A stretch of 64,000 nt of DNA from Candidatus Saccharimonadales bacterium. Its GTDB lineage: Bacteria; Patescibacteriota; Saccharimonadia; Saccharimonadales; JBGSXW01. The DNA is taken from assembly GCA_041751215.1 (NCBI GenBank), contig JBGSXW010000002.1, positions 286,591 through 350,590 of the forward strand. The letters are read 5' to 3'. Below are positions 1 through 64,000 of this stretch, piece after piece. The translations under genes and the position numbers were made by a program. Below the pieces are notes generated by a model. It searched no databases, was not told the origin of the DNA, and saw only the letters and a program-made list of their open reading frames with translations. How positions within the stretch are numbered: position 1 is the stretch's first letter; each line of letters opens with the position of its first letter.

Positions 1-1891
<1,891 letters not shown>

Positions 1892-1895
<4 letters not shown>

Positions 1896-3316
1896 CGTTT
1901 AACCTCGATGGTAGCTTTGTCCATCATCTTAGCCTTGCCGGCTGCATAAGTTGCGTCGTCGGTAACTTTGGCTGCTACGCTGTTTGCAATCGACTTCATG
2001 CCCTCGATATCAACAACTGCATTAGGAGGAATGTCGAGTGTGGCATCAAGCATGAGCTGTTGGGCTGTAACAGAGTAGCTCTCGCCTGGAGCCTGCGTAA
2101 ATATTTCGAATAAGTGTTGTCCGAGCTCTAAGTCTTTTCTAACTTCAAGTGCTAACTCCGAGCCAAAGTGAGAAAATTCAGCCGCTCGTTTGTATTCGCT
2201 TAAAGCCCGAATAACACGGTCGCCTAGCAGCTTTTGCCGAGCGCTGTGCCCGCGCCCACCAACACGAGATACCGAAAGCCCAGTGTTAATTGCTGGTCTG
2301 GTGCCGTCCCTAAAAATCTCCATGTCAAGAATTAGCTGCCCATCGGTTATAGACATGATGTTGGTTGGTAGATAAGCTGTTACATCGCCCCCAGGAACCA
2401 ACACAATTGGCAGGGCGGTTAACGATTTGTGACTCGATTTTAGGCGGCCGGCACGCTCAAGCAAAGACGAGTGAGCAAAAAACATGTCGCCCGGATACGA
2501 GTCGCGGCCTGGATTTCCGTTAGCTAGCAGCGATATCTCTCTGTAAACCAAGGCGTGTGAAGTCAGGTCGTCGTAAATAATAATGACGTCTCGACCCTTT
2601 TCTTGCCAAAGATACTCAGCCAGTGAGCAGGCAACGTATGGTGCCAGGTAAGACATCACCAGCGAATCAAACATCGTAGAAACTAGTACGATCGAGTTTT
2701 TAAGCGAATCATGTTCGCCAAGTTTTTTTAGCAAATCATCAACATCAGCTCGTCGTTTAGAAATAAGACAGTAAATTACAATTCGGTCGCTGTTTTTTTG
2801 ATTAAAACCGAGTTGGCTCATTAGGGTGGTTTTGCCAGACTTACTGTCGCCGAGCACGGCGATGCGCTGACCTAGCACGATTGGAAACAAAGCATCAACA
2901 GACGTAATGCCGGTTTCTAGTTGCTGACCTAGCAGCTCGCGCTCCATGATTCCCGGTGCTTTATTAAACACTGGCCAGGTCGCATCGGCTGCAATGGCTC
3001 CTTTGCCGTCGAGCGGCTGTCCGGTCGCAGAGACAACCCGGCCAATGTAGTCCTCACCAACTTTGGCAACTAGCTCGTGGTGCTGAACCACCACGCCCAT
3101 GCCAGTTGTTAGCGGCTTGCTGCCAAGATGCAAGGCCACGGTGTTGTCCTCGTTTACGACATGAACGACTCCTTTGCTACCATCGGCAAACATCAGTAAC
3201 GCCTGAGCAGTAACCGGCTGTAAGCCACGGATAGTAACCAAAAAGCGGTTAATAGACATTACCTCGCCAACCGGCTGACCCTGATCTACTAAGTATTTGA
3301 AGTGCTTGTTAGCCAT
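1892..3316 (-). CDS. atpA: ATP synthase F1 alpha subunit
   Basis: 474 aa with Walker [11 protein letters not shown], an alpha-type core ([17 protein letters not shown]) and the expected operon position. Confidence 0.95.
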
Positions 3317-3318
3317 GA

Positions 3319-3825
3319 CTAGCTACTGATTTCTTTCATGACTTTTGCAAAGGCGGTGGTGCTACGGTTTAGCTTAGTGCGAATCGCCCAGTCGTAGCGA
3401 CGCTTACTGGTGTGTAAAACGCAGCCGGCAGCGATTGCTGGCTGAACTCCAAGCTGAACAAGTACTTGTGGATGAACTTCTTTACGAAACCACTCAACGA
3501 CCTTAGACATCGAGTCATCTCCGGGCTCGCCGGCCAAACTTAAACGAACTCGAGGCGCTTGAGTTCGCAGTTGGTGCAGCTGCCGAGAAACTTGCGGCAA
3601 AGTTTGCTCATCAAATTCTAAACCGTTAACCTTAAACAAATCCGATAGACGCACGCCCGGTCTGCTAATTGATCGTTCTGCTCCGGCTTGTTCTTTGGCA
3701 ACTCTGGCTTGCAGCAGCTCCTCCACTAGCCGATCGGCCTCTCGCTCTAAATGCAGCAAGTCTTGTGGACCAACCACAGAGGTTGGTAACTTAAGAGCAA
3801 TAATTGCTGGCTGCTTAGGCTCCAC
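3319..3825 (-). CDS. atpH: ATP synthase delta (OSCP) subunit
   Basis: 168 aa between the b and alpha genes. The call rests mainly on size and operon position; sequence similarity is weak. Confidence 0.65.
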
Positions 3826-4435
3826 TCTTCACATCCTCGATTATATCTTTCTTGTTGTCTTCAAGGTGTTTGAGGACGTAATCTAGCTGATCGCTCAAAT
3901 CGAGCTCAGATCCGATGGCTTCGATAATGTAGTGATTCAAAATCTCGCCCATGTTTTGCTCAAACTTAGTGATGAGCTGGGTTTTCTCGGCCTCAACTTG
4001 CTGCTTGAGTTGTTGTTCTAGCTGCTCTCTTTGTTGTTCGATTGCGACTTGAGTTCGCTGGATTGACGCCACAGCTTGTTCTTTGGCATCATTGATCGAA
4101 ACTTCGTACTTAGCAAATTCTTGCTGAAGAACTTTAGTGAGCTCCTCTTTCATATACTCGTGCAGCTGGGAGGTTGTTAGCCGCAAGTCTTGCTGTAAAA
4201 AGTCCGCGTTTTCGGAGATGATTTTTTCGAAGTAGAGTCGGCCACGGTTTCGCAGTTCCTCACGAAAATCCTCGTTAAAAATCCGCTCCACATCCTCTTT
4301 GGCGGCATCAACAAGATCATCGCCTGATTTTTTCTTGTGGTGACGTCCGCCGCGAAGTGACATGGCAGCCCAAATAAAGCAAAGTGTGGCAGCTAAGATT
4401 GCAGCTATTAAAATGGCGAATTGATATGTTTCCAT
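3815..4435 (-). CDS. atpF: ATP synthase F0 b subunit
   Basis: A single N-terminal TM helix (FAILIAAILAATLCFIWAAM) followed by a long charged coiled coil, in the expected operon position. Confidence 0.7.
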   Translation of the reverse strand: METYQFAILIAAILAATLCFIWAAMSLRGGRHHKKKSGDDLVDAAKEDVERIFNEDFREELRNRGRLYFEKIISENADFLQQDLRLTTSQLHEYMKEELTKVLQQEFAKYEVSINDAKEQAVASIQRTQVAIEQQREQLEQQLKQQVEAEKTQLITKFEQNMGEILNHYIIEAIGSELDLSDQLDYVLKHLEDNKKDIIEDVKSGA

Positions 4436-4516
4436 CCCACCTCTGTTAGTTTAAGGTTATGGTTATCTGTTAAAGTATAGCAGAATTTAGAGCTTGAAGC
4501 CGTACCTTTTTTGGCG

Positions 4517-4666
4517 CTTTTCACCAGTCAAGCACGCGGAAGACGGGAGCAGCACAGCTAAGTTGTACACCTCGTACTACTTGCGAGTAGCGGTCCGTCT
4601 GACAAAGCGTCCGCAGAGCAAGCTGCTTTGCAGCTTGGCAGGCGGACGCTGATTGGCGGTGAAAAG
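4517..4666. other. GC-rich nested-hairpin element (about 150 nt), unassigned
   Basis: Closing stem CTTTTCACC (4517-4525) / GGTGAAAAG (4658-4666). It encloses stem AGACGG/CCGTCT (4541-4546/4595-4600) and a 17-bp interrupted hairpin AGCGTCCGC-CAAGCTGC-ttt-GCAGCTTG-GCGGACGCT (4606-4650). Confidence 0.35.
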
Positions 4667-4677
4667 AGGCAAAAACA

Positions 4678-4730
4678 AAGAAAAAAGGACCCTGTTGCGC
4701 TTTTGATTGATGTATCAAAAACTAGGGTCC
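4678..4730 (-). terminator. Intrinsic terminator of ORF 4786-5553
   Basis: On the minus strand: GGACCCT, a 30-nt AT-rich loop, AGGGTCC, then TTTTTTCTTTG. It is homologous to the terminator at 25741-25791. Confidence 0.6.
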
Positions 4731-4785
4731 TTGCCGAAGGAGATCATCGTTGTCCCTTCGGGGTCTCATGTGGAGGCGTGGAGGC

Positions 4786-5553
4786 TCAGCCCTCGAACAT
4801 GTGCGGCTTGCCGCGAGGTTCGTCTGGTGTGTCGATTTTTTCGCCGCGGCGAAAACCCCAGGGCCCACCGGCCAGCCAAACCTTTCTCGGCTGGCTCTCC
4901 ACCTCGATTGGCGGGTCCTTGGCGAAGTCGAACTGATCGACCTCGTCGTCGGGGAAGCCCGCAGTATTCCCGCAGCTGGGGCAGGCGTAGCCGGAGCCGG
5001 CCTTGACCATGGGAACGCCGCAGGTCATGCACATCGGTGCCTCCGATGCCAGCGTGGTCGGGTCGTCGTCGACGGCACCGACAGGCGGGTTGGCACCGAT
5101 CGCTTCCGAGAAGTCGTCGAAGACCTTGTCGGGGACGTCGGCGTCCAGAGCCTCGGGGCCACGGAGCATCCGATCGACTTCGGCTTCGGCGCCCTGGAGG
5201 GGCACGACGTCGCGGTCGACATCGGTCTCGGACGTCATCACGGCACGGACGCGGAAGCTGATGTTGCCCGGGATGACCTTGTCACGCAGGCAGTCAGCAA
5301 CCTTGACGAGCAGCGGTGGTCCGATCTTGTTCGCGTCGGCGGGACACGACGCTGTGGGCCAACCGACCACCACGGTGATCTGGCGATCGCCGCTGTCGTA
5401 GGGACCAGCCTCGCTGAACGTTGTGTCGCACACGGATCGATCGAGCTGCTCCATCACGATCTTGGGAAGCTCGTTGGCCAGACGGTCAAGGTCCATGGAG
5501 CTGAGGACCGAACCGCGAAAGTTCGGGTAGTAGTGAACGTGGACCGACAACAT
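4786..5553 (-). CDS. Hypothetical acidic protein with a C-terminal-half zinc ribbon (GC-rich island)
   Basis: 255 aa with RBS AAAGGAG and the ribbon CMTCGVPMVKAGSGYACPSCG. About 63-70% G+C by hand count of two lines. The overlapping long ORFs on both strands are shadows. Confidence 0.7.
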   Translation of the reverse strand: MLSVHVHYYPNFRGSVLSSMDLDRLANELPKIVMEQLDRSVCDTTFSEAGPYDSGDRQITVVVGWPTASCPADANKIGPPLLVKVADCLRDKVIPGNISFRVRAVMTSETDVDRDVVPLQGAEAEVDRMLRGPEALDADVPDKVFDDFSEAIGANPPVGAVDDDPTTLASEAPMCMTCGVPMVKAGSGYACPSCGNTAGFPDDEVDQFDFAKDPPIEVESQPRKVWLAGGPWGFRRGEKIDTPDEPRGKPHMFEG

Positions 5554-5574
5554 GCCGATCTCCTTTCATGAGAG

Positions 5575-5655
5575 GTGCAATTGCACGGATGTGCAATCTG
5601 TTCTTCACACATTGCGAAGTTTTTCGATTATACCACAAGGTTAGTGTAAAATCAA
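5575..5655 (-). promoter_or_regulatory. Promoter plus operator-like palindromes for ORF 4786-5553
   Basis: Minus strand TTGATT (5655-5650), 17 nt, TATAAT (5632-5627). The 5' UTR carries GTGCAATTGCAC-ggat-GTGCAAT (5575-5597). Confidence 0.5.
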
Positions 5656-6824
5656 GATCTCAAACTGGGGTCGGAGAGGGCGTTGGCAATCACTTTAGCG
5701 GCGCTGCTAACATCAGCTTCGCTACTTAGGCGACCAAGCGTAAAGCGCAGTGTTCCACTGGCTTCTTCTCCGTCCAGACCGATCGCAGCCAAAACGTGTG
5801 AAACGTCCTCTTTGTTGGCGCTACAAGCTGCCCCGGTTGCACACTGCACACCCAGTTCATCAAGCAACATGACCGCCCTCTCCCCGTCGATTCCGGGTAA
5901 AGTAACGCTCAAATTGTTTGGCAAATGAGCCTTTTTATGTCCATTCACCTGAATCTCAGGAATGGCTTTGGTTAAGCTTTTTTGAATGCTAACTCGCAAA
6001 GCCCGAACTCGCTTTGATTCGGCACTTCTCATCTGTTGTGAAGCCACCAAAGCCGCTGCAAAACCAACACTCTGGGCAATGTTTTCGGTTCCGCTACGCA
6101 AGCCGTATTCCTGACCTCCGCCTAGAACCAATGGGCTCAGCTTAATTCCTGCTCGCACATACAAGCAGCCTGACTGTTTTGGCCCGTAAATCTTGCCTCC
6201 ATTTAAGGTCATCAGGTCAACGCCGAGGGCATCAACCCGCAAATCTAGGTAATTCGCTGCCTGGCAGGCATCGGTATGAAAATACAGCGGAGTTTTGACG
6301 TCGCGGTCTTGGCGATCCGCTCGCACAGCTTTTATAGCTTCGGAAATCTCTTTAAGCGGTTGAATGGTGCCAATTTCATTATTGGCATACATCACGCTAA
6401 CTAAAGCCACGTCATCTGTTATGGCTTTGGTTAGGGCGACGAGATCAACTACTCCGACGTTGTCTACCTTCACGATTTTTGCATCCACACTTTTTGCTGG
6501 TTGCAAGACCGAATCGTGCTCGATAGCCGAAACTACAGCCTTGCTGCCGCTATTCGCATCGATAACTCCGCGAATTGCTAGATTATTAGCCTCGGTACCG
6601 CCAGCTGTAAAGATAATTTCACCAGGCTTGGCGCCTAACACGCCAGCTACTTGCTTCCGCGCCGCTTCGTAAGCTAGGCGAACATCTCTGGCCGCGATAT
6701 AAACCGCCGAGGGGTTGTAAAACTGATCCGCAGAATATGGCTCCATGGCTTTTTTAACTGCTGAGTCAATCGGTGTCGCCGCTGCGTGATCGAGATAAAT
6801 TGCATTCTTCATACTAGTTGACAT
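5652..6824 (-). CDS. Cysteine desulfurase (class V aminotransferase, NifS/IscS-like)
   Basis: 390 aa with HTDACQA, the PLP-lysine context LNGGKIYGPKQSG, and the C-terminal active-site loop CATGAACSA. Confidence 0.9.
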   Translation of the reverse strand: MSTSMKNAIYLDHAAATPIDSAVKKAMEPYSADQFYNPSAVYIAARDVRLAYEAARKQVAGVLGAKPGEIIFTAGGTEANNLAIRGVIDANSGSKAVVSAIEHDSVLQPAKSVDAKIVKVDNVGVVDLVALTKAITDDVALVSVMYANNEIGTIQPLKEISEAIKAVRADRQDRDVKTPLYFHTDACQAANYLDLRVDALGVDLMTLNGGKIYGPKQSGCLYVRAGIKLSPLVLGGGQEYGLRSGTENIAQSVGFAAALVASQQMRSAESKRVRALRVSIQKSLTKAIPEIQVNGHKKAHLPNNLSVTLPGIDGERAVMLLDELGVQCATGAACSANKEDVSHVLAAIGLDGEEASGTLRFTLGRLSSEADVSSAAKVIANALSDPSLRS

Positions 6825-6886
6825 CGTATCTAGTATATCGTATTTGGTATACCGCGAGATACGAGATACTTATTGCTAGATACTAA

Positions 6887-7252
6887 TTAGATAGCAGGCT
6901 GTCGGTGATAGACTTCTTCGGTCACGCGCTGATAATAAACTCGGGCTGCTTGGAGCAAGTTTTGTAGCTCTTGGCCACGCACGTAGTGATACTGTTGGCC
7001 GTCTTGGACTTTTACTACTCCGGTTGGGCGAATTTCGTATCTGGTAGTTACCGACTGCTCTTGTCCGTTGGCATCGGTCCAACCCTCGTACCAAACCCAA
7101 GTTTTTGAGTCCAGGCAAAAGAAGTCACGTCGATGTCCTTTTGGCACATGTCCAAACAGCTGGCCACCGATCTTTGCTTCTTGCTTAATAAGGCTGCGAA
7201 CAACGTTTTTGGCCTTTGGTGGTGTAAAAAACTGTGTAAGTTGAGTAAACAT
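6887..7252 (-). CDS. Hypothetical protein
   Basis: 121-aa ORF with backbone composition in a co-directional gene block. No motif recognised. Confidence 0.55.
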   Translation of the reverse strand: MFTQLTQFFTPPKAKNVVRSLIKQEAKIGGQLFGHVPKGHRRDFFCLDSKTWVWYEGWTDANGQEQSVTTRYEIRPTGVVKVQDGQQYHYVRGQELQNLLQAARVYYQRVTEEVYHRQPAI

Positions 7253-7261
7253 AGCTTCTCC

Positions 7262-7540
7262 TTACGCCGCCAGTTGGCGGGGCTCCTCGGCTGCTGCCGT
7301 TAGTTCGCGCTGGGAAATAACTAGGTCGCTGATGTAGCCAAGCTGGGTGGCAATGTAGGCTTCTTGTTCCGGTGTTAGCGGTGCTTGTTCTGCGGTAGCT
7401 ACTGGTGTGGTTTCTTGGCCTGGAACCAATGACACAACTGATTGGGGCGGATTTGTGATAACTGGAGCAACATCAAATCTTGGCACCTCATAAGTGCCGT
7501 CTTGAAGCTGTTCCGGTGATACAAACTGTCCGTCTGCCAT
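7262..7540 (-). CDS. Hypothetical protein
   Basis: 92-aa ORF tightly packed between neighbouring genes. No motif recognised. Confidence 0.45.
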   Translation of the reverse strand: MADGQFVSPEQLQDGTYEVPRFDVAPVITNPPQSVVSLVPGQETTPVATAEQAPLTPEQEAYIATQLGYISDLVISQRELTAAAEEPRQLAA

Positions 7541-7552
7541 GTTGTCTCCTTG

Positions 7553-8341
7553 TTACAGGTTAAAAAGTCTAGTGGCGTTTGCTGAGGTGGTATCGGTTAG
7601 CGTACTAATCGACTCCCCTCTTAGCTTGGCCAAGAACTCCGCCGTCAACACTAAGTGTTTAGGCTGGTTTATTGTACCACGTTTTGGGCTTGGGGTCAAG
7701 AATGGTGCATCCGTTTCTAGTAGCAGCCTCTCTTGTGGCACGGATTTGGCCGCCTCCAACTGACGTTCATCGCCCGTAAACGTCATGATCCCATTTAGCC
7801 CCACGTATAAGCCACGTGATATTACACCTGTTAACTCTGGTTGTCCAGCGGAAAAACTATGAACAACGCCGCGGATTTGCTTACCCTTAGCGTCATACTC
7901 ATCCAAAATTCTGAAAAAGTCAGTAAAAGCATCGCCCGGGTTGGACTTGCTGCCTCGGACATGAAAGATAAGCGGCAGGTCACTCTCTAGTGCTAGGTCT
8001 ATTTGCCACTTAAACAAAGTTTCCTGAATCTGTCTGGGCGAATGCTCATACCAGTAGTCAATACCGGTCTCGCCGACCGCTACAACTTTAGGGTCTAGTG
8101 CAAGTTCGGGCAAGCGACTGGTTTTAACATCGAAATGTTTGGCCTCATGCGGATGAATTCCAACAGTCGCCCAGCAATTTTTGCGGTTAGCTGCAAACTC
8201 GATGGCTAAGGCAGTGTCGCTCTCATCTGTTCCGACGCAGATAATTTTACCCACTCCAGCATCGAACGCGGCTTTAAAAACCTCGTTTGAGTCTAACTGA
8301 TAGTCTTCTGAATGAATGTGACAATGGGTATCAATTAGCAT
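7553..8341 (-). CDS. tatD: TatD-family metal-dependent hydrolase/DNase
   Basis: Starts MLIDTHCHIH and contains GETGIDY, VHSFSAG and LLLETDAPFL. Confidence 0.9.
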   Translation of the reverse strand: MLIDTHCHIHSEDYQLDSNEVFKAAFDAGVGKIICVGTDESDTALAIEFAANRKNCWATVGIHPHEAKHFDVKTSRLPELALDPKVVAVGETGIDYWYEHSPRQIQETLFKWQIDLALESDLPLIFHVRGSKSNPGDAFTDFFRILDEYDAKGKQIRGVVHSFSAGQPELTGVISRGLYVGLNGIMTFTGDERQLEAAKSVPQERLLLETDAPFLTPSPKRGTINQPKHLVLTAEFLAKLRGESISTLTDTTSANATRLFNL

Positions 8342-8374
8342 GTTTGAATTCTACCATGCCACCGCGAGCATTAA

Positions 8375-8403
8375 TTGTAAAGTTTATGCTTTTGTGTTAT
8401 AAT
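8375..8403 (+). promoter_or_regulatory. Sigma70-like promoter of the mini-membrane-protein pair
   Basis: TTGTAA (8375-8380), 17 nt, TATAAT (8398-8403). Confidence 0.55.
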
Positions 8404-8460
8404 CACCACGTTTCAGGGAGATTCTCTGGAAGTACTCTACCAAGAAGGGAGCTGTGGCTT

Positions 8461-8667
8461 ATGCTGCTCTACCAGGGCATGCTCGCGTTTGGAGTTGTCG
8501 GACTGATCCTCGGCATCGGAATGTTCGCAAGAGAAGCGATCAGAAACATTCGCCAAACAGGATCAAGTCTTGTCCCGGCGCTAGCTGGGTGCGCAATGGC
8601 TGTGGCGTCTGGCCTGGTCATCCCCTTCAGCTGGGGGGAAATCGTCCGGATCCAGGGGGTCTCATGA
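8461..8667 (+). CDS. Small two-TM membrane protein (GC-rich island)
   Basis: 68 aa: MLLYQGMLAFGVVGLILGIGMF...CAMAVASGLVIPF. RBS AAGGGAG lies 8 nt upstream. The start was re-picked inside track ORF 8287-8667. Confidence 0.55.
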   Translation: MLLYQGMLAFGVVGLILGIGMFAREAIRNIRQTGSSLVPALAGCAMAVASGLVIPFSWGEIVRIQGVS

Positions 8668-8873
8668 GCGCAAATGCAGTCGGAGTCATATTCCTGATCC
8701 TGGCCTTGCCGGCCGGAATCACCCACCACGCGTGGGAGGCGGCGAAGAATCGCAAGATCGTCGCCCCTGGCGAAGAACTCGGGCCGACCATGCTCAAGCT
8801 CTACGACGGTGCCGTCGTGCTCGCGTTCCTTCTCATATCAGTCGGGTTCTTCCGCCAGGGAGGGCTCATCTAG
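8664..8873 (+). CDS. Small two-TM membrane protein, translationally coupled (GC-rich island)
   Basis: 69 aa: MSANAVGVIFLILALPAGI...GAVVLAFLLISVGFF. ATGA overlap with the preceding ORF. The start was re-picked inside track ORF 8454-8873. Confidence 0.55.
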   Translation: MSANAVGVIFLILALPAGITHHAWEAAKNRKIVAPGEELGPTMLKLYDGAVVLAFLLISVGFFRQGGLI

Positions 8874-9209
8874 TAAGGTTGGGGCACCTTGACCACTTTT
8901 CTCTCCGAGAAAATGTCTAAACGCCCCACAACCAGAGTGCTTAATTATCGATTGAGCCCTGCGGTTGGAGGAATGACGGAATAAGATGTAAAAAGACGCA
9001 ATCATTTCGCCCGCATCGACTAAAACCTCTGAACTTGTAAGGACAGAACATGGCGTGACGAGGACTGTTCATACGTACTCCGCAGTAACCCAAGTTCTGT
9101 GCGAAACAAGTTCATGAGTGTTTTAGTAGCAGCGGGGTAGTTTTGAGCCACTTTATGAAAAGTGGCAATACCCCCGTCGCGGGAGCGACAAGGCAAATCT
9201 GAAAATGCC

Positions 9210-10661
9210 TCAGTGCTTAGGACTGGAATGATTTTCGATGCGAGGAAAAAACGCGCCGTCATAATTCTTAACCACGCCTGAACCAAACACTTCGTTGATT
9301 TTGCTGGCAGTTTTGGGTAAGAAGGGCTCAAGCAGAATTGCCGTCTGCAATAAACTGCTACAAACGTAAGCTAACACCTCAGATAAATGCTCAGTATCGT
9401 CTTTGGCTAGCACCCAGGGTTTTTCTTCATCGATGTACTGATTAAGGCCTCGGAACAATCCAAAAACATACTCGAGCGCTCGGTCAAACCTTAGGTTTGC
9501 AATGGCCTCGTCGTACGGGCCCCGATCGTGCTCGGCAGAGGGCATCGCGCCAATCATTCCCTGTTGGTATTTATTGAGCATGCTTGCAGTACGCTGCACT
9601 AAATTACCAAGTTCGTTGCCTAGCTCTCCGTTATAAACTCGTTCGAACTTCTCCCAGGTAAAGTCGCCGTCCTCGCCACTTGGTACATGTCGCAAAAAAT
9701 AATAGCGCATGGCTTCAGAGCCATAAACCGACACTATGTCCATTGGCGGAATACCGGTGCCTTCGCTTTTGCTCATTTTTCGGCCGCCAACAGTAATAAA
9801 ACCGTGAACAAATATAGTCGATGGCAACGGCAAGCCCAGGGCTAAGAGCATCCCTGGCCAAATTGCGGCATGAAAACGCAGAATGTCTTTGCCGACGACA
9901 TGAACGTCGCACGGCCAAAAGGTTTTAAAGTTCTCACCGTTTGGATAGCCGAGCGTTGTAATGTAGTTCATTAAGGCCTCAAACCAGACGTACATAACTT
10001 GGTTGTCATCACCTGGTACCGGAATTCCCCAGCTAATCTTGTCTTTGGGCCGCGAAATACTAATGTCAGTCAGCCCACGCTCAAATAAAGCTAAGATCTC
10101 GTTACGCCGGGTTGATGGCACAATTTTTAGGGTGTCGGTCTCTATTGCTTGCTTAACTTTTTCGGCAAAGGCGCTGAGTTTAAAGAAGTAATTTTCTTCT
10201 TCGATGGCCTGCAACCGAGCAAAACGCTCGGGGTCTTTGCGCTTTATCTCTTGGCCATCCTCGATAGTTAGAAATTCTTCTTCCTTTTGGTCGTAAAGAC
10301 CCTTGTAGGAGCCTTTGTAGATGTAGGGGGCAAGTTGCTTCCAGATAAATTGAGCACTTTGCACGTGCTGCGCCTCAGTTGTACGAACAAAGCGATCATA
10401 GCTAATGTCTAGTATCTTTGTTAAATCCACAAATGAAGCCACCACCTGATCGGCATAGCGCTCGGGTGAAACACCTAAACTTGTGGCTTTTTCGGATATT
10501 TTTCCGCCGTGCTCATCGGTTCCATAGCTAAAGAAGGTTTGGTCACCTTGTTGTCGATGGTAACGAGCTAAGACGTCAGCTTGGATCGCCTCTAAAGCAT
10601 GTCCGATATGCGGAACATCATTAACATAAGGAATGGCAGCTGCTACATAAAACTTGTTCAC
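9210..10661 (-). CDS. metG: Methionyl-tRNA synthetase (short form)
   Basis: 483 aa with the HIGH-type motif PHIGHA and KMSKS present (RKMSKSEG). Confidence 0.95.
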   Translation of the reverse strand: MNKFYVAAAIPYVNDVPHIGHALEAIQADVLARYHRQQGDQTFFSYGTDEHGGKISEKATSLGVSPERYADQVVASFVDLTKILDISYDRFVRTTEAQHVQSAQFIWKQLAPYIYKGSYKGLYDQKEEEFLTIEDGQEIKRKDPERFARLQAIEEENYFFKLSAFAEKVKQAIETDTLKIVPSTRRNEILALFERGLTDISISRPKDKISWGIPVPGDDNQVMYVWFEALMNYITTLGYPNGENFKTFWPCDVHVVGKDILRFHAAIWPGMLLALGLPLPSTIFVHGFITVGGRKMSKSEGTGIPPMDIVSVYGSEAMRYYFLRHVPSGEDGDFTWEKFERVYNGELGNELGNLVQRTASMLNKYQQGMIGAMPSAEHDRGPYDEAIANLRFDRALEYVFGLFRGLNQYIDEEKPWVLAKDDTEHLSEVLAYVCSSLLQTAILLEPFLPKTASKINEVFGSGVVKNYDGAFFPRIENHSSPKH

Positions 10662-10683
10662 GTAAATACTCGTACTTAATAAC

Positions 10684-12570
10684 TTACTGAACTAGCGGCG
10701 GGCGGCGGCGAGTTGGAGGCTTTTTGCGCTCTTCTTCGACCTGTCTTCTCACCTTTTCGCGTAGCTCATCTACGCTCATTGTAGCATCTTTACTCTCGGG
10801 AGGAACGGGTGCAGTCTCTGGTGTCGAAGGTTGTTCGCTGACTACGCTGAAGGACTCTGAGTCGTGCTTTGGTCCGCGACGATTGCGAATCAACTTTACG
10901 ACTTTATATAAACCATACAATAACGCCACTCCGAGTAGCACGATCGGGACTAGGTACGACACCTTGGTTTCTGTGGTTGCTAACTCTTCGCTTAAACTTG
11001 CGTCCTCGAGATATCCGTAAGATACCGGATCTTTACTAAACGCATCGCCAGCTAAAGCCAATTGGCGAACATTGGCGGTCTGTAGGGGCGCGAGCGATCC
11101 GAGCGGATATAGCTTTTCGCCGATTTTGACCCCGGTGTCATCAACGATTATCCCGGCCGGCATCTCGACACTAACACTGAATAACGCAATTCCGGGCAGA
11201 ATCATGTGTTTGGTCGATGTGAGAATTGGTGCCGGCGCTGCATCTTCTGGAAATTCCTGTTCAACATAAGTAATGGTTGTATCGGCTAGTTGTTCGGGAG
11301 GAAAATCATCCTCAAGACCGCGCAACACCAACCCTACTAGGCGAACATCGGTTTGGCCAAAACCGGAACTTATGACCTCGGAAGCTGGGTCTAGAGTAAT
11401 CCAGCCAACGCCCGGCAAGTACACTTCTGTCCAAGCCCAATCGGCTGACTGACCGTTATTTATAAGCTTGCCTAGCACCACTCTGGCCGGAATTTGGTTG
11501 GCTCGCAGCTCACCAACCATCATGTCGGCACTGGCCCGAGCGTCCTCGTAATTGATTTCGTGGGGAGCTTTGTTGATTTTGCCAGCCACCTGATCATGAA
11601 TGGCCGCAATAGCCTTTTCTAAATCGGCGCCGACTTCAACCTGTATATCTGTGTCCTGCCAGGCCGCTGTTTGGTTTAGATAACGATCTTTTATTTCTTG
11701 TGGTGCGTCGTCTAGTGAAGTAGCGAGGCCAAGATCATAATCGAGATTATCGACACTAATGCGAGCTTTGGCGGTAACTTCTAGAGTTTGCTTGGGCATT
11801 AGCCGGTATTTAGCCAAGACATTACCGTCATTATCTAGCGAAACGCTCGTAGGTTTAGGGCTGATACTCTCGATCCAAACTCGCTGTTGATTAGTATCAG
11901 GCGGCAATGTAACGGTTTTGGTTTGCCACCACCAACTATCATTCTTGAGCTCGGTTACGATCATGACTTCGGCCACACCACTATTGCCGATCACCAGCCC
12001 GACCGTATCAGTAAATGCTCCTTGGTTGTTGCGCCAAGTTACCACCTGTCGACCGGTCGTCAACAGTCGCTTGGTTGGTTCGGGTCCACGGATAGCTACT
12101 GGTCCGCCCTCAAGCTCCGCTGCCATCGTTAGTGAGTGCGAGGCTATATCTAAGGCGTTAAATGTTAGTGAAGGCACCTGCTGAACAGTGGTTAGCCCAA
12201 AGTCATATGTTATGTCTGTGGTGTAGCTAACCATCAGCGACCAACGCTGGCTCTGGCTAGCTGGTATTCTGACTCGAACATCGTCGCCGTCATTAATAAT
12301 TTCTGAGTCAACGCTCTGTTTGTCTTGATACTGCGCCACAACATCCTTTGCGCCGTCACCGATCAAAGGCAGCACCATCTCAGTGGGGCCAGGGCCTCCG
12401 CTGTTGGTAGCTTCGATAATATAACGCGCCTGGGTGCTTCCAGATTCGTCGGTTTCAAAAGTAGTTTTTAAGTCGTATTTCGTACCAGCAGCCAGTGCGT
12501 TATCCGACTGCACAATGACGCCCAGGCCAAGAGACACAGCTAGCAGAAGCAAGGAGAAGAGCTTTTTCAT
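10684..12570 (-). CDS. Secreted/membrane-anchored transglutaminase-like protein
   Basis: N-terminal signal peptide, the TGase-core-like segment QIPARVVLG...WAWTEVYLPGVGWITLDPA, and a C-terminal TM helix plus basic tail. Confidence 0.75.
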   Translation of the reverse strand: MKKLFSLLLLAVSLGLGVIVQSDNALAAGTKYDLKTTFETDESGSTQARYIIEATNSGGPGPTEMVLPLIGDGAKDVVAQYQDKQSVDSEIINDGDDVRVRIPASQSQRWSLMVSYTTDITYDFGLTTVQQVPSLTFNALDIASHSLTMAAELEGGPVAIRGPEPTKRLLTTGRQVVTWRNNQGAFTDTVGLVIGNSGVAEVMIVTELKNDSWWWQTKTVTLPPDTNQQRVWIESISPKPTSVSLDNDGNVLAKYRLMPKQTLEVTAKARISVDNLDYDLGLATSLDDAPQEIKDRYLNQTAAWQDTDIQVEVGADLEKAIAAIHDQVAGKINKAPHEINYEDARASADMMVGELRANQIPARVVLGKLINNGQSADWAWTEVYLPGVGWITLDPASEVISSGFGQTDVRLVGLVLRGLEDDFPPEQLADTTITYVEQEFPEDAAPAPILTSTKHMILPGIALFSVSVEMPAGIIVDDTGVKIGEKLYPLGSLAPLQTANVRQLALAGDAFSKDPVSYGYLEDASLSEELATTETKVSYLVPIVLLGVALLYGLYKVVKLIRNRRGPKHDSESFSVVSEQPSTPETAPVPPESKDATMSVDELREKVRRQVEEERKKPPTRRRPPLVQ

Positions 12571-12603
12571 ATAGACCTTATGCTAACAGATACATGCCGT
12601 GCT

Positions 12604-13332
12604 TTACAACGAAATCACCGCTAACTGACGTCCGGTTGTGCCGTTGTCTCTCCGGTAAGAAAAGAAGTGACTATCCCTAAAAGTATCGATTTCAACATTT
12701 TCGATGTTCATAACTCCAGCTTCTTTGAGCTGTTCTTCGGCAACTTTCCACATGTCTAAGTAGGCATTTGTGCCTCGACGGTTAGAAACTCCAGTGGGAA
12801 AAGCATCCGCTACTTCTAGGCCAACCTCGTAGCTTTTTGGACCAATAGCCGGGCCGATGGCAGCTGCGATGTGCGATGGGTCAACACCGTAAGTCGACTC
12901 CATAAGAGAAATGGTGTTTCCGATTACCCCAGCTTTTAGTCCCCGCCAACCCGCGTGAACAACCGCCACGGCTTTGGGATTGCTTGACTCAAGAAATATC
13001 GGCAAGCAGTCTGCAATCGAGAGTCCAATTGGCAGATCTGGCTCGTTAGTAATAATTGCGTCGTAACCAGTTAGTTCAGTGCCGGCGTCCTTGGCAGAGG
13101 CAACAAATACTTTGTCACCGTGGGCGAGCTTGCCTGCAAATATCAGTTTCTTAGGATCTCCACCAATTCTGGTGATGGCCTTGCTGCGATTAGCGGTTAC
13201 GTGTTCGGACTTGTCGCCTACGTTATAACTGACGTTAAGTGAATCAAAAGGCTCTTGGCTAACTCCGCCAAGCCTAGTAAACCAGCCGTGCTTAGCGTCG
13301 ATGGATTTTGCATTTAAGACTGGGACTTCCAT
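12604..13332 (-). CDS. pgeF: YfiH/PgeF-family (DUF152) purine nucleoside phosphorylase / peptidoglycan editing factor
   Basis: Motifs HGWFTR, ADCLPIFL and VHAGWRG. Confidence 0.85.
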   Translation of the reverse strand: MEVPVLNAKSIDAKHGWFTRLGGVSQEPFDSLNVSYNVGDKSEHVTANRSKAITRIGGDPKKLIFAGKLAHGDKVFVASAKDAGTELTGYDAIITNEPDLPIGLSIADCLPIFLESSNPKAVAVVHAGWRGLKAGVIGNTISLMESTYGVDPSHIAAAIGPAIGPKSYEVGLEVADAFPTGVSNRRGTNAYLDMWKVAEEQLKEAGVMNIENVEIDTFRDSHFFSYRRDNGTTGRQLAVISL

Positions 13333-14114
13333 TACAGGTTCTCCTCCAGTTGATTATACAGCGCTTCCCAATTTGATAGGCTCAGCTCTTGGGCTCTGGC
13401 GGTGTCGCTAATGTTGGCAGCCGAAAGCGCAGCATCGACATCGGCTTTGTCTAGTGCAAGTCCACCAGCCAGGGAGCTTCGAAGTTTCTTTCGACGCTCA
13501 CCAAACCCAGCCTTAACTAACCGAAAAAATTTGGGCTCATTAACAGCTAAAATCGGTTGCTCAAACCGAGTAATCCTAACGATTTGTGAATCAACCTGAG
13601 GCGGCGGAGTAAACAAGCTTCTATCAATGATGTCTAGAGCTTCGGCCTTAGCGTAAAACTGCACACTAACAGATAGTATAGACATCGAACCAGCCTCGGC
13701 TGTAATGCGCTCGGCCACCTCTTTTTGAACCAACAACACCGCTACTGCTGGCGGGTTAGAGCTGGTCATCAGCTGGCGCACCAGTTTGCCAGTTAAATAA
13801 TAAGGAATGTTTGCTACGACTTTGTATCCAGCCGGCAATTTCGTTAAATCAAAGTCTAGAATACTGGCGTGTTCAAGTTCAACATTAGTGTCAATAAATC
13901 GCTGTTTTAACCTAGCTATTAAGTCATCGTCAAGCTCCACCGCCACAACTTTTTTAGCACTACTGGCTAAATAATCAGTCAACGAACCAAGACCCGGACC
14001 AACCTCTAAAACAGTGTCCGAGCTTGATAGGTCGGCAGCGGCTGCAATAGCTTCTAGGCTGGCCGTATCGTTGAGCCAGTGCTGGCCGAGACGCTTTTTA
14101 GGTTCCGACATCAA
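13332..14114 (-). CDS. rsmA: 16S rRNA (adenine1518/1519-N6)-dimethyltransferase
   Basis: N-terminus KKRLGQHWL, SAM site VLEVGPGLGSLT, and NIPYY. Confidence 0.9.
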   Translation of the reverse strand: MMSEPKKRLGQHWLNDTASLEAIAAAADLSSSDTVLEVGPGLGSLTDYLASSAKKVVAVELDDDLIARLKQRFIDTNVELEHASILDFDLTKLPAGYKVVANIPYYLTGKLVRQLMTSSNPPAVAVLLVQKEVAERITAEAGSMSILSVSVQFYAKAEALDIIDRSLFTPPPQVDSQIVRITRFEQPILAVNEPKFFRLVKAGFGERRKKLRSSLAGGLALDKADVDAALSAANISDTARAQELSLSNWEALYNQLEENL

Positions 14115-14120
14115 TTAGCT

Positions 14121-15260
14121 TTAGAGTAGCCCTAAGTTGGCCGAACAGGCTGGCCATTGGCCCCAGCCACTGCCGCGTTGTAAGTTTTGTGCAGCAATAT
14201 CTTGAATCGGAGCTGGAGCCAGATCTGGGCGAACCCCGACGTAGTCAGGAGGAGCCACGGCATCCCAAGTGCTCGGTAAAAATTGGTAGGCGCCGTAATA
14301 GCCGTTACCAGAGTTGCGAGTGTAGTCTCCGCCAGCTTCACAGGCCCTGAGCTGCGCCCATACACCAGTGGCAACATCAGAAGAATCAACTTGTGTGCCA
14401 ACTCGCACAATTTGCTTTACCGGCTGTTGCAACACTACTCTTTGGAGACTGTACTTTTTAGGAGGATTGGTTGTGCTATCGATTTGATAAAGAACCACTC
14501 GCCTTCCAGGCTGACCAACTTGCTCGATAACCTGCTTGCCCAAAGGCATATTAGAATCTCGAATCGTTTCGACCGGAGCCGGAATAAGTTCGGTTCTCGA
14601 AACTACACTCACCCCTGCTCGGTTAACGGCTAGCACCATTCCCTCATCGATTGGTGCAGCTTGACCTGGCTGAACCTGATCCTGGCCATTCAAATTTATG
14701 GCCTGATCAGCTAAAAATTCCCCAACCGTGCTAGCTGCGGTTCTTAGCTTTATAACTTCGCCGTAGAGCACAAAAGTGACCGGAACCGATCGCTTAATCG
14801 TAACTTTCTGTCCAAGCGTACCGGCCTCGAGAATATCTTGGTCGATACGTTCAACCACAAAGCGGTCTTCGTCGTATACTTCTACCCCCGCCGACTTAGC
14901 AATCAGCCTTGGGCTATCGTGAGGACTCATTACGTTATAGGTCTGTGCGCCGTCCACCACTGTAACTGGCCGGGCGCGGTAAATGTTGATGTTAAAAACG
15001 TTGGTCTCAATTTTAGTATCAAGCGATGGCTCAATAGCATCATAATTACTTACCCTGACCTGAGCTCGGTCTAAGACTTCTTTGACCGTTGTGAGCTCGG
15101 TACTGACTGTAATTTCTTGTCCGTCTGCGTGGATTACTACCACCCTGTTATCGGTGTTTTGGGGCTCTTCTGAACTGGCACCAACAGCAACGCCGATCGC
15201 TGTTAAAGCGCCGACCATTCCCCAAACTAACATTAGTCTAAGCTTAGCTAATCTTGACAT
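14121..15260 (-). CDS. Rpf-like muralytic protein (TM + DUF348/G5-like + transglycosylase-like domain)
   Basis: C-terminus WAQLRACEAGGDY...GYYGAYQFLPSTW...WPAC matches the resuscitation-promoting-factor domain pattern. Confidence 0.8.
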   Translation of the reverse strand: MSRLAKLRLMLVWGMVGALTAIGVAVGASSEEPQNTDNRVVVIHADGQEITVSTELTTVKEVLDRAQVRVSNYDAIEPSLDTKIETNVFNINIYRARPVTVVDGAQTYNVMSPHDSPRLIAKSAGVEVYDEDRFVVERIDQDILEAGTLGQKVTIKRSVPVTFVLYGEVIKLRTAASTVGEFLADQAINLNGQDQVQPGQAAPIDEGMVLAVNRAGVSVVSRTELIPAPVETIRDSNMPLGKQVIEQVGQPGRRVVLYQIDSTTNPPKKYSLQRVVLQQPVKQIVRVGTQVDSSDVATGVWAQLRACEAGGDYTRNSGNGYYGAYQFLPSTWDAVAPPDYVGVRPDLAPAPIQDIAAQNLQRGSGWGQWPACSANLGLL

Positions 15261-15377
15261 CTAGCGACTACAACTACCCCTCAATTACGTATTCGTCTCT
15301 CGTTTGCTTTGTCTAAATTATCGTCTCTTACAAACGTGCTTATTGTAGCATGCTTAAAGCATTTTTCTTGAGCTAGC

Positions 15378-15824
15378 TCAGGTTTTTTTTGATTTCTCAT
15401 AAATCGTAATCGCTCGCTGGGTCAGTGGGCCAATTTGCGGAGGTAAAGCACTCAAACTAAACCACTGGGCCGATCTAAGTTCGAGCCAGTGCTTTGTAAA
15501 CGATTTGCTAGGTAGTTCTGCCACAAAGAACTCAGCCGCATAAGTGTACCCGTCTTTCTCAACCGCCTGCTTAAACAGCGGTTTGAGCTTAGAAGCCGAT
15601 ACTGTTATGCCTAGCTCCTCCGCTATTTCTCGAGCGGCAGCTTCTTTTGCGTCTTCGCTTTTCTTGATGCCTCCGCCTGGCATATTCCAGACCCTCTGCT
15701 TATCAAGCCGAGGTTCAACTAGCAAAACTTCGTCCTTATGAACCAGCAAAATACGCGAGCGCCGAGTATTATTGAGCGCAAACCTTACAAATGGCTTTAT
15801 CAGGTAGTGAACTGTCCGGTTCAT
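15378..15824 (-). CDS. NUDIX hydrolase
   Basis: Nudix box GGGIKKSEDAKEAAAREIAEELG. Confidence 0.8.
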   Translation of the reverse strand: MNRTVHYLIKPFVRFALNNTRRSRILLVHKDEVLLVEPRLDKQRVWNMPGGGIKKSEDAKEAAAREIAEELGITVSASKLKPLFKQAVEKDGYTYAAEFFVAELPSKSFTKHWLELRSAQWFSLSALPPQIGPLTQRAITIYEKSKKT

Positions 15825-15825
15825 C

Positions 15826-17958
15826 TTAACTTGATCCGAGTTTTTCTAGTGGCGCAAAGGCAGTGTTGAGTTTTTTCTCACCGCGCGAGGCAAACTTAAT
15901 CGTCGCCACTTCACCTTCAAGTGCAACAATAGTGCCGGTTCCGAATATTTTATGTCCGACCCTCTCTCCTACCGCGAAGTCAACACTCGGCCGCGTTGGT
16001 TGTGAAAAACCAGTGCTAAAACTTGGCGTATAGCTCGGAACTTGCGAACCAACCACTAGGTCGCCAAGTTCGGCAATAAAGCGCGAGGGCGGATTGTGTT
16101 GCACGCTACCAAACACTAGACGGCGCGAAGCATGCATTAGATACAGTTCCTCACGAGCCCTAGTCATGCCGACGTAACAAAGTCGCCGCTCTTCCTCTAG
16201 TTCTTGCTGATCAAATAAGGCCCGTGAATGAGGAAATAGAGATTCTTCCAGCCCTACCATGAACACAACCGAGAACTCCAAGCCCTTAGCTGCATGAAGT
16301 GTCATTAGTGTCACCGAGTTGGAGTTGTTATCGTAACCATCAAGATCAGAAACTAAGGCAACCTCTTCTAAGAAAGTTGCCAGATCGAGCTGCTCAAAAC
16401 CTTTTGCAACCGAGACTAGCTCCTTGACGTTTTCGAACCGCTCTTCACCGCCGATGGTGCTGTCTTTGAGGTGTTGCTCAAATCCGGTTCGGGCAATCAC
16501 GGCCTCAATTAGTTCGGCTACGCTGGCTTCCTTAGCGTAATCCCGAAGTCGCTCTGTCATTTCGCCGAAGCTATGAAGTGCTTTTTTAGCCCTCGGCGTC
16601 AAATTATTGATCGACTCAACTCGTTCTAGGGCCGCACTGACCGATAGGTTATTTATGCGCGCCCACTCAGTAAAATTGGCAATCGATTTAGAGCCAAGCC
16701 CCCGACCGGGCGTGTTTACAATCCGCGCAAAACTCGTGGCATCGCTCGGCTGATAAATAAAGCGTAAGTAGGCTACCAGGTCTTTAATCTCGGCGCGCTC
16801 ATAAAACCGAACGCCACCAATGATTCGATAAGGCACACTGTAGCGCACAAAGGCTTCCTCGAGACTACGAGATTGAGCGTTGGTTCGGTAAAGAACTGCA
16901 AAATCTGACCACTTTCGTTTTCCTGGAACAGCCTCTTTAATTCGCCTAACGACGGCTTCGGCTTCGGCCACCTCGTCAATAACTTGCTCTAGCTCAACCG
17001 GAGCGCCTTCGGATCGCTCGGTCCACAGCTTTTTGTCAGTTCGTTGTTGGTTTTTATTGATGATGGTCTGAGCAGCCTCAAGGATCGGTTTAGTAGAGCG
17101 ATAGTTACGCTCTAACTTAACGACTTTGGCGCCCGGGTAGTCCTTTTCAAAATTTAGAATGTTACGAAAATCCGCCCCGCGCCATGAATAGATTGACTGC
17201 CAGTCATCACCAACCACACAAATATTGCGATTGGTGCTAGTTAGCAGCTTGATCAGCTTGTACTGCGCGGTGTTGGTGTCTTGATACTCATCGATCATTA
17301 CGAATTTAAACTGGCGACGCCACCGCTCTCGCACTTCCTCATTCTTGGCTAAAAGTCGAACTGTTTTCCCGATAAGATCGTCAAAATCGAGCGCTTTGGC
17401 TTCTTTAAGAACCTTCTCGTATTCTGGCCAGACCTGGGCAGCAGTGCGCTGAACTGGAGTTTTAGCTAAACCTTGGTAGGTACTGTGAGTCATGAGCTCA
17501 TTTTTTGCGCTCGATATGATGTAGGAGATGGTTTTAGGAGTAGTTTCTTTAGTATCTACTCGTAGACGCTTCATCGCCTCCCTAACCGCACCGGTACGAT
17601 CTTGCTCATCGAAGATTACAAAGTCTCTTGGTATGCCGATGTGCTCGCCAGATTGTCTAAGCAACCGCACGCAAATACCATGAAAAGTTCCCATCCACGG
17701 CATAAACGAACGGTCATGTGCTTGACGACCCAATAACTTCGCTACACGCTCGCGCATTTCACCAGCCGCCTTGTTGGTAAAGGTTACCGCTAGTATTTCT
17801 TCAGGTTGAACACCGTGCTGACTAATTAGATTCGCAATTCTATAAGTTAGGGTTTTGGTTTTTCCGCTCCCGGCTCCGGCCAATATCAGCAGAGGGCCCT
17901 CAACAGTTTCGGCTGCAATGCGCTGCTCCGAATTTAAATCGTCTAAAATACTCGCCAT
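15826..17958 (-). CDS. pcrA: ATP-dependent DNA helicase PcrA/UvrD
   Basis: 710 aa with AGAGSGKT, DEYQDTN and the remaining superfamily-1 helicase motifs. Confidence 0.95.
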   Translation of the reverse strand: MASILDDLNSEQRIAAETVEGPLLILAGAGSGKTKTLTYRIANLISQHGVQPEEILAVTFTNKAAGEMRERVAKLLGRQAHDRSFMPWMGTFHGICVRLLRQSGEHIGIPRDFVIFDEQDRTGAVREAMKRLRVDTKETTPKTISYIISSAKNELMTHSTYQGLAKTPVQRTAAQVWPEYEKVLKEAKALDFDDLIGKTVRLLAKNEEVRERWRRQFKFVMIDEYQDTNTAQYKLIKLLTSTNRNICVVGDDWQSIYSWRGADFRNILNFEKDYPGAKVVKLERNYRSTKPILEAAQTIINKNQQRTDKKLWTERSEGAPVELEQVIDEVAEAEAVVRRIKEAVPGKRKWSDFAVLYRTNAQSRSLEEAFVRYSVPYRIIGGVRFYERAEIKDLVAYLRFIYQPSDATSFARIVNTPGRGLGSKSIANFTEWARINNLSVSAALERVESINNLTPRAKKALHSFGEMTERLRDYAKEASVAELIEAVIARTGFEQHLKDSTIGGEERFENVKELVSVAKGFEQLDLATFLEEVALVSDLDGYDNNSNSVTLMTLHAAKGLEFSVVFMVGLEESLFPHSRALFDQQELEEERRLCYVGMTRAREELYLMHASRRLVFGSVQHNPPSRFIAELGDLVVGSQVPSYTPSFSTGFSQPTRPSVDFAVGERVGHKIFGTGTIVALEGEVATIKFASRGEKKLNTAFAPLEKLGSS

Positions 17959-18040
17959 TAGTATTACCAGTTTAACAGGCGCTGCTAAGCTTTTTGCTAA
18001 TTCTCATCAATTACTAAAGGCTCATAAGATTAAGTCAGAT

Positions 18041-19042
18041 CTAAATCAGATCAAAGGGCAGATTAAACCCGGGGTCAAGCAATTCTGCGTCAATAGCAAC
18101 GACCGCTAGAACTGCTCCTAAGATAATGAGTATTAAAGCCGTAACGGCCGGGCTCATAGCTTTTTGTCGGTGGTGCCCAGCCTTGATTGGCAAGTGATAC
18201 TGCTTGGTGTCGTAAATTTTAGTTTGCTCGACGGCTTCCGCTTTAGATTTGGCTGCTGCATCAGTTGCCACTTTTGTCTTAAGGTCTCCGGTGACGGCAT
18301 CGAGTTTTCGTGAGGTCTCGTTTGAATCAGCAGGCTTGGCTTCTGCCTCTTTTGCGGAGTCAGTTTCTTGGGCTTCAGTTGACGAGTCCGCAGTTGCGGC
18401 GGCTGGAGCAGGCTCTTTATCTTCTTTTTTATCGTCCTCTGGTTGAACCGAAGCCTCAACCTCTGGTTTTTTATTAACCGTAACAGTTACTGCTTCTTCG
18501 TCCTTGACTTCATTGTCTGAAGGCGGATCGCTAGGCTCTGGCTCCGAAGCTTCGGCTGCTTTTGATTGTTCTTCGGTCTGCGGTTTAACTCCGCTGTTTA
18601 TCGGTTCGATGGTTTTAGCGCTGCGTTTAACCATTATGGTTTCGCCCTTGTCTTCTTCTGCGTCCTCAGACTTTACTTCTGGCGCCGAAAGATTCGGTCG
18701 CTGCTTGATGGTTGGAGATTTATCTTCGCTAGCTGTTTTATTAACTTTGACCGTTACCGACTCGGATTCGTCGCTAGTTTCGTTATCTGTTGTCGTTTTG
18801 GCGCTTTTGGGCGGTTTTGGGGCATCGGCTTTAACATCTTTTTTAGAAGATTTCGGTTTAGCAGGGGCGTTTTCTGTGGCGTCAACATCGGCTTTGGCGT
18901 CTCGTTCGGTTTTTTGTCGTTTGAGCGTAGCTTGAATCTGGGCCTCGATTTCCGCCTCTAGATCAGCTGTGCCCATAGATTCATCGGCTTCGATTACAAT
19001 CGGATCGCTTTTGCTGTTTTCTTCTGTGTCATCTTTAGCCAT
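18041..19042 (-). CDS. Low-complexity acidic/lysine-rich protein with C-terminal TM anchor
   Basis: 333 aa rich in K/E/D/S/T/A, with a terminal helix AVTALILIILGAVLAVVAI. The start overlaps the tpiA end. Confidence 0.55.
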   Translation of the reverse strand: MAKDDTEENSKSDPIVIEADESMGTADLEAEIEAQIQATLKRQKTERDAKADVDATENAPAKPKSSKKDVKADAPKPPKSAKTTTDNETSDESESVTVKVNKTASEDKSPTIKQRPNLSAPEVKSEDAEEDKGETIMVKRSAKTIEPINSGVKPQTEEQSKAAEASEPEPSDPPSDNEVKDEEAVTVTVNKKPEVEASVQPEDDKKEDKEPAPAAATADSSTEAQETDSAKEAEAKPADSNETSRKLDAVTGDLKTKVATDAAAKSKAEAVEQTKIYDTKQYHLPIKAGHHRQKAMSPAVTALILIILGAVLAVVAIDAELLDPGFNLPFDLI

Positions 19043-19835
19043 TACTATTCCCCCCTGTTAAACGATAGGCCGCTTCAACAATGGCCGAGAAGTGATGATA
19101 ATTTAAGCTTGCTCCGCCGACCAATAAGCCGTCGATGCCCTCAATATCAAGGTAGCTACGAGCTACTTCTGGATTGGTACTGCCGCCGTAAAGAATTCGA
19201 ACCTTAGCTGCCGCGCGCTCACCAAACATGTGAGTAAGGTTTCGTCTTATGACCGCTGCTGCCTCGGCAATTTGATCTGGCTTGGCAATAACGTGATCTT
19301 TGTAGTTGTGTCCGTCACTGAGAGCCCAAGTTGGCTCATACGCAATTACAATATCTTTGAGATCGCTTGCGACTACGCTACTAAGCCCGGCGTGCAGTTG
19401 ATCATGTAAAACTTGCTTAGTCTCTTTGGCTAAGCGCTCGCTTTTAGTCTCGCCGACACACAAAATTGGACTTAGATCATTGCGTAAACAGGCCGCGACT
19501 TTCTTTGCGATCTCTTTGTCAGTTTCATGAAAATTGTGTCGACGCTCAGAGTGACCAATCAGCACATAGTGAACGAGGTCTCGAAGCATGGTGGCCGAAA
19601 CTTCACCTGTAAATGCACCCTCGTCTTCGTAAAAAGCATTCTGTGCGCCAAGGCGGAACTTTCGACGATCTATCTGCATCGACAGGGGTTGCAGGGTGAG
19701 CATGCTTGGGAATAAAACAACTTCAACGTCTCGGTATATCTTGATTCGTTCCTGAAGTCGGTGCACTAGCATAGAGGCCTGAGATGTATTCAGGTGCATT
19801 TTCCAGTTACCAGCTATAAGTATTCGCCGCTTCAT
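19035..19835 (-). CDS. tpiA: Triosephosphate isomerase
   Basis: IAGNWKMH, GHSERR and the catalytic YEP context. Confidence 0.93.
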   Translation of the reverse strand: MKRRILIAGNWKMHLNTSQASMLVHRLQERIKIYRDVEVVLFPSMLTLQPLSMQIDRRKFRLGAQNAFYEDEGAFTGEVSATMLRDLVHYVLIGHSERRHNFHETDKEIAKKVAACLRNDLSPILCVGETKSERLAKETKQVLHDQLHAGLSSVVASDLKDIVIAYEPTWALSDGHNYKDHVIAKPDQIAEAAAVIRRNLTHMFGERAAAKVRILYGGSTNPEVARSYLDIEGIDGLLVGGASLNYHHFSAIVEAAYRLTGGNSNG

Positions 19836-19838
19836 TCT

Positions 19839-21062
19839 TTACCGCTTATGGTTTAAATGATAACCCTTTTGGGGCTGTTTATCCAGTAAGGCTTCTACAC
19901 CGGGTAAAGATTTACCGGACAAAAGCTCCAGCGCGGCACCGCCACCAGTTGAGACATGCATAAATTTAGGCACCAGTCCTAGCTCGTCGATAAACCCGGC
20001 CGTATCTCCGCCGCCAACAATGCTATCGTCGTGCTCGGAAGCCATTTGTTTGGCTACTTGCTCGCTTGACCAGCGAAATTCCGGTAACTCGAGCATGCCT
20101 AGCGGTCCATTCCAGATGACAGTTCCAGCCTCTTTGATGGCATGCAACACTGCTTTAAGCGACTCGGGGCCGTAATCTAAAATCATATCGTCGTGTCTAA
20201 TGTCTTTTAGCTGTATGTTTCGGCGCTTTTCGTCTTCGTCTACCTCATGCGCCACTCCCACGTCTTTGTCGGGCAGGATCAACCTAGTGCCTTTGTCCTG
20301 GCACTCTTTGACAATACGTTTAGCGTGCTTGAGCTCGTTTTTATCGAAAATACTCTTACCAATCTTGTGGTCCATGGCTGCCAAAATTGTGTTAGCCATT
20401 GCGCCCCCGACTGCGATGATGTCGGCAATATCAATGAATCTGTCGAGCAAATCAACCTTGGTCTCGAGCTTAACGCCGCCAACAATCGTTAGTAACGGCC
20501 GTCTTGGATGTTTGATGGCGCGGCTGAGAGTGCCAACTTCTTTTTCGAGCAACAATCCGGCAACGGCCGGAATATGCTTAGGGATTCCAGCTGTTGAGGC
20601 GTGCGCCCGGTGCACAACACCAAAGCCATCTTGTACAAAAACTTCGGCTAACGAGGCTAAGGCTTTGGCATATTTATCGCTGTTAGCCTCCTCCTCATGA
20701 TGAAAACGCAGGTTCTCGAGCATGGCAATCTGTCCGTGTTTGAGTGGCTTTAGGGCGCGGTGAATTCCGTCCATGGTTAGGGCGCCAACAAATTCGACAT
20801 CTGTTTTTAGCAGTTGGCTCAGGCTCTGTGCAATTGGCTTTAGGCTTAGGGATTTTTCGACTTTTCCATCGGGACGACCAGCGTGCGAAATGATAATAAT
20901 TCGACAGTTTTGATCTAGCAGACTGTTTATCGTTGGCAGAGATTGCTTGATGCGATAATCATCAACAACCTCGCCGTCTTCGAGCGGCACATTGTAGTCG
21001 GTGCGCAGTAGTACCGTTTTATCCTTAAGATCGATGTTTTTAATAGATTTCTTAGGAAACAT
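19839..21062 (-). CDS. pgk: Phosphoglycerate kinase
   Basis: 407 aa with RTDYNVPL, SHAGRP and GGGDTA. Confidence 0.95.
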   Translation of the reverse strand: MFPKKSIKNIDLKDKTVLLRTDYNVPLEDGEVVDDYRIKQSLPTINSLLDQNCRIIIISHAGRPDGKVEKSLSLKPIAQSLSQLLKTDVEFVGALTMDGIHRALKPLKHGQIAMLENLRFHHEEEANSDKYAKALASLAEVFVQDGFGVVHRAHASTAGIPKHIPAVAGLLLEKEVGTLSRAIKHPRRPLLTIVGGVKLETKVDLLDRFIDIADIIAVGGAMANTILAAMDHKIGKSIFDKNELKHAKRIVKECQDKGTRLILPDKDVGVAHEVDEDEKRRNIQLKDIRHDDMILDYGPESLKAVLHAIKEAGTVIWNGPLGMLELPEFRWSSEQVAKQMASEHDDSIVGGGDTAGFIDELGLVPKFMHVSTGGGAALELLSGKSLPGVEALLDKQPQKGYHLNHKR

Positions 21063-21069
21063 CTGTCAT

Positions 21070-22503
21070 CTACTCTAGCTTTCTGACTTTTATGGTATCC
21101 ATTCCTTCAAATTGCTCGGGGTGCATGTCGATTGCGGTAACAATTACGTCTTTGCTCTTAAACACCGCGTGCGAGCGCAGCCAGTCGGTTAGTCGCTGAG
21201 CCGAGGCTTCGTTTTCTGGGCGTATAAACCCTTTGGTTCCGTAAACTATGGCTAATTGTTGAGCCGTCATGGCATGAGAAGTTACAGCGATAATCGGTAC
21301 GTTCGGACGATGCATGGCAACGCTTTTTGTGGTTCTCCCACTCCTGGTAATCGTAACGATGGCTTTAGCGCCCAGTCGCCCAGCCAAAGTTATGACGCTA
21401 GAGGAAATCGCGGCCTGAACCGAAGGTGTAGCTTGATTGAAAAAGACTGGCTTGAGCGGTGAGTTTTCCTGGGTGTAGAGAATGATTCGCTTCATAACCT
21501 CAACTGCCTCTAGCGGATGTTTGCCGCTGGCGGTCTCATCGCTGAGCATTACTGTGTCGGCGCCAACAATCACCGCCGTGGCGACGTCTGATACTTCGGC
21601 ACGCGTGGGCTCGAGCTCATCGGTCATAGAAGCCAACATCTGTGTAGCGACGATGCTGATCTTTCCTTTTTCTAGACATTTACCAATAATGGCTCGCTGC
21701 AGCACCGGAACGGCCTCTGTTAGGGTTTCTTGAGCTAAATCGCCACGAGCAATCATTACGGCATCGCTCTCATCAATAATTTCGTCTAGGTGCTCGGTTG
21801 CCGCCTTGGTCTCAATTTTTGCGATCACTAAAGACTTGGACCCATAAAGTGATAGCAGGCGTTTAAGTTTTTTGACATCCTCGCCGGTTTGCACAAACGA
21901 CAATGCCACGTAGTCAACATTATGCTCGGCGCCAAAAACTATATCTTCGCGGTCTTTCTTGGTAATAATATCGCCGCCTAGATCGGTGTCGGGAAGATTG
22001 ATGCCCTTACGACGAGTCAGCACACCGTCGTTATTGGCCTTGATATGAACTTTGCCGTCTTGCACACTAGTGACTTCGGTTTTTAGTCGGCCATCGGAAA
22101 TCAACAACCGCTCCCCGCGTTTAACCTTTTTACTGAGGTCGTACTGCGTAGGAATCAGTCCAGTCGTTTGATAGTCAGTCTTATACTTAAGAACTAATTC
22201 TTGACCTTTTTTAACCGGAATAATGTCGTCAAAATCACCAAGTCGCATTTTTGGACCCTGAAGATCCTGAATAATTGCCACCGGCTTATCTAACTCAACA
22301 CTAGCTTGTCGAATCTTCTTAATGCGATCAAGATGCTCCTCAAAGTTGCCGTGCGAGAAGTTAAGTCTAAAGCCATTAACTCCAGCTTTTAACAGATCTC
22401 GAATCATCTCGAATTCACTCGTCGAGGGCCCGAGCGTAGCAATCATTTTTGTCCGCTTAAAGTTTTTGAGCGGAATCTTTGGTGGCTGATCTGTCTGTAC
22501 CAT
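21070..22503 (-). CDS. pyk: Pyruvate kinase
   Basis: KMIATLGPS, NFSHG, MIARGDL. The start is placed at ATG 22503 (MVQTDQ...). The track ORF extends to 22557, so the start is uncertain. Confidence 0.9.
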   Translation of the reverse strand: MVQTDQPPKIPLKNFKRTKMIATLGPSTSEFEMIRDLLKAGVNGFRLNFSHGNFEEHLDRIKKIRQASVELDKPVAIIQDLQGPKMRLGDFDDIIPVKKGQELVLKYKTDYQTTGLIPTQYDLSKKVKRGERLLISDGRLKTEVTSVQDGKVHIKANNDGVLTRRKGINLPDTDLGGDIITKKDREDIVFGAEHNVDYVALSFVQTGEDVKKLKRLLSLYGSKSLVIAKIETKAATEHLDEIIDESDAVMIARGDLAQETLTEAVPVLQRAIIGKCLEKGKISIVATQMLASMTDELEPTRAEVSDVATAVIVGADTVMLSDETASGKHPLEAVEVMKRIILYTQENSPLKPVFFNQATPSVQAAISSSVITLAGRLGAKAIVTITRSGRTTKSVAMHRPNVPIIAVTSHAMTAQQLAIVYGTKGFIRPENEASAQRLTDWLRSHAVFKSKDVIVTAIDMHPEQFEGMDTIKVRKLE

Positions 22504-22691
22504 TACTAACAGTGTAGCAAAGCACAAACGCTTTGGCACCGTCATTCCTGGGCGCAAGACTCAGTGAAATCATAGTTCGCTTCATGGTCCGAGGAACAAC
22601 GCCACCGCGTTACAGTTGAATGTTTTTAGTTTTAATGATGTAATACGCACATTCCGTGTTCCTTTACAACTATTCCGAAAGCAGGTGCAAT

Positions 22692-23342
22692 ATGAAGTAC
22701 CAATCTTTGACTCTCTACCGATTCATCCAGTTCATCAGCCGGTGTTACTGCTACCTGACTTACGAATGCCACCTGATCGGCTCGGCGAATCTGCCCTCAG
22801 ACAGGCCCTTCGTGCTGGCGTCGAACCACCGCGACAACCGTGACACCTGGGTGCTCGGAGCTCTGCCGCTGCGACCGATGTGGTATCTCGCAAAGCACCA
22901 GCTCTGGACCAAGGAGTTTCTGTGGGCCGGCTACTGGTTCTTCAACTTCATGGGGACGCTGCGTGTCGAACGTGGCAATGTCACCCAAGAGCTGTACGAC
23001 CAGTGCAAGACCATCCTGCAGTGGCAGCGACAGCCGGTGGCGCTTTACCCAGAGGGTCGTCGCCGCACAGGGCAAATGATCGAAAGCATCAAGCCTGGCG
23101 CAGTCCGCATCGCGCTCGATAGCAACGTGCCACTGATCCCGATGGCTATCCACGGCACCGAAAAGGTCTTGCGCTCCAAAAAGTTCAGGACTCCGCTCGT
23201 CGTCGTGATTGGCCGTCCAGTCAAGCTAGACGAAGATGCGACCGAAGAAGAAAACGTCGAGAGGCTGCGCCTAGCCATGCAGGAGGTGTTAGACCAAGCA
23301 ATCGATGCGTCACAGGCGGTCAAGCTCGCTCGCAGCCACTAG
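22692..23342 (+). CDS. plsC: 1-acyl-sn-glycerol-3-phosphate acyltransferase-like (PlsC family), GC-rich island
   Basis: HX4D motif NHRDNRD and YPEGRR. The start is moved to ATG 22692, with AGGTG upstream. The segment is GC-rich. Confidence 0.8.
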   Translation: MKYQSLTLYRFIQFISRCYCYLTYECHLIGSANLPSDRPFVLASNHRDNRDTWVLGALPLRPMWYLAKHQLWTKEFLWAGYWFFNFMGTLRVERGNVTQELYDQCKTILQWQRQPVALYPEGRRRTGQMIESIKPGAVRIALDSNVPLIPMAIHGTEKVLRSKKFRTPLVVVIGRPVKLDEDATEEENVERLRLAMQEVLDQAIDASQAVKLARSH

Positions 23343-23371
23343 CCGGCATCGGAATTAGGGAACGCGGACCA

Positions 23372-23418
23372 GGGGTCTGACTCTTACACTTATCGTGTAG
23401 TTTCAGGCCCCTTTTCCT
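23372..23418 (+). terminator. Hairpin between convergent GC-rich ORFs
   Basis: AGGGGTCTGA, a 22-nt loop, TCAGGCCCCT (one mismatch), then TTTTCC. Confidence 0.5.
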
Positions 23419-23594
23419 TGTCTACAGTTTCGTCCTGGCGCCTGCCCGCCGCAGCGAATGCGGAGGCTGGGGACTCGTCAGAAGAATTACACAATTCCTG
23501 ACTGTAGAGGGCCGAGCGGAGAGATGATTATTGATCTGTTAAGAAGCGTTGGCTTCTTGATCTACATCTCTCACGCCGGCCGCAAGGTGGTGGA

Positions 23595-24059
23595 TCAGGG
23601 CGTCAAGGCCTCGATCATCTCGCATTCACGAGCGTCTTGCAAAGCATCACGCTCGGCATCGATGGTCTTGAGCTCCGGAACCCGCGTGAACATGATGTTC
23701 GTGATCTGGCAGGCTAGGAAATAGCCGAGGAACTCCCTCCACGTGTCGTCGCCGTCGAGCTGTTCGATGACGTCCAAGCCTTTGAACTCCATCGGCCCGT
23801 CGGTGGTGCAGACGACGTAGAAGAGGAGCTGGACGAGCTCCGGATCGTTGAAGCGCTCCTTCATGACGTGATTGACCATGCGAACTGCACCGTAGCTGAA
23901 AACCATGTGCGTGCACACGTCCCAGTCCCCAGGTCCGACCTTGCCGGTGCCGTGGCAGAGGAAGCAGTTATCCTGCTCCATTTTTCCGCTGGCTCGGTAC
24001 ATCGCTGCCATCTCCCAGATGAACCGATCGAATGTGCTAGCCGAAATCTCCGTGGTCAT
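23595..24059 (-). CDS. Hypothetical protein (GC-rich island)
   Basis: 154 aa with strong RBS AAGGGAGG and a single CxxCxGxG-like motif CFLCHGTG. The opposite-strand ORFs are shadows. Confidence 0.65.
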   Translation of the reverse strand: MTTEISASTFDRFIWEMAAMYRASGKMEQDNCFLCHGTGKVGPGDWDVCTHMVFSYGAVRMVNHVMKERFNDPELVQLLFYVVCTTDGPMEFKGLDVIEQLDGDDTWREFLGYFLACQITNIMFTRVPELKTIDAERDALQDARECEMIEALTP

Positions 24060-24101
24060 GATGACCTCCCTTTGGTTGTGAACGGAACTCGGATCGGCAG
24101 T

Positions 24102-24130
24102 ATTATAACATGGTTTTGTCCTCTTGTCAC
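24102..24130 (-). promoter_or_regulatory. Sigma70-like promoter of ORF 23595-24059
   Basis: Minus strand GTGACA (24130-24125), 17 nt, TATAAT (24107-24102). Confidence 0.5.
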
Positions 24131-24184
24131 TAGAGTCTTTATGCGCTTTACCTTAAGGCCCTCATCTGTTAAACTCACTTCGCT

Positions 24185-24259
24185 GGCCCCTTCGTCTAAT
24201 GGTTAGGACACCAGGTTTTCATCCTGGCAATAGGAGTTCGATTCTCCTAGGGGTCACCA
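24185..24259 (+). tRNA. tRNA-Glu (anticodon TTC), CCA encoded
   Basis: Cloverleaf read by eye: acceptor GGCCCCT/AGGGGTC, anticodon loop TTTTCAT, T-arm GGAG-TTCGATT-CTCC. Confidence 0.9.
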
Positions 24260-24420
24260 ACAAAAAGCCTCGCCCTTGTGGTGAGGCTTTTTGTTGGTAG
24301 CTTTATGCGAATCGAACTTCGTAGCGCGTAGCGCGGAGTTCGCTATTCAAGCGAGCCCGCAGATGCTCGCATCGAGGACGAGCGAAGAATATATCATATA
24401 TTCTCCTATTCCCTGTTGTG
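24260..24420 (+). repeat. tRNA-trailing GC-rich module, Glu copy (split pseudo-T-arm)
   Basis: CCA-sequestering hairpin, then H1 GAACT-tcgta-GCGC-gta-GCGC-gg-AGTTC, then GGAGTTCG (the tRNA-Glu T-stem 5' strand plus TTCG), then a 57-nt conserved insert, then ATTCTCCTA (the rest of the tRNA-Glu T-arm). Confidence 0.75.
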
Positions 24421-24427
24421 GATACGG

Positions 24428-25042
24428 CTATTCCGCCTTAGTTATGCGAACGCCAACAACCTTCCACTCATCAAAAGGCAGATTGCCCGAACCGATACCA
24501 TCCTTATGAGCTACGACAACCTCTACATTCATCGCATCACCTTGAAAGGTGCTTTTGTAGACAATCGTGTGTGGGCCCCCACCTGGTGTAAATTCGAATT
24601 TAGCCAAACCGGTGCCTGGGTCGACGTTTTGCCAAAGTTCTTCTCTGCCAGAAAACGCCTGAGAGCGTAGAGTGGGGCTAATCGTAAAGTGTGTTATGCC
24701 AGCAGCTTCGTCGTATTGCTCATTCTTGGCATAATTCACAAACTCATCGGCCTTTTTGCGAGCCGCACACTCATCGTCTTTATCACCGGATGTTACAGCG
24801 CAAGATGATGAAACGCCCTTATCACCTTTTAGGAAGAAGGCATATGCCCCGTAGGCCAAGCCTGCAAATACAACCAAGCCTGCAATTAAAAGAATCAGTT
24901 TCTTTGGTGCTTTTGATGGCCTGGGAGTTGCTGTCGGTTGAGGTGCAACCGGTGCAACAACTTCTGCGGGTGCGCTGTTACTTTGATTTGTCACACTAGG
25001 AGTACTTACGTCTTTGGTTTGATCTTCTGGTTTTGTATTCAT
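24428..25042 (-). CDS. Membrane-anchored hypothetical protein (Pro/Thr-rich N-terminus, one TM, extracytoplasmic domain)
   Basis: 204 aa with the same architecture as ORF 44431-45015. Confidence 0.65.
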   Translation of the reverse strand: MNTKPEDQTKDVSTPSVTNQSNSAPAEVVAPVAPQPTATPRPSKAPKKLILLIAGLVVFAGLAYGAYAFFLKGDKGVSSSCAVTSGDKDDECAARKKADEFVNYAKNEQYDEAAGITHFTISPTLRSQAFSGREELWQNVDPGTGLAKFEFTPGGGPHTIVYKSTFQGDAMNVEVVVAHKDGIGSGNLPFDEWKVVGVRITKAE

Positions 25043-25135
25043 TCTTCGATTATAGGCGGTCCGCTGGGATTATCACAAGCACTACATGCTCCATTCGTAG
25101 AAAAAACACTGGAAAGCAATCACATGGAATCCCCA

Positions 25136-25165
25136 TTGGACTTTTTTAATGTTATGTGCTATAAT
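25136..25165 (+). promoter_or_regulatory. Sigma70-like promoter of ORF 25235-25672
   Basis: TTGGAC (25136-25141), 18 nt, TATAAT (25160-25165). The 5' UTR carries the hairpin TCAGCC-gata-GGCTGA. Confidence 0.55.
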
Positions 25166-25234
25166 AGCCCCCGTTACTTCAACATGAGGTAGCTCAGCCG
25201 ATAGGCTGATTCTTCGAGAGAAGGGAACTTTTCC

Positions 25235-25672
25235 ATGCCTAAGGTCTTCCTCCAAGGGGACGCCATCTGGGCCGTGCCGCCGTCGCGCGACATACTCACC
25301 GACCAACAGCAATTCACCTACGAGCTGGCCCAAGAGCTCCAGAGCATCTGCGCCTCGGCCATGACGAGATCGGGCTTCGATACCCGAGGGAACCAGGTCG
25401 TCGTGCGCTGCCTGGCACCTCTGCCGCTCGTGATCAACGGGGACAACCTCGAGATCACGTTCGCACCGAACTTCACGCCCGAGCGGCAGGCTCAGGAAGA
25501 AGCGATCCGGGATCACCTGATCGATCTGGTTACGGAGTTCACGGGGGACTGGGTCATTTCCACACTCGGTGAGGCTGGCACGTGGCCGACCATCGCGTAC
25601 GACATCGACTTCACCATGGGCATCGGTGGTCTCACGAACACGGATGGCCTCCTCAAGTCCACCTGGCCCTGA
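25235..25672 (+). CDS. Hypothetical protein (GC-rich island)
   Basis: 145 aa starting MPKVFLQG, with RBS GAAGGGA. The antisense ORF 25082-25516 is a shadow. Confidence 0.65.
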   Translation: MPKVFLQGDAIWAVPPSRDILTDQQQFTYELAQELQSICASAMTRSGFDTRGNQVVVRCLAPLPLVINGDNLEITFAPNFTPERQAQEEAIRDHLIDLVTEFTGDWVISTLGEAGTWPTIAYDIDFTMGIGGLTNTDGLLKSTWP

Positions 25673-25740
25673 TCACCTCCTCGAAGGGAGCATTCGGCTC
25701 CAACCCACATGACCTGTCGCTGACAGCATGTGGGACATCA

Positions 25741-25791
25741 GGACCCCCAATTTTATGCAATGCATCAAATCTCGGGGTCCTTTTTTCTTTG
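25741..25791 (+). terminator. Intrinsic terminator of ORF 25235-25672
   Basis: GGACCCC, a 26-nt AT-rich loop, GGGGTCC, then TTTTTTCTTTG. The last 16 nt are identical to the terminator tail at 4676-4691 (minus strand). Confidence 0.65.
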
Positions 25792-25798
25792 GCAAATT

Positions 25799-27262
25799 TT
25801 ACGCAGCTCTCACTCTCGGTATCTGATACCAATCTGTTACATAGGCTGGAGACTGATGATCGCGGTGAGAATGCCAGGTTCGACGATCTCCAGCATCCTC
25901 TCTGGCATGATGAACCGCCGCCGGACCGTAGCGCTTGTTGATAGCATCGACCGTTTGCATTAACAGATCTTGGCGTTTTAAATACGGCTCCGTCGCTGGC
26001 TCTAAAACAGACAATTGTTTAGCACTCTCTGGCACCAAGTGGCTTAAAATAACTCCGGCTTTCTTATAGCTAAAGTCAGGGTCATAGACTTGCTGCATGG
26101 CCGCCAAGGCTGCCTTAATAATTTCGCCCGTATCAGAGGTGGGAATCGGCAGTTTGACCTTATGATAAATATAACTATGTCCACTGGGAATATTGCGTTT
26201 TAAATAAACGCTGACTTCCCAGGTTAGTTCGTGGTTGCGCCGTAATTTAGCGGCCGTTCGGGTTGCAAAATTAGCAATTGCGGCCTCGATCTCGTTTAGA
26301 GCCCTGAGGCTGCTGCCAAACATCCGAGTGGCCGAAATGCTTTGTTGCGGATCATCTGTTTGATCTAAGGGAATACAACTCTCCCCCCTTAGCTCTTTGA
26401 TGGTTTTAAGACCCCTGATGGTTAAGTTCTTAAGGATCCAGCCATCTGGCATCTGAATCAGGTCATAAGCGGTCTTTATGCCCATCCCCTGTAGGCGCGG
26501 CGCTGTGCGCCAGCCTATTCCCCATACATCTTCAACTGGTGTTTGCCGCAGACTATCCTCTGTTAGCTTGGGTTTGTTAACCAAGCTTAGTCCGGCCCCA
26601 AGACTTTGATCTTTTTTGCTTCGAGCAACTGCTAACTTAGCTAGCGTTTTAGTTGGAGCCACCCCTACAGATACCGATATTCCGGTGTGTTTTTCTACCG
26701 TGGCCGCCACCTCTAGTGCCCATCTTTTATAGTCCTCTATGGGTAGCGTGCTGACCTCTAGAAAGGACTCGTCGACCGAATAAACCTCAATGTCGGGTGA
26801 AAACTGTTTGAGAATGGTTGTGATTCGCTGAGACATGTTGCCGTACAGTGCGAAGTTAGCCGAGAAAATCTGAGCTTGATGGGCTTTTAATAGTTCCTTG
26901 TGCTTAAAGTATGGAGCGGCCATAGGAATGCCCAAAGCCTTAATCTCGTTCGACCTAGCGATGATGCAGCCGTCGTTATTGGACAAGACGGCCACTGGCT
27001 TGTCTTTGAGATCGGGCCTAAAGACCCGCTCACAAGAGGCAAAGAAATTATTACAGTCAATCAGAGCGAACAAGGGCATCGTTTTGCCCGGCTTACTGGC
27101 AGAGCCAGCAACTCTGGCAAAACTTGGAGCGCTGAGCTTTGTTCCAGCCTCCGCTACTCCTCTACCGTACTCTGCGTACGCCTTCGTCTGTTGCTCGGCT
27201 GCGCCTCGCTCAGCATCTCCATGCCCGTGCTCGCTAGGGATAGAACCCGGTGGTTGCTTCAT
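25799..27262 (-). CDS. umuC: Y-family translesion DNA polymerase (UmuC-like)
   Basis: ALIDCNNFFASCE, SVDESF and the C-terminus SPAYVTDWYQIPRVRA. ATGA overlap with the upstream umuD-like gene. The 61-aa N-terminal extension may not be translated; the alternative start is ATG 27079. Confidence 0.9.
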   Translation of the reverse strand: MKQPPGSIPSEHGHGDAERGAAEQQTKAYAEYGRGVAEAGTKLSAPSFARVAGSASKPGKTMPLFALIDCNNFFASCERVFRPDLKDKPVAVLSNNDGCIIARSNEIKALGIPMAAPYFKHKELLKAHQAQIFSANFALYGNMSQRITTILKQFSPDIEVYSVDESFLEVSTLPIEDYKRWALEVAATVEKHTGISVSVGVAPTKTLAKLAVARSKKDQSLGAGLSLVNKPKLTEDSLRQTPVEDVWGIGWRTAPRLQGMGIKTAYDLIQMPDGWILKNLTIRGLKTIKELRGESCIPLDQTDDPQQSISATRMFGSSLRALNEIEAAIANFATRTAAKLRRNHELTWEVSVYLKRNIPSGHSYIYHKVKLPIPTSDTGEIIKAALAAMQQVYDPDFSYKKAGVILSHLVPESAKQLSVLEPATEPYLKRQDLLMQTVDAINKRYGPAAVHHAREDAGDRRTWHSHRDHQSPAYVTDWYQIPRVRAA

Positions 27263-27648
27263 CTGTGCGAACCCTTATGGGAGTGTAGATTATAGGTGAT
27301 TACACCCCATATCTGGAGGTCTTGACCGCTAATGGTATCGGCTAGGACCTCCCCCTGTGAGCTCAGCAGAGCCCGCACAGAGCCCTTTACTCCCACCTGC
27401 CCTATCTTGAACTCTCCGTTGTGCCAAGCAACTACTAGGTCTCCTGGTTGCGGATCCAGTGATTTATCGATAATTAACAGATCATTTTTAAAAATGCCCC
27501 AGATCTGAATCTGCCCACTAACTCTCATGAAGAAGGTGCTAGCAGGACGCTTAATTACTAGGTCATGAAGGCTTAGACCAGCTAAATTAGCCTCTTCTGC
27601 AGGATTTGGGAAGCCGGCTTTTACAGGAGTCTGCTTCACGGCATCCAT
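27259..27648 (-). CDS. umuD: UmuD/LexA-C-terminal-like (S24 fold) protein, apparently lacking the Ser/Lys dyad
   Basis: 129 aa that aligns by eye with E. coli UmuD from VQCGFPSPA onward (here VKAGFPNPA). GDSM is replaced by GQIQ, and FTVKKL by FKIGQV. RBS AAGAGGAGG. Confidence 0.75.
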   Translation of the reverse strand: MDAVKQTPVKAGFPNPAEEANLAGLSLHDLVIKRPASTFFMRVSGQIQIWGIFKNDLLIIDKSLDPQPGDLVVAWHNGEFKIGQVGVKGSVRALLSSQGEVLADTISGQDLQIWGVITYNLHSHKGSHR

Positions 27649-27839
27649 TTCGACCCAAAACCTCCTCTTTTGACTGCAAACAGCTTTCCGCTCGTCAACG
27701 TATCCCTTGGGATATGCTTCCTTGTGGCAAGCTGTTTTCGTGCAAAAGATCTATCTTTTGGCTTCGAAAGCGAACCGCAAAGCAGGCTCCATGGCTGTTG
27801 ATAAGAGGTAGCTACCGGTGGTATATGCCTTTTGGGCAT
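27636..27839 (-). CDS. Small very basic ORF upstream of and overlapping umuD-like
   Basis: 67 aa with RBS AAGGAG 6 nt before the ATG and a TATAAT about 35 nt further upstream. Internal repeat KRHIPPVATS / RKHIPRDTLTS. Confidence 0.35.
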   Translation of the reverse strand: MPKRHIPPVATSYQQPWSLLCGSLSKPKDRSFARKQLATRKHIPRDTLTSGKLFAVKRGGFGSKWMP

Positions 27840-27880
27840 TATTTACTCCTTGGTAGCTCATTGAACCTACATTATAGCAG

Positions 27881-29185
27881 CTAAGCTGCAACGTTTACGC
27901 TAAACTGCTCGCCCGCTCTAACGTTATCTAGAGATTCTCGGCTACGGCCGGTGTCTAAGGCGATTTCATCTATTAGGGTGTTTATTCGATCATCCTCTAG
28001 GCCAAGCTCCCGAAGCTCACTCCAAAGATATCCACCTTCTGGTATGGTTACTTGTTGCACCTCTGGCGCGGGCATTACAGGGGTGGCAGGCGGCGCAACC
28101 GGCCATGCTTGCTCAGTGGCAGGAGTAGGTTCTGAGGGCACTAAATTATCGCCCAGATCATTCAGAGCTTCTGACTCCTCAACCGCCGGGACCAAGCTGA
28201 TCTCTGGTGCACGAGCCTTTACTTCATTGAACATCTCACTAATGGCGCTGGGGCTCGTGTTGGGGCTATAGCCTTTTGCAAACTTATACATTTGCAGGGC
28301 GCCGTAGCCAAGTGCCAACACTCCAACCGCAGCTGCTCCAACAAAGTTACGCTTACCTTTTTGCTCCCAGGTAGTTTGACGCTCAACCCATCTGTTAATT
28401 GCTCCGCCAGCCACCTCGGTTGCGCGGTCTGCAGTGTTTCGATAAGTCATACCGGCCGTGTAAGAAAGTGTGGATACAGACTCTTTAGCTGATTTAACCC
28501 TTCTGAGGGCGCGGCTAACAAGCGTATTGCGTCTAAAAGCTGGCTGATATTTATCGGCGTCATCTTTTGCGAGCTTTGGGATACCAAGGTAAGTTACCAG
28601 ATGTTCTTTTCGGTTATGTAGCGCAACGGCCTCTGTTTTTGGCCCTCGCTCCGGATGAAACTTGTACTTAGTGACTGCATCAAAAGCCCTCAATAAACCG
28701 CGCCGAGTCTCGATTGCTCGGGGTGAGCTGTCCTGTGGAAAGCGCAATTTTGGCTCTGGTTTAGTGTCAAAAATTTCGTGATTTGCTTTAGCCAATAGTT
28801 CGTCTACAGGGGTGGTTGAATGAGCCAATTGTCGGGCACGCTGCAGCACTTGACCTTCAAATTCTTCAAGTTCTACCTCTGTTGGAGGCAAAAACTGCTG
28901 TCCAACTTCAACTGGGGAGATAGTTCCGGGGTCGCGTTCGAGTTGCAGTGGCCCCCTATTAGGATCAACTTCGATCGCTGGCTTGCGCAAACGAACGGGC
29001 CTGTGCGGTAAGGCTGCTTCTCCAGCAATATCAGAGCGACGAATAAAATCTAAGTAAATTCCGGGGTCGCTTACTCCATCAGTAAGATCAATAACTTCCT
29101 CAGGAAACAATCCTTCGTACTCATCTGATTCTGTAGATCTGCCTTGGTCTATGGTCATATTTTCACTATGGCATAAAATCGACAT
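27881..29185 (-). CDS. Hypothetical membrane protein with C-terminal LysM-like segment
   Basis: 434 aa with one TM helix (FVGAAAVGVLALGYGALQMY). C-terminus VTIPEGGYLWSEL...GEQFSVNV. Confidence 0.6.
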   Translation of the reverse strand: MSILCHSENMTIDQGRSTESDEYEGLFPEEVIDLTDGVSDPGIYLDFIRRSDIAGEAALPHRPVRLRKPAIEVDPNRGPLQLERDPGTISPVEVGQQFLPPTEVELEEFEGQVLQRARQLAHSTTPVDELLAKANHEIFDTKPEPKLRFPQDSSPRAIETRRGLLRAFDAVTKYKFHPERGPKTEAVALHNRKEHLVTYLGIPKLAKDDADKYQPAFRRNTLVSRALRRVKSAKESVSTLSYTAGMTYRNTADRATEVAGGAINRWVERQTTWEQKGKRNFVGAAAVGVLALGYGALQMYKFAKGYSPNTSPSAISEMFNEVKARAPEISLVPAVEESEALNDLGDNLVPSEPTPATEQAWPVAPPATPVMPAPEVQQVTIPEGGYLWSELRELGLEDDRINTLIDEIALDTGRSRESLDNVRAGEQFSVNVAA

Positions 29186-29821
29186 AAATTCTAGTGTTTA
29201 ATGTGGCGCTGGCCATCTATAAACATTGTATAATCATGGTGCTAAAGCTATTGACATAAACATTATAAAGTGGTAGTATTCATAAGTCATCGTTTTGCGG
29301 CATGTGAGGTGGAGAGCTCGGAGACGAGCAACCTACACGCCCTGGCGGTTGGGCACATCAACATTTGTATATCTGTCCCTATCTCAAATCGAGCAATCGA
29401 TAGGAGTAGGGATTTTTATATGCAAACGGTGTGCTAGCCATTTTGGGCGGCCTTCTATGAGGCCGGAAACCTATCTAAACAGGTGGGCCAAAGCGATTGG
29501 GTACGTTAACAGTTAAGTCAAATCATTAGTCTATATAAATCTTCAGAGTCTGAGGGCAGGCTGGTGCGTATGCAGACCATATATGCCGCAATCTTATGGT
29601 TCGCGTACACACCACTCTGCTCTCAGGTGTTCGTCAGTTGGCGAACGCATTCTGAAGCAGTAAATGACTACTATACACTCAACGCAAAGGCAGTTTTGCA
29701 GCTCGGCTTCAGAAGCAGCACTTTGGTTACTAGTTTAATTATTAGTCGCTAAAGTGCTGTTTCTGGACAAAGCATGCAAAGCAATTCCCATCCCGTCCGC
29801 TCGAGACCCTAAGGAGGTCCC

Positions 29822-30889
29822 ATGAGCAAGCCAAAGACAAGCAAGTGGAAGCGAGGTGTTTACTCCAGCCTGGCAATCATTGTCCTCGGCAGCCTCCTTT
29901 CGGTGGCTGTGCTCTCCCATTCGGGAGACGGCAATGCACAGGCAGAAGAGGAGGCACCGGCAACTGCAGCACCGCCGACCACGGAGGCGCCGACCAGTGC
30001 CACCACCGAGGAACCTGTTCCGGAGTGCACCACGTGGACGATCGAGGAGATCGACGACGAGGACACCCACCAGGTCATCCCCGGGGGTCTCGAGGCCATT
30101 CGCGCCGCCGAGACCGAGGAGGAGGCACGCGAGGCCATCGACGTGTACATGCGAGAGATTCGGAGAGATCCGGATGTCTTCGTGGGCAACATGGCGTACT
30201 TCTTCGAGCCCGAGCAGATCATCGCTGTCAGCGAGGTCTTCGACGAGCACGGGTGCGCCACGCCAGCCGCGGACAACATGTACGTGCAGGTGTCCGTCAA
30301 GCTCGGTTTGAGCTGGATGGCTCCCGATGAGGCCCCAGAAGTAGGGACCAATTCGGGTGTGAACGACGACGGCGACGTCGTGGTGGCTGAGCAGCCCGGG
30401 ATCACCGGTGACCGTGCGGCCATCAAGATCGTTCTGCCTGATGGCACGGAGCTGTGGATCATGGCCCGTTGCGGCAACATCGTGTCGGAGAATCCTCCGC
30501 CACTCCCCCCAGGGGAAACAGATGAGCCGCCGACAGGTGGTCCGCCGTCACCTCCGCCGCCTCCGCCGCCGCCACCTCCGCCGCCACCTCCGGGTGACGA
30601 GCCGAAGTGCTTCGACGAGAACGGCAACCCCGTGTACGACGCGGCCTTCTGTGGCACTCCCGAAGGCGGACCCGAATACATCCCGCCCACAGAGGATCTG
30701 CCACCCGTCAACACCGGCCCCACACCAGGTGCCCCTGAGACGCCTCCACCGGTATCCGTACCGGAAGAGACGACCCCAGAGGAAGACGACGCGGTCGCCA
30801 ACCCCGAGACTCCCCCGGAGATCGAGGACGACCCCCCCGCGCCGCCGCCCCCACCTGGTGAGGATCCGCCTCCGCCGCCGCCCCCCTGA
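29822..30889 (+). CDS. Secreted/anchored proline-rich acidic protein (GC-rich island)
   Basis: 355 aa with RBS AAGGAGG, an N-terminal signal-anchor, poly-Pro runs (PPSPPPPPPPPPPPPPPGDEP) and a C-terminal PPPPPPP. The opposite-strand Gly-rich ORF is a shadow. Confidence 0.7.
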   Translation: MSKPKTSKWKRGVYSSLAIIVLGSLLSVAVLSHSGDGNAQAEEEAPATAAPPTTEAPTSATTEEPVPECTTWTIEEIDDEDTHQVIPGGLEAIRAAETEEEAREAIDVYMREIRRDPDVFVGNMAYFFEPEQIIAVSEVFDEHGCATPAADNMYVQVSVKLGLSWMAPDEAPEVGTNSGVNDDGDVVVAEQPGITGDRAAIKIVLPDGTELWIMARCGNIVSENPPPLPPGETDEPPTGGPPSPPPPPPPPPPPPPPGDEPKCFDENGNPVYDAAFCGTPEGGPEYIPPTEDLPPVNTGPTPGAPETPPPVSVPEETTPEEDDAVANPETPPEIEDDPPAPPPPPGEDPPPPPPP

Positions 30890-31177
30890 AGTACCTACTT
30901 CTTCGCATCCGCGGAGAAGCTGTCAGCGTTGGGTTGAGAGTACGCCTCGGCGTATGAGTAGTCCCCTGGAGGTGTGTGTTGTGTTTCGCCAATGGCGAAT
31001 GTCTTTAATGACAAACATAACACCACCTCCAGTTCTCACCCCTTTTAATAATTTTGTATCTACTAATGATTTGACTTGACTGAGCCCGTTAGCGCACATT
31101 AACAATCCGGTACCGTAAAGTGAAAATTTAAGTTAGTGTGTGCTATTTATTAAGTACGTTTTAAAGAAGGAGGAGAT

Positions 31178-32629
31178 ATGCGTAAATTTACGAATCTCAT
31201 TAAACGATTCCCTCGTATGTTTACTAGCTTCCTTACTCTTGCAATGGTTGGTGTCATTGGCGTTAATGCCTTTGCTGCTCCAGCTGTTCGTATCGAGAGT
31301 AACCTAGCAGTTGCAAACGTAACCCAGGGTGACACAGAGTACAAATCTAGTGTCAATGCCGGTTACGACGAAGTGATTCGTGTTAAGTTGTGGTATCACA
31401 ACATGGAAGATGAAGATAGTGGTAAGGTTGCTAACAACCTAACCGCCAAGATCAACGCGCCAACCCAACCAGGTAAAACGCAGGTGATCCGTGGAACTAT
31501 CTCAGCCGATAACGGCAATACAGTTAATACCTCAGCTACCGTCAATCTTGACCGTAGCGATGCTTACCTGGAATACATCCCAGGTAGTGCTCAATGGCGT
31601 CACAACGCTGGCACCAATGAAAATGTAAACTATGTTACTACTCAAATTAGTGACAATGTTGCAACCAGTGGTGCTGGTTTACGACTCGAAAACGCAAAGC
31701 CTTGTTTCAACTTTGAAGCTAGCGTTTACGTTCTATATCGAGTTCGTGTTCCTGCAATTGAGTTCAACAAGCAGGTTTCTACTCCCGGCAACCCTGATGG
31801 TTGGATGGAAGAAGTAACTATTGAACCTGGTGACCGAGTTAAATTCCTATTTAGCTTGCGTAACCGTGGCAACGACCAGCTCGACAATGTTATTGTCGGC
31901 GACGTTATGCCAGAAGGTCTTACCTATACGCCAGGAACGCTTCACCTAACCAATGGTAACCACCCCAATGGTACTAAGCTTTCTAGCGACAACATTGCCA
32001 GTGGCGGTGTGAACTTACGTTCATTCGCTCCTGGTGGCTGGGCATACGTAACATTTGAAGCAACTGCTGATGAAGCCGAAGCTTTTGAATGTGGCGTAAC
32101 TAGCCTAACAAACACCGGTGTGGTCACATCAGACCAGACCGACAACCAAACTGACGATGCAGACATCGACATCAACCGCGAATGTATCCCTGAGGGAGAC
32201 TTCAAGTGTGATGTTCTAAATGCTAAGCGACTACATGGCCGAAACTACGAGTTTACCGCTCGAGCCGACGCTAATGACGCTACCATTGAGTCATACGTAT
32301 TCCAGTTTGGTGATGGCGAAAGCCAAGTCGTTGAAAGTGATGGCACTCAAGTAGTTGTCAATCACCGATACGCTAACCCAGGCACATATAACGCCCGAGT
32401 TACTGTTCGTGCCAATGTTGATGGGGAAACCCAAACCGACACTGGTGCTGAATGTGCAGTAAAGATTGATACCGACAAGCCGGCCGTACAACCGCCTGCT
32501 AAGGTATTGCCTGAGACTGGTCTAACCAGTGTCATTGGCGCAATCTTCGGTACCGGAAGCCTAGCAGCTGCCGTTCGCGGATGGTTTATTAGCCGCCGCT
32601 CACTCAAGAATACCCTGCTCGACGTTTAA
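31178..32629 (+). CDS. LPXTG-anchored surface protein (DUF11-like and PKD-like repeats)
   Basis: Signal peptide, a PKD-like segment FGDGESQ...YANPGTYNARVTV, and a C-terminal sorting signal of LPETG, a TM helix and RRS. Backbone (about 40% GC) composition. Confidence 0.8.
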   Translation: MRKFTNLIKRFPRMFTSFLTLAMVGVIGVNAFAAPAVRIESNLAVANVTQGDTEYKSSVNAGYDEVIRVKLWYHNMEDEDSGKVANNLTAKINAPTQPGKTQVIRGTISADNGNTVNTSATVNLDRSDAYLEYIPGSAQWRHNAGTNENVNYVTTQISDNVATSGAGLRLENAKPCFNFEASVYVLYRVRVPAIEFNKQVSTPGNPDGWMEEVTIEPGDRVKFLFSLRNRGNDQLDNVIVGDVMPEGLTYTPGTLHLTNGNHPNGTKLSSDNIASGGVNLRSFAPGGWAYVTFEATADEAEAFECGVTSLTNTGVVTSDQTDNQTDDADIDINRECIPEGDFKCDVLNAKRLHGRNYEFTARADANDATIESYVFQFGDGESQVVESDGTQVVVNHRYANPGTYNARVTVRANVDGETQTDTGAECAVKIDTDKPAVQPPAKVLPETGLTSVIGAIFGTGSLAAAVRGWFISRRSLKNTLLDV

Positions 32630-32683
32630 TCAAACGTCCCGCGGTGGTATACTTGAGCCATTGACTGGCCGCTCAAGGTGCCA

Positions 32684-32720
32684 AACACCCCCGTTCTTTA
32701 TTGGACGGGGGTGTTTTAGT
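32684..32720 (+). terminator. Intrinsic terminator
   Basis: AACACCCCCGT-tctttattgg-ACGGGGGTGTT followed by TTTAGTTT. Confidence 0.7.
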
Positions 32721-32847
32721 TTGAAGATTTTTCTCTAATACACATTAAAAGGAAAAGGTCTGTTTAGAGGTTAGCTGCTGGTTAGGCAGAAAACATAAAC
32801 AGACCTTAGTCCCTGACCCATCCCAAGGGAAGAATCAACCGGTATCA

Positions 32848-35184
32848 CTACCAGTTGTCGCGGTCTCCGCACGTCATAGCCGATATTTCTTGTAGCGGTC
32901 TCGCTTCCGAGAACACGCTCCAAGACACGTCGCCTGTGCCGTACCACTCACCTTGCATGACATACCAACGGTTGTTTCGATGCTCTACGGAGTAGAACTC
33001 ATCACGTCCGTCGGCATTCGCGTCACACTCAACCGCGAACAGTGGTGGAGCAATACCATTCCAGATATCCCAGGTGGTTCCGTTTACTGCGTTGATGCGA
33101 CGAATCGAGCCGCCTCCGTCAAGGTGAACCTTAACTTCATCAACGCCGTTGCCGTCCCGGTCTCCGCACGTCATAGCAGTTATGCCCCGCCCATCAAAGT
33201 CAGCAGAAAATTGCCTCCACTGTCCATTCTGAGCGTTGGGCCGCTTGCCCTGCATGACGTACCATCGGTTGTTGCGAAACTCCGCCGAGTAGATCTCGTC
33301 TTGGTTGTCGCCGTTTACATCACACTCCACAAGGAAGTGTGACTTGGCGAGTCCCGAAAACATAACCCACGTCTGTCCGGTCTGAGAATTGATTCGGCGA
33401 ATTGATCCTCCGGTTAGGTGGACCTTCACTTCATCGTTTCCGTTACCGTCACGGTCGCCACAACTGATGGCATTGATAGTGTTTCCATCGAAGTCGGCTG
33501 AAAAAACACTCCAACCGCGCTCCGACCCTGATTTGCCCCACGTGCCTTGCATGACGTACCAACGATTGTTGCGAAACTCCGCCGAATAAAGCTCGGTTTC
33601 GCCGTCACCGTCAGTGTCACACTCAACACGACCCTGGCCCGCCATGATGCCCTCCCACATTTCCCACGTCTGACCCGTTGCTGGGTTGATTCGGTATGTC
33701 GATCCATTGCGGTGGATCTTAACCTCCTCGTGACGATACGGATTTGGAGTGGAACTCTGACCGCAATTACCGCTCACCAGCGGGTGAGTTGTAAAACGAT
33801 CACCACTTGGCTTCACCGGCCCCCAGTTCAGGGAACCGCCAGTCAGAACCAAAGGCTTCATGACGCCGCCAACTAGCTGCTCGTAGTGCAGGTGAGGCCC
33901 GGTTGTAAAGCCGGTCTCGCCAACACGACCGATGATCTCACCCTGCCGAACATGCCGGTTCGATGAAAGCAGCCCTGCAGCTTGAAGGTGAGCCATTCGG
34001 TGCATGCGGCCAGTTGCGTCGATTACCTCAACGTAGTGACCGTAGCCGTTTGGATCCCACTTAACCACTGCGTGCCCCGTTGCCGGAGCTGCCACCAACG
34101 TGCCCTTGTCTACAGGCAAGTCAATGGCATTGCTGTGGTCGTAGGATCCACCCCCAGGCAGCCCGATTGAGCCGTAGGTCGAAGCATACGGCGAGACCTC
34201 CCCACAACTCAGCGGGAGATTGCTGTAAACATTCGGCCCCGACGGAACCCCGATGGCCGGTAGCGGGTCCGAAAACCCGCCGCCAATGCCAAAGCTATTC
34301 CGGCGCTGGAAGAGCCGAAGCGCGATGGCCTGATGGCCACGCGCATTGGGATGCCACCATTGATCGGTGTCTCCGGTTGGAAAACCATTGGCAAAGCCTG
34401 TTGGATTGATCCAGTCGTCAAGCGGTCCGCAAACCTCGTGATTGGCGAATAGATCCATGACCCCAACGTAGGACAGTCTGTAGGCATTCGACAGATTCAA
34501 CTCCGCCACTAGGCCTGCCTGCATGTCACTCGCAGACTCACTCAACGCTCTGATGCGCGCACCCGACGGATAATTCCCGTCTTCGAGCGTGTAAATTGGA
34601 TTCCCGTGGCAGTTATCCAGCAGGTATGGATATCCAACCAACACGATTTGAGCATTCGGGAACTCATTCAGGATGCGCACCAGCTGATCGCGCGTCCGAC
34701 TGCGGATTGTGCCGATCAGAGCCTCTGCCTGATTAAGTCGAGCGTCACACACCGACCGTATATTGAAAATCAGGCAATAAGTCACGATCTCCTTGAAGCC
34801 CGCATCGTTGCCTCCAACCGTCAACAACACAATGTCGGCAGCACTGCGCGTAGATGAGTTGAATAGCGAGATCTGCTGGGGGATGTTCGACGTGGTTGCT
34901 CCACTACAGGCTGTAACGCCAACAGTGGTTGACCACCCTGCTGTACGCAGTAGGTCGCTGAACTCATACGCATAGCTGGCATGTGACTCATAGCAGCCGG
35001 GCACGTTTGGGTCATAGCTCCCAGCACCATTCCCGGCCGTAAACGAATCACCGAGCGCAACGATGTCAACGTGCTCCTTCGCTGCTTCAGCATCGCTGGC
35101 TGACCCAGCGAGACTCAACAACGAGCACATCACACTCACGACCACAAAGGTCGCGATTTGCCGGAAATTCCGGTGCTTTTTCAT
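32848..35184 (-). CDS. Secreted multidomain protein: SGNH/GDSL hydrolase + M23 peptidase + three 99-aa Ca-binding-type (FG-GAP/VCBS-like) repeats (GC-rich island)
   Basis: 778 aa with a signal peptide, the GDS block VALGDSFTAGNG, the M23 motif HYVEV...GETGFTTGPHLHYEQ, and repeats CD.DGDG..E.YSAEFRNNRWYVMQG / CGDRDGNG.DEVKVH. One sampled line is 35/60 G+C. Confidence 0.85.
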   Translation of the reverse strand: MKKHRNFRQIATFVVVSVMCSLLSLAGSASDAEAAKEHVDIVALGDSFTAGNGAGSYDPNVPGCYESHASYAYEFSDLLRTAGWSTTVGVTACSGATTSNIPQQISLFNSSTRSAADIVLLTVGGNDAGFKEIVTYCLIFNIRSVCDARLNQAEALIGTIRSRTRDQLVRILNEFPNAQIVLVGYPYLLDNCHGNPIYTLEDGNYPSGARIRALSESASDMQAGLVAELNLSNAYRLSYVGVMDLFANHEVCGPLDDWINPTGFANGFPTGDTDQWWHPNARGHQAIALRLFQRRNSFGIGGGFSDPLPAIGVPSGPNVYSNLPLSCGEVSPYASTYGSIGLPGGGSYDHSNAIDLPVDKGTLVAAPATGHAVVKWDPNGYGHYVEVIDATGRMHRMAHLQAAGLLSSNRHVRQGEIIGRVGETGFTTGPHLHYEQLVGGVMKPLVLTGGSLNWGPVKPSGDRFTTHPLVSGNCGQSSTPNPYRHEEVKIHRNGSTYRINPATGQTWEMWEGIMAGQGRVECDTDGDGETELYSAEFRNNRWYVMQGTWGKSGSERGWSVFSADFDGNTINAISCGDRDGNGNDEVKVHLTGGSIRRINSQTGQTWVMFSGLAKSHFLVECDVNGDNQDEIYSAEFRNNRWYVMQGKRPNAQNGQWRQFSADFDGRGITAMTCGDRDGNGVDEVKVHLDGGGSIRRINAVNGTTWDIWNGIAPPLFAVECDANADGRDEFYSVEHRNNRWYVMQGEWYGTGDVSWSVFSEARPLQEISAMTCGDRDNW

Positions 35185-35348
35185 AAACCACTCTCCTGTG
35201 GTCAGGGCGCACGGGGCGCAACTAGTTGTGTACTTCCCTTAAGATTTTAAGGAACTGAGACTCGTAGCCCCATGACAACCATGCTAGCCATCGCTTTACT
35301 CAACAGAAAGCACGAACGCTTTGTTTTAATCAAGTTTTAATCCAGTAG

Positions 35349-35765
35349 TTAAATATCGCCAAGGGCGTTGATCAAGAATGGAACTGACAGCAACGTTATG
35401 ACCACTGTGGATGTGGCGATAAGTACCCGCAATTTTTCATCATTACGTTTCTTTCTGAAAATTGGGTAGTGCAGCAACACGAGTATTTGCAGCAAAATAA
35501 AGACATACAAATCTTGTTGCAGAACGTTATCGACAACCACATCAAGGATGGGTACATCTAGCATATTTGCCAGTAGCGTGTAATAAAGCGCCCCAACTAT
35601 GATTAGGACTGAGCCTGCTAGGTTGGTGATGCCAATGTACCTTTGGCTAGACGTGTATTTTATTGACAGCACATAAAGCAGAGTGACCAGAATGGTGACA
35701 AAGCAGACCATAAAAAGATAGGTCTGCGGCAAAGACAGAGAGGCAAAGTTGACTAAGAAGTTCAT
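35349..35765 (-). CDS. Multi-TM membrane protein (paralog A)
   Basis: 138 aa starting MNFLVNF. Its upstream region is duplicated with that of 35837-36298. Confidence 0.6.
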   Translation of the reverse strand: MNFLVNFASLSLPQTYLFMVCFVTILVTLLYVLSIKYTSSQRYIGITNLAGSVLIIVGALYYTLLANMLDVPILDVVVDNVLQQDLYVFILLQILVLLHYPIFRKKRNDEKLRVLIATSTVVITLLSVPFLINALGDI

Positions 35766-35836
35766 GCCTAAATTATACAGACTCGGCTTGTTTTGATAAG
35801 GGTTTGGATTTAAAAATTAATCGGATTTTAATTTTG

Positions 35837-36298
35837 TCAAAAGAGCATACTAATAAAGCTAAGAGCAAACAGCAGTACCGAACCAGCTTTTGCAAGAATA
35901 TTGACGGGGTTATCTCTGCCAACAATAAACCTCTGAGTCAAGTTAAACAAAAGCTGAAGAGTTAAAAATAGCTGAACTGGGTTTGCTTCTGGGCGAACAA
36001 ATTCATTTAGACCTCTAATCAGAGATTCAGTAAGGCTGGTGTGTTGCGTGTTCTCGGTTTGTACCGCTACGGCCAGTATTCCCAGCCCGAGAACGATTGC
36101 TAGGTGCGCCCAGCCGAGCAGCACTCTTTCCTTTTGACGTAGGCTTTGCACAAAAAGTGCCACCGAAACAATTAACAACGTAATAAAAAGGGGTACCGCA
36201 ACAGCAAAGATCATAATGCCAAACGGCGTATCGCAGGCCAAGACAAACTCCCCGGGAGAATCCGAGCAGATCCAACCAAAGTTCGTCAAAAAGTTCAT
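35837..36298 (-). CDS. Multi-TM membrane protein (paralog B)
   Basis: 153 aa starting MNFLTNF. It has the same TATAAT-6 nt-ATG arrangement as paralog A. Confidence 0.6.
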   Translation of the reverse strand: MNFLTNFGWICSDSPGEFVLACDTPFGIMIFAVAVPLFITLLIVSVALFVQSLRQKERVLLGWAHLAIVLGLGILAVAVQTENTQHTSLTESLIRGLNEFVRPEANPVQLFLTLQLLFNLTQRFIVGRDNPVNILAKAGSVLLFALSFISMLF

Positions 36299-36371
36299 GC
36301 CTAAATTATACAGACTCAGCTACGCTTTGCGTACTTTTGTTCTCAAAAATTAAGGTGTTTTTAATTTTTAG

Positions 36372-36608
36372 CTACTTGTTGCCACCATAAATCTTGGCGC
36401 CCAGGTTGATGATAATCGAGGCCAAAGCGATGATCGCTAGGCTTCCCAGCGATCGCCACACTAGGTCACTGTCAGTGTCGATAATCTCCCAAATTGAAAA
36501 AACTGACAGCAAAGCAAAGCCGACTCCGCTGACTACCAAAACAATTGCCGATACGTGACGGACTGTTGTTACAACTGATGATTGATTGTTGCTTCCGTTG
36601 GTTAGCAT
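36372..36608 (-). CDS. Small two-TM membrane protein
   Basis: 78-aa hydrophobic ORF. Confidence 0.5.
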   Translation of the reverse strand: MLTNGSNNQSSVVTTVRHVSAIVLVVSGVGFALLSVFSIWEIIDTDSDLVWRSLGSLAIIALASIIINLGAKIYGGNK

Positions 36609-36697
36609 CTTATCTCCTGTATCTTATTTGGTTATGATTATAACCTAAAGTACATTGAAGTTTTAAATCGGGTGGTGCCTGGTCTACAATAGTTAAT

Positions 36698-36907
36698 ATG
36701 TCTAGTAAAAAACGCAGCAAGAAATACACCGGAGCAGATGCCGCTCAAAACAAGCCGCACGTAACTCGCTATACCGCGGTTAAGAAATCTCGAGCAAAAC
36801 AGTGGTGGGATGACCGAAAACTCATGATACTTGGCATTGGCTTGCCAGCTGTAGTTGTTGGCGGAATTGGCCTGCTGTTATTTTGGCTTATCAGCTGGAT
36901 CTTTTAG
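36698..36907 (+). CDS. Small protein with basic N-terminus and one TM helix
   Basis: 69 aa. TACAAT lies 7 nt before the ATG (leaderless geometry). Confidence 0.5.
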   Translation: MSSKKRSKKYTGADAAQNKPHVTRYTAVKKSRAKQWWDDRKLMILGIGLPAVVVGGIGLLLFWLISWIF

Positions 36908-45478: not shown

Positions 45479-46706
45479 TTCTATAAACCCCCTTTAAATG
45501 CGAAACAAGAAACAACGATCCAGTTACTAGTATCGGGTTTTCGCCCTGCAAGGCTAGCTCCATTGCTGTTTCAGGATCCTCTTCTAGCGTAACGTCGGCT
45601 ATCCCTAAAATTTTTGCTGCAGCTGCGATTTTGTTTGGCGCTAAAGCATGGTGTGGCAGGTCTTGCTTTGCCGGAAAGCTCGTACAAATTAAGCGAGCAG
45701 TCTTTGGAGCGAGTAGTCTTATGCAGTCTCCGACCTGCATCTCCTTAGACTCCACCATCCCCATCACAACTGTAAACTTTTTGTCACTAGGTAAGCTGTT
45801 TGCTAAGGCCGTCATCTTAGAGGAGTTGTGCGCACCGTCAAAGATGACAGTCTTGCCGCTGATCGTCTCGTAGTCCATGCGCCCAGGAACTTGGATCGCG
45901 CTGGATTTTAGGTCATGTTCGTCTAGGTTTTTTAGATCATCTCGTTTTGATACGTAATCAAAAACTTCTTTAGCCAGCTGCCAGTTGTGTTGCTGATATT
46001 CCGACAAAGGCGCAGGTGCGACCTGAGGATCATCGACAACATTAAGCGCTGCAGACTGTTTGCTTGCAGTGTTTGCAACAACTTCCATTATCTCTTTGTC
46101 CTGGCGATGCATGAAAACCTGATTGCTAGGCTGAATAATACCGGCTTTTTGAGCGGCAATCTCTGAGAGTTCATTACCTAGAATGTTGGTGTGATCAAAA
46201 CCAATATCAGTGACTACGCAAATCTTATCGGCTCGCGAGACGACGTTAGTGCCGTCGATCAATCCGCCCAGCCCGACTTCAACAACTGCGTAATCAACCT
46301 GTTCTTTAGCAAACACCCAATAGGCAAAGGCTACAAGTAATTCAAAGTAGGTTGGTTCAAGGTCTAGCAGACCTTCTGTGCTCATGAACTCATTTAAAAG
46401 CTCGCAGAACTTCTGCTCCTCTAGCGGCTGGCCATTTATTTGCACCCGCTCATTAACATCAACGATGTGCGGAGAGACGGTTAGTCCAACTTGTTTGCCA
46501 GCTAGCTTCAACATTTCGGCAATAAAATAAGAAGTCGAGGTTTTACCAGAAGTGCCCGCAACATGAATGACTTTAAGCTTATTCTGGGGGCTACCAAGAA
46601 GCTCCATGATCTTGTACATGCGATCTAGGCTATAAGCACCGACACGTTTATTCGGCACATATTTAGCCAGGACAAGATTTGCTTGCTGTAGTGTTTGCAT
46701 CTCCAT
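45471..46706 (-). CDS. folC: Folylpolyglutamate synthase / dihydrofolate synthase
   Basis: P-loop HVAGTSGKTST and Mur-ligase-like organisation. Confidence 0.9.
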   Translation of the reverse strand: MEMQTLQQANLVLAKYVPNKRVGAYSLDRMYKIMELLGSPQNKLKVIHVAGTSGKTSTSYFIAEMLKLAGKQVGLTVSPHIVDVNERVQINGQPLEEQKFCELLNEFMSTEGLLDLEPTYFELLVAFAYWVFAKEQVDYAVVEVGLGGLIDGTNVVSRADKICVVTDIGFDHTNILGNELSEIAAQKAGIIQPSNQVFMHRQDKEIMEVVANTASKQSAALNVVDDPQVAPAPLSEYQQHNWQLAKEVFDYVSKRDDLKNLDEHDLKSSAIQVPGRMDYETISGKTVIFDGAHNSSKMTALANSLPSDKKFTVVMGMVESKEMQVGDCIRLLAPKTARLICTSFPAKQDLPHHALAPNKIAAAAKILGIADVTLEEDPETAMELALQGENPILVTGSLFLVSHLKGVYRND

Positions 46707-46822
46707 ACGTAGACATCTTACTTGATTAGTTCGTGGTCATCGAGCCCAGTTGTTCGTATACTGGCTTTATTATGAGTACGAGTATTTGGCAGCGGCTGCC
46801 GATTTGAAGCAGAGAATCTAAA

Positions 46823-47077
46823 CTATTCTTGCTCTATATCTAGATCTGGCTCAGAGGTTGTTACCGAAAACTCGCCAGTACCAAAGTTAAATCTCAGCCT
46901 CCCGGTGCCGCCTTCGTGCATTGGCACTATCGGGTCGATATCGACTGCAGATCTTGCGTGCTGATCATCTCCCCAGTTTTCAGAATTATACGGATCCCTA
47001 GAGTGTAATCGATGCAACTCTTCTCTTGTTACTCTGATGGGTTCTTCGTCAAAGCCAGCTTCTTGTGATTCTCTCAT
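46823..47077 (-). CDS. Hypothetical protein
   Basis: 84-aa acidic ORF. No motif recognised. Confidence 0.45.
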   Translation of the reverse strand: MRESQEAGFDEEPIRVTREELHRLHSRDPYNSENWGDDQHARSAVDIDPIVPMHEGGTGRLRFNFGTGEFSVTTSEPDLDIEQE

Positions 47078-47096
47078 GTGCCTACCTTACCATTAA

Positions 47097-47384
47097 TTAT
47101 TCTGACTTGTTGGGTAACTTGCTTGGCGTGTCTTTTGTTCCCGGCAAATCAGATTTGAGTCGCAGCTTTTGAACTGCAAGTGTCGCCCATAACAAGCACA
47201 TGATGGCGTTCATGAGCGATGACAGCCACAAACCAAGACTTGCGTAGGTAAAAACCAGTATAAAAAGAATGCTCGAGGTCATTACGCTGGTCGTGAGGGC
47301 TGGCTTATCTTGGCTGAGCAATGAGGGAATTAGAGCAATTGTAAAAAATACGCCACCGATTGAAATTATTATATCTTGCCACAT
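47097..47384 (-). CDS. Small three-TM membrane protein
   Basis: 95 aa, hydrophobic. Confidence 0.5.
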   Translation of the reverse strand: MWQDIIISIGGVFFTIALIPSLLSQDKPALTTSVMTSSILFILVFTYASLGLWLSSLMNAIMCLLWATLAVQKLRLKSDLPGTKDTPSKLPNKSE

Positions 47385-47504
47385 TTGAGTTTGATTATAT
47401 CAGTATTCCCTCGATTGTAGGCGCAGTAAGCATAGGCATCTTATTGCCCATTTGCTATCTGTATGGTAGATTAAAAGTGACGAATTAGATAAAAAAGGTG
47501 TTCT

Positions 47505-48467
47505 TTGAAGATTCTCAGCAGTAAGCTCTTAGCAGTTACTCTCTCATTGGCTTTTATGTTCGGCCTTGCGGGTCTAGTAAGAGCGTCTCATCCCACTGTT
47601 GAACTTGGTACAGCTGAAAATTTTGCAATTTTAGCCGGAACCGCCATAAGTGATGTTCCGACTTCTACCGTTATTGGTGATGTTGGCCTGCACCCAGCTG
47701 CTGGCTCGGCAATTACTGGTCTGACTTGTGCAGGAGTAACTGGAACAATCTACGATGTAGATGGCACTTTTGCTGGTGCCTGTGAAGTAGAAGACGAGCC
47801 CCTCTTAAATATCGCCAAGCAGGACTTGGTAACCGCTTATGACGATGCAGCTGGACGAACGCCGGTTACCACAATAGCCACTGAGCTTGGTGGTCAAACC
47901 TTAGTTGATGGCACCTATGATTCTGATTCAACGACCTTCACAATTTCGGCTGGATCAGGTCCACTTGTGCTTGATGGTGGAGGCAACCCAGATGCCGTAT
48001 TCATCTTCCAAATGGACTCGGGCGCGACCGGACTAGTAGTCGGTCCAGGCAGTGAGGTAGAACTTATAGGTGAGGCTCAAGCTTGTAATGTCTTCTGGCG
48101 ACTGAACACTGCAACGATTGATACTGCGGCAGTCTTTAAAGGTACGATCTTAGCCCTAACTTCAATCACAGTTGCCGACGGTGCTGAGATTGAGGGAAGA
48201 TTACTGGCTCGCAACGGTAGCGTAAGCTTGATCAACGACACAATCACCGTACCGACAACCTGTGTCGCCGGTGACTCCGATGATTCAGACGACTCCGATG
48301 ACGACACTTCTACCAATGACACCACTCCAGGCTTCCCAAACACCGGGTTTAGTAACGAAAACTCCACCGATGATCTATGGAAGTTAATCCTGCCAGCTGG
48401 GTTTATTGTTGGCCTAATTTCGTTATATCTTGTTCGAAGAAACCGTGCTGCTCAGCACAAACAATAG
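47505..48467 (+). CDS. DUF3494 (ice-binding-like beta-helix) surface protein with sortase signal
   Basis: TTG start after AAGGTG, a signal peptide, and ENFAILAGTAISDVPTSTVIGDVGLHP. The C-terminus has FPNTG, a TM helix and RRNR. Confidence 0.75.
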   Translation: MKILSSKLLAVTLSLAFMFGLAGLVRASHPTVELGTAENFAILAGTAISDVPTSTVIGDVGLHPAAGSAITGLTCAGVTGTIYDVDGTFAGACEVEDEPLLNIAKQDLVTAYDDAAGRTPVTTIATELGGQTLVDGTYDSDSTTFTISAGSGPLVLDGGGNPDAVFIFQMDSGATGLVVGPGSEVELIGEAQACNVFWRLNTATIDTAAVFKGTILALTSITVADGAEIEGRLLARNGSVSLINDTITVPTTCVAGDSDDSDDSDDDTSTNDTTPGFPNTGFSNENSTDDLWKLILPAGFIVGLISLYLVRRNRAAQHKQ

Positions 48468-48479
48468 AAAAGTCGTCCC

Positions 48480-49088
48480 TTGAGCTTATCAGCTAAGCTA
48501 GTCGCTTCTGCCGGCGGCTTATTGGTTAGCCTGGGAGCCGTCTTCGTATTTTCAGTTTTTATGGCCCAGCCGGCTACGAACATAGCCCCTAATCCAGGTT
48601 TAGGGGAGCAACATGCAGCACGTGCCAATAAAAATGCCGACTTTGGTTTGCCAGTGCGTCTAAAAATTCCCGCACTCAAAATCAATGCCCCTATAGCCCC
48701 TGTGGGCACTACTCCCGAGGGGGATATGGAATCACCAAAGGGTCCCGACGACGTTGGCTGGTATAAGCCAGGCCCTCATCCAGGTAACACCGGTACCGCT
48801 GTACTTGCTGGGCATTACGGTCGTTGGATCGATGGTAGGCCCTCAGTTTTTGATAATTTACATAAGTTAAAAACAGGCGACATCATCTATACCATAGACG
48901 CAAATGGAGCGTCAGCCGCCTTTGTAGTGCGCGGACAACGGACTTACGGGCAGAACGAAGAAGCTCAAGATGTTTTTGTTTCCAAAGATGGGCAAACCCA
49001 TCTTAATCTCATAACCTGCGAGGGAGATTGGAGCGAGGCTGAACAAACTTACTCCAAACGGCTAGTGGTGTTTGCTGATGGAGTATAA
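48480..49088 (+). CDS. Sortase (class F-like)
   Basis: N-terminal TM helix, LAGHYG, and the catalytic LITCEG. It lies immediately downstream of a sortase substrate. Confidence 0.85.
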   Translation: MSLSAKLVASAGGLLVSLGAVFVFSVFMAQPATNIAPNPGLGEQHAARANKNADFGLPVRLKIPALKINAPIAPVGTTPEGDMESPKGPDDVGWYKPGPHPGNTGTAVLAGHYGRWIDGRPSVFDNLHKLKTGDIIYTIDANGASAAFVVRGQRTYGQNEEAQDVFVSKDGQTHLNLITCEGDWSEAEQTYSKRLVVFADGV

Positions 49089-49178
49089 AAAGCAAGCAGT
49101 TGGTGTCTCTTGTTGAAATAAGAATACTCGATCGATCGGCAAGATAGTGCACGCTGGCAGGCCGATCGATCAAGTGCT

Positions 49179-49353
49179 CTGGTACGCCCGGACGGATGGA
49201 CCTTCGGTCCGCTTCCTCATGTGCTCGATGCGAGCATCTGCGCACACTCGTCACGAACGAACCGACTGCTTCGCAGTATGCGGTTCAAATCCGTGCTCGA
49301 GAGAATCGAGCTGAAAAATAAAACCACCCGCAGAGGGTGGCTTAATTTTTCAG
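49179..49353 (-). repeat. tRNA-trailing GC-rich module, Arg copy (bounded by 19-nt direct repeat)
   Basis: Plus-strand CTGGTACGCCCGGACGGAT occurs at 49179-49197 and again at 49354-49372 (the tRNA-Arg 3' end). H1 spans 49258-49286 and the 60-nt insert spans 49198-49257. Confidence 0.8.
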
Positions 49354-49354
49354 C

Positions 49355-49431
49355 TGGTACGCCCGGACGGATTCGAACCGCCGACCCCTTGGTTCGAAGC
49401 CAAGTACTCTATCCAGCTGAGCTACGGGCGC
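49355..49431 (-). tRNA. tRNA-Arg (anticodon TCG), CCA encoded
   Basis: Minus strand GCGCCCG...CTTGG-CTTCGAA-CCAAG...GGCGG-TTCGAAT-CCGTC-CGGGCGT-A-CCA. Confidence 0.9.
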
Positions 49432-49468
49432 GCATTTGCTCGCTTACTATAGCATAAAGTTATCAAGT

Positions 49469-49960
49469 TTACCCCTGTTCGGGCTGAGATTGTTCTTCTA
49501 GGGCTTCCTCAAGCGCTCGCGCGACTTCTCGGGCGTGCGCTTTCGACATTCCAAGCTTGGATATAACTTTAAAGTTCTCTCCGGTCTGCTGTGCGAAACT
49601 GACAATTACACCGTAGTCATTGGTTGCAACTTTAACTGAATCCGTAAACGCAATCTGGTTCGGATCCACAACCTGAACAGTCAGCTTCATAACTTCGAGT
49701 GGCATTTTGAATAAACCGCTAGTTTCGTCTTCGTCATATCCGGCCAACTCCCACAGCCGTGCAGCTTCGCCTTCGCGCAAACTAAAGTGGGTAACTAGCA
49801 AATTAAGTAAGTCGGTATTTGGCAGCTCTTCGCCCTTTTCAAATCGAGCTAACTTATCTGGTTCAATCTCGATAGCTCCAGAAACATCCTCTAGAGATTC
49901 TTTGGCAGCAACTCTAAACGCGCGCAGGGCTACGCCAAAATCTTTGTACGGATTAGTCAT
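49469..49960 (-). CDS. XRE-family HTH protein with C-terminal DUF3467-like domain
   Basis: 163 aa with the N-terminal HTH FGVALRAFRVAAKESLEDVSGAIEIEPDKLARFEKG. Confidence 0.65.
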   Translation of the reverse strand: MTNPYKDFGVALRAFRVAAKESLEDVSGAIEIEPDKLARFEKGEELPNTDLLNLLVTHFSLREGEAARLWELAGYDEDETSGLFKMPLEVMKLTVQVVDPNQIAFTDSVKVATNDYGVIVSFAQQTGENFKVISKLGMSKAHAREVARALEEALEEQSQPEQG

Positions 49961-50207
49961 TTTTACGTAACCTCATAATCACTTCCATGATAGGACCGCA
50001 GAGGTAGTGGGTCAATAGGCAGTCAGTACGTTATACTCATCAGATCTTCTTCGATAATTCGCTTCTATATTTAAATTCAGAGTTTTTTGTGCGAAAGCAG
50101 TGAATTACGAGGAAGCATATCAGGAAGATACGCTGACGAGTGATGAGCTGTTTGCAGCCAAAAAGAATGAGTTTAGGATAGAATGGAATTATGGAAGAAG
50201 ATCTTTA

Positions 50208-51236
50208 ATGGAACTACACGAAAACGTACCCTTGCAACAATTTTCAACCATGCGCCTTGGTGGCGAAGCCCGCTACCTTGCAAAAGTTGAGTCAGAATCT
50301 GATGTCACCAAGATGGTGGCGTGGGCGCAGCGTCTTAAGTTGCCGATTATTATGATTGGCCAGGGCAGCAACATTATCTGGAAGGACGAGGGCTTTGAGG
50401 GCCTGGTCATGGTTAACGCGGTTGAGGGTTTTGAGCTTAATCAGATCGATGACTTTACAGCCTTGCTAACCGTTGGCGCCGGGGAGAACTGGGATCAAGT
50501 CGTTGGGCGCAGTGTTCAAATGGGGTATAGCGGCCTTGAATTACTTTCGCTTATCCCTGGGTTGACCGGTGCTACACCGGTTCAAAACGTTGGTGCCTAC
50601 GGCCAAGAAGTTAAGAACATTTTGAAGTCGGTCCATGCTTATGACTTAAAGTCACACAAATTTGTTGATATAAACAACAAGGATTGTCAGTTTGGTTACC
50701 GCACTAGTCGATTTAAGACTTCGGACCGAGGACGCTTCTTAATAACCTCTGTAACCTTTGAGCTAACCACAGAATCGCCCACTCCCCCGTTTTATGGATC
50801 ACTCCAGAACTACCTAGATGCACACGGCATCAAGGATTACTCAGTCCAGGTACTGCGAGACGCAGTAGTTCAGATTAGAAGCCAGAAGCTACCTGATCCT
50901 AACGACATCGCCAACAACGGTTCATTTTTTGCTAATCCAGTCATAGATAAAGATGCCTTTAAAAAACTACACTCTCAGTATCCAGAAATTGTGAGCTGGC
51001 CAACAAGCGACGGACGCGTAAAGCTGTCGGCTGCGTGGCTATTAGAAACAGCTGGTTTTAAGGACTATCACGATACACAAACTGGCATGGCTACTTGGCC
51101 CAAGCATTCACTGGTCTTTGTAAACGAGTACGCCAAGCACACTCATGAACTAATTGCCTTCCGTGACAAAATTATGGCCGCCGTAAAAACTAAGTTTGAT
51201 GTTGATTTAGAGCAAGAACCTGAGCTGTTACCCTAG
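50208..51236 (+). CDS. murB: UDP-N-acetylenolpyruvoylglucosamine reductase
   Basis: FAD-binding N-terminus STMRLGGEARY and a MurB C-terminal domain. The start is moved to ATG 50208; the track start is 50100. Confidence 0.88.
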   Translation: MELHENVPLQQFSTMRLGGEARYLAKVESESDVTKMVAWAQRLKLPIIMIGQGSNIIWKDEGFEGLVMVNAVEGFELNQIDDFTALLTVGAGENWDQVVGRSVQMGYSGLELLSLIPGLTGATPVQNVGAYGQEVKNILKSVHAYDLKSHKFVDINNKDCQFGYRTSRFKTSDRGRFLITSVTFELTTESPTPPFYGSLQNYLDAHGIKDYSVQVLRDAVVQIRSQKLPDPNDIANNGSFFANPVIDKDAFKKLHSQYPEIVSWPTSDGRVKLSAAWLLETAGFKDYHDTQTGMATWPKHSLVFVNEYAKHTHELIAFRDKIMAAVKTKFDVDLEQEPELLP

Positions 51237-51692
51237 TTAGTATTCTTGAAACTCAAAGTATGGTTCGGTGCTGCTGCTTCGATGATCTAACACAGCTTTA
51301 ACTACTGGGTCGAGCTTTTCGGGCAAGTCGTCTAGCGGGAACCAACCCATGTCGTCACATTTGTGCGGTTCGCATATTTTAGCCTCTCCTTGCCACTTAC
51401 TGGCTTCGAAAAAGAAGTCTACTCGTTCGTGATCATGCTCAGCCGCTCGTCTTGCCACCACGACAGATAGTTTTAGATCTTCGGGTTTGACCGTAAGTCC
51501 GGATTCTTCTTTGAGCTCTCGCACGGCACAGGCAATTGGCAGCTCCTCGGGCTCTGCATGGCCGGAGGGAGTAGAGTAAAAGCCGTCAATGTAGCCTGTG
51601 TTGTGTCGTCGATGTAATAAAAGTTCGCCGTCTTTTATGCAAAGCACGTAGCACGCTGGAACATACTTGTGACGATCTTTGTATGACGTCAT
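51237..51692 (-). CDS. NUDIX hydrolase
   Basis: Nudix box GHAEPEELPIACAVRELKEESGL. Confidence 0.8.
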   Translation of the reverse strand: MTSYKDRHKYVPACYVLCIKDGELLLHRRHNTGYIDGFYSTPSGHAEPEELPIACAVRELKEESGLTVKPEDLKLSVVVARRAAEHDHERVDFFFEASKWQGEAKICEPHKCDDMGWFPLDDLPEKLDPVVKAVLDHRSSSTEPYFEFQEY

Positions 51693-52969
51693 GAATCGCT
51701 CGGTAGAGGAAATTGTTTACAAAAATCTTTAACTTCGTTTTTAAGCGACTCGAGTTTTTTATCGTCGCTGCGCGCATCAATAGCTTGTTTCATCCAATCG
51801 GCTACCTGCTCCATATGCTCCACCTTCATGCCACGGGTAGTAATAGCGGGAGTACCTAAACGGATACCGCTAGGTTTAAACGGCGGCAAAGTGTCGTCAG
51901 GAATGGCGTTTTTATTAAGGGTCAAGCCAATCTTATCTAGTGCTACTTCAGCGACTTTTCCATCGATGCCGAAACTAGTGTGAACATCCGCGAGTATTAA
52001 ATGGTTGTCGGTGCCATTTGTTACCAACTTAAATCCTCGCTTCATTAGCTCATCTGCGAGTTTTTTGGCGTTGTCTACAACTTGTTGCGCATAGTTCTTA
52101 AACTCTGGTTGCATGGCCTCGCCCAAGGCTACGGCTTTAGCGAGGGTGTTGTTCATATGTGGGCCGCCCTGAAGTCCCGGAAAGACCTCTCGGTCAATTA
52201 ATGTTGGTAGATTTTCGATAGTTTTTTCTGGCGCTTTAAGTGGATTGCCGACCGTTCCTTTAGTTAGAATCATGCCTCCGCGTGGACCGCGCAGCGTCTT
52301 GTGTGTAGTGGTGGTCATGACGTGAAAACCATAATCAAACGGATTTTTGGCAACTCCGCCAGCGATCAAACCGGCGATGTGTGCCATGTCAGCCATCGCC
52401 ACCGCCCCCACTTCGTCGGCAATCGCCGAGAACTTAGAATAATCAAGTTCACGCGGATAGGCCGAGAAGCCAGCCAAAATTATCTTTGGTTTATGCTTAA
52501 GGGCCAGCTCGCGCATGTGGTCGTAATCGATTTCACCAGTTTCGACATCCTTCATCTTGTAACGAATGAAGTTATATAGCTTGGCCATATAGGTGACTGG
52601 ATGTCCGTGAGTAAGATGACCACCGTGACCCAAATCCATGCCCATAACGGTATCGCCAGGCTCTAACCAGGAAAAGTAGACGGCTACGTTAGCCGGAGCG
52701 CCAGAGTGGGGCTGTACGTTTGCGTGATCTGATCCAAAAATGGCCTTGGCGCGGTCAATAGCCATTTGTTCTACTAAATCTGTAAATTCTTGACCACCAT
52801 AATAGCGCTTACCGGGGTAGCCCTCTGAGTATTTATTAGTGAAAACGCTGCCAAGTGCATTTAGCACGTCTCGGCTGACGTAGTTTTCAGAGGGAATTAG
52901 CTCTAAGCCTTGACGTTGTCGGGTTTCTTCACCCAGTAGCAGCTCCTGAAGTTGTTTGTCTGATAGCAT
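51689..52969 (-). CDS. glyA: Serine hydroxymethyltransferase
   Basis: TTTTHKTLRGPRGG PLP site. The start at ATG 52969 follows RBS GGAGGG. Confidence 0.95.
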   Translation of the reverse strand: MLSDKQLQELLLGEETRQRQGLELIPSENYVSRDVLNALGSVFTNKYSEGYPGKRYYGGQEFTDLVEQMAIDRAKAIFGSDHANVQPHSGAPANVAVYFSWLEPGDTVMGMDLGHGGHLTHGHPVTYMAKLYNFIRYKMKDVETGEIDYDHMRELALKHKPKIILAGFSAYPRELDYSKFSAIADEVGAVAMADMAHIAGLIAGGVAKNPFDYGFHVMTTTTHKTLRGPRGGMILTKGTVGNPLKAPEKTIENLPTLIDREVFPGLQGGPHMNNTLAKAVALGEAMQPEFKNYAQQVVDNAKKLADELMKRGFKLVTNGTDNHLILADVHTSFGIDGKVAEVALDKIGLTLNKNAIPDDTLPPFKPSGIRLGTPAITTRGMKVEHMEQVADWMKQAIDARSDDKKLESLKNEVKDFCKQFPLPSDS

Positions 52970-53027
52970 AGCTCTACCCTCCTTTCCTTGTGGTCTGATT
53001 ATACACAAGGTTTGCTATGCTTGACCT

Positions 53028-53777
53028 ATGATGGTCGGAATTTTTGGAATCTTAAATATTACGCCGGACAGTTTTTCTGACGGAAATAAGTTCATGGCTG
53101 TCGACAAAGCTCTAGCGCAAGCTGGCAAGTTAATTGGCGAAGGCGCCGACTATGTTGACGTAGGCGGTGAAGCTACCAACCCTTGGGCTAAGCCAATTGA
53201 CGCTAATCAGGAGTGGACCCGAATTGAAAAGATTGTTAGTGCTCTACTAAAAAACTACCGAGATAAAATATCGCTCGATACCCGGCACCCCGAAACCGCC
53301 AGACGATTCTTGGAACTAGGCGGAACAGTGCTAAACGATGTGTCGGGCTTTTGTGACCCAAAGATGATCGAGGTGGCTTCAATATACAAACCGCTGTGCA
53401 TAATTAACCACTTCCCCGGCTCTAGCCCGGCAGAAGTGCATAAACAACAAGTGGACGATGCAGGACAAGTGAAGTCTGACCTGCTCCGCAAAGCAATGCA
53501 GCTACAAAAAGCTGGTATACCAAGAGATAAAATCATACTAGATCCAGGCATCGGCTTTGGAAAAACAATGGATTTGAATAGCAAGTTACTGAATTTTCCA
53601 CAAGACGTGCCTGACTGGCCGGTTATGATTGGGTATTCGAGAAAGCGTTTTTTAGGCGACCAGCGCTTTGAGCTAGATCCAAATCTGGAAGCAGCAAAAC
53701 AATGTGTAAAAGCCGGCGCTAAATACCTACGCGTCCACGATGTAGCCCCTACTGTGGAGTTGCTCAAAGCCTTGTAG
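53028..53777 (+). CDS. folP: Dihydropteroate synthase
   Basis: GILNITPDSFSDG, DVGGEAT and DPGIGFGK. Confidence 0.9.
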   Translation: MMVGIFGILNITPDSFSDGNKFMAVDKALAQAGKLIGEGADYVDVGGEATNPWAKPIDANQEWTRIEKIVSALLKNYRDKISLDTRHPETARRFLELGGTVLNDVSGFCDPKMIEVASIYKPLCIINHFPGSSPAEVHKQQVDDAGQVKSDLLRKAMQLQKAGIPRDKIILDPGIGFGKTMDLNSKLLNFPQDVPDWPVMIGYSRKRFLGDQRFELDPNLEAAKQCVKAGAKYLRVHDVAPTVELLKAL

Positions 53778-53822
53778 ACTCGAAAGCGCATATCAAATGT
53801 GATATTATTGTCGGTACAAATC

Positions 53823-55337
53823 ATGACAACCGACACCCAAAAAATCGGACAAATGATCTCGGCAGTGCGTCGCCAACGAGGACTCACTCAGACTGAGATG
53901 GCCAAGCAACTCAAAACCTCGCAAAGTGCAATTAACCGCATCGAGAAGGGCAATCAAAATGTCAGTATCGAGATGCTCGCGCGCATTAGTGAGGTGCTTA
54001 ATAAAGAAATAGTCTCGCTCTCGGGCGAGTCGATTAGTTTTAAGGTTGAGGGCGCGCAGAAACTCTCCGGATCTGTTGACGTCAAGGTTTCTAAGAACGC
54101 CAGCATGGGATTGCTTTGTGCCGCGCTACTAAACCAAGGAACCACGACACTTAAGCGAGTGCCTCGAATCGAGGAAGTAAATCGCATCCTTGAAGTTCTT
54201 GGCAGCATCGGCGTCGGCATTCGTTGGAAGCCTAACGGCGACCTCGAACTCAAGCCCCCAAAGAAGCTTGCGTTAGATAAAATGGACGTCAAAGCAGCTC
54301 GAAAAACTCGTACTGTCATCATGTTGCTTGGTCCGCTAATGCATATCTTTAATGAGTTTAAGCTTCCCTACGCTGGAGGCTGCGATCTTGGGACCCGCAC
54401 CGTGCAGCCACACTTATTCGCGCTTGAGGACTTTGGTGTCGACATCAAAGCCACGCGTGGTTACTACGACGTTAAGGTTAAGGCCAAAAAGCCAGACACC
54501 ATCGTGATGTATGAATCAGGCGACACACCAACCGAAAACATCCTGATGGCTGCAGCAAAGCGCGAAGGCACAACTGTCATTAAGTTTGCTTCCGCAAACT
54601 ATGCGGTTCAGGATCTATGCCTGTTCCTCAAATTGTTTGGGGTTAAGATCGATGGCATAGGCACCACCACTTTGACTGTCACTGGTGTTAAAAAGTTTAA
54701 CAAAAACGTCACCTACGCCCCAAGCGAAGATCCAATTGAAGCAATGCTGTTTATTTCGATCGCCGCCACCACAAAATCTGCAATAACCATCCAGCGCTGC
54801 CCGATAGACTTCTTGGAACTAGAGCTTCTTAAACTTAAAAAGATGGGCTTTAAGTATAAAATTCTCAAACGCTACAAAGCCAACAACGGCTATACCGAAC
54901 TTGTTGACATCAAGACTCAGCCCAGTGACCTAGTGGCACTAGAAGAAAAACTATACGCTCGCCCATTCCCCGGCCTTAACATTGATAACTTACCTTTCTT
55001 TGTGCCGATTGCCGCTGTTGCAAAAGGTCGCACGCTGGTGCACGACTGGGTGTTTGAGAACCGAGCAATCTATTACACCGAGCTAAACAAGCTCGGCGCC
55101 AAAGTTACTCTGGCCGATACTCACCGAGTTTACGTTGATGGACCAACCAAGTTTAAGGCAGCCGAAATCGTTAGCCCGCCAGCGCTCAGACCGGCCGTAA
55201 TCATCTTGATTGCCATGCTGGCAGCCGAGGGAACTTCGATTCTAAGAAACGTTTACTCGATTAACCGCGGCTACGAAGACCTAGCGGAACGACTCAACCA
55301 GCTCGGCGCTCAAGTTAGCATTTTGCGTGACATCTAG
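53823..55337 (+). CDS. murA: XRE-type HTH domain fused to UDP-N-acetylglucosamine 1-carboxyvinyltransferase
   Basis: The N-terminal ~65 aa are IGQMISAVRRQRGLTQTEMAKQLKTSQSAINRIEKG, followed by the MurA fold with the active-site Cys context PYAGGCDLGTR. Confidence 0.85.
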   Translation: MTTDTQKIGQMISAVRRQRGLTQTEMAKQLKTSQSAINRIEKGNQNVSIEMLARISEVLNKEIVSLSGESISFKVEGAQKLSGSVDVKVSKNASMGLLCAALLNQGTTTLKRVPRIEEVNRILEVLGSIGVGIRWKPNGDLELKPPKKLALDKMDVKAARKTRTVIMLLGPLMHIFNEFKLPYAGGCDLGTRTVQPHLFALEDFGVDIKATRGYYDVKVKAKKPDTIVMYESGDTPTENILMAAAKREGTTVIKFASANYAVQDLCLFLKLFGVKIDGIGTTTLTVTGVKKFNKNVTYAPSEDPIEAMLFISIAATTKSAITIQRCPIDFLELELLKLKKMGFKYKILKRYKANNGYTELVDIKTQPSDLVALEEKLYARPFPGLNIDNLPFFVPIAAVAKGRTLVHDWVFENRAIYYTELNKLGAKVTLADTHRVYVDGPTKFKAAEIVSPPALRPAVIILIAMLAAEGTSILRNVYSINRGYEDLAERLNQLGAQVSILRDI

Positions 55338-55994
55338 TTTGTAGCCAATTCCGCGTACTGTTTTTATTAGCGGATAGTCAAAGTCTTGATCGATTTTTTG
55401 GCGCAAGTACCTGATGTACACCTCTAGGCGATTACTCGAACTGGTAGAGTAGACGCCCCAAACACTAGAAAGTAACTCTTGTTTGGTGAGCGTTACTCCT
55501 TGGTTTCTTAGCATATGCTCAAGCAGCGCAAACTCTTTGGGCATAAGTTCAATAGGCTGACCGGCTCGCTCAACGGTGTAGGCAATTGGATTCATTGTCA
55601 GGTCCCCAGCTTTAAGTTCTAGCGGCAACACTTGCTGTGGCCGGCGCAGCAAAGCCTGAACGCGAGCCAATAGCTCACGCATCCCGAATGGTTTAGCTAG
55701 GTAGTCATCGGCTCCAGCGTCTAGTCCAATTACGCGGTCTTCGATGCTGTGACGACCGGTTAGCATTAGTATCGGCGTATTAAGTCCGGCGGCCCTCACC
55801 TCTTGGCAGACTCCTAGTCCAGACTTGTTTGGTACACCAATATCTAGTATCACTACGTCGTAGTTGTTGCTGATAATTTTCTTGAGTGCTTGTTCGCCGT
55901 CAAAAACGCAGTCTACGATTAAACGATGCTTGGTTAAGTAGGTTTTAAGTAACCTAGACAGGTGAATATCGTCTTCTAACACTAAGGCCCTCAT
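55281..55994 (-). CDS. OmpR/PhoB-family response regulator
   Basis: Receiver MRALVLEDD...VVILDIGVP plus the winged helix TVRGIGYKL. The start at 55994 follows AAGGAG. The 3' end overlaps murA by 57 nt (convergent). Confidence 0.85.
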   Translation of the reverse strand: MRALVLEDDIHLSRLLKTYLTKHRLIVDCVFDGEQALKKIISNNYDVVILDIGVPNKSGLGVCQEVRAAGLNTPILMLTGRHSIEDRVIGLDAGADDYLAKPFGMRELLARVQALLRRPQQVLPLELKAGDLTMNPIAYTVERAGQPIELMPKEFALLEHMLRNQGVTLTKQELLSSVWGVYSTSSSNRLEVYIRYLRQKIDQDFDYPLIKTVRGIGYKLDVTQNANLSAELVESFR

Positions 55995-56143
55995 TGGGGG
56001 TAGCTCCTTTAATGTAACAACTATAGCCTTTTGGCAAGTACATGCCAAACATAAGCAATCTACTTTAATTAGATTTTAATAATCGACTGGGGTGGGAGTG
56101 AAAGTTTTGAAGTAAGTAATTATATAATGAGTTATATAATTAC

Positions 56144-57055
56144 TTAGTCTTGGTGAGGTGTGTTTGTAGAGTTATCTTCGTGATCTTCGTCAACATCATG
56201 ATCATCTTCGTCTTCGTGATCTTCTTCATGATGATCATCATCTTCATCGTGATGCGCTTCTTCCTCATGTGAGTGCGAGTCATGATCGTGACCGACATCT
56301 ATTTGGTCGTGCAACGTAGTTGCAGCTATACCTACAACTAAAACTCCCGCCACAAGCAATATGGCCGGTAGATCAATCAGCACTTTGTGCTTACTCTGCT
56401 TGTGAATCGATGGAATAATGTCGGAAACTGCTATGTAGATGAAGAATCCGGCAGTTAGGCCCAGCAACGCCTCCACCGGAAAGTTTGCGCCCTGGCCAAG
56501 CTGAAAGAACAACACGGCGGCAACTGTTGTTGCCATAGCGCTGACGATATTGACTATAATTACCGCTCGCCTAGAAAACCCTTTGTTAAGCAGTAGTCCA
56601 AAATCGCCGATCTCCTGCGGGATCTCGTGGGCCGCAACCGCCAATGTAGCTACAACTCCACTTGGCACACTAATTAAGAACGCTGCAGCTATCGCTACTC
56701 CGTCAATAAAATTGTGAACCGTGTCGCCAACAATAATCATTGAGGCTTTAGGATCTAGCTTGCTATCGACATGAACATGGTGGTGGTGAAACCAATTAAG
56801 AAAGCGCTCAAAGAAAAAGAAGCTGATAATACCTAAAAGAGTAAAGATTAAAACTTCATCGGCTTCGCCGGCCTCAATGCCCTCGGGAAGTAAATCAAGA
56901 AAAGCCGCACCAAGTAACGCGCCGGCTGCAAAAGGCGTGGCATACTTTGCCAACTTTCCCGCAAAGGATTTACGGCTCAGCAATAGCAAGCCGCCGAGTA
57001 GTGAAACTATGCCACCGATTAATGAAAAGAATATTACTGTAGATAGATTCGTCAT
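56144..57055 (-). CDS. ZIP-family metal transporter with His/Asp/Glu-rich C-terminal tail
   Basis: HEIPQEIGDFGLL ZIP signature, with the tail HDHDSHSHEEEAHHDEDDDHHEEDHEDEDD. The start is re-picked at ATG 57055. Confidence 0.85.
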   Translation of the reverse strand: MTNLSTVIFFSLIGGIVSLLGGLLLLSRKSFAGKLAKYATPFAAGALLGAAFLDLLPEGIEAGEADEVLIFTLLGIISFFFFERFLNWFHHHHVHVDSKLDPKASMIIVGDTVHNFIDGVAIAAAFLISVPSGVVATLAVAAHEIPQEIGDFGLLLNKGFSRRAVIIVNIVSAMATTVAAVLFFQLGQGANFPVEALLGLTAGFFIYIAVSDIIPSIHKQSKHKVLIDLPAILLVAGVLVVGIAATTLHDQIDVGHDHDSHSHEEEAHHDEDDDHHEEDHEDEDDHDVDEDHEDNSTNTPHQD

Positions 57056-57121
57056 GCTTACAATGTTAGGTGTCTGTAATAATTTTTGCAAATTTGTCGC
57101 ATTATCCTTATAATCTGCGAC
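57056..57121. promoter_or_regulatory. Divergent leaderless promoters sharing one palindromic -35 (TTGCAA) plus candidate Zur operator
   Basis: Plus strand: TTGCAA (57086-57091), 17 nt, TATAAT (57109-57114), 7 nt, ATG 57122. Minus strand: the same TTGCAA, 17 nt, TAACAT (57068-57063), 7 nt, ATG 57055. Inverted repeat TGTCGCA (57095-57101) / TGCGACA (57116-57122). Confidence 0.55.
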
Positions 57122-57529
57122 ATGAGTTTTGAAGAAAAAATGAAACAAAGTGGGAATAGCGTAACTTCGGCCAGGCGAAGCATTTATAAGCTCCTTAAGC
57201 ATGTCGATATGCCCATGAGTATTCAAGAAATCGCCGGCGAATCGCCGACTATCGACCGTGCTACTGTCTACCGAACCATTGAACTGTTTGAGAAACTTGG
57301 AATCGTTAAGCGTGTTTGGTTTGGGTTTAGAAGTAAAGTCGAGTTAAGTGATCTTTACCAAGAACACCATCACCACTTGGTGTGCGAATCTTGTGGCCGA
57401 ATCATCAAGATTGATCACGCTAACTTAGAGCGTATGGTTTCTAGAATTACCAAAAAGAATAACTACCTTCCGACCAAGCATCACATCGAGATTTTTGGTT
57501 TGTGCGAAGAATGCCAGCTAAAAAAGTAG
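57122..57529 (+). CDS. zur: Fur-family metalloregulator (Zur-like)
   Basis: ATVYRTIELFEKLGIV, HHHHLVCESCG and CEEC. It is divergent from the ZIP transporter. Confidence 0.8.
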   Translation: MSFEEKMKQSGNSVTSARRSIYKLLKHVDMPMSIQEIAGESPTIDRATVYRTIELFEKLGIVKRVWFGFRSKVELSDLYQEHHHHLVCESCGRIIKIDHANLERMVSRITKKNNYLPTKHHIEIFGLCEECQLKK

Positions 57530-57590
57530 TGGGGGTCTTTAAAAATTAACAGATGGCAGGTATAATCGCCTCTGTTCTGTTAACACCGTT

Positions 57591-57676
57591 GCAGGGTTAG
57601 TGAAGCGGTCAAACACGGCAGACTGTAAATCTGCTGGCTTATGCCTTCGTAGGTTCGAATCCTACACCCTGCACCA
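57591..57676 (+). tRNA. tRNA-Tyr (anticodon GTA), long variable arm, CCA encoded
   Basis: Acceptor GCAGGGT/ACCCTGC, anticodon loop CTGTAAA, T-arm GTAGG-TTCGAAT-CCTAC. Confidence 0.9.
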
Positions 57677-57847
57677 AACTAATAATCCGGCCGGAGGTCG
57701 GGTTTTTAGTTTGGTATTGAGTTTAGAAAGAGAACCGTGTCCGCCGCAGGCGGAAGGTTCGGTGGAGCAGGAACACGCGCAAAAGTTTACTTTGAGCATG
57801 TGACTGCGGAGAAGGACGAAGTCCGCTATCCCTCTCCCTGCACCAAA
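57677..57847 (+). repeat. tRNA-trailing GC-rich module, Tyr copy
   Basis: H1 GAACC-gtgt-CCGCC-gca-GGCGG-aa-GGTTC (57732-57760), a 66-nt insert, then ATCCCTCTCCCTGCACCAAA (57828-57847), which matches 17/20 nt of the tRNA-Tyr 3' end at 57659-57678. Confidence 0.7.
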
Positions 57848-57893
57848 ACGTCTACGCTTGCATAATCGGCCAATAAACATAGATAATCAAACA

Positions 57894-58397
57894 ATGGCAA
57901 AAGAAGGCTTAATACTTACTGGATTTATGGGGATGGGAAAATCGACCGTTGGGCCGGCTGTGTCCGAACGTCTTAATATTACCTACTATGATACTGACGA
58001 CTGGATGGAAACTGAGGGTGGGATTGATGTCCCTCATCTGGTTAGAACCAACATGTCGGAGTTCCGAAGAATCGAAGCGGAGGCGCTGAAAACAATACTC
58101 GACCAAGAACCAGGAGTAGTATCAACTGGCGGTGGAATAGTAAGTACCGAGTTTGGCCAAACTGCTTTACGGGCTGCCGCCGTGCCCGTGGTCTGGCTAC
58201 AGGCTCCGTTTGAGGTGGCGGCTAGTCGAGTTGTTAGTGATCCAGGAAGAGAACGACCTTTGTTTAGCGATGTAGAAAGCGCTCGAGCCCTGTTTAATGA
58301 GAGACAACAGTGGTATGAAGAAACGGCCGACTGCATAGTTGACGCCTCTCAGCCTGCAGAGCAAGTTACTGAAGACGTAGTTTCAGCTGTTAGTTAG
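57894..58397 (+). CDS. aroK: Shikimate kinase
   Basis: GFMGMGKSTVG P-loop, YYDTDD and STGGGIV. The start is at ATG 57894. Confidence 0.8.
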   Translation: MAKEGLILTGFMGMGKSTVGPAVSERLNITYYDTDDWMETEGGIDVPHLVRTNMSEFRRIEAEALKTILDQEPGVVSTGGGIVSTEFGQTALRAAAVPVVWLQAPFEVAASRVVSDPGRERPLFSDVESARALFNERQQWYEETADCIVDASQPAEQVTEDVVSAVS

Positions 58398-58436
58398 ATA
58401 AACTCAGCCGCACAATGCGCTCAGGCTTAAGTTTGT

Positions 58437-58964
58437 TTATTGTCTTCTTTGAGACATTATTCGATCCATTTTTGCGCGTCCTGCCTCTCGCAGAGCAGGT
58501 AATCGACTTGTCGGTGATGGATCGCGCAATCTAAGTTCATAATGCGCAAACTCGCCTTGGCTGGCAATTCTATCAAGAAGTGCTAGCGCAACAACTGCGC
58601 CGTCGTGAGCCCAGCCTTTATACATCTCGGGCTGAGCAAGCCGTGAGTGTGATTGTTCTTCATCTAACCGCGAACGGGTAAACATGCCCCCGATCAACTT
58701 AGTTCCATCCGGTTGTTCGTGGCTAAAGTGATATGAAGAAATAGCCACAGTCTCAGTATCATGTTCGAGTCCAATGGCTACGTTAATAGCGCCATCGCCA
58801 GTATCTATCGCCAGCGTAGATCCGGCTAGCATCTCTGGCGGCAAGCCGTCAGCCAAATACGGACCAATGAAGGGAGTTAGTACTTCACCAGCTCGGTTGA
58901 ATGCTGCGTCGACATCACTCATCATCTCTTCTAGGCTAGGTATGTTCTGTTCAGTCTCTGTCAT
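58437..58964 (-). CDS. Hypothetical protein
   Basis: 175-aa ORF. No motif recognised. Confidence 0.55.
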   Translation of the reverse strand: MTETEQNIPSLEEMMSDVDAAFNRAGEVLTPFIGPYLADGLPPEMLAGSTLAIDTGDGAINVAIGLEHDTETVAISSYHFSHEQPDGTKLIGGMFTRSRLDEEQSHSRLAQPEMYKGWAHDGAVVALALLDRIASQGEFAHYELRLRDPSPTSRLPALREAGRAKMDRIMSQRRQ

Positions 58965-58991
58965 AAGCTAATCATACAAGCAAATTCTGAT

Positions 58992-59792
58992 CTAAGAAAG
59001 CACTACCCTTTTGAGTTCTAGCTCCCGCCCAAACAACTCCGCGGCTAGTTGCCGTGTGTCATCAGTAACGTCAGTCAGCTGAAACTCTGAGGCCGAGTCT
59101 TTGCTTAGTTTGGCTTCAACTTCTTGATGTTTGTCTAAATATGCTTTTAGTTTTGCAGGGATAAATTCGTCTTGCGAGATAAGCTCGATTTCGCCTACTC
59201 GCTCTTTGATTTGCTGCTTTAAGTAAGGATAGTGCGTTGATCCTAAGATTAAAGTATCAATTGAGGATTCGACGAGCGGGCGTAAATACTCGTCAAGAAT
59301 CGGTCCAACCCACCTTACGCCGTTGTTTTCAATCAGCGGAACCAGCAAGGGTGCTGCTTGCTGAAAAACTTCGATGCTAGGATCTAGCTTTTTGATCTCT
59401 GACTCAAACGCCCCAGAACTAACCGTACCCTTAGTGGCCAAAACACCAACCCGCTTGTTTTTTGTCTTGCTAACCGTCTCTTCGGCGGCGGGGACTAATA
59501 CGCCCAGAACTCGGCGATCGGGGTAATGTTGCGGAACGAGCTCCTGTTGGATGCGGCGCAAGGCCTTAGCCGAGGCAGTGTTACACGCAACAATCACCAG
59601 CTGGCAATCATTATCCAAAAGATGCCTCAAAGACTGTTCTGTGAACTCATAAACGCTATCTAGCGAACGATTGCCATACGGAACACGCGCCGAGTCACCC
59701 AAGTAGAGATAGTTATGTTCCGGAAGATCTCTAATCAAACTATGAGCGATCATTAGTCCACCGAGGCCAGAATCAAATACGCCAATTTTCAT
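58992..59792 (-). CDS. murI: Glutamate racemase homolog
   Basis: IGVFDSGLGGL and VIVACNTAS. The second catalytic-Cys motif reads GSTHYP instead of GCTHYP. Confidence 0.85.
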   Translation of the reverse strand: MKIGVFDSGLGGLMIAHSLIRDLPEHNYLYLGDSARVPYGNRSLDSVYEFTEQSLRHLLDNDCQLVIVACNTASAKALRRIQQELVPQHYPDRRVLGVLVPAAEETVSKTKNKRVGVLATKGTVSSGAFESEIKKLDPSIEVFQQAAPLLVPLIENNGVRWVGPILDEYLRPLVESSIDTLILGSTHYPYLKQQIKERVGEIELISQDEFIPAKLKAYLDKHQEVEAKLSKDSASEFQLTDVTDDTRQLAAELFGRELELKRVVLS

Positions 59793-59838
59793 ACTTAACT
59801 ACATTATACGAGAAAATTGCTAAATTCGATTGGCTGGT

Positions 59839-60003
59839 TTAAGCGGCGAGCACAACTGGCTCGTCCAAGGTAGGCTCCTCGGGCTCAATAGCTGCGTCTA
59901 CTGCGTAAGCGCCGGCCAATAGCTCTCGGATATGTTGATCGCGCAGGCTTTCGACAGCCTCCTCGATGGTTGGGTTTCCAAAGTCTGGTATTTCGTATGC
60001 CAT
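59839..60003 (-). CDS. Possible 54-aa acidic peptide
   Basis: Own translation: MAYEIPDFGNPTIEEAVESLRDQHIRELLAGAYAVDAAIEPEEPTLDEPVVLAA. It is below the track cutoff and has no clear RBS. Confidence 0.3.
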   Translation of the reverse strand: MAYEIPDFGNPTIEEAVESLRDQHIRELLAGAYAVDAAIEPEEPTLDEPVVLAA

Positions 60004-60084
60004 ATTTTTGTGTTAGTTAATAATACTTATGATTATATACCCCCATGTAAAGACCTGGCTAGAAATTTGTCGTACAATATGCAA

Positions 60085-61326
60085 ATGACCCCAGAAAGTT
60101 CCAAAATCGAGCGTACATATGTAACGCTAACTTTGCTTTCGACCTTTGCGGCATCGTTTATTTGGGGAATCAACACGCTATTTTTACTTGATGCCGGATT
60201 AAGCAACACCGAAGCGTTCGCGGCTAACGCTTTTTTTACGCTCGGCCAAGTCATTTTTGAAGTGCCAACTGGGGTAGTTGCCGACATTTGGGGACGCCGA
60301 GCTTCCTTTTTGCTAGGTGCTGGATCTTTGTTAATCACCACCTTGCTCTATCTACTGCTTTGGCAAGTCGGAGCACCCTTTTGGCACTGGGCGCTAGTAT
60401 CCGCTCTGATCGGTCTGGGTTTTACCTTCTTTAGCGGCGCAACCGAAGCCTGGTTGGTTGATGCGCTGCACTTCACAAAATTTAAGGGCAATCTAGAATC
60501 CGTTTTTGCCAAAGGTCAGGTCGCTGGCGGTATTGCGATGCTTAGTGGTTCGGTGGCTGGAGGCTTTATTGCCCAAGCTAGCAACCTAGGCGTTCCTTAC
60601 TTGGTGCGTTCTGGCTTCTTGGGCCTGCTGTTCATTGTCGCCTTCATCGCCATGCGAGATGTTGGTTTTGCGCCGGTTAAAAGCAAGCGGCCAATGCGTG
60701 AGGTAAAGAAGGTGCTAAATGCCTCTATTGAACATGGTTGGCGAAATCCGCCGGTTCGCTGGCTAATGTTGGCTGCGCCGTTCTCGGCTGGGGTTGGATT
60801 TTACGCATTCTACGCCATGCAGCCCTACCTACTAGAGCTTTACGGCGATCCGAACGCTTACGGTGTGGCAGGCTTGGCAGCAGCAATCGTGGCCGCAGCT
60901 CAGATTGGTGGCGGCTTATTAGTGCCGTTGATTAGACGAGTCTTCTCTCGCCGATCAACAATTGTGGTACTGCAGGTAATTCTAAGTGCGGTGGCTCTGG
61001 GCTTAGTGGGTTGGGCGCAAAACTTCACCTTAGCCATCGCCGTGTTGGTGGTTTGGGGATTGTTGTTTGCAGTTGTTGGCCCAATCAGGCAATCGCTCAT
61101 CAATAGCTTGATTCCATCTAAGCAGCGAGCAACTGTTATCTCCTTCGACTCCCTGATGAGCTCAGCCGGTGGCGTAGTGTCTCAGCCAGCACTCGGAAGA
61201 GTAGCGGACGTTTACAGTTACGGCGCTTCTTATGTGGTAGCAGCCGCGATTCAGCTCTTAGCCTTGCCGTTTGCGTTAGGAGTGCGTGCTCGAAGCGGTT
61301 CGGCAGACGAGATTAAGAAGTCTTAA
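60085..61326 (+). CDS. MFS transporter
   Basis: About 12 predicted TM helices and a GRR motif between TM2 and TM3 (DIWGRRASF). TACAAT (60073-60078) lies 6 nt before ATG 60085. Confidence 0.8.
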   Translation: MTPESSKIERTYVTLTLLSTFAASFIWGINTLFLLDAGLSNTEAFAANAFFTLGQVIFEVPTGVVADIWGRRASFLLGAGSLLITTLLYLLLWQVGAPFWHWALVSALIGLGFTFFSGATEAWLVDALHFTKFKGNLESVFAKGQVAGGIAMLSGSVAGGFIAQASNLGVPYLVRSGFLGLLFIVAFIAMRDVGFAPVKSKRPMREVKKVLNASIEHGWRNPPVRWLMLAAPFSAGVGFYAFYAMQPYLLELYGDPNAYGVAGLAAAIVAAAQIGGGLLVPLIRRVFSRRSTIVVLQVILSAVALGLVGWAQNFTLAIAVLVVWGLLFAVVGPIRQSLINSLIPSKQRATVISFDSLMSSAGGVVSQPALGRVADVYSYGASYVVAAAIQLLALPFALGVRARSGSADEIKKS

Positions 61327-62527
61327 GTCGAACAAAACGACGCTTGCCGGCCTGGAGAACATCATCGCTATCAACCTTAAACTCGTCTTCTAATGCAACC
61401 TTGTTTTGATTGAGCTTTACGGCGCCCTGTTCTAGCAATCTTCGGGCTTCAGAATTACTAGGAGCAAGTCCGGAATTACTTAGAAGCTCAATCCAGCTAG
61501 ATTCACCCTGTAATTGATAATCGCTGATATCCTCAGGCAAAGCTCCTTCGCTAAACTGGCTAGTCCAGTTAGCCTGAGCCTTATCCGCAGCTTCACTTGA
61601 GTGATACATGCTAACAATCTCGTGGGCTAGGCGCAGTTTTATATCTCGCGGATTGGCGCCATCTGACAGTTCGGTTTGTACCTTGGATATCTCTTCGAGG
61701 GGCAGCCTGGTGCAGTCAATAAAAACCTGAGCGATTCCGGCATCAGCAAGCGCCATGACACCGCCAAACATTTCGTCTGGATCGGCTTTTAGCGAAACTC
61801 CAGTGCCAAGGCTCTTGCTCATAAGTTTCTCGCCGGTTTCGGGGTTTTCTAGCAAGGTTGTGGTAATAACAAACTTCTCTTTGTCCTTGAGGCGCTTAAG
61901 TAGTGTGCGCCCAGCAAGCATATTAAATGTCTGGTCTGTTCCGCCGATCTCAACGTCAACATCCATCGCTACTGAGTCATAGCCTTGCATTAGAGGATAA
62001 AAGAATTCGTGGACAAACAATGGCTTGTTGGCGTCAATTCGTTTCTTAAAGGCATCGCGCTCAATCATTTGCTGCACCGTAAAGTTTGAGGCTAGCTCAA
62101 CCGCATCGGCAAAACTTAACTTACTTAGCCACTCGGCGTTAAATTTAAACTCGATAGGATTCTGATCGTCTTCAAAGTTTAAAATCTTGCCGATCTGCTC
62201 TTTAAAACTGCTCAAATTATCGGCAACTTGGTCTGGTGTTAGGGGCTGGCGTAAAGAAGTTTTATCGCTCGGATCACCAATCATGGCTGTAAAGTCACCA
62301 ACTAATACAATTATCTTGTGGCCAAGTTTGTGTAGGCGCTCTAACAATAAATAGTTAGTGGAGTGACCAAGATGAACGTAGTCGGCAGTTGGATCGATAC
62401 CAACATAAACACGCAACTGCTTGCCAGACTCAAGGGCAGATTTAAATGCCTTAGGATCAGGGTAGATGGTGTCGACGGAGCGGCTTAACAGCTCCTCAAT
62501 AGACGCTGGGTCGGTTGAGATACTCAT
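61313..62527 (-). CDS. tyrS: Tyrosyl-tRNA synthetase
   Basis: HLGHS (HIGH), LMSKSLG (KMSKS) and a C-terminal S4 domain. Confidence 0.95.
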   Translation of the reverse strand: MSISTDPASIEELLSRSVDTIYPDPKAFKSALESGKQLRVYVGIDPTADYVHLGHSTNYLLLERLHKLGHKIIVLVGDFTAMIGDPSDKTSLRQPLTPDQVADNLSSFKEQIGKILNFEDDQNPIEFKFNAEWLSKLSFADAVELASNFTVQQMIERDAFKKRIDANKPLFVHEFFYPLMQGYDSVAMDVDVEIGGTDQTFNMLAGRTLLKRLKDKEKFVITTTLLENPETGEKLMSKSLGTGVSLKADPDEMFGGVMALADAGIAQVFIDCTRLPLEEISKVQTELSDGANPRDIKLRLAHEIVSMYHSSEAADKAQANWTSQFSEGALPEDISDYQLQGESSWIELLSNSGLAPSNSEARRLLEQGAVKLNQNKVALEDEFKVDSDDVLQAGKRRFVRLKTS

Positions 62528-62565
62528 AGATTATGCCCTTAACTGTAACTCAATCAGTAGTCGGT

Positions 62566-63036
62566 TCACAAGCCCGGTTCAGCATCGCGCTGAGCTAGAA
62601 AGTCTTGTATGCGTTTAAGCGAGCGAAGCTTAACCTCATCTGCAGCTAATAGCCCATCTATCACAATTGCGACTTGATCGTCGGTAAAATAATCTCCGCT
62701 CGCATTGATGGCTCCATCAAAACCGTTTAGAAACTCCGCGACTCTCATTCTAGGAGCGTACTCACCATTTTCTGTAGCAATTGGCGTCGAGAAGCCAACG
62801 TAAACTGCGCGACCGATAGGTTGTCGATCGTAAGCGCAGGCGTCACCTCCGCCAGCGTAAATTTCCTCGCCGGTAATTGTAAATTCAGCTTGTTGTGTCC
62901 AGGTAAAGCCAGCCTCGTCTGTTAGGTAGCAGGCAGCAAGATCAACAATCCCAGCCGCTTCACAGGCCTCTAAGGCCTGAGCTTGCGCTTGGTCTAGTAA
63001 GGTTTCTGGTAGTGCTCGTGAATCAAATTCTGTCAT
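62566..63036 (-). CDS. Hypothetical acidic protein
   Basis: 156 aa from ATG 63036 (MTEFDSR...). The track ORF extension to 63087 overlaps tRNA-His. Confidence 0.55.
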   Translation of the reverse strand: MTEFDSRALPETLLDQAQAQALEACEAAGIVDLAACYLTDEAGFTWTQQAEFTITGEEIYAGGGDACAYDRQPIGRAVYVGFSTPIATENGEYAPRMRVAEFLNGFDGAINASGDYFTDDQVAIVIDGLLAADEVKLRSLKRIQDFLAQRDAEPGL

Positions 63037-63042
63037 AAATTC

Positions 63043-63120
63043 TGGGGTGCCTGATGGGACTTGAACCCACGGCCTTCGGTACCACAAACCGACGCTCTAA
63101 CCAGCTGAGCTACAGGCACC
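63043..63120 (-). tRNA. tRNA-His (anticodon GTG) with encoded G-1 and CCA
   Basis: Minus strand G-GTGCCTG...TCGGT-TTGTGGT-ACCGA...GTGGG-TTCAAGT-CCCAT-CAGGCAC-C-CCA. Confidence 0.9.
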
Positions 63121-63228
63121 ACATGTGGTTACGCTGCTTAACTTAACACAATTTGCACTGTTTGACCACTGTTAAATACACGAAATCGTGCTAAAGGTTC
63201 GAGGCAAAAGCACTTAGTGTCCGGTCAA

Positions 63229-63969
63229 TTACCAACGACCTCGATTTTTAGGCTTAAACATCCTACCCACATTCGGAGTTTTAATTCCTTTGATCATTGC
63301 TTCAAAATCATCATCTTTGACTGGAATTTCGGGTCTCGGTTTGGGCTCCGGAAGGTCAATCTCGCCTCTTTGAGTTGTGTAGAAACCTCGCACTGCGTGC
63401 CTAACGGCACCCGAATGCTGAAGGTGTGAAAATTGTGCCCTAACCTTAGCAAACTCTTCGTCGTCTAGCATGCGACCAAATAGATTGTAAATAACCTCGC
63501 CTAGGCGCATGGCTTTTTGGGATGTCAGTAGATCGATAATGTCTTGGTCGCTGACCAAGGCTCCGAGAGTTTTTGACTCAATCTTTTTAGCTGCCCCGTT
63601 ATCAGATCGGTGATCCATAAGATCTATGCCTGGTTGAGACTCGGCTGGTTCTGGCACTAGCTCTGCTGGTACTTCCTCGGGTACGGGCTCTTCTGCTACT
63701 AATTCAGGTCGCAAAAGCTCGCACATTAACTCGTAATGATCTCCGAAATCTAAGTAGTGCCTAGTACCCCGAGTTTTGCCGGTTGTGCTCCACTCAATTT
63801 CAATGCCGGCAGTAGCCAGCGCAGACTGAGCTTCGTCTCTGAATTCTTTAAAGGTCGCGGTGGTAAGGGGATTTTCCAGCTCGCTTCCCACATCTCGGCG
63901 TACTTCTTCGGCGCGCATACCTTGGTTGTCTAAGAAGTAACGCAAAATTGCAGCCGCATCAAGCGACAT
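63229..63969 (-). CDS. Hypothetical protein
   Basis: 246-aa ORF with an acidic Pro/Glu-rich linker and a basic C-terminus. No motif recognised. Confidence 0.55.
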   Translation of the reverse strand: MSLDAAAILRYFLDNQGMRAEEVRRDVGSELENPLTTATFKEFRDEAQSALATAGIEIEWSTTGKTRGTRHYLDFGDHYELMCELLRPELVAEEPVPEEVPAELVPEPAESQPGIDLMDHRSDNGAAKKIESKTLGALVSDQDIIDLLTSQKAMRLGEVIYNLFGRMLDDEEFAKVRAQFSHLQHSGAVRHAVRGFYTTQRGEIDLPEPKPRPEIPVKDDDFEAMIKGIKTPNVGRMFKPKNRGRW

Positions 63970-64000
63970 TACAATGTCGTTCTCGTCTCTTGGTTGAGGC

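Follow-up and report, generated by a model that had tools for sequence, protein, structure and literature searches.

A GC-rich single-gene islet of probable horizontal origin upstream of atpF in a Saccharimonadales chromosome

The window, a 64-kb stretch of a Saccharimonadales chromosome, contains a cluster of ATP synthase genes that begins at atpF, and a GC-rich segment lies directly upstream of it. A sequence-only reading of the window had proposed that this segment is an insertion and that it occupies the place of atpB and atpE, the genes of the a and c subunits. What does the segment encode, where could it come from, and what does this site hold in related genomes?

A GC-rich segment with its own expression signals

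The observation of a GC-rich segment with one open reading frame upstream of atpF is confirmed. The GC content of this frame (ORF255) is 64.3%, compared with 48.7% for the window mean (z = +4.0) and 48.8% for the genome, and its GC3 is 80%. Only 0.9% of equal-sized windows have a GC content this high. The GC-rich part covers about 4508–5553, and a sharp GC step marks the borders: the flank on the csd side (5554–5651) has 42% GC, and the flank on the atpF side has 34–44% in 80-nt windows. The four hand counts of G+C in the sequence-only reading (42/60, 38/60, 22/60 and 33/60) were all exact on recount. The codon usage (RSCU) of ORF255 is also distinct from that of the backbone genes, with a correlation of only about 0.2–0.25, and correlates at r = 0.57–0.87 with four other, longer genes from GC-rich islets of the window. 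By its composition, the segment is foreign.

ORF255 carries intact expression signals on the minus strand (Table 1). The TTGATT-17-TATAAT promoter and the Shine-Dalgarno sequence AAAGGAG had both been recognized before, and both are present. The promoter, read from 5655 to 5627, has a TG extension, and its -35 hexamer overlaps the csd stop codon; AAAGGAG lies at 5560–5566, 6 nt before the ATG. We infer the transcription start position, and the predicted leader contains two hairpins (5603–5619 and 5579–5598), the latter formed from GTGCAAT repeats. The sequence-only reading took GTGCAATTGCAC-ggat-GTGCAAT (5575–5597) for an operator-like array. The repeat exists and folds on the mRNA to an 8-bp hairpin in the 5' UTR, but the operator role was rejected, as 16 perfect palindromes of 12 nt occur in the window, where chance alone predicts about 16 (64000/4^6), and the GTGCAATTGCAC motif with up to 2 mismatches showed no enrichment.

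Table 1. Coordinates of the features at the csd–atpF site, in positions of the window
Feature	Coordinates	Strand	Evidence
csd, class V aminotransferase/cysteine desulfurase, conserved upstream neighbor	5652–6824	-	profile match and synteny
ORF255 promoter: -35 TTGATT, 17-nt spacer, TG-extended -10 TATAAT	5627–5655	-	10/12 matches, TG present
Predicted ORF255 5' UTR, about 66 nt, 42% GC	5554–5620	-	fold -25.7 kcal/mol, z -2.5
ORF255, 255 aa	4786–5553	-	ORF list, codon-position GC, protein searches
ORF255 zinc ribbon, residues 168–200, CMTC-N12-CPSC	4954–5052	-	NF005122 match, NrdJ tail similarity
ORF255 3' UTR: hairpin, then intrinsic terminator	4672–4761	-	fold -35.1 kcal/mol, z -3.1
168-nt imperfect palindrome	4508–4675	.	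plus strand -79 kcal/mol, z -5.25
TGCTATACT, -10 element of the atp operon	4474–4482	-	conserved in lineage
atpF-like b subunit, 206 aa, N-terminal TM helix and coiled coil	3815–4435	-	first gene of atpF-H-A-G-D-C

At the 3' end of the unit, a first hairpin (4734–4761) precedes an intrinsic terminator, which consists of a 9-bp outer stem (GGACCCUAG/ACAGGGUCC) with an inner hairpin (4685–4732), followed by U6CUUUGUUUU (4672–4684). Transcription would run from the extended -10 promoter through the hairpin leader and the Shine-Dalgarno sequence into ORF255 and end at this terminator. The islet would then be a self-contained unit, which the terminator insulates from the atp genes rather than making it part of them.

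Between the terminator and the atp promoter sits the 168-nt palindrome, with an 18-bp closing stem (4508–4525/4658–4675) and an inner hairpin at 4606–4650. Rfam covariance models found nothing in 4508–4675 even at E ≤ 10, and the Rfam matches within 4300–5800 were at chance level only and all outside the palindrome. No other copies of it were found, and exact-match scans of viral and metagenome contigs with its core returned nothing.

The -10 element of the atp operon follows on the atpF side. TATACT or a near-variant (ATACTA, TATAGT) was seen after the csd stop in 12/12 relatives inspected. Since this element is conserved in the lineage and still lies directly before atpF, sequence comparison indicates that it is backbone and outside the islet. 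The islet of about 1.05–1.17 kb is located in the spacer between csd and the ATPase operon, with the csd stop codon on one side and the conserved TATACT promoter of atpF on the other. The AT-rich promoter and leader of ORF255 could belong to the native spacer instead of the import.

The ORF255 protein and its zinc ribbon

The ORF255 product has 255 residues (27.6 kDa), is acidic (pI 4.4) and is predicted to be soluble (gravy -0.31), with no hydrophobic segment or signal peptide seen in its sequence. It contains a zinc ribbon of 33 residues, of the class II ribonucleotide reductase (RNR) C-terminal (CRD)/TiaS type. The ribbon had been noticed in the sequence-only reading with an N13 spacing; its actual form is CxxC-N12-CxxC (C175/C178/C191/C194). 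It matches positions 927–958 of NF005122, the model of a 960-residue vitamin-B12-dependent RNR, with an E value of 1e-6, and is 59–68% identical to NrdJ tail fragments over about 31–37 residues. The Pfam family Zn_ribbon_TiaS matches it weakly, and in a fold comparison it superposes on the Csl4 ribbon with an rmsd of 0.5 Å over 25 columns.

The tail of class II RNR (CRD; Pfam PF23783) mediates oligomerization and electron delivery, and in the S. nassauensis enzyme C920, C923, C936 and C939 bind Zn, while C933 and C945 form the redox pair (PMC5704485, 2017). In ORF255, the four predicted zinc ligands are all kept, in the same spacing as in the CRD ribbon. In contrast, the equivalents of the redox-shuttle cysteines are G188 and F200, so both cysteines are lost. 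ORF255 also differs from NrdJ in the internal position of the ribbon, with a tail of 55 residues after it, and no reductase domain is attached. We infer that the ribbon would serve as a binding module for nucleic acid or a partner protein and not as a redox shuttle.

Outside the ribbon, the protein is unrecognizable, as had been stated, and the homology searches returned ribbon-only matches. ORF255 is known from one sequence only: a search of 5.8 billion protein clusters found no homologue besides ORF255 itself, and a full HMMER scan of 1.84 billion representatives gave matches to the ribbon alone. A 103-residue BLAST alignment to the NrdJ sequence P0005 vanished once the ribbon was removed (E > 0.1), and homology to NrdJ beyond the ribbon was rejected. 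Pfam and NCBIfam detected no catalytic RNR or TiaS domain on ORF255. There were no matches in phages, plasmids, viral or metagenome contigs, nor to PHROG and PADLOC profiles, and a phage, plasmid or defence gene was rejected on these searches.

The single-sequence AlphaFold model of ORF255 is poor (pLDDT 50). Foldseek with this model found nothing at E < 0.08 except the ribbon itself and gave no support for a tautomerase-like beta-alpha-beta unit in the N-terminal region. The probable layout is an orphan alpha/beta N-terminal region, the structural zinc ribbon and a disordered acidic/proline-rich tail. We also considered that ORF255 might be a decoy derived from the zinc-ribbon tail of a class II RNR of the host type, which could act as a dominant-negative effector against the dNTP supply of the host. 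This idea comes from the kept zinc site, the lost redox cysteines and the fusion of the ribbon with a novel domain and with a C-terminal tail that is disordered; in addition, cultivated Saccharibacteria are epibionts on Actinobacteria and the NCBIfam model of the ribbon describes a vitamin-B12-dependent RNR. Its direct support consists of the ribbon similarity and the loss of two cysteines, and we regard it as a long shot.

The csd–atpF site in related genomes

The cluster of the window runs b-delta-alpha-gamma-beta-epsilon, as in the canonical operon, with mnmA and alaS downstream of atpC. In Pfam and NCBIfam searches the alpha, gamma, beta and epsilon subunits are clear, and b and delta are weak but fit in position and architecture. 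The alpha subunit is below the curated atpA cut-offs (393 vs 554 bits). The cultured saccharibacterium Southlakia epibionticum has the canonical order atpI-B-E-F-H-A-G-D-C, whereas the window has the a, c and I genes at neither end. In agreement with the sequence-only reading, there is no a- or c-subunit ORF upstream of atpF, nor anywhere in the 64-kb window. For the a subunit we looked for a PF00119-type protein with the conserved Arg in an R-x-x-x-N motif, adjacent to the cluster; phmmer with an E. coli AtpB query and a motif scan, run on the six-frame ORFs of the window and 68 related loci, gave a best E of 1.6. For the c subunit, expected as a two-TM hairpin with an ion-binding Asp/Glu right before atpF, an HMM made from six c-subunit sequences had no match in the window.

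The synteny tatD-o121-csd-gap-atpF-H-A-G is conserved in 38 loci. In 34 of them the gap holds an ORF of 231–313 aa with backbone GC, encoding a hypothetical membrane protein of about 280 aa that we refer to as ‘gapX’, a label coined in this analysis. The spacer is empty in 4/38 loci, with 84–162 nt and no insertion. The ORF255 segment is absent from the site in all 38, which supports the earlier view that it is an insertion, and tblastn found no ORF255 match in the 68 related loci. A gapX profile detected the gene directly upstream of atpF in 54 of the 59 informative Saccharimonadia loci, and neither atpB nor atpE precedes atpF in any of the 59. Something that normally stands before atpF is indeed missing from the window, as had been suspected, but the missing gene is gapX and not atpB/atpE.

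No gapX remnants were found in the window by tblastn or profile search, and the 419-kb contig is not among the best 120 of 1,023 gapX matches. The relatives that lack gapX and have no insertion fall at two separate tree positions (L004/L013/L018 and L052). The window itself is a deep separate branch, whose best relatives are about 58% identical over four concatenated proteins. The csd–atpF spacer would ancestrally have held gapX, and by these sequence comparisons gapX appears to have been lost independently at least three times, at least twice among the relatives and once in the window. Because relatives lost it without any insertion, the islet need not have displaced anything. The ATP synthase of Saccharibacteria is dispensable in culture, which makes the loss of operon accessories plausible.

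Clustering at 90% identity divides the gapX family into at least 1,000 groups. Its members have a signal peptide and two C-terminal TM helices, with an extracellular domain in the model. Pfam gave no match to gapX, and the gapX profile found no c subunit among PDB sequences. The predicted C-terminal hairpin superposes on ATP-synthase c subunits (Foldseek TMt 0.83–0.85). With hhalign, it aligns to a c-subunit profile at E 1.4e-3 (probability 18%) and to E. coli AtpE alone at a probability of 0.1%. At the position of the c-subunit carboxylate, gapX carries I/M/L. The likeness of this hairpin to a c subunit, seen in profile-profile and fold comparison only, is suggestive, and the relatives have gapX where the canonical operon would have atpE. 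The F1-like X0 ATPases of mycoplasmas, Types 2/3, are similar in operon context only, combining F1-type genes and lineage-specific membrane proteins with no recognizable Fo (Beven et al., 2012; PMC3369863). The Saccharimonadia cluster differs in keeping b- and delta-like genes, and its alpha subunit is closer to genuine atpA than to the mycoplasma families.

These comparisons bear on two readings that tie the islet to the ATPase. One is that atpB and atpE once stood upstream of atpF and gave way to the insertion, by displacement or replacement. The cluster does begin at atpF, and the order atpI-atpB-atpE-atpF-atpH exists in Southlakia; this order and the c-like hairpin of gapX made the intuition of the sequence-only reading about the site reasonable. 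However, the relatives have gapX or nothing in this place at all 59 informative loci, and the empty spacers show that the site was vacated without insertion. Searches with the c-subunit profile and E. coli AtpB covered ±10 kb around the operon in 68 related loci and detected neither an a nor a c gene, so atpB and atpE are as a rule not linked to atpF in this lineage, which the sequence-only reading had itself named as a refutation of its claim. We consider the displacement highly improbable. The other reading is a non-orthologous replacement, in which ORF255 would be a functional ATPase partner with some role of gapX. ORF255 does occupy the same slot and strand as gapX, directly upstream of atpF, and the atp genes are intact despite the absence of gapX. 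On the other hand, a soluble, acidic protein differs from a gapX with a signal peptide and two TM helices, ORF255 is separated from atpF by a strong terminator and by the conserved promoter that the atp operon has for itself, and four relatives live without either gene. This replacement, too, is very unlikely.

Origin of the islet

ORF255 is one of about seven islets of the same design across the 64 kb. At the same threshold, we counted 1 GC-rich islet in 1.12 Mb of related loci and 2 in the 64-kb window. The framing of ORF255 by an AT-rich promoter, a Shine-Dalgarno sequence and a terminator is of the same style as in the other islets, and the islet proteins show no paralogy to each other. 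Another islet gene that was searched has a best identity of 31% to known proteins. Islet D lies between inverted repeats of 21 nt, islets B1/B2 adjoin tRNA-Glu, and Rfam models found nothing in the long non-coding region that stands upstream of islet D. An exact 17-mer, with flanking similarity, is common to the terminators of ORF255 and islet C (25775–25791).

Our findings favor the horizontal acquisition of the segment from an unsampled high-GC donor, as a single-gene orphan islet that is transcribed separately, and we consider this explanation likely. Since no donor or homologue was found outside the 33-residue ribbon, the argument for horizontal transfer is drawn wholly from composition and synteny. 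In its GC and codon break, its absence in relatives, its intergenic spacer and its own expression signals, the segment resembles known single-gene ORFan islets. It differs from them in that no donor, homologues, mobility genes or repeats were found, and in its recipient, a CPR genome of the reduced kind that otherwise seldom contains high-GC islets. The donor would have been a high-GC organism or mobile element absent from public data. Saccharibacteria have natural competence, and Actinobacteria are the hosts on which they live (PMC10633639). The DNA likely entered by natural transformation and then illegitimate recombination, a route favored because no mobility signature remains. The loss of gapX may have preceded the insertion, or both may have occurred in a one-step replacement.

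The main competitor of transformation is a decayed mobile element (phage, integrative element, MITE-like or integron cassette), with the 168-nt palindrome and the terminator module common with islet C as leftovers of the vehicle. Such a remnant would account for the otherwise unexplained palindrome, for the 17-nt exact match and flanking similarity that link the 3' end of the ORF255 islet (islet A) with that of islet C, and for the inverted repeats of islet D and the tRNA-Glu beside B1/B2. A single ORF followed by a long imperfect palindrome is also the arrangement of integron and MITE-like cassettes. In contrast to these, ORF255 has its own promoter, and no terminal inverted repeats or target duplication are present. 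We found no integrase or transposase among the neighboring ORFs tested, no attC core sites (RYYYAAC/GTTRRRY) in 4436–4800, no inverted or direct repeats or tRNA flanking the ORF255 islet, and, as described above, no PHROG, PADLOC, phage, plasmid or viral-contig matches. A target-site duplication or duplicated promoter at the islet borders was rejected, since the best local alignment between them is 10 nt and 180/500 shuffles do as well. A mobile remnant is thus unlikely, though it deserves more weight than the readings that follow. An assembly chimera, or contaminating high-GC DNA joined to the contig, could produce the sharp GC step, and both Logan contigs of the locus end inside the palindrome, and the ORF255 protein was seen in one sample only. 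These two independent contigs, L001 (window 4636–9048) and L070 (starting at 4558), are nevertheless 100% identical to the window, reproduce both islet junctions exactly and overlap by 79 nt; the assembly here is correct. The framing shared with the other islets and their number in 64 kb also speak against a chimera, to which we give hardly any weight. Even less credible is that the segment is non-coding or that the real gene is the 273-aa ORF on the plus strand (4750–5571), which is longer than ORF255. Its GC by codon position (0.79/0.47/0.66) mirrors that of a true high-GC gene, as given by the minus frame (0.66/0.46/0.80), which identifies ORF255 as the real frame and the plus ORF as its shadow. 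The plus ORF has a TTG start with no promoter-like site upstream in a promoter scan, the promoter, Shine-Dalgarno sequence and terminator all serve the minus strand, and the zinc ribbon with its database matches is in the minus frame.

By itself, the islet that we favor as a horizontal acquisition is one more orphan gene of this kind, of modest importance. Its setting is broader: in this naturally competent CPR bacterium with its reduced genome, high-GC single-gene islets are unusually numerous, each of them has full expression signals, and their donors are not represented among about 15 billion public proteins. Meanwhile, the head of the Saccharimonadia ATPase operon appears as a recurrently vacated slot. 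In the relatives, gapX takes the position of atpE with a hairpin that is modeled as c-like and lacks the ion-binding carboxylate, in operons without a nearby a subunit. If this picture of gapX is true genome-wide, the ‘F-type ATPase’ that is routinely scored as nearly complete in these organisms may not be a proton-coupled ATP synthase.

The csd–atpF spacer in related loci

Scanning species-representative genomes with the alpha subunit of the window yielded 68 related loci, nearly all named as Saccharimonadales/Saccharibacteria, with alpha-subunit identities of 33–67% (mostly 50–62%). The order tatD-o121-csd-[gap]-atpF-atpH-atpA-atpG, in which csd is the cysteine desulfurase gene, is kept in 38 of them, and the gap occurs in two states. 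In 34 of the 38, it holds a single ORF of 231–313 aa (mostly ~280) with backbone GC, a membrane-protein gene referred to as gapX. The remaining four (L004, L013, L018 and L052) have an empty csd-atpF spacer of 84–162 nt. A profile search located gapX beside the operon in 54 of the 59 loci whose contig reaches far enough, with matches that include distant loci with a different upstream neighbour, and gave no match anywhere in the 64-kb window.

The sequence-only reading had placed the GC-rich segment where atpB/atpE would be expected before atpF. There were good grounds for this expectation, since atpI-atpB-atpE-atpF-atpH is the order in Southlakia, a cultured saccharibacterium (supplement of PMC10633639). 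However, the relatives carry gapX or an empty spacer at this position, and searches of ±10 kb around the operon detected no a or c subunit in the related loci or in the window, where atpD, atpC, then mnmA and alaS follow downstream. Routine unlinking of atpB/atpE from atpF in this lineage is what that reading had itself named as evidence against its claim, and such unlinking is what we find. What stands is that the insertion is foreign and that an ATPase-linked gene is missing at the site; the missing gene is not atpB/atpE, and its absence need not have been caused by the insertion.

A TATACT -10-like element or a near-variant lies a few nt past the csd stop in all 12 relatives inspected, and 45–60 nt before atpF in the empty-spacer relatives. 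In the window, this element stands immediately in front of atpF, with the conserved GGTGGG ribosome-binding site after it, so the window looks like an empty-spacer genome to which ~1.1 kb has been added after the csd stop and ahead of the operon promoter. On a neighbour-joining tree of four concatenated proteins, the window forms its own deep branch with ~58% identity to all others, and the loci with an empty spacer are split between two positions. Therefore, gapX was lost at least three times, twice without an insertion. In the window, gapX may have been lost before the insertion or swapped for it in one event.

Features of the window and gapX examples in related loci
Feature	Position	Strand	Remark
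TATACT element	4482->4474	-	TGCTATACT, directly before atpF
Imperfect palindrome, 168 nt	4508-4675		between ORF255 terminator and atp promoter
GC-rich islet	4786-5553	-	ORF255
GC-rich islet	8461-8873		two small membrane ORFs
GC-rich islet	22692-23342		acyltransferase
GC-rich islet	23595-24059		orphan ORF
GC-rich islet C	25235-25672		orphan ORF
GC-rich islet D	29822-30889		proline-rich orphan ORF
GC-rich islet	part of 32848-35184
gapX	L002:8045-8884		related locus; absent from window
gapX	L010:7832-8677		related locus; absent from window
gapX	L020:7875-8714		related locus; absent from window
gapX	L046:8093-8905		related locus
gapX	L067:7929-8681		related locus

Composition, borders and expression signals of ORF255

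The inserted segment encodes a 255-aa protein, ORF255, which is also present in the independent Logan assembly of run SRR28170463. Two Logan contigs, L001 (window 4636-9048) and L070 (from window 4558 through the atp genes), match the window at 100% identity, with a 79-nt overlap between them. This reproduces the GC-rich segment at both junctions, and the window assembly across it is correct. Both contigs end inside the long palindrome, which may plausibly explain the break between them. Of its two strands, the plus strand gives the more stable fold (-79 kcal/mol, z -5.25); a search of Rfam gave no match, and other copies were not found. We found no flanking direct or inverted repeats and no attC core sites at the ORF255 islet, and no integrase or transposase among the neighbouring ORFs tested.

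The GC content of ORF255 is 64.3% against a window mean of 48.7% (z = +4.0), a level reached by only 0.9% of equal-length windows. By codon position, it is 0.66/0.46/0.80, which is normal for genes of ~65% GC genomes. A longer ORF on the plus strand (4750-5571) displays the mirror pattern (0.79/0.47/0.66), by which we reject it as a shadow frame.

The earlier description of this sequence was borne out overall, with two corrections, to the ribbon spacing and to a palindrome in the leader. Its four 60-nt G+C hand counts are exact on recount. The promoter, TTGATT-17-(TGg)TATAAT at 5655->5627, does overlap the desulfurase stop codon, and the ribosome-binding site AAAGGAG lies 6 nt ahead of the ORF255 ATG. 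On the other hand, the 12-nt palindrome taken for part of an operator-like array is at chance level: the window contains 16 perfect 12-nt palindromes, as calculated (64000/4^6 ≈ 16), and no enrichment of the leader motif was found. On the mRNA, the GTGCAAT repeat is predicted to form an 8-bp leader hairpin. Two hairpins follow ORF255, of which the second, a GC-rich stem and then U6CUUUGUUUU, is a textbook intrinsic terminator. Given this terminator and an atp promoter that is separate and conserved, ORF255 is unlikely to belong to the operon.

The ORF255 protein and its zinc ribbon

ORF255 encodes an acidic, soluble protein (27.6 kDa, pI 4.4). Among 5.8 billion protein clusters, a word-indexed search matched only ORF255 itself; a full HMMER scan of 1.84 billion representatives matched 33 other proteins. 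Among these, the repetitive P0002 (864 aa) matches residues 96-131 in what appears to be a spurious hit. The remaining matches run through residues ~160-200 and are mostly short C-terminal fragments of class II ribonucleotide reductases (RNRs), the best with 59-68% identity over ~31-37 residues. Residues 168-199 correspond to positions 927-958 of the 960 in the vitamin-B12-dependent RNR model of NCBIfam, and Pfam gives a weak TiaS zinc-ribbon match; these ribbon matches apart, none was found in Pfam or NCBIfam. The zinc ribbon reported from the sequence is thus present, with the spacing CxxC-N12-CxxC, not N13.

In the class II RNR tail, C920/C923/C936/C939 are proposed as zinc ligands and C933/C945 as the terminal redox pair, by a homology model whose assignments have partial support from mutants (Loderer et al., PMC5704485). 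Judged from its residues, the ORF255 ribbon would retain a structural zinc site with a redox relay made impossible, since the four ligand cysteines are kept (C175/C178/C191/C194) and G188 and F200 occupy the redox-pair positions. Removing the ribbon abolished the similarity to reductase tails. ORF255 had no match in PHROGs, PADLOC, PDB sequences, phage and plasmid records, or viral and metagenome contigs. Modelling from the single sequence gave a structure of poor quality (pLDDT 50), in which the N-terminal region would be beta-alpha-beta-alpha-beta-beta and the last 55 residues disordered; Foldseek recognised the ribbon alone. Our low-confidence reading of the product is a novel scaffold that carries a zinc ribbon as a binding module.

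Origin of the islets and the gapX operon

About seven GC-rich islets, including ORF255, occur in the window. The six others have GC3 of 0.61-0.82 and carry mostly orphan ORFs; codon usage of the longer ones correlates with ORF255 at r = 0.68-0.87, versus about 0.2 with backbone genes. Several are built alike, with a near-consensus -10 that has the TG extension, a strong SD and a terminator hairpin. ORF255 and islet C have in their terminators the same exact 17-mer GGGTCCTTTTTTCTTTG (4676-4692; 25775-25791) and the blocks AGGACCC and ATCAAA, and two matches arose in 0 of 100 shuffles of this comparison. Such likeness between two unrelated islets may point to one source, or to a 3' module that both share. 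A comparison of the islet proteins found no mutual paralogues. The acyltransferase, the sole islet gene with a recognisable family, has a best identity of 31% to anything known. At the same threshold, there is one islet in 1.12 Mb of related loci versus two in the 64-kb window.

Around islet D, 21-nt inverted repeats (29510-29530 / 31062-31082, 95% match) bracket a 1.57-kb segment and resemble the ends of a small transposable cassette. The 636 nt at 29186-29821 have no ORF and no Rfam match, and contain a near-consensus promoter (TTGACA-17-TAGTAT) and several hairpins. A tRNA-Glu (24185-24259) adjoins the convergent islets B1/B2, and a umuD-like (Peptidase_S24) and umuC-like (IMS family) pair (25799-27648) lies between islets C and D.

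The most likely reading of the GC-rich segment is an orphan gene with its own transcription, acquired horizontally from an unsampled source of high GC and fixed in a spacer which the lineage has vacated repeatedly. Saccharibacteria, which grow attached to Actinobacteria, have natural competence (PMC10633639), and the literature describes their ATP synthase as dispensable in co-culture. This makes it plausible both that foreign DNA is taken up and that operon accessories are lost; the segment may have entered by this route.

At 90% identity, the gapX family has at least 1,023 clusters; among the matches listed, named members are all called hypothetical or carry an evidently wrong name, and no Pfam domain occurs. 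An AlphaFold model from a 38-sequence alignment (pLDDT 82.7) consists of a signal/anchor helix, an outer domain rich in beta strands and a C-terminal two-helix (two-TM) hairpin. The modelled outer domain is similar to the decoration proteins of phage capsids (probability about 1, TMt 0.40-0.54). Superimposing the hairpin on the ATP-synthase c subunits 9itt_H/I gives TMt 0.83-0.85 and rmsd 1.6-1.7 Å at 21% identity, and hhalign places the invariant loop GRNPL on the RQP loop of the c subunit (E 1.4e-3, probability 18%). The carboxylate position of the c subunit is hydrophobic in gapX. Homology found no support in sequence searches of Pfam and PDB, so the modelled relation of the hairpin to the c subunit stays suggestive.

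In the literature library searched, no paper connects F1-like X0-type ATPases with Patescibacteria. The alpha subunit of the window (1892-3316) has only 474 aa and scores below the curated NCBIfam atpA cut-offs (393 vs 554 bits; 385 vs 484); by these profiles, it is divergent, yet nearer to genuine atpA than to the mycoplasma F1-like families. The gapX hairpin and the lack of a nearby a subunit recall the mycoplasma F1-like X0 clusters (PMC3369863), and the Saccharimonadia operon with gapX may be an a-less 'F1-X0'-type ATPase.

Follow-up and report, generated by a model that had tools for sequence, protein, structure and literature searches.

The 64-kb stretch of Saccharibacteria DNA analyzed here (the window) contains five tRNA genes, four of which (Glu, Lys, Arg, and Tyr) are followed on their 3' side, in the orientation of the tRNA, by a conserved, hairpin-rich module of ~110 to 130 bases (Table 1). 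At each of these four loci, the order read 5' to 3' is tRNA, terminator hairpin, and module, and the module is made up of a complement of the T-loop, a GC-rich hairpin with a GNA triloop, a copy of tRNA positions 51 to 57, an insert (M), and a copy of tRNA positions 59 to 76. The GC-rich hairpin (H1) has the outer stem GAACY/RGTTC in all four copies, and its 3' strand equals the 5' strand of the cognate T-stem plus TTCG. The 18-mer GCAGATGCTCGCATCGAG occurs with the same letters at 24359-24376 and, on the minus strand, at 49224-49241. Reading the sequence directly, we found that the hairpins, the H1 strands, the M lengths, the shared 18-mer, and the tails described in an initial annotation of this DNA are all correct in place and letters. 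The fifth tRNA gene, tRNA-His, which had been taken as an internal control lacking the module, gave no match to either of two covariance models, R1 for the module and R2 for M only; in the 8 kb beyond the window edges we found no tRNA.

Table 1. Coordinates of the tRNA genes, terminator hairpins, and module parts in the window
Feature	Positions	Strand	Evidence or remark
tRNA-Glu(ttc)	24185..24259	+	ARAGORN; Rfam tRNA, 62.7 bits; cognate gene of the Glu copy
Terminator-type hairpin, ACCA and A-tract paired with T-tract and TGGT; host feature	24256..24298	+	Sequence; style also found after module-less tRNAs
Glu module, first part: GAATCGAACT, complementary to T-loop/T-stem AGTTCGATTC; inner H1 hairpin GCGC-gta-GCGC; then H1 3' strand GGAGTTCG, equal to tRNA positions 50-57	24309..24342	+	
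Glu insert M, 57 nt: small hairpin, core, distal hairpin	24343..24399	+	
Glu M core, CGCAG-(4 bp plus tetraloop)-CGAG	24358-24376	+	
Glu tail ATTCTCCTA, equal to tRNA-Glu A58 to A66; further copy diverged	24400..24408	+	Sequence
tRNA-Lys(ctt)	40970..41046	+	ARAGORN, Rfam
Terminator hairpin after tRNA-Lys, 20 pairs including CCA	41042..41085	+	
Lys module: ACTCGAACCCA anti strand, inner H1 hairpin CGGC-gta-GCCG	41099..41211	+	R1, 70.4 bits
Lys H1 3' strand TGGGTTCG	41124-41131	+	
Lys insert M, 65 nt, then degenerate tail	41132-41196 (M)	+	
tRNA-Arg(tcg)	49355..49431	-	ARAGORN, Rfam
Bidirectional terminator hairpin after tRNA-Arg	49309..49355	-	
Arg module: ACGGATTTGAACCG anti strand (49294-49281), inner H1 hairpin CTGC-gaa-GCAG	49198..49294	-	R1, 69 bits
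Arg H1 3' strand CGGTTCG	49264-49258	-	
Arg insert M, 60 nt	49257-49198	-	
Arg tail ATCCGTCCGGGCGTACCA, 18/18 equal to tRNA-Arg positions 59-76	49180..49197	-	
Long hairpin CTTGATCGATCGGC...GCCGATCGATCGAG plus T-rich run, 3' of the Arg tail	49110..49170	-	Sequence; outside the strict terminator rule
tRNA-Tyr(gta)	57591..57676	+	ARAGORN, Rfam
Terminator hairpin after tRNA-Tyr, including CCA	57673..57715	+	
Tyr module: GAACC (57732-57736), inner H1 hairpin CCGCC-gca-GGCGG	57726..57827	+	R1, 67 bits
Tyr H1 3' strand AGGTTCG	57755-57761	+	
Tyr insert M, 66 nt	57762-57827	+	
Tyr tail ATCCCTCTCCCTGCACCA, 15/18 equal to tRNA-Tyr positions 59-76	57828..57845	+	
tRNA-His(gtg), module-less, internal control	63043..63119	-	ARAGORN; no R1/R2 match

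For the pattern GAAC-N20-GTTCG we counted 6 occurrences across the window versus an expected 0.54, and R1 and R2 match in the window at these four places only; thus, the recurrence of the module is not due to chance. The tail corresponds exactly to tRNA positions 59 to 76, and A58 is absent. The initial annotation had described the whole arrangement as a pseudo-copy of the 3' third of the tRNA; positions 50/51 to 57 and 59 to 76 do track the tRNA, and the remainder of that third does not. The 5' strand of H1 reaches further upstream as a complement of T-loop positions 59 to 61, so that on folding a three- or four-way junction would form with M branching at the place of A58. The minimum-free-energy fold of the Arg module is a four-way junction.

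In a pattern scan covering 185,579 species genomes, ~75 of 83 matches were true modules, nearly all of them in metagenome-assembled genomes of Saccharibacteria/Patescibacteria, and the family is recognizable across many genera. R1 detected 98 copies in 580 kb of fetched loci, where 70 of 134 tRNAs bear a module. All tRNA-adjacent copies lie 20 to 75 nt 3' of the tRNA and in its orientation, they represent 16 amino acid identities, and every module-bearing tRNA was called intact. The linkage and co-orientation seen in the window hold outside it as well. Rfam at its gathering threshold identified only tRNAs, both in the window and in 18 module-bearing loci, and relaxing the search of the Glu copy to E values up to 10 gave weak matches, far below gathering scores, on or beside the terminator hairpin. 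A loose pattern applied to 2.9 million viral contigs returned 9 chance matches and no true module, which makes a phage attP an unlikely identity for it. A full-text literature search found no description of such an element, and the family is apparently undescribed so far.

Comparison of 51 loci showed how closely the module follows its own tRNA. Positions 51 and 52 equal the cognate tRNA in 98% and 96% of copies, respectively, compared to 35% and 59% when the pairs are shuffled, and the mean tail identity is 14.9 of 18 bases versus 10.0 shuffled, with 20 of the 51 tails perfect. The prediction that the H1 3' strand and the tail track the identity of the adjacent tRNA at other loci is therefore borne out for these positions. 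The base preceding the tail is not A58 at these loci. Tail mismatches concentrate at positions 59-60 and 73-76, while the interior (61-72) is nearly invariant, a distribution that suits the borders of a recombination identity block. Decay or shortening of the tail is common, above all in tRNA operons.

The fold of the module is maintained as well. In an alignment of ~65 divergent copies, pairing cells amounted to 87.9%, versus 69% in shuffled and ~35% in slid alignments, and the covariation test gave 304 double changes versus 102. Compensatory change thus maintains three to four helices across these copies, and the covariation of H1 expected from the four window copies is present in other genomes. 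C-GNA-G triloops predominate among the H1 loops. Unpaired nucleotides are conserved too, with a non-Watson-Crick motif that combines a C/A mismatch with a GCA/GA internal loop. Folding of the DNA is about equally good for either strand; G-T (G-U in RNA) and A-C combinations number 37 versus 36 overall and 13 versus 7 in clean stems. These counts, together with DNA and RNA folds of both strands, show no clear preference for a strand of action.

The first hairpin, in which the CCA end and an A-tract pair with a T-tract and TGG, had been counted as a step of the module architecture. We found the same style after module-less tRNAs, so this hairpin represents the terminator style of the host and lies outside the module itself. 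At the four window copies, promoter prediction called nothing on the sense strand from the tRNA terminator to the module, no conserved -10 element was seen across 66 aligned linkers, and the module does not have the combination of its own promoter and terminator that marks an independent small-RNA gene. A terminator-like hairpin follows 19 of 32 well-kept tails, and several of these share the CCA...TGG style of module-less tRNAs; to judge from the sequence, this second terminator looks like a displaced original tRNA 3' end. The long hairpin beyond the Arg tail may likewise be a displaced or shared terminator. In tRNA operons, where the module lies between tRNA-Phe and tRNA-Gly or between tRNA-Leu and tRNA-Val, the hairpin is without a T-tract, and the module must be cotranscribed there. 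Considering the terminator in front of the module, the lack of a called sense promoter, the absence of a G-T excess over A-C, and the C-GNA-G triloops, we favor a role of the module at the DNA level. An earlier suggestion that the module is a tRNA-mimic RNA is correspondingly weakened, since it would lie behind a terminator without a sense-strand promoter and G-U is not favored over A-C.

Modules are also found in tandem arrays, for example as tRNA-hairpin-module-tail-hairpin-module-tail in loci L075, L076, and L046. Most insertions are only ~170 to 200 bp long; others hold cargo, either between two modules or between the tRNA and a module, including an APH kinase, GNATs, ABM, ArsR with a 417-aa protein, Fic, an amine oxidase, an AAA kinase, and GIY-YIG. 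Among 65 same-genome pairs, 12 are above the 99th percentile of between-genome similarity, some of them behind different tRNAs. The median identity is 0.667 within genomes and 0.658 between genomes, with most same-genome copies equally divergent, pointing to slow turnover or to the retention of many old copies. At two tRNA-Leu loci in L023, the H1 and M block is identical and the hairpin and linker are different; near-identical blocks in L023 and L077 likewise differ in this left part, and mosaic blocks occur at other loci. Recombination between modules fits this mosaicism better than movement of one fixed unit. Similarity of M was of no use in separating vertical from mobile inheritance, as identity is saturated at ~0.66 and a shared tRNA identity does not make two copies more alike.

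We applied Pfam to ~15 cargo open reading frames (ORFs), 61 window ORFs, and 150 ORFs within 3.5 kb of modules. No integrase, transposase, or reverse transcriptase was found among the cargo ORFs, none was recurrent in the top 25 families listed for the 150 neighboring ORFs, and no recombinase family was among the top 25 of 72 families listed for the window. Thus, longer relatives carrying a recombinase or TnpA/TnpB, as the initial annotation had envisaged, were not seen among the families listed near modules. A GIY-YIG endonuclease was considered as a driver and rejected, since one small ORF abuts the L053 module and all loci together gave one weak second match. The view of M as a separable insert also did not survive the R2 search, in which M never occurred without H1 (96 matches in 611 kb, all within R1 modules).

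Taken together, the tRNA linkage, the tracking tail, the arrays and cassettes, the second terminator, and the covariation of H1 fit best with an attachment site. We therefore propose, with a confidence that falls somewhat short of even, that the module is a nonautonomous integrative DNA module serving as the attachment site of small insertions and cassettes at Saccharibacteria tRNA genes. Of the three readings first offered for the module, an att site or scar of miniature T-loop-targeting integrative elements is thus the one that fits best, and a PATE/MITE-like single-stranded DNA element is not supported. In the proposed mechanism, the module would be the conserved noncoding end of small insertions that have no recombinase of their own, and each insertion would be bracketed by copies of the final 18 bases of the tRNA. 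The upstream copy would complete the working tRNA, with its own terminator, and the downstream copy, the tail, would be the displaced original 3' end; repeated events would yield tandem arrays, and larger versions would bring in accessory genes. When single stranded, the module would fold into stable hairpins, with the upstream complement pairing across M, to positions 51-56 before it and 59-61 after it. The rebuilt duplex could then imitate the target T-loop, M branching where A58 would be, and a putative trans-encoded recombinase might exchange strands at about positions 58-61, comparable to a folded attC or the CTX attP with a double-stranded site. Several points weigh against this attachment-site proposal: its enzyme stays hypothetical, with no recombinase family recurring among those listed near modules; a simple Campbell model needs an acceptor strand, carried by the element, that fits its target; and the conserved C/A mismatch and GCA/GA loop would be equally suitable for an RNA, including one bound by protein. 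The divergence of most same-genome copies, the mosaic blocks, and the similar folding of both DNA strands also count against it. A broader version, which we regard as rather doubtful, is that tRNA genes are the landing platforms of an integron-like cassette system in which one trans-acting recombinase acts on a folded single-stranded DNA site that copies the T-loop of the tRNA it serves.

Several known systems share parts of this organization. Like the tycheposons of Prochlorococcus and elements using P4-type T-loop integrases, the insertions lie at a tRNA gene that remains intact, and the 3' part of the tRNA is found again as a direct repeat at their other end; tycheposons also form tandem arrays split by partial tRNA copies and carry accessory cargo in a streamlined genome, as reported in the accessible text of bioRxiv 10.1101/2020.12.28.424599. 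The flanking repeats and intact tRNA agree with Campbell-type integration, but no integrase lies beside the site, either among the ~15 cargo ORFs or as a recurrent family in the 150 neighboring ORFs. In contrast to tycheposons and P4-type elements, no integrase was seen inside or adjoining the insertions, most are short elements of the size given above, the repeat is preceded by a covarying hairpin module that holds the T-loop twice, as a complement and as a split sense copy, and one module family uses at least 16 tRNA identities; the accessible text of the same preprint describes no such module. Integron attC sites resemble the module in conserving structure over sequence, in forming imperfect hairpins with conserved mismatches over about 57 to 141 nt, and, by inference, in acting as folded single-stranded DNA. 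Integron arrays, including CALINs, also have one site after each cassette, small promoterless accessory genes, and clusters without an adjacent integrase. However, the module boxes, (T/C/A)GAAC...GTTCG(N), are copied from the T-loop and depart from the R''/R' consensus RYYYAAC/GTTRRRY, with G and C rather than Y and R at the fourth positions and with the boxes at the inner rather than the outer stem. The module junction is at positions 58-61 of the T-loop copy instead of G|TT, the platform would be many tRNA genes and not one attI beside intI, and the module has no Rfam or attC-type match.

In the CTX phage attP and other Xer-exploiting elements, two inverted segments likewise pair to imitate a double-stranded target and leave the crossover region unpaired, in an element without its own recombinase; unlike the CTX attP, the module would mimic the T-loop rather than dif, has no phage genes with it, and is absent from the 2.9 million viral contigs searched with the loose pattern. 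MITEs and other cis-mobilizable elements are also small, noncoding, and repeated within a genome, with an enzyme encoded elsewhere and occasional near-identical copies at different sites, but the two module ends (linker or complement strand on one side, the M terminus on the other) do not form inverted repeats, its specificity for tRNA 3' ends is strict, and parts of its sequence are rewritten to each target. Class C group II introns are mobile and land just after intrinsic terminator hairpins, which are recognized as single-stranded DNA stem-loops. The module similarly lies 10 to 25 nt after a terminator but has no intron domains, reverse transcriptase, or Rfam intron match.

The strong helix covariation and conserved unpaired nucleotides would also be expected of a structured RNA, made by terminator read-through or as a tRNA-operon spacer and acting as a guide or, by pairing with the T-arm, in regulation or processing. 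In the guide version, H1 and M would be a scaffold presenting an 18-nt 3' guide, equal to the tRNA 3' end, that directs an effector encoded in trans to the tRNA gene, where TTCGA of the T-loop would serve like an adjacent motif. Known transposon-derived guide RNAs are about the size of this scaffold plus the 18-nt tail, and the invariable orientation of the module with the tRNA, its cotranscription in tRNA operons, and the terminator behind many tails add to the case. We nonetheless consider an RNA unlikely: at stand-alone tRNAs a strong terminator precedes the module with no sense-strand promoter or conserved linker -10 element, G-U is not in excess over A-C, the window and 18 loci have no Rfam family match, no candidate effector gene recurs among the families listed for the 150 nearby ORFs, and tails are often decayed or shortened, operons above all. 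An RNA would also leave the arrays with cargo and the displaced terminators unexplained. The 18-nt direct repeat that flanks each insertion and is local to each tRNA (perfect in 20 of 51) could alternatively come from a nonautonomous, casposon-like transposition in which staggered cuts, at 58/59 in one strand and after CCA in the opposite strand, followed by gap repair, duplicate an 18-bp target. Casposons reportedly integrate at tRNA 3' ends with target duplication, leaving the tRNA intact as is the case here, and such a process would explain the identical H1 and M behind two different tRNA-Leu genes that keep their own acceptor sequences. It is quite improbable in light of the tail mismatches at 59-60 and 73-76, which fresh duplication with random decay would not yield, and of the near-identical blocks in L023 and L077 without a common left part. 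Furthermore, it does not account for the complement and sense copy of positions 51-57. In comparison to casposons, the 18-nt repeat has fuzzy edges, terminal inverted repeats are absent, and no Cas1-like or transposase gene is among the families listed for the 150 nearby ORFs.

In the sense copy, M falls precisely between positions 57 and 59, and it has subterminal hairpins, which could mean that M arose independently as a miniature element targeting T-loops (intron-like or of the IS200/IS605 PATE type) and inserted after TTCG in a dispensable duplicate of the tRNA 3' half that an older integration had left behind; simple 3'-half duplicates without M do exist in another species. However, the R2 matches were confined to R1 modules, with M never in pseudo-3' halves, simple duplicates, or elsewhere; A58 is missing rather than displaced; and no tnpA or tnpB was among the families listed for the window and neighboring ORFs. 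The 18-nt direct repeat, the failure of M to occur alone, and the lack of a transposase in these families also separate the module from IS200/IS605 PATE/TnpB loci. We hold a separate origin of M to be highly improbable. Partial tRNA repeats and degenerate remnants are common beside tRNA genes in streamlined genomes under the tycheposon model, as far as the accessible text of bioRxiv 10.1101/2020.12.28.424599 describes it, and modules might by analogy be inert scars of ordinary integrase-mediated islands. That they are functionless scars is scarcely credible given the compensatory changes across ~65 divergent copies, the agreement of positions 51-52 with the tRNA in 96 to 98% of copies, and the recognizability of the family across many genera; maintenance of structure speaks against neutrality.

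Saccharibacteria genomes are very small, and their gene gain and loss are poorly understood. If a cassette system does use the module as its site, the variable accessory genes beside tRNAs (kinases, acetyltransferases, a Fic toxin, and arsenic resistance) would be explained, and small modules and accessory cassettes could enter a tiny genome behind most of its tRNA genes. It would also be a third example of folded single-strand recombination sites after integron attC and CTX attP, one in which the target of site-specific recombination is set by nucleic acid mimicry and retargeting occurs when the site copies part of its target. If the module is instead an RNA, it would define a new class of tRNA-linked RNAs that is widespread in the candidate phyla radiation. 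In either case, R1 is a ready marker for annotating module loci and finding cassette arrays in metagenomes.

Among the fetched loci, which share at most ~77% identity over their longest aligned stretches, there was no empty and filled pair with alignable flanks, and no excised circle was seen. For the window organism, the nearest MurB relative is 70% identical and no close relative is on record, and in the P0090 species tRNA-Arg is absent at the syntenic place. Short-read contig breaks were dropped as a sign of module polymorphism because they fall inside tRNA genes and not in modules. In another species, we found a 50-nt insert with a 25-nt tRNA 3' copy that is present as one or two extra copies depending on the strain, indicating that tRNA 3' ends are actively rearranged in this group.

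Five tRNA genes were found in the window by ARAGORN and Rfam. Downstream of tRNA-Glu, tRNA-Lys, tRNA-Arg, and tRNA-Tyr, in the orientation of the tRNA, the encoded CCA is followed by a long hairpin (CCA and an A-tract paired with a T-tract and TGG), a 10- to 25-nt linker, and a module of 100 to 120 nt. The module begins with a T-loop complement strand (ACGGATTTGAACCG in the tRNA-Arg copy, GAATCGAACT in the tRNA-Glu copy) and a GC stem of 4 to 5 bp capped by a GNA triloop (hairpin H1), followed by the sense T-stem 5' strand plus TTCG, a conserved insert of 57 to 66 nt (M), and the rest of the tRNA copy (the tail). The tail is perfect in the Arg copy (18/18), matches at 15/18 positions in Tyr, comprises 9 bases in Glu, and is degenerate in Lys. 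Folded as RNA, the Arg copy forms a four-way junction: each of the two parts of the split T-loop copy is base-paired with the complement strand upstream. The pattern GAAC-N20-GTTCG occurs 6 times in the window versus 0.54 expected, and window matches of two covariance models are confined to the four module sites. Direct reading bore out all sequence statements of the initial annotation on these copies, as well as its use of tRNA-His as a gene without a module, since neither the sequence nor the covariance models revealed anything module-like downstream of it.

All tRNA-adjacent copies, in the window and in loci fetched from other genomes, lie 20 to 75 nt downstream of the tRNA in the same orientation, and their cognate tRNAs cover sixteen amino acid identities. 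Over 51 cognate module/tRNA pairs, sense-copy position 51 matches the tRNA in 98% of pairs, compared to 35% with shuffled partners, and position 52 in 96%, compared to 59%; position 50 matches partially and position 49 not at all. The tail corresponds exactly to tRNA positions 59 to 76, with a mean identity of 14.9/18 versus 10.0 when shuffled and with 20 perfect copies. In positions 51 to 52 of the H1 3' strand and in the tail, the modules follow the identity of the adjacent tRNA, as had been claimed from the window. Tail mismatches are concentrated at positions 59 to 60 and 73 to 76, with positions 61 to 72 nearly invariant, and the base preceding the tail differs from the universal A58. The complement strand tracks tRNA positions 59 to 60; opposite 57 to 58, precisely where M leaves the sense strand, one or two of its bases are mismatched. 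A module detectable with R1, our covariance model of the full module, lies behind 70 of 134 tRNAs in the loci. Several tRNAs missed by R1 are followed by a terminator and then by a T-loop complement (e.g., GGGGAATCGAACC or GGGACTTGAAC) plus a hairpin; therefore, more diverged variants exist, and the 52% occupancy is an underestimate.

On a plain MAFFT alignment, the four drawn helices pair in 87.9% of cells, compared to 69% with shuffled partners and about 35% when slid, and they contain 304 versus 102 double-sided changes, so that the covariation expected for H1 at other loci was found. RNAalifold independently recovers the same helices. Two stems of the middle hairpin of M covary, the outer one and a 4-bp stem closed by a CTTG- or TTTA-type loop, although the search pattern itself imposed part of this loop invariance; the hairpin also contains a conserved C/A mismatch and a GCA/GA internal loop. 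The structure is real. Pair and folding counts favor neither strand and neither kind of nucleic acid: G-T pairs do not outnumber A-C pairs appreciably (37 versus 36 overall, 13 versus 7 in the cleanest stems), and the two strands fold about equally well, as DNA or RNA.

The CCA-pairing hairpin had been counted as part of the architecture. We found it after tRNAs without a module too, and without the T-tract in tRNA operons; it is the usual tRNA-gene terminator style in these genomes and not a part of the module. Terminators were called at three of the four window copies and promoter-like sites upstream of two tRNAs in the window. In none of the four copies was a tRNA-strand promoter called in the interval from terminator to module. 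No -10 element is conserved among the 66 aligned linkers, whose GC content is rather high. Behind stand-alone tRNAs, the module could be transcribed by read-through only, while in operons it necessarily lies within the precursor transcript. Where the Glu module ends in its tail, an opposite-strand promoter-like site (TCCACA-18-TATGAT, 9/12) would direct antisense transcripts across the module; within the Arg, Lys, and Tyr modules, no site of this kind was called.

A single scan of a species-representative genome collection, with a pattern fitted to all four window copies, matched 83 places, comprising about 75 true modules and 8 chance matches in GC-rich unrelated genomes. Nearly all true modules are from MAGs labelled Saccharibacteria, Saccharimonadales, or Patescibacteria; the few in otherwise-labelled MAGs, mainly on short contigs, may reflect mis-binning. 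In 2.9 million viral contigs, a looser pattern gave nothing but chance matches. The proposed covariance-model search of related genomes, run with R1 (built on 65 copies), identified 98 copies within 580 kb of fetched loci and window. The modules are a large, Saccharibacteria-specific family. No Rfam family covers them, and full-text literature searches returned no description of such an element, in line with the earlier impression that the layout is undescribed; the element belongs to none of the families tested. The window organism, whose MurB has just 70% identity to its closest relative on record, is an isolated lineage. In a longer-H1 subfamily, the sense copy extends back into the variable loop (e.g., GATCGCCGGTTCG, equal to tRNA-Asp positions 45 to 57) and the inner loop reads GAACGAAGTGA.... 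A variant immediately 3' of tRNA-Asn in locus L046, in which H1 is reduced and the middle hairpin (GCGCAGgtaaaatagcaaacgtgtttgcatattttcCGAGCAC) is much longer, was not detected by R1 and is followed by a tail and two more modules.

Among well-preserved tails, 19/32 have a terminator-like hairpin within about 25 nt downstream, and several of these hairpins have the CCA-A-tract...T-tract-TGG form of normal tRNA ends (as in L023). Tail and second hairpin therefore look like the original tRNA 3' end and terminator, displaced downstream. Arrays of the form tRNA-hairpin-module-tail-hairpin-module-tail occur in L075 (behind tRNA-Arg and tRNA-Ser), L076, L046, and L091; in the L075 tRNA-Arg array, both tails are perfect and the two modules are just 61% alike. 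In L041, L046, L047, L033, L077, L049, L011, and L089, 1 to 3 ORFs form a cassette bounded by the tRNA or a tail on one side and by the next module on the other, with products including an APH-type kinase, GNAT acetyltransferases, an ABM monooxygenase, ArsR with a 417-aa protein, a Fic protein, an amine oxidase, an AAA kinase, and several unknowns. In arrays whose junctions were read, the cassette ends with a degenerate tRNA 3' half of its own type, followed by a terminator and then module and tail. This half reads GTTCCA(N)ACCT...(last 5 to 9 nt of the tRNA, through CCA) in L033, L046, L049, and L089 and has the GTTATAAC form in the tRNA-Asn cassettes of L041 and L048. It is unlike a real T-loop yet conserved between genomes, which suggests that it may be a functional site in its own right. 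L041 and L047, from different genomes, have an identical terminator sequence after tRNA-Asn (AGCATAAGCACTTTGCGAAAGCAGAGTGTTTTTGTTTT) and entirely different cargo genes downstream; therefore, tRNA-Asn appears to be a hot spot where cassettes are exchanged.

Coordinates of module variants and associated features in the fetched loci and the window
Feature	Locus:positions	Strand
Diverged variant missed by R1	L034:7355-7440	
Diverged variant missed by R1	L057:4450-4530	minus
Diverged variant missed by R1	L076:6765-6850	
Diverged variant missed by R1	L051:2755-2830	
Variant, reduced H1	L046:6498-6665	
Longer-H1 module	L030:5832-5979	
Longer-H1 module	L037:150-294	
Longer-H1 module	L082:1523-1615	
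Longer-H1 module	L066:6270-6354	
Longer-H1 module	L076:6102-6202	
Longer-H1 module	L088:7510-7594	
Longer-H1 module	L049:113-197	
Longer-H1 module	L049:2353-2437	
Pseudo tRNA 3' half	L041:4505-4545	
Pseudo tRNA 3' half	L041:5095-5130	
Pseudo tRNA 3' half	L048:5270-5300	
Pseudo tRNA 3' half	L046:7760-7790	
Pseudo tRNA 3' half	L047:3745-3775	
Pseudo tRNA 3' half	L033:6675-6650	minus
Pseudo tRNA 3' half	L089:1810-1840	
Pseudo tRNA 3' half	L049:2265-2300	
Post-tRNA-Asn terminator	L041:3572-3610	
Post-tRNA-Asn terminator	L047:3089-3127	
GIY-YIG nuclease ORF	L053:2676-2963	minus
tRNA-Arg(tct) 75-nt unit	L094:16188-16460	
tRNA-Arg(tct) 75-nt unit	L095:14614-14890	
tRNA-Arg(tct) 75-nt unit	L099:9071-9420	
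Partial tRNA-Gly duplication	L059:4020-4250	
Promoter-like site, Glu module	window:24393-24422	minus

The best-supported reading, which we favor tentatively, is a non-autonomous integrative DNA module. It builds on the anatomy, identity tracking, arrays, cargo, and displaced terminators, all observed directly. The anatomy is that of Campbell-type integration in which the identity block spans the T-loop through the 3' end. The left boundary of the insertion would be the tRNA's own 3' 18 bases, now serving the tRNA, with their terminator, and the right boundary would be the second 18-base copy, the tail, with the older terminator and with the module immediately to its left. As double-stranded DNA, the end of M, which lies left of the crossover, is unlike the target. 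On one folded strand, the complement strand would join positions 51 to 57 to positions 59 to 61, restoring a duplex that resembles the T-loop and from which M branches off. Because this duplex would be rebuilt solely on folding, we propose that the attachment site acts as folded single-stranded DNA, as integron attC and the attP of CTX phage do. As for folding in vivo, crossover chemistry, and enzyme, we infer that strand exchange would occur at about positions 58 to 61 and be carried out by an enzyme encoded elsewhere. T-loop-targeting integrases are a known precedent. Another is the tycheposon island model, as outlined in bioRxiv 10.1101/2020.12.28.424599. Integration into tRNA genes is already known, and the novelty lies in the module itself, which works most like a cassette attachment site and could realistically represent a recombination platform of a new kind. 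Among the suggestions of the initial annotation, att sites of miniature T-loop-targeting integrative elements came closest, with its details of the first hairpin and of a separate M corrected.

The main rival, a structured or guide-type RNA, is possible but rather unlikely in our estimate. A transposon making an 18-bp target duplication would account very simply for the local tails but fits poorly with the edge-biased tail mismatches and the T-loop mimic, and we give it a low probability. That M might be an independent element nested in the module, a separate insert as described earlier, is very improbable. All 96 matches of an M-only covariance model in 611 kb fall within full modules, so M is not separable and this reading is largely excluded. 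Inert scars, the least probable explanation, are largely excluded by the helix covariation.

Longer relatives with a recombinase or TnpA/TnpB, sought at the suggestion of the initial annotation, did not emerge: of the families listed for cargo, window, and module-neighbour ORFs, none that recurs is a recombinase, transposase, or reverse transcriptase. No excised circle or empty site was observed in the window organism or the fetched loci. In L053, about 25 nt separate the end of a 95-aa GIY-YIG nuclease ORF from the long-H1-subtype module that follows it; across all loci, there is just one further, weak match to GIY-YIG.

Most same-genome copies are as divergent as between-genome copies, but 12/65 same-genome pairs have identities above the 99th percentile for between-genome pairs, which speaks for recent copying and for modules as marks of insertions. 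In L023, the H1 and M block is identical behind two tRNA-Leu genes, and the tails and hairpins differ. In one MAG, tRNA-Ser(CGA) and tRNA-Ser(GCT) have about 190 nt in common, from the T-arm through terminator, linker, and H1 into M. The mosaic blocks, with breaks at GGTTCG and CGAG, suggest, the L023 pair especially, that modules may frequently recombine with one another rather than move as a fixed unit. Many copies are old by appearance yet structurally kept, which could also point to a host function. Short-read (Logan) contigs of the window organism end at window positions 49403, 57619, 57647, and 63102, inside tRNA-Arg, tRNA-Tyr, and tRNA-His and never inside modules; we rejected these breaks as a sign of polymorphism and attribute them to an assembly effect of tRNA k-mers in common.

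A simpler unit of 75 nt follows tRNA-Arg(tct) in another Saccharibacteria species. It consists of a 50-nt insert, which contains a perfect hairpin (CATAACTTG...CAAGTTATG), and a 25-nt repeat of tRNA positions 52 to 76; no M-type module was found at these loci (L094, L095, and L099). Two strains carry a single copy of the unit and a third carries two, which shows copy-number variation at the strain level. In L059, a tRNA-Phe module is followed first by a 5' piece of tRNA-Gly, about 26 nt long (GCGGGTATAGCTCAGTTGTTTAGAG), then by unrelated sequence of about 125 nt, and finally by a complete tRNA-Gly; this partial 5' duplication suggests a different possible kind of insertion, into the D-arm region.

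Follow-up and report, generated by a model that had tools for sequence, protein, structure and literature searches.

A conserved 3′-end module, predicted to fold as an interrupted terminator, behind two unrelated GC3-rich cassettes in a Saccharimonadia chromosome

Two GC-rich orphan ORFs lying 20 kb apart on opposite strands of one chromosome are trailed by 3′ ends that resemble each other, and the question is what the two ends share and how they came to share it. The window (the whole stretch of DNA that was analysed, 64,000 nucleotides) had been given a sequence-only reading, in which the two 3′ UTRs were aligned and a shared module on otherwise different cargo was taken to suggest a common vehicle, either cassette-like mobilisation or one donor replicon. 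Gene regulation and accessory-gene flux in Patescibacteria (CPR) are almost unexplored. The explanation favoured here, at a probability of about 0.65, is that a lineage-specific 3′-end module terminates the mRNA of small self-contained cassettes and probably makes it more stable, and that the two ORFs share this chassis.

The backbone of the window is ~47% GC (0.47-0.50) and carries the atp operon, metG, pcrA, pyk, pgk, tpi, ksgA, umuDC, murA, folC and five tRNAs. Among named IscS homologs the nearest (55-56% identity) belong to "Candidatus Saccharibacteria" and "Saccharimonadales", and the window was therefore taken to be part of a poorly sampled Saccharimonadia chromosome. The two ORFs, 25235-25672 (plus strand; ORF A) and 4786-5553 (minus strand; ORF B), were found where they had been described, with a GC of 0.62-0.64 and a GC3 of 0.81-0.82 (0.40-0.50 in the backbone). 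Each forms a sharp GC peak of 0.61-0.69, and the high GC ends at the CDS boundaries. The parts of the two cassettes were assigned as follows.

25137..25165, plus strand: promoter A, TGGACT-17-TATAAT with an extended -10 TG (10/12 matches with TG in a consensus scan)
25166..25234, plus strand: 5′ UTR A, with hairpin CAGCC/GGCTG, a CTTC spacer and SD-like GAGAGAAGGGAA
25235..25672, plus strand: ORF A, 145 aa, GC3 0.82, an orphan family with an invariant N-terminal Met-Pro
25682..25734, plus strand: proximal 3′ UTR A, with the CGAAGGGA motif and hairpins GGAGC/GCTCC (25687-25701) and CCCACATG/CATGTGGG (25704-25734)
25741..25792, plus strand: two-tier terminator A, GGACCCC, 26 nt with an inner hairpin, GGGGTCC, then U6 CUUUGG
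5627..5655, minus strand: promoter B, TTGATT-17-TATAAT with an extended -10 TG (10/12 matches with TG in a consensus scan)
5554..5626, minus strand: 5′ UTR B, with hairpin TTGCAC/GTGCAA, a CCTCTC spacer and SD AAAGGAG, read from the sequence
4786..5553, minus strand: ORF B, 255 aa, GC3 0.81, an orphan with a C-terminal CxxC...CxxC zinc ribbon
4734..4761, minus strand: hairpin 1 of B, CCGAAGGGA...TCTCCTTCGG, from RNAfold
4676..4732, minus strand: two-tier terminator B, AAGGACCCT, 30 nt with an inner hairpin, AGGGTCCTT, then a U-run and CUUUG

ORF A had no match in Pfam, PHROG or PDB. ORF B had zero homologs among 5.8e9 clusters and a weak match to Zn_ribbon_TiaS, and the AlphaFold models of both proteins were at a pLDDT of ~50. 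BLASTP, profile comparison and nucleotide alignment found no relatedness between A and B in the coding and 5′ regions, and the earlier statement to this effect is upheld. The two leaders have no sequence similarity. The proteins of A, B and a third GC-rich ORF (D; 23595-24059, minus strand) showed no mutual relatedness.

Identity between the two 3′ ends is concentrated at their close. The 16-mer GGTCCTTTTTTCTTTG, which had been reported as common to both, occurs exactly twice in the window, at 25776-25791 (plus) and 4676-4691 (minus); the shuffle expectation in the window scan, with two or fewer mismatches permitted, was 0.08. It proved to be part of a 17-mer, GGGTCCTTTTTTCTTTG, which closes both 3′ UTRs (25775-25791, plus, behind ORF A; 4676-4692, minus, behind ORF B) and whose local-alignment score was reached in none of 2000 shuffles. 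Complementary arms precede it, GGACCCC/GGGGTCC in A and AAGGACCCT/AGGGTCCTT in B, and enclose interiors of 26 nt (A) and 30 nt (B) with a GC of 0.31-0.33 and a small hairpin of their own. The alignment that had been proposed over the whole 3′ UTR holds for the arms, the interior and the 17-mer. Further upstream it does not: the motifs are not collinear (CCTCC-CGAAGGGA-CACATGA in A, CCTCC-CACATGA-CGAAGGGA in B), and the upstream halves are not above chance when aligned alone (89/2000 shuffles). The CGAAGGGA motif was still considered relevant, since a hairpin with this motif as its 5′ arm is found again in the wider family described below. The two 3′ ends are homologous rather than alike by chance.

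The sequence-only reading was to fail if the module was the common terminator of many backbone genes. Over the ~74 kb examined (the window and 9.5 kb past its left end, in a genome of at least 419 kb) there were two copies only, both behind GC3-rich orphan ORFs. A strict motif was also searched across GTDB representative genomes, IMG/VR and JGI metagenomes. It gave a few dozen loci, among them several duplicate copies of a site. All were ordinary terminators with a continuous stem, from unrelated taxa, and two copies within 64 kb are therefore above background. It is highly improbable that the module is the ordinary terminator type of this genome, or that two strong terminators are similar by chance or convergence. 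The form GGACCC...GGGTCC-T6-CTTT has arisen independently as a terminator in many phyla, long terminal hairpins follow all seven GC3-rich islands of the window and some backbone genes, and most of the genome lies outside the DNA covered, all of which speak for such an origin. Against it stand the two copies where 0.08 are expected and none in the additional 9.5 kb, the different form of backbone terminators (such as that after tRNA-Glu, 24256-24298, and that at 49309-49355), the 16 GGGTCC sites in the window where ~31 are expected, and the retention of the core in remote family members from other genomes.

RNAfold gave -48.3 kcal/mol for the 3′ UTR of A (z = -5.1) and -34.5 kcal/mol for that of B (z = -3.3). 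The predicted architecture is the same in both: one or more GC-rich hairpins, then an interrupted ("two-tier") hairpin, then U6 CUUUG. In the two-tier hairpin an outer helix of 7 bp (A) or 9 bp (B) surrounds an internal loop and an AU-rich inner stem, with energies of -16.7 (A) and -18.0 (B) kcal/mol. A consensus scanner for loops of 3-8 nt overlooked both terminators, which were read as interrupted stems with apical loops of 3 and 6 nt and with internal loops. T6 lies directly 3′ of GGGGTCC (A) or AGGGTCC (B), in keeping with a U-tract within 0-2 nt, and is followed by CTTTG. On the sense strand, 68 nt (A) or 53 nt (B) separate the stop codon from the start of the hairpin, and the module is unidirectional, with no U-run on the opposite strand. 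A stable GC-rich hairpin, a U-tract and a position downstream of the stop codon are what is looked for in an intrinsic (Rho-independent) terminator, and the module is predicted to fold as an interrupted one behind a GC-rich hairpin.

In these respects, and in its sense-strand, unidirectional placement, it is like intrinsic terminators that carry a stabilising hairpin in the 3′ UTR. It is unlike them in that the stem is interrupted, the 7-9 bp outer helix closing an AT-richer interior of 26-60 nt with a hairpin of its own, and in that the core and the tail after the U-tract (CUUUGG) are conserved over unrelated cargo and between genomes whose proteins are 26-34% identical. Such sequence conservation of helix core and tail is not expected of a generic terminator. 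Identity with a known RNA family was rejected: Rfam matched neither module, at the gathering threshold or at E <= 5, in scans of 4300-9300 and 22000-31500. The same scan gave tRNA-Glu, a hammerhead elsewhere, and weak matches at chance level outside the modules.

The most economical function would be termination together with protection of the 3′ end and insulation of the neighbours. Terminator B lies 240 nt upstream of the atp operon, whose own promoter-like TGcTATACT remains, and would stop the cassette promoter from reading into that operon. Terminator A ends 7 nt short of the stop codon of the convergent umuC and would stop antisense reading into it.

At 25671-25690 (plus) the stop codon of ORF A was also seen to run into GATCACCTCCT and then into SD-like CGAAGGGAG. 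The first of these is the same sequence as the anti-Shine-Dalgarno at the 3′ end of bacterial 16S rRNA; the second resembles TCGAGAGAAGGGAAC in the leader of cassette A. The anti-SD mimic GATCACCTCCT is not kept in the closest ortholog, at the locus L003.

An exhaustive profile search of 1.84e9 representative proteins gave five relatives of ORF A in total. The closest of these, P0002 at L003 (from another sample), which was also the sole homolog of ORF A among the 5.8e9 clusters, is 63% identical at the amino-acid level and is likewise convergent with umuC, which is itself 77% identical. Differences between ORF A and P0002 fall 35/33/62 by codon position and the lone indel is in frame, and ORF A is therefore a real, fast-evolving gene. 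Both UTRs at L003 are more conserved than the CDS. The promoter region aligns from ~-35 onward, the hairpin of the 5′ UTR is swapped for a different self-complementary sequence (CCG..CGG), the proximal 3′ UTR is ~90% identical, and the terminator reads GGACCC...GGGTCC TTTTTTCTTTT. In this syntenic ortholog the module is more conserved than the coding sequence. To the left the similarity ends where synteny breaks, immediately upstream of the promoter, and cassette A predates the split from the L003 lineage.

The other four homologs are remote (26-34% identity). Their ORFs are GC-rich, at 0.56-0.63, where the backbones have 45-54% GC; each stands in a separate neighbourhood behind a promoter of its own, and the neighbouring proteins have no match in the window or in L019, which covers DNA past the window's left end. 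Three of the four (L050, L052 and L053) share the architecture of hairpin 1, two-tier hairpin and U-rich tail. Hairpin 1 is CCCGGAAGGGC/GCCCTTCCGGG in L053 and CCCGGAGGGG/CCCCTCCGGG in L050; in L052 it has another sequence, with a CCAGGG/CCCTGG helix. The outer helices are AGGACCT/GGGTCCT with tail TTGTTTTC (L050), AGACCCG/CGGGTCT with tail TTTTTCTTTCC (L052) and GCGACCT/GGGTCGC with tail TTTTTCTTTGG (L053). L047, the fourth, departs from this pattern: its outer helix is CGAGCCCG/CGGGCTCG and its U-run is weak. The 3′ UTR of B (stop codon, ~24 nt, hairpin 1 as CCGAAGGGA/TCTCCTTCGG, 1-2 nt, terminator) resembles those of L053 and L050 in layout more than the 3′ UTR of A does.

When the outer helix was compared over the six related sequences, 85% of cells were paired, four pairs (GACC/GGUC) were invariant and three had compensatory double changes. 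The covariation score was 0.319 (0.169 in shuffles, 2/500 reaching it) and clearly above that of slid registers. Because the sample is small, with six sequences and independent evidence from three lineages, the covariation is supportive rather than conclusive.

The family (25235-25672, P0002, P0125-P0127 and P0130) was seen to keep, besides the N-terminal Met-Pro, residues W12, P78, G129, G131 and W144. A catalytic N-terminal proline, as in tautomerases, is conceivable from this pattern; the profile search found no support for it in Pfam or PDB.

From these comparisons the module would consist of a GC-rich hairpin with a purine-rich 5′ arm of the CGAAGGGA type, followed by an interrupted Rho-independent terminator whose outer helix keeps GACC/GGUC as an invariant core, with U5-6 CUUUG(G) closing it. 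Each cassette would carry a strong extended -10 promoter, a leader with a hairpin and SD, a GC3-rich orphan ORF and this module. The module would belong to the cassette type and not to the backbone, travelling with the ORF-A family and here joined also to the unrelated ORF B. Its presence behind the family elsewhere and behind ORF B here argues that A and B share a chassis. ORF B may have gained it by duplication or recombination of a 3′ end, or both cassettes may have come by a common insertion route.

It is quite unlikely that A and B are instead very old paralogs, a whole cassette having been duplicated and its proteins having diverged while the 3′ module was retained, in which case the cargo would not be different at all. 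Among members of the ORF-A family the module has already outlived the similarity of the proteins, and a profile alignment pairs residues 23-38 of B (RLANELPKIVMEQLDR) with the equivalent first helix of the family (..alPeIv..) at similar positions. That segment has, however, an E value of 0.14 and a probability of 0.4%. BLASTP of A against B gives nothing, B is 110 aa longer and has the zinc ribbon, and it is without the family hallmarks of N-terminal Met-Pro and C-terminal W; the AF2 models of the two are too poor for comparison. The observation of a shared module on different cargo is supported.

The position of the cassettes was compared with relatives in which the same core genes are found. 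In L045, 221 nt separate tatD-x-x-iscS from the orthologous atp operon; in the window the corresponding gap is 1216 nt long and contains cassette B. In L044, metG-tatD and alaS-pilM are adjacent, and here island C and a 1.4 kb GC-rich stretch intervene. A and B are lineage-specific insertions between core genes. The intergenic DNA of the L045 empty site and of the window is too diverged for the insertion boundaries to be aligned. Seven inserted GC3-rich units (GC3 of 0.61-0.84, 0.40-0.50 in the backbone) lie at 4.7-35.2 kb, and none at 35-64 kb.

4786-5553, 8461-8873, 22656-23342, 23595-24059, 25235-25672, 29822-30889 and 32848-35184: the GC3-rich units, between core genes

A TGnTATAAT promoter precedes each of units A, B, C and D. 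The terminal hairpins of the islands are multi-tier. When all seven were compared pairwise for shared 5′ modules or 3′ ends, only the pair of A and B was significant, and the other five are without the module.

The common vehicle that had been proposed for the two genes fared differently in its two parts: a shared module on different cargo stood, and a single high-GC donor replicon did not, there being no relative of ORF A in a high-GC genome among 1.84e9 proteins. It is very unlikely that both ORFs came from one such replicon (for example an actinobacterial host, its phage or its plasmid) with their native 3′ ends. A GC3 of ~0.8 in both ORFs and the GC-rich hairpins of the proximal 3′ UTR would suit such an origin. 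So would the growth of cultivated Saccharibacteria on Actinobacteria and their natural competence, as described in two reports (PMC10633639, PMC10187176). Against it, all five ORF-A family members are in backbones of 45-54% GC, with no member in a high-GC genome among the 1.84e9 proteins. B is without any homolog among the 5.8e9 clusters, and no phage or viral-contig relatives of A or B were found. The excess of GC does not extend past the CDS; the inner hairpin, which is AT-rich, the long U-tract and the promoters look recipient-like; and cassette A is older than the split from the L003 lineage.

A phage or plasmid as vehicle was likewise rejected. No phage relatives of A, B or D were found, the sole phage match being a 31-aa zinc-ribbon stretch; IMG/VR viral contigs held no relatives of A or B; and a plasmid search run with two other GC-rich islands gave remote matches only, of <31% identity. 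No integrase, transposase, relaxase or recombinase was present among the window ORFs scanned, and no target-site duplication or attC-like core site was found. With no high-GC donor, phage, plasmid or recombinase found, the donor-replicon reading is therefore unsupported, and cassette mobilisation is plausible but unproven. The varied neighbourhoods of the ORF-A family and the inserted state of the cassettes favour mobilisation. Since the module also follows the ORF-A family elsewhere, it looks like a reusable cassette part and not like the relic of a high-GC donor.

Known mobile and repeated units differ from the two cassettes in various ways. Phage morons are autonomous units of promoter, ORF and terminator with deviant base composition (the Hendrix/Juhala concept). 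A and B are like them in having a single ORF with its own promoter and terminator and a deviant GC3 (0.81-0.82 against 0.40-0.50) between syntenic genes. They are unlike them in standing beside core genes of a Saccharibacteria chromosome (iscS/atp, umuC) and in that several units share a homologous 3′ module. Their surroundings are cellular (iscS, the atp operon, umuDC, pyk, pgk and tpi) and not those of a phage or prophage, with no PHROG or phage matches. Integron cassettes resemble A and B in that unrelated ORFs are each trailed by a conserved imperfect palindrome, attC. Unlike such cassettes, A and B lack RYYYAAC/GTTRRRY core sites and have neither an integrase nor an arrangement in an array. 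They are scattered on both strands, have their own promoters and end in a U-tract. The arms are AGGACCC and GGGTCCT, with no GTTRRRY at the 3′ boundary, and no recombinase was among the window ORFs scanned; the copies are 20 kb apart on opposite strands.

REP/BIME, Neisseria DUS pairs and Correia elements are repeated palindromes able to terminate transcription or to make transcripts more stable. They share with the module the sequence-conserved inverted repeats at 3′ ends. The module differs from them in having only two copies, both with GC3-rich orphan ORFs, and no over-represented oligomer: none of the 6-10-mers is over-represented in the 64-kb window, and GGGTCC is not enriched there. A DNA-uptake sequence was rejected on the same grounds (no over-represented oligomer, GGGTCC at 16 against ~31 expected, 64 kb sampled).

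An unlikely alternative is that the module acts at the DNA level, or as a single-strand hairpin, as the recombination or mobilisation signal of a new cassette system, with GACC/GGTC as the recognition site and termination as a secondary effect. Several observations would fit: at 26-34% protein identity core and tail have changed less than the coding sequence, the neighbourhood of ORF A differs in each genome while Saccharibacteria synteny is otherwise conserved, seven GC3-rich islands lie among core genes within 35 kb, and the A/L003 similarity begins at a synteny break above the promoter. Against such a signal are the lack of an integrase, transposase or relaxase in the window and of a target-site duplication, the absence of attC-type R/L core sites, and the other five islands being without the module, with two copies in ~74 kb.

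The cassette reading can be extended, tentatively and as a rather doubtful proposal, to a hitherto undescribed class of self-contained GC3-rich orphan-gene cassettes on a common chassis, hosted by Saccharibacteria and perhaps by further lower-GC lineages, that would enter between core genes, move from genome to genome by some route and actively hold their GC ~15 points above that of the host without amelioration. It is no less speculative that, within such a class, a hammerhead ribozyme stands in once for the module and the module is the common hallmark and possibly a mobilisation or processing signal.

The hammerhead itself is a candidate of type III at 23422-23507 (minus), matching Rfam RF00008 with 42 bits (gathering threshold 48.5) and E = 1.3e-6. 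Its core (CUGAnGA, GAAA and the GUC cleavage site) is intact, and stem II has a 34-nt insert. It lies 88 nt past the stop codon of the GC-rich ORF D (23595-24059, minus), just behind a two-tier hairpin and where A and B have the U-tract, and by its position may process the 3′ end of cassette D.

Under the favoured reading, the module is a real, homologous, sequence-conserved terminator common to two unrelated GC3-rich cassettes and a small gene family. A portable 3′ module with matching promoters would mark lineage-specific cassettes in Saccharibacteria genomes, and would give expression parts for these newly tractable, naturally competent bacteria. Should the module prove to be just a terminator passed down with a fast-evolving family, the finding is a modest one, and it is still a non-coding 3′ end that outlasts its protein. 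A gene family that keeps a GC3 of ~0.6-0.84 in genomes of 45-54% GC, with no high-GC donor among the 1.84e9 proteins, does not fit the usual 'transfer then amelioration'.

Further features were noted in and beside the window. In L019, 1.4 kb at 56-59% GC lie between alaS and pilM (8650-10035, ~5-6.5 kb past the window's left end). This stretch has no ORF >120 aa and no Rfam match and is bracketed by the inverted repeat TGACAAGGAATTGA / TCAATTCCTTGTCA; L044 has a 47-nt spacer there. From its sequence it is a candidate for a large structured RNA or a decayed island. A candidate small RNA at 29251-29418 (plus) has the strong promoter TTGACA-17-TAGTAT with TG and, ~100 nt later, the terminator TCCCTA...TAGGGA TTTTT; it contains no ORF and had no Rfam match.

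Inverted repeats of 30 nt (29510-29539 / 31053-31082, 87% complementary) bracket the proline-rich, GC-rich ORF 29822-30889 along with a 280-nt leader and a long 3′ hairpin. The arrangement is like the ends of a non-autonomous element, and a target duplication is not obvious. ORF 18041-19042 (minus; 333 aa, no Pfam match) lies where the AT skew is extreme (-0.44 to -0.49 on the plus strand), which suggests a low-complexity, A-rich coding strand. At 32939-33628 (minus), three 297-nt direct repeats, 69-77% identical, lie within a moderately GC-rich 778-aa protein with GDSL lipase, M23 peptidase and FG-GAP parts, and match the FG-GAP repeats of that protein.

Follow-up and report, generated by a model that had tools for sequence, protein, structure and literature searches.

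tRNA 3' external transcribed spacers act as small RNAs, as is the case of 3'ETS-leuZ in Escherichia coli. The same bacterium carries the rtT repeats, which were reportedly sequenced in 1978. These 178-bp repeats of the tyrT operon are represented in Rfam by RF00391 (RtT, gene rttR), the reference used in this work. An rtT unit is composed, in this order, of an antisense segment (GGGGAAGGAT), the sequence GAGAACCTT-CGAC-TAAGGTTCG, an insert of about 68 nt consisting of C-GNA-G hairpins, and AATCCTTCCCCCACCACCA. The function of RtT is unsettled, and mobilome coverage hints that the number of rtT units may change under stress (bioRxiv 10.1101/2024.07.17.603846); our full-text search of the literature gave nothing new on this point. 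The annotated E. coli rttR terminates exactly at the copied CCA.

Hairpins are also recognised in single-strand mobile DNA, such as the palindrome-associated elements derived from IS200/IS605 and the attC sites of integrons. Here we describe a tRNA-Arg locus of a Candidatus Saccharimonadales bacterium and compare it with these systems.

The tRNA-Arg locus

The window, i.e., the whole stretch of 64,000 nt that was analysed, contains five tRNA genes according to ARAGORN, none of them within the module described below. One is a tRNA-Arg(TCG) gene with an encoded CCA, located on the minus strand at positions 49355-49431 and supported by Rfam (tRNA, 66.2 bits) as well as by its match to a 19-mer. 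This 19-mer, CTGGTACGCCCGGACGGAT, has exactly two occurrences in the window (49179-49197 and 49354-49372 of the plus strand), and no third one appears even when up to three mismatches are allowed. A chance repeat can be ruled out since none is expected (100 shuffles), and the perfect 19-nt direct repeat of the tRNA-Arg 3' end described in a previous, sequence-only reading of this DNA is confirmed at both positions. The copy at 49354-49372 is formed by the final 18 nt of tRNA-Arg and one flanking base. The second copy, also read on the minus strand, corresponds to nucleotides 59-76 of tRNA-Arg (ATCCGTCCGGGCGTACCA, 49180-49197), the first flanking base (49179) being also identical. Both 19-mers are separated by 156 nt (49198-49353) devoid of ORFs, in agreement with the statement that the enclosed segment, of about 150 nt, encodes nothing. 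All the inner elements that had been listed for it, namely a terminator-like hairpin, the fold-back hairpin H1, a 60-nt core called M, and a GGACC-GAA-GGTCC stem-loop against the repeat, were located in this segment.

A hairpin that is terminator-like on both strands lies right after the CCA (49309-49355, minus strand). Its core stem (49321-49343) is followed by a T-run, and its extended stem begins with the terminal A of the CCA. Comparable hairpins are present behind nearly all the Saccharibacteria tRNAs examined, the T-run being weak or absent where another tRNA comes after the module. A small hairpin not conserved in other copies (GCTCGA-TTCTC-TCGAGC, 49295-49311, minus strand) is located between the terminator and the module.

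The Arg module (49180-49294) begins 61 nt past tRNA-Arg and is on the same strand. It starts with the 5' strand of P0 (ACGGAT, 49289-49294, minus strand), which is antisense to the 3' half of the T-loop and the start of the 3' strand of the T-stem. In the minimum-free-energy fold (-53.9 kcal/mol, z -2.25) this strand and the ATCCGT that starts the copied tail form the stem that closes a four-way junction. Over the whole T-arm, antisense matches counted by eye amount to 15/18 at Arg; this was rejected as a general feature because it holds for Arg and some other copies, P0 being variable across the family.

The next element is H1 (GAACCG-CATA-CTGC-GAA-GCAG-T-CGGTTCG, 49258-49286, minus strand), with an inner C-GAA-G hairpin at 49266-49276. 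The 3' strand of H1 is the tRNA's own T-stem 5' strand followed by GTTCG (T-loop nucleotides 53-57), and its 5' strand is the antisense of this sequence. M (49198-49257, minus strand) is a conserved core of 60 nt placed between T-loop positions 57 and 58, as defined by alignments A1-A3, RNAalifold and pair counts. It contains, on the same strand, P2 (49219-49247), constituted by a stem, an internal loop (5' GCA / 3' GA) and a 4-bp hairpin with a tetraloop, and P3 (GGACC-GAA-GGTCC, 49198-49210), which directly adjoins the repeat. A kink-turn in the internal loop was discarded because the positions needed for the sheared G-A pairs covary as Watson-Crick pairs. As had been proposed, the in silico deletion of M rejoins the T-stem 5' strand and GTTCG to ATCC, the T-stem 3' strand, the acceptor and the CCA, with the junction in the T-loop.

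A GC-rich palindrome had been reported just outside the repeat. It is indeed present, between the Arg module and the stop codon of a convergent sortase gene, and its position must be corrected: the arms are at 49129-49140 and 49161-49171 (whole element 49129-49171) and enclose a loop of 20 nt, instead of spanning about 49123-49166 around 21 nt. On the minus strand a T-rich stretch follows it, and it lies where many copied CCA ends (14/33 loci) have a second terminator; a simple terminator scan did not call it, its loop being too long. No promoter was predicted within or beside the Arg module. A promoter-like sequence, TTGCAT-17-TATATA, was seen in one sub-type of modules and is not general.

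A family of modules behind Saccharibacteria tRNA genes

The existence of other module copies, also anticipated from the sequence, was corroborated. The window contains four homologous modules, located behind tRNA-Glu, tRNA-Lys, tRNA-Arg and tRNA-Tyr, when none is expected by chance; there is no module behind tRNA-His. A covariance model built from the modules of the window (CM R1) gives 87 bits for the Arg module. The module of tRNA-Glu(TTC) (24185-24259) is at 24306-24426 of the plus strand (65.5 bits), with M intact and the acceptor part of the tail decayed. That of tRNA-Lys(CTT) (40970-41046), at 41095-41213 (plus strand, 78.9 bits), has a partly decayed tail and shares its sub-type with the Arg copy. 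The module of tRNA-Tyr(GTA) (57591-57676), at 57724-57845 (plus strand, 89.7 bits), has a tail that coincides with the last nucleotides of its tRNA in 15 of 20 positions.

When CM R1 was applied to about 580 kb of Candidatus Saccharibacteria DNA, 96 copies were found behind tRNAs of at least 17 identities. Fifty-one locus matches, covering some 17 identities, lie 21-74 nt behind a tRNA of the same strand. In a scan of genome collections, the matches listed came mostly from Candidatus Saccharibacteria MAGs.

Each copy resembles the end of its own tRNA. The segment that follows M matches it in 14-19 of 20 positions in most cases, versus about 10/20 for the ends of other tRNAs, and, starting at the CCA end, identity extends over 18 or 19 nt in 25 of the 33 intact copies and over more in none. 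Similarly, the bases just 5' of GTTCG show a mean matching run of 2.8 with the own tRNA and of 0.87 with other tRNAs. GAAC and GTTCG of H1 are invariant in alignment A2 (35 sequences) and are kept in at least 90 of the 95 distinct CM matches, the two adjacent pairs being covariant. The covariation of M and H1 is strong: taking both together, 94.2% of the cells are paired versus 75.7% in shuffles, and cells with double changes number 274 versus 81, while slid controls are 21-48% paired. In the per-pair table there are 25 G-U versus 12 A-C pairs, a doubtful end pair being excluded.

About a quarter of the modules lack the acceptor tail. High CM R1 scores persist where the tail has decayed, as shown by the Glu and Lys copies already mentioned and by those of loci L105 (78.3 bits), L031 (71.1 bits) and L028 (70.1 bits). 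The preservation of M next to decayed acceptor copies indicates that M is under selection in place and is more than debris. Of 85 matches to the M core, 80 have GTTC upstream, three are degenerate modules and two are chance matches in coding sequences; none of the 85 is a true core outside a pseudo-T-arm context. Every true M core sits behind a tRNA end or derives from one.

Roughly half of the tRNA genes sampled are occupied, and M-type modules are absent from about 40% of the tRNAs in the sampled loci. The presence of a module behind the same tRNA varies among species. The one comparison of an empty with a filled site, between loci L059 (empty) and L112 (filled) of different species, is compatible with boundaries at the repeat on the basis of about 13 nt of flank homology. 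With respect to the Arg neighbourhood, exact protein matches led to one contig of 8 kb that ends at the tRNA, the nearest MurB relative (70% identical) is on a 2-kb contig, and the neighbouring HTH protein was found in three distant metagenomic loci, all of them without tRNA or module. Module repeats can break assemblies at tRNA genes.

Three modules are located inside tRNA operons, 3-14 nt ahead of the next tRNA, and their first hairpin has no good T-run. Transcription must consequently cross these modules. In tandem arrays, the distal copies are more degenerate. The duplication has a fixed end at the T-loop and a variable one, situated from 1 to about 45 nt past the CCA: the copied sequence continues beyond the CCA into the terminator in L057 and L032, beyond the CCA in L103, and also in L054, where it forms a perfect 60-nt repeat. 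Other, unrelated types of insert follow the same logic.

Cassettes of accessory genes lie between some tRNAs and their modules, and a T-loop-like piece, AGTTC(C/G)A...CCA, together with a terminator closes each cassette. The cargo proteins include GNAT, C5 methylase, PLD-like, ABM and aminoglycoside-nucleotidyltransferase-like proteins. In L053, an ORF of 327 aa is placed between two units of terminator, module and copy that are 100% identical. The idea that the Arg segment behaves as inserted DNA is well founded in the variable presence among species, the duplication past the CCA, and the cassettes between tRNA and module.

No Rfam family corresponds to M, and the Arg region has no gathering-level match beyond the tRNA itself. 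Neither full-text searches of the literature nor Rfam release 15 yielded a description of the Saccharibacteria element. If this negative result holds, the conserved folded trailer element found behind many Saccharibacteria tRNAs is previously undescribed.

Comparison with rtT repeats and other systems

The modules have the architecture of the rtT repeat units. Both are located in the 3' trailer of a tRNA gene or operon and both end with the last 18-19 nt of their own tRNA, including the CCA, from T-loop positions 58/59. In both, GAGAACC..loop..GGTTCG (H1) repeats the T-stem 5' strand before an insert of about 60-70 nt, this insert, at T-loop 57/58, consists of C-GNA-G hairpins, an upstream antisense segment pairs with the copied tail, and tandem copies exist. 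CM R1 aligns in full length and in register with the four E. coli rtT units, with scores of 20.4 and about 12.4 bits. The Tyr module gives a weak Rfam RtT match at 57795-57845 (13.3 bits, the gathering threshold being 45), while the Arg region has no RtT match at E<=10, and nowhere in the window does an RtT match attain the gathering score. A known RNA family was discarded, because there is no match at the gathering score and, save this weak RtT signal, those at E<=10 are noise.

There are also clear differences. The conserved M core (P2 with its 5' GCA / 3' GA loop and tetraloop) is not shared by RtT. In E. coli the repeats are associated with one tRNA, whereas the Saccharibacteria modules follow tRNAs of at least 17 identities throughout a bacterial class and, unlike RtT, usually have a terminator-like hairpin between the tRNA and the module. 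The similarity to rtT is one of architecture only.

In the spacers of the 3'ETS-leuZ type a functional RNA is cut from the trailer of a tRNA transcript, as may also be the case of the modules, but those spacers lack a copy of the tRNA end and a fold conserved throughout a family. IS200/IS605-derived elements and attC sites are, like the modules, small, ORF-less and hairpin-rich, with structure conserved over sequence; insertion beside a short motif (GTTCG), the lack of a short target duplication around M and the GAAC/GTTC half-sites are further points in common. However, M is absent from other GTTCG sites, no TnpA or IntI partner was seen in the 64 kb of this genome and the 8-kb pieces of others that were covered, and the module flanks match each tRNA. 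A free-roaming miniature element targeting GTTCG, dispersed as those of the IS200/IS605 type, was rejected because M is never found outside the module context. TIGR arrays (PMC12045711) were also discarded, their 36-nt units being unrelated to the modules.

Islander-type attR fragments (PMC4383910) coincide with the Arg locus in the direct repeat of the tRNA 3' end and the T-loop junction and, for some related loci, in the presence of cargo and of arrays at a single tRNA. They differ in that the Arg unit has only 156 nt and no integrase, its core is common to many tRNA targets, its T-loop is not duplicated at both junctions, and an antisense fold-back is present.

Origin, maintenance and possible role of the modules

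We interpret the Arg segment, with a probability of roughly one half, as an RtT-like tRNA-trailer element that arose by a duplication or insertion anchored in the T-loop and is maintained in the form of a folded single strand, probably RNA. The originating event would copy the tRNA 3' end and sometimes part of the terminator, one boundary being fixed at T-loop 58/59 and the other being variable. The repeat would therefore be a target-type duplication and not the crossover core of an integrase site. H1 and M would be held by purifying selection as a folded single strand of tRNA sense, which is partly shown, with the acceptor tail free to decay.

The acting form is most likely RNA rather than single-stranded DNA. 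Transcription from the tRNA promoter would read through into the module, and the resulting RNA would be trimmed to the copied CCA, as in the annotated E. coli RttR. Triloops of the C-GNA-G type are classically known for their high stability in DNA. Covariation gives the same signal for RNA and for single-stranded DNA. A strong hairpin resembling an intrinsic terminator is located between the tRNA and most modules, that of Arg included, and transcription of the Arg copy may be slight given this hairpin ahead of it and the lack of a predicted promoter. The modules could act as stable or processing-related trailer RNAs; as a by-product, they might constitute conserved anchors beside which cassettes of accessory genes accumulate. 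The loss of the acceptor tail in about one in four modules argues against a function that needs the CCA end. The absence of modules from some 40% of the tRNAs and their variation among species fit a mobile or dispensable element, and the copies that are in tandem, degenerate or beside cargo have the appearance of selfish DNA.

The sequence-only reading had likened the junction to the attR of an element that integrates in the T-loop. The attR scar of one conventional island carrying an integrase is not supported, since the same covarying core is found behind at least 17 tRNA identities with each copy matching its own tRNA, and since the T-loop is not on both sides of M, as it would be in the product of a tyrosine-recombinase crossover. 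On the other hand, neither of the two observations that would have refuted that reading was made: the sequence between the repeats in other genomes is mostly related (the same M), and the second 19-mer belongs to no detectable degraded tRNA. A generalised version of the integration idea, that of a miniature site-specific integrative element, is unlikely. It would be a cargo-less element moved by a recombinase acting in trans at the T-loop/3' end, the 19-mers being attL and attR and H1 plus M the conserved recombination arm, which the enzyme might recognise in a folded single-stranded form, as happens with integron attC. The repeat of the tRNA 3' end with its T-loop junction, the cargo arrays with small accessory genes between tRNA and module, the identical units around the 327-aa ORF of L053, the unrelated inserts of the same logic and the differences in presence among species are all in its favour. 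However, a single arm would need to work on at least 17 different tRNA targets whose sequences match in each case, T-loop overlap on both sides of M is missing, M is intact where the att-like tail has decayed, and a double-stranded circle of 175 bp is an implausible intermediate.

The search for enzymes does not favour this version either. Forty proteins (30 from the window and 10 cargo proteins from related loci) were scanned against Pfam, and no integrase, transposase or reverse transcriptase was found among them. A motif regex, which is a weak test, detected no tyrosine recombinase in all the fetched module loci (about 580 kb). A strict module pattern searched in 2.9 million viral contigs gave no true copy, which also counts against an integrative element. 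The four matches obtained are in high-GC coding sequence with no tRNA nearby, and a viral or phage origin was rejected.

A selfish element that is not autonomous, that enters through target-primed or single-strand copying and whose fold serves its own mobility and not the host, is in our opinion still more doubtful. In one version, a module transcript or a single-stranded DNA has a tail equal to tRNA nucleotides 58-76; this tail would anneal to the nicked tRNA gene and be copied in, so that the element would home to its own tRNA and build tandem arrays. A duplication with one end fixed and the other variable is the pattern of staggered nicking or target-primed copying, and the tail that matches its own tRNA, the arrays with more degenerate distal copies, and the lack of a short target-site duplication flanking M itself point in the same direction; C-GNA-G hairpins are typical of single-stranded DNA substrates. 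Nevertheless, neither reverse transcriptase, HUH nor other enzymes were found among the proteins scanned, the M core never appears at other GTTCG sites, unlike IS200/IS605-type elements with a 5-nt target motif, and an intact M beside a decayed tail implies that selection acts in place, not that the copy is young. This mechanism does not account either for the match of H1 to each new tRNA.

Very improbable, although based on the same architecture, is that the modules are programmable tRNA-specific nucleic-acid devices, in which both T-arm strands and the acceptor 3' strand surround the core at T-loop 57/58. Such a device could be a guide, similar to bridge or dual-strand guide RNAs, that directs a trans enzyme to nick or recombine its own tRNA gene, and in this way it could build the cassette arrays found behind some tRNAs. 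It could also be a spare 3' end: when a tRNA has been cut in the T-loop or tail, the module would pair with its 5' two-thirds and restore it in trans or after joining. Finally, a degraded tandem duplicate in which the second 19-mer is the remnant of another tRNA-Arg with an insertion is largely refuted: the T-stem 5' strand with GTTCG and the T-loop 3' part with T-stem 3' strand, acceptor and CCA are both present in the right order, but there is no tRNA match for 49120-49360 on either strand (Rfam, E<=10; ARAGORN), the sequence 5' of the T-stem copy is antisense instead of a D-arm or anticodon arm, and the same non-tRNA core M is behind at least 17 tRNA types.

Significance for Saccharibacteria

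Read as RtT-like trailer elements, the modules would be the first elements related in architecture to the E. coli rtT repeats, whose function and origin remain without an accepted account, and with approximately 95 diverse copies both the fold and the invariant bases can be put to the test. The T-loop 58/59 boundary common to E. coli and Saccharibacteria points to a shared mechanism that copies tRNA 3' ends. Module repeats can be mistaken for integration scars, and their association with cassettes suggests how these bacteria, which are reduced and host-dependent, may gain genes. If the element is undescribed, a whole bacterial class carries, behind roughly half of its sampled tRNA genes, a conserved, covarying element of about 120 nt, each copy of which is tailored to its own tRNA.

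The Repeat Behind tRNA-Arg

The 19-nt direct repeat described in the sequence-only reading is real: CTGGTACGCCCGGACGGAT is found at 49179-49197 and at 49354-49372, and at no other site in the window even when 3 mismatches are allowed (0 expected in shuffled sequence). Since tRNA-Arg(TCG) was located at 49355-49431 on the minus strand by ARAGORN and Rfam, the second copy corresponds to tRNA nt 59-76 plus one flanking base. All the parts that had been noticed in the 156 nt between both copies are present. Read on the tRNA (minus) strand, these are a hairpin starting from the terminal A of the CCA (49309-49355, core 49321-49343), with a terminator score in either direction; a short hairpin that is not conserved (49295-49311); the fold-back hairpin H1, GAACCG-CATA-CTGC-GAA-GCAG-T-CGGTTCG (49258-49286); and the 60-nt core M (49198-49257), whose GGACC-GAA-GGTCC end abuts the repeat. 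A palindrome does lie beyond the second repeat copy as well, its arms being at 49129-49140 and 49161-49171, slightly displaced from where it had been placed.

The T-loop junction, the duplicated tRNA end and the inserted DNA were correctly recognized. However, the scar of one single integration is too narrow an explanation, the Arg module being one member of a family. With a probability of about one half, the Arg segment can be considered an RtT-like tRNA-trailer element (RtT, Rfam RF00391, comprises the rtT repeats of the E. coli tyrT operon) that arose by duplication or insertion anchored in the T-loop and is retained in folded single-stranded form, probably as RNA.

The terminator hairpins behind the window tRNAs (24260-24295, 41047-41090, 49309-49355 and 57677-57715) have stems that contain the discriminator and CCA of the tRNA itself, e.g., ACCAACAAAAAGCC..GGCTTTTTGTTGGT. 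The same design is present in most related loci, often again after the copied CCA. Being symmetric, with both an A-run and a T-run, they are bidirectional.

Copies and Distribution

In the window, tRNA-Glu, tRNA-Lys and tRNA-Tyr are each followed by a module of the same layout as that of Arg, and tRNA-His is without one. The four copies share 65% column identity in their alignment, and a pattern of their invariant bases matches exactly those four window sites (0 expected). In one-genome-per-species contigs this pattern matches at least 115 loci, of which most of those listed belong to Candidatus Saccharibacteria/Saccharimonadia MAGs; 51 locus matches sit 21-74 nt 3' of a same-strand tRNA, and these tRNAs are of about 17 identities. 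Viral contigs gave chance matches only, and high-GC matches from other phyla, with no tRNA nearby, were also discarded as chance. The covariance model R1, made from 35 copies (alignment A2), yielded 96 matches in 73 low-GC loci and the window, exactly four of them in the latter. The family is absent from Rfam and is not described in the literature searched.

Among 114 tRNAs with enough downstream room, a sample biased by the way the loci were found, 60 are followed by an M-type module, seven directly by another tRNA and 47 by neither. The same tRNA can carry or lack a module depending on the species, as occurs with Val-TAC, Leu-TAA and Leu-GAG. Tandem modules also occur, the distal copies being more degenerate. 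The fetched locus L094 contains, within 8 kb, four modules with tRNA-Gln-type tails (5-108, 167-275, 4262-4377 and 6873-7007) that flank large surface-protein-like ORFs, and no tRNA-Gln gene.

The Copied tRNA End

In most loci, the stretch after M is identical to the last 20 nt of its own upstream tRNA at 14-19 positions, compared with about 10 when the end of another tRNA is taken. Measured back from the CCA, identity covers 18 nt in 15 of 33 copies and 19 nt in 10 of 33, with no longer block in any of them, which puts the start of the copied tail at T-loop position 58/59. The invariant GTTCG that borders M on its opposite side represents tRNA nt 53-57, so M sits precisely between T-loop nt 57 and 58. 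The bases 5' of GTTCG follow the T-stem of the own tRNA (mean run 2.8, at least 2 in 53/55 copies; 0.87 for other tRNAs), and H1 carries the complement of this T-stem plus GTTCG stretch as its 5' strand. In the Arg copy and some others the antisense reaches the whole T-arm (15/18 by eye), and in the predicted fold of the Arg copy this extension base-pairs with the first nucleotides of the tail, closing a four-way junction. Judging from these sequences, M is lodged in a copy of the last 30 nt of the tRNA, folded back on an antisense strand.

Fold and Selection

In RNAalifold analysis of a MAFFT alignment, compensatory pairs are already apparent; those of stem P2 of M are AU15/GC10/UA9, GC23/UA6/AU4/CG2, GC17/AU16 and AU19/UA15, and those of H1 are CG21/UA10 and CG17/GC6/UG4/UA2. 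Among 95 distinct R1 matches, 94.2% of the cells pair (75.7% in shuffles) and 274 cells show double changes (81 in shuffles); sliding the pairing partners lowers pairing to 21-48%. The bases invariant in A2 (GAAC, GTTCG, CGCA, G..T..C and GAG.A) are kept in at least 90 of these 95 matches; G..T..C is a G-C-closed tetraloop, mostly CUUG, and M has an internal loop of 5' GCA and 3' GA. Such covariation argues that the module fold is under selection. G-U pairs are more frequent than A-C pairs (25 against 12, leaving out a doubtful end pair), which mildly favours folding of the tRNA-sense strand. Covariation cannot separate RNA from single-stranded DNA. Modules with decayed or deleted acceptor tails (window Glu and Lys; L105, L031, L028, L018 and L013) keep intact cores and high R1 scores, suggesting that H1 and M are maintained in place and that the tail is dispensable. 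None of the true core matches places M away from the pseudo-T-arm; the unit is therefore the whole module and not a free insertion sequence.

Comparison with E. coli rtT

The Tyr module gave a sub-threshold match to Rfam RtT (13.3 bits). In tyrT-tyrV-rttR of E. coli K-12, the rtT unit has four parts: GGGGAAGG(A/G)T, antisense of the T-stem 3' strand and acceptor; an H1, GAGAACCTT-CGAC-TAAGGTTCG, carrying the T-stem 5' strand of its tRNA and TTCG; about 68 nt of inserted C-GNA-G hairpins, among them GAGCGAAGCGAC, a sequence shared with stem P3 of the Saccharibacteria; and AATCCTTCCCCCACCACCA, which is tRNA-Tyr nt 58-76. With filters off, R1 aligns full length and in register with all four rtT-like units on the minus strand of NC_000913.3 1286200-1287900 (511-625, 689-803, 867-981 and 1164-1278 of that piece), with scores, in descending order, of 20.4, 12.5, 12.4 and 12.3 bits. 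The top score belongs to a fourth unit, located in the tyrT-tyrV spacer, which also has the cleanest H1.

Both systems share the architecture, the 57/58 boundary and the tandem units. However, the P2 core of the Saccharibacteria is not common to E. coli rtT and the Rfam threshold is not reached, so the element is treated as RtT-like, outside RF00391 proper. The literature consulted describes how RtT acts as unknown (bioRxiv 10.1101/2024.07.17.603846).

Transcription

A strong T-run hairpin (6-7 T in 8 positions) precedes most modules, including that of Arg (43/58 terminal modules), and neither strand of the Arg module has a predicted promoter. In L021, L098 and L104 the next tRNA lies 3-14 nt past the module and the first hairpin is absent or without a good T-run, so transcription must cross the module. 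By analogy with RttR, whose annotated gene spans 171 nt from 7 nt past tyrV to exactly the copied CCA, trimming of such a transcript would stop at the copied CCA, or RNase P would cut it at the next tRNA. C-GNA-G triloops are present in bona fide RttR RNA as well.

Origin of the Modules and Alternative Explanations

A duplication or insertion anchored in the T-loop would lay down the module. In L054, behind tRNA-Leu(TAA) (7271-7358), a different 102-nt insert, beginning with the antisense T-arm sequence TGGGACTTGAAC, lies between perfect 60-nt direct repeats (region 7359-7580). Each repeat starts at T-loop C56, takes in the CCA and the complete terminator and stops at CAAGG; the arrangement has the look of a similar event of very recent date. 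Duplication past the CCA also includes about 22-25 nt of terminator in L057 and L032, and shorter extensions in L103, L048 and L098. Other, unrelated inserts, of about 110 nt behind tRNA-Val(TAC) (L028, L097, L105 and L009) and behind tRNA-Asp in L110 (minus strand; reverse-complement positions about 2880-3075), likewise terminate in a duplicate of the local tRNA 3' end, e.g., GGTCGAGTCCCTCAGCGCCCACCA, with slightly different T-loop boundaries; the logic is thus not tied to the M core. The flank of an empty tRNA-Leu(TAA) in L059 resembles the one downstream of the second CCA in L112, which is filled (87% over 31 nt, 18 of these being tRNA), which is only suggestive of an empty and a filled site.

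Modules also evolve in concert. The tRNA-Leu(CAG) (5322-5408) and tRNA-Leu(GAG) (3255-3340) modules on the minus strand of L021 are 100% identical over H1 and M (about 125 nt) but have their own acceptor tails and different first hairpins, indicating recent gene conversion confined to the shared part. Linkers can likewise be common to modules of different tRNAs in one genome.

Accessory genes stand between tRNA and module, or between modules, in L110 (tRNA-Asp array), L066 (3497-4704), L081 (3014-3929), L053 (minus strand), L062, L085, L071 and L005. They encode GNAT, C5 DNA methylase, PLD-like, ABM, aminoglycoside-nucleotidyltransferase-like and IMPase family proteins and several without Pfam match. 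Each cassette ends in a T-loop-like AGTTC(C/G)A...CCA piece and a terminator, and in L110 each one begins with a TTGACA..TATGAT promoter-like site directly behind a copied CCA.

A cargo-less site-specific integrative element would agree with the T-loop junction and the repeated tRNA end, and is a fairly unlikely alternative. No recombinase was detected by Pfam among 40 proteins (30 from the window and 10 from related loci), and a motif scan of the fetched loci, a weak test, gave no tyrosine recombinase. Those from the window are products of ordinary chromosomal genes (including MurB, FolD, SHMT, aminoacyl-tRNA synthetases, glycolytic enzymes and sortase), with no integrase, transposase or reverse transcriptase. 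A fixed end at the T-loop with a variable other end would be expected from staggered nicking or target-primed copying, not from a tyrosine-recombinase crossover. This geometry is also what a selfish element that entered by target-primed or single-strand copying might leave, a rather improbable reading. A tRNA-specific guide or spare-end device is very improbable. A degraded tRNA duplicate can practically be dismissed, since neither ARAGORN nor Rfam (E<=10) detects a tRNA in the segment.

The window is syntenic with the Saccharibacteria loci L034 and L074. In L034 (about 3081-3519), tRNA-Arg(TCG) and tRNA-Lys(CTT) form a tandem pair between FolD and MurB, separated by 112 nt, and just one module is present, behind Lys. 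The window has the tRNA-plus-module stretches of Lys (40970-41213, plus strand) and Arg (49180-49431, minus strand) in convergent orientation; both modules belong to one sub-type, and between the two stretches lie about 8 kb of genes, for homoserine O-succinyltransferase, a Mur ligase, an ice-binding-like protein and a sortase. The comparison suggests that DNA was rearranged or inserted here, with tRNA and module sites as breakpoints. At 47505-49088, an ice-binding-like domain protein (PF11999) is encoded directly upstream of a sortase gene, and the two are probably a sortase substrate and its enzyme. The only other assembly with the neighbouring HTH protein, Logan contig SRR28170463_323348, ends about 66 nt past that gene, at tRNA-Arg, so short-read assemblies may be interrupted by the repeats of tRNA and module.

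The module behind tRNA-Arg belongs to a family marked by its class-wide distribution, its tailoring to each tRNA, its strong covariation and its unexpected architectural tie to E. coli rtT. Through that architecture, the modules of the Saccharibacteria are connected with a known but poorly understood kind of element.
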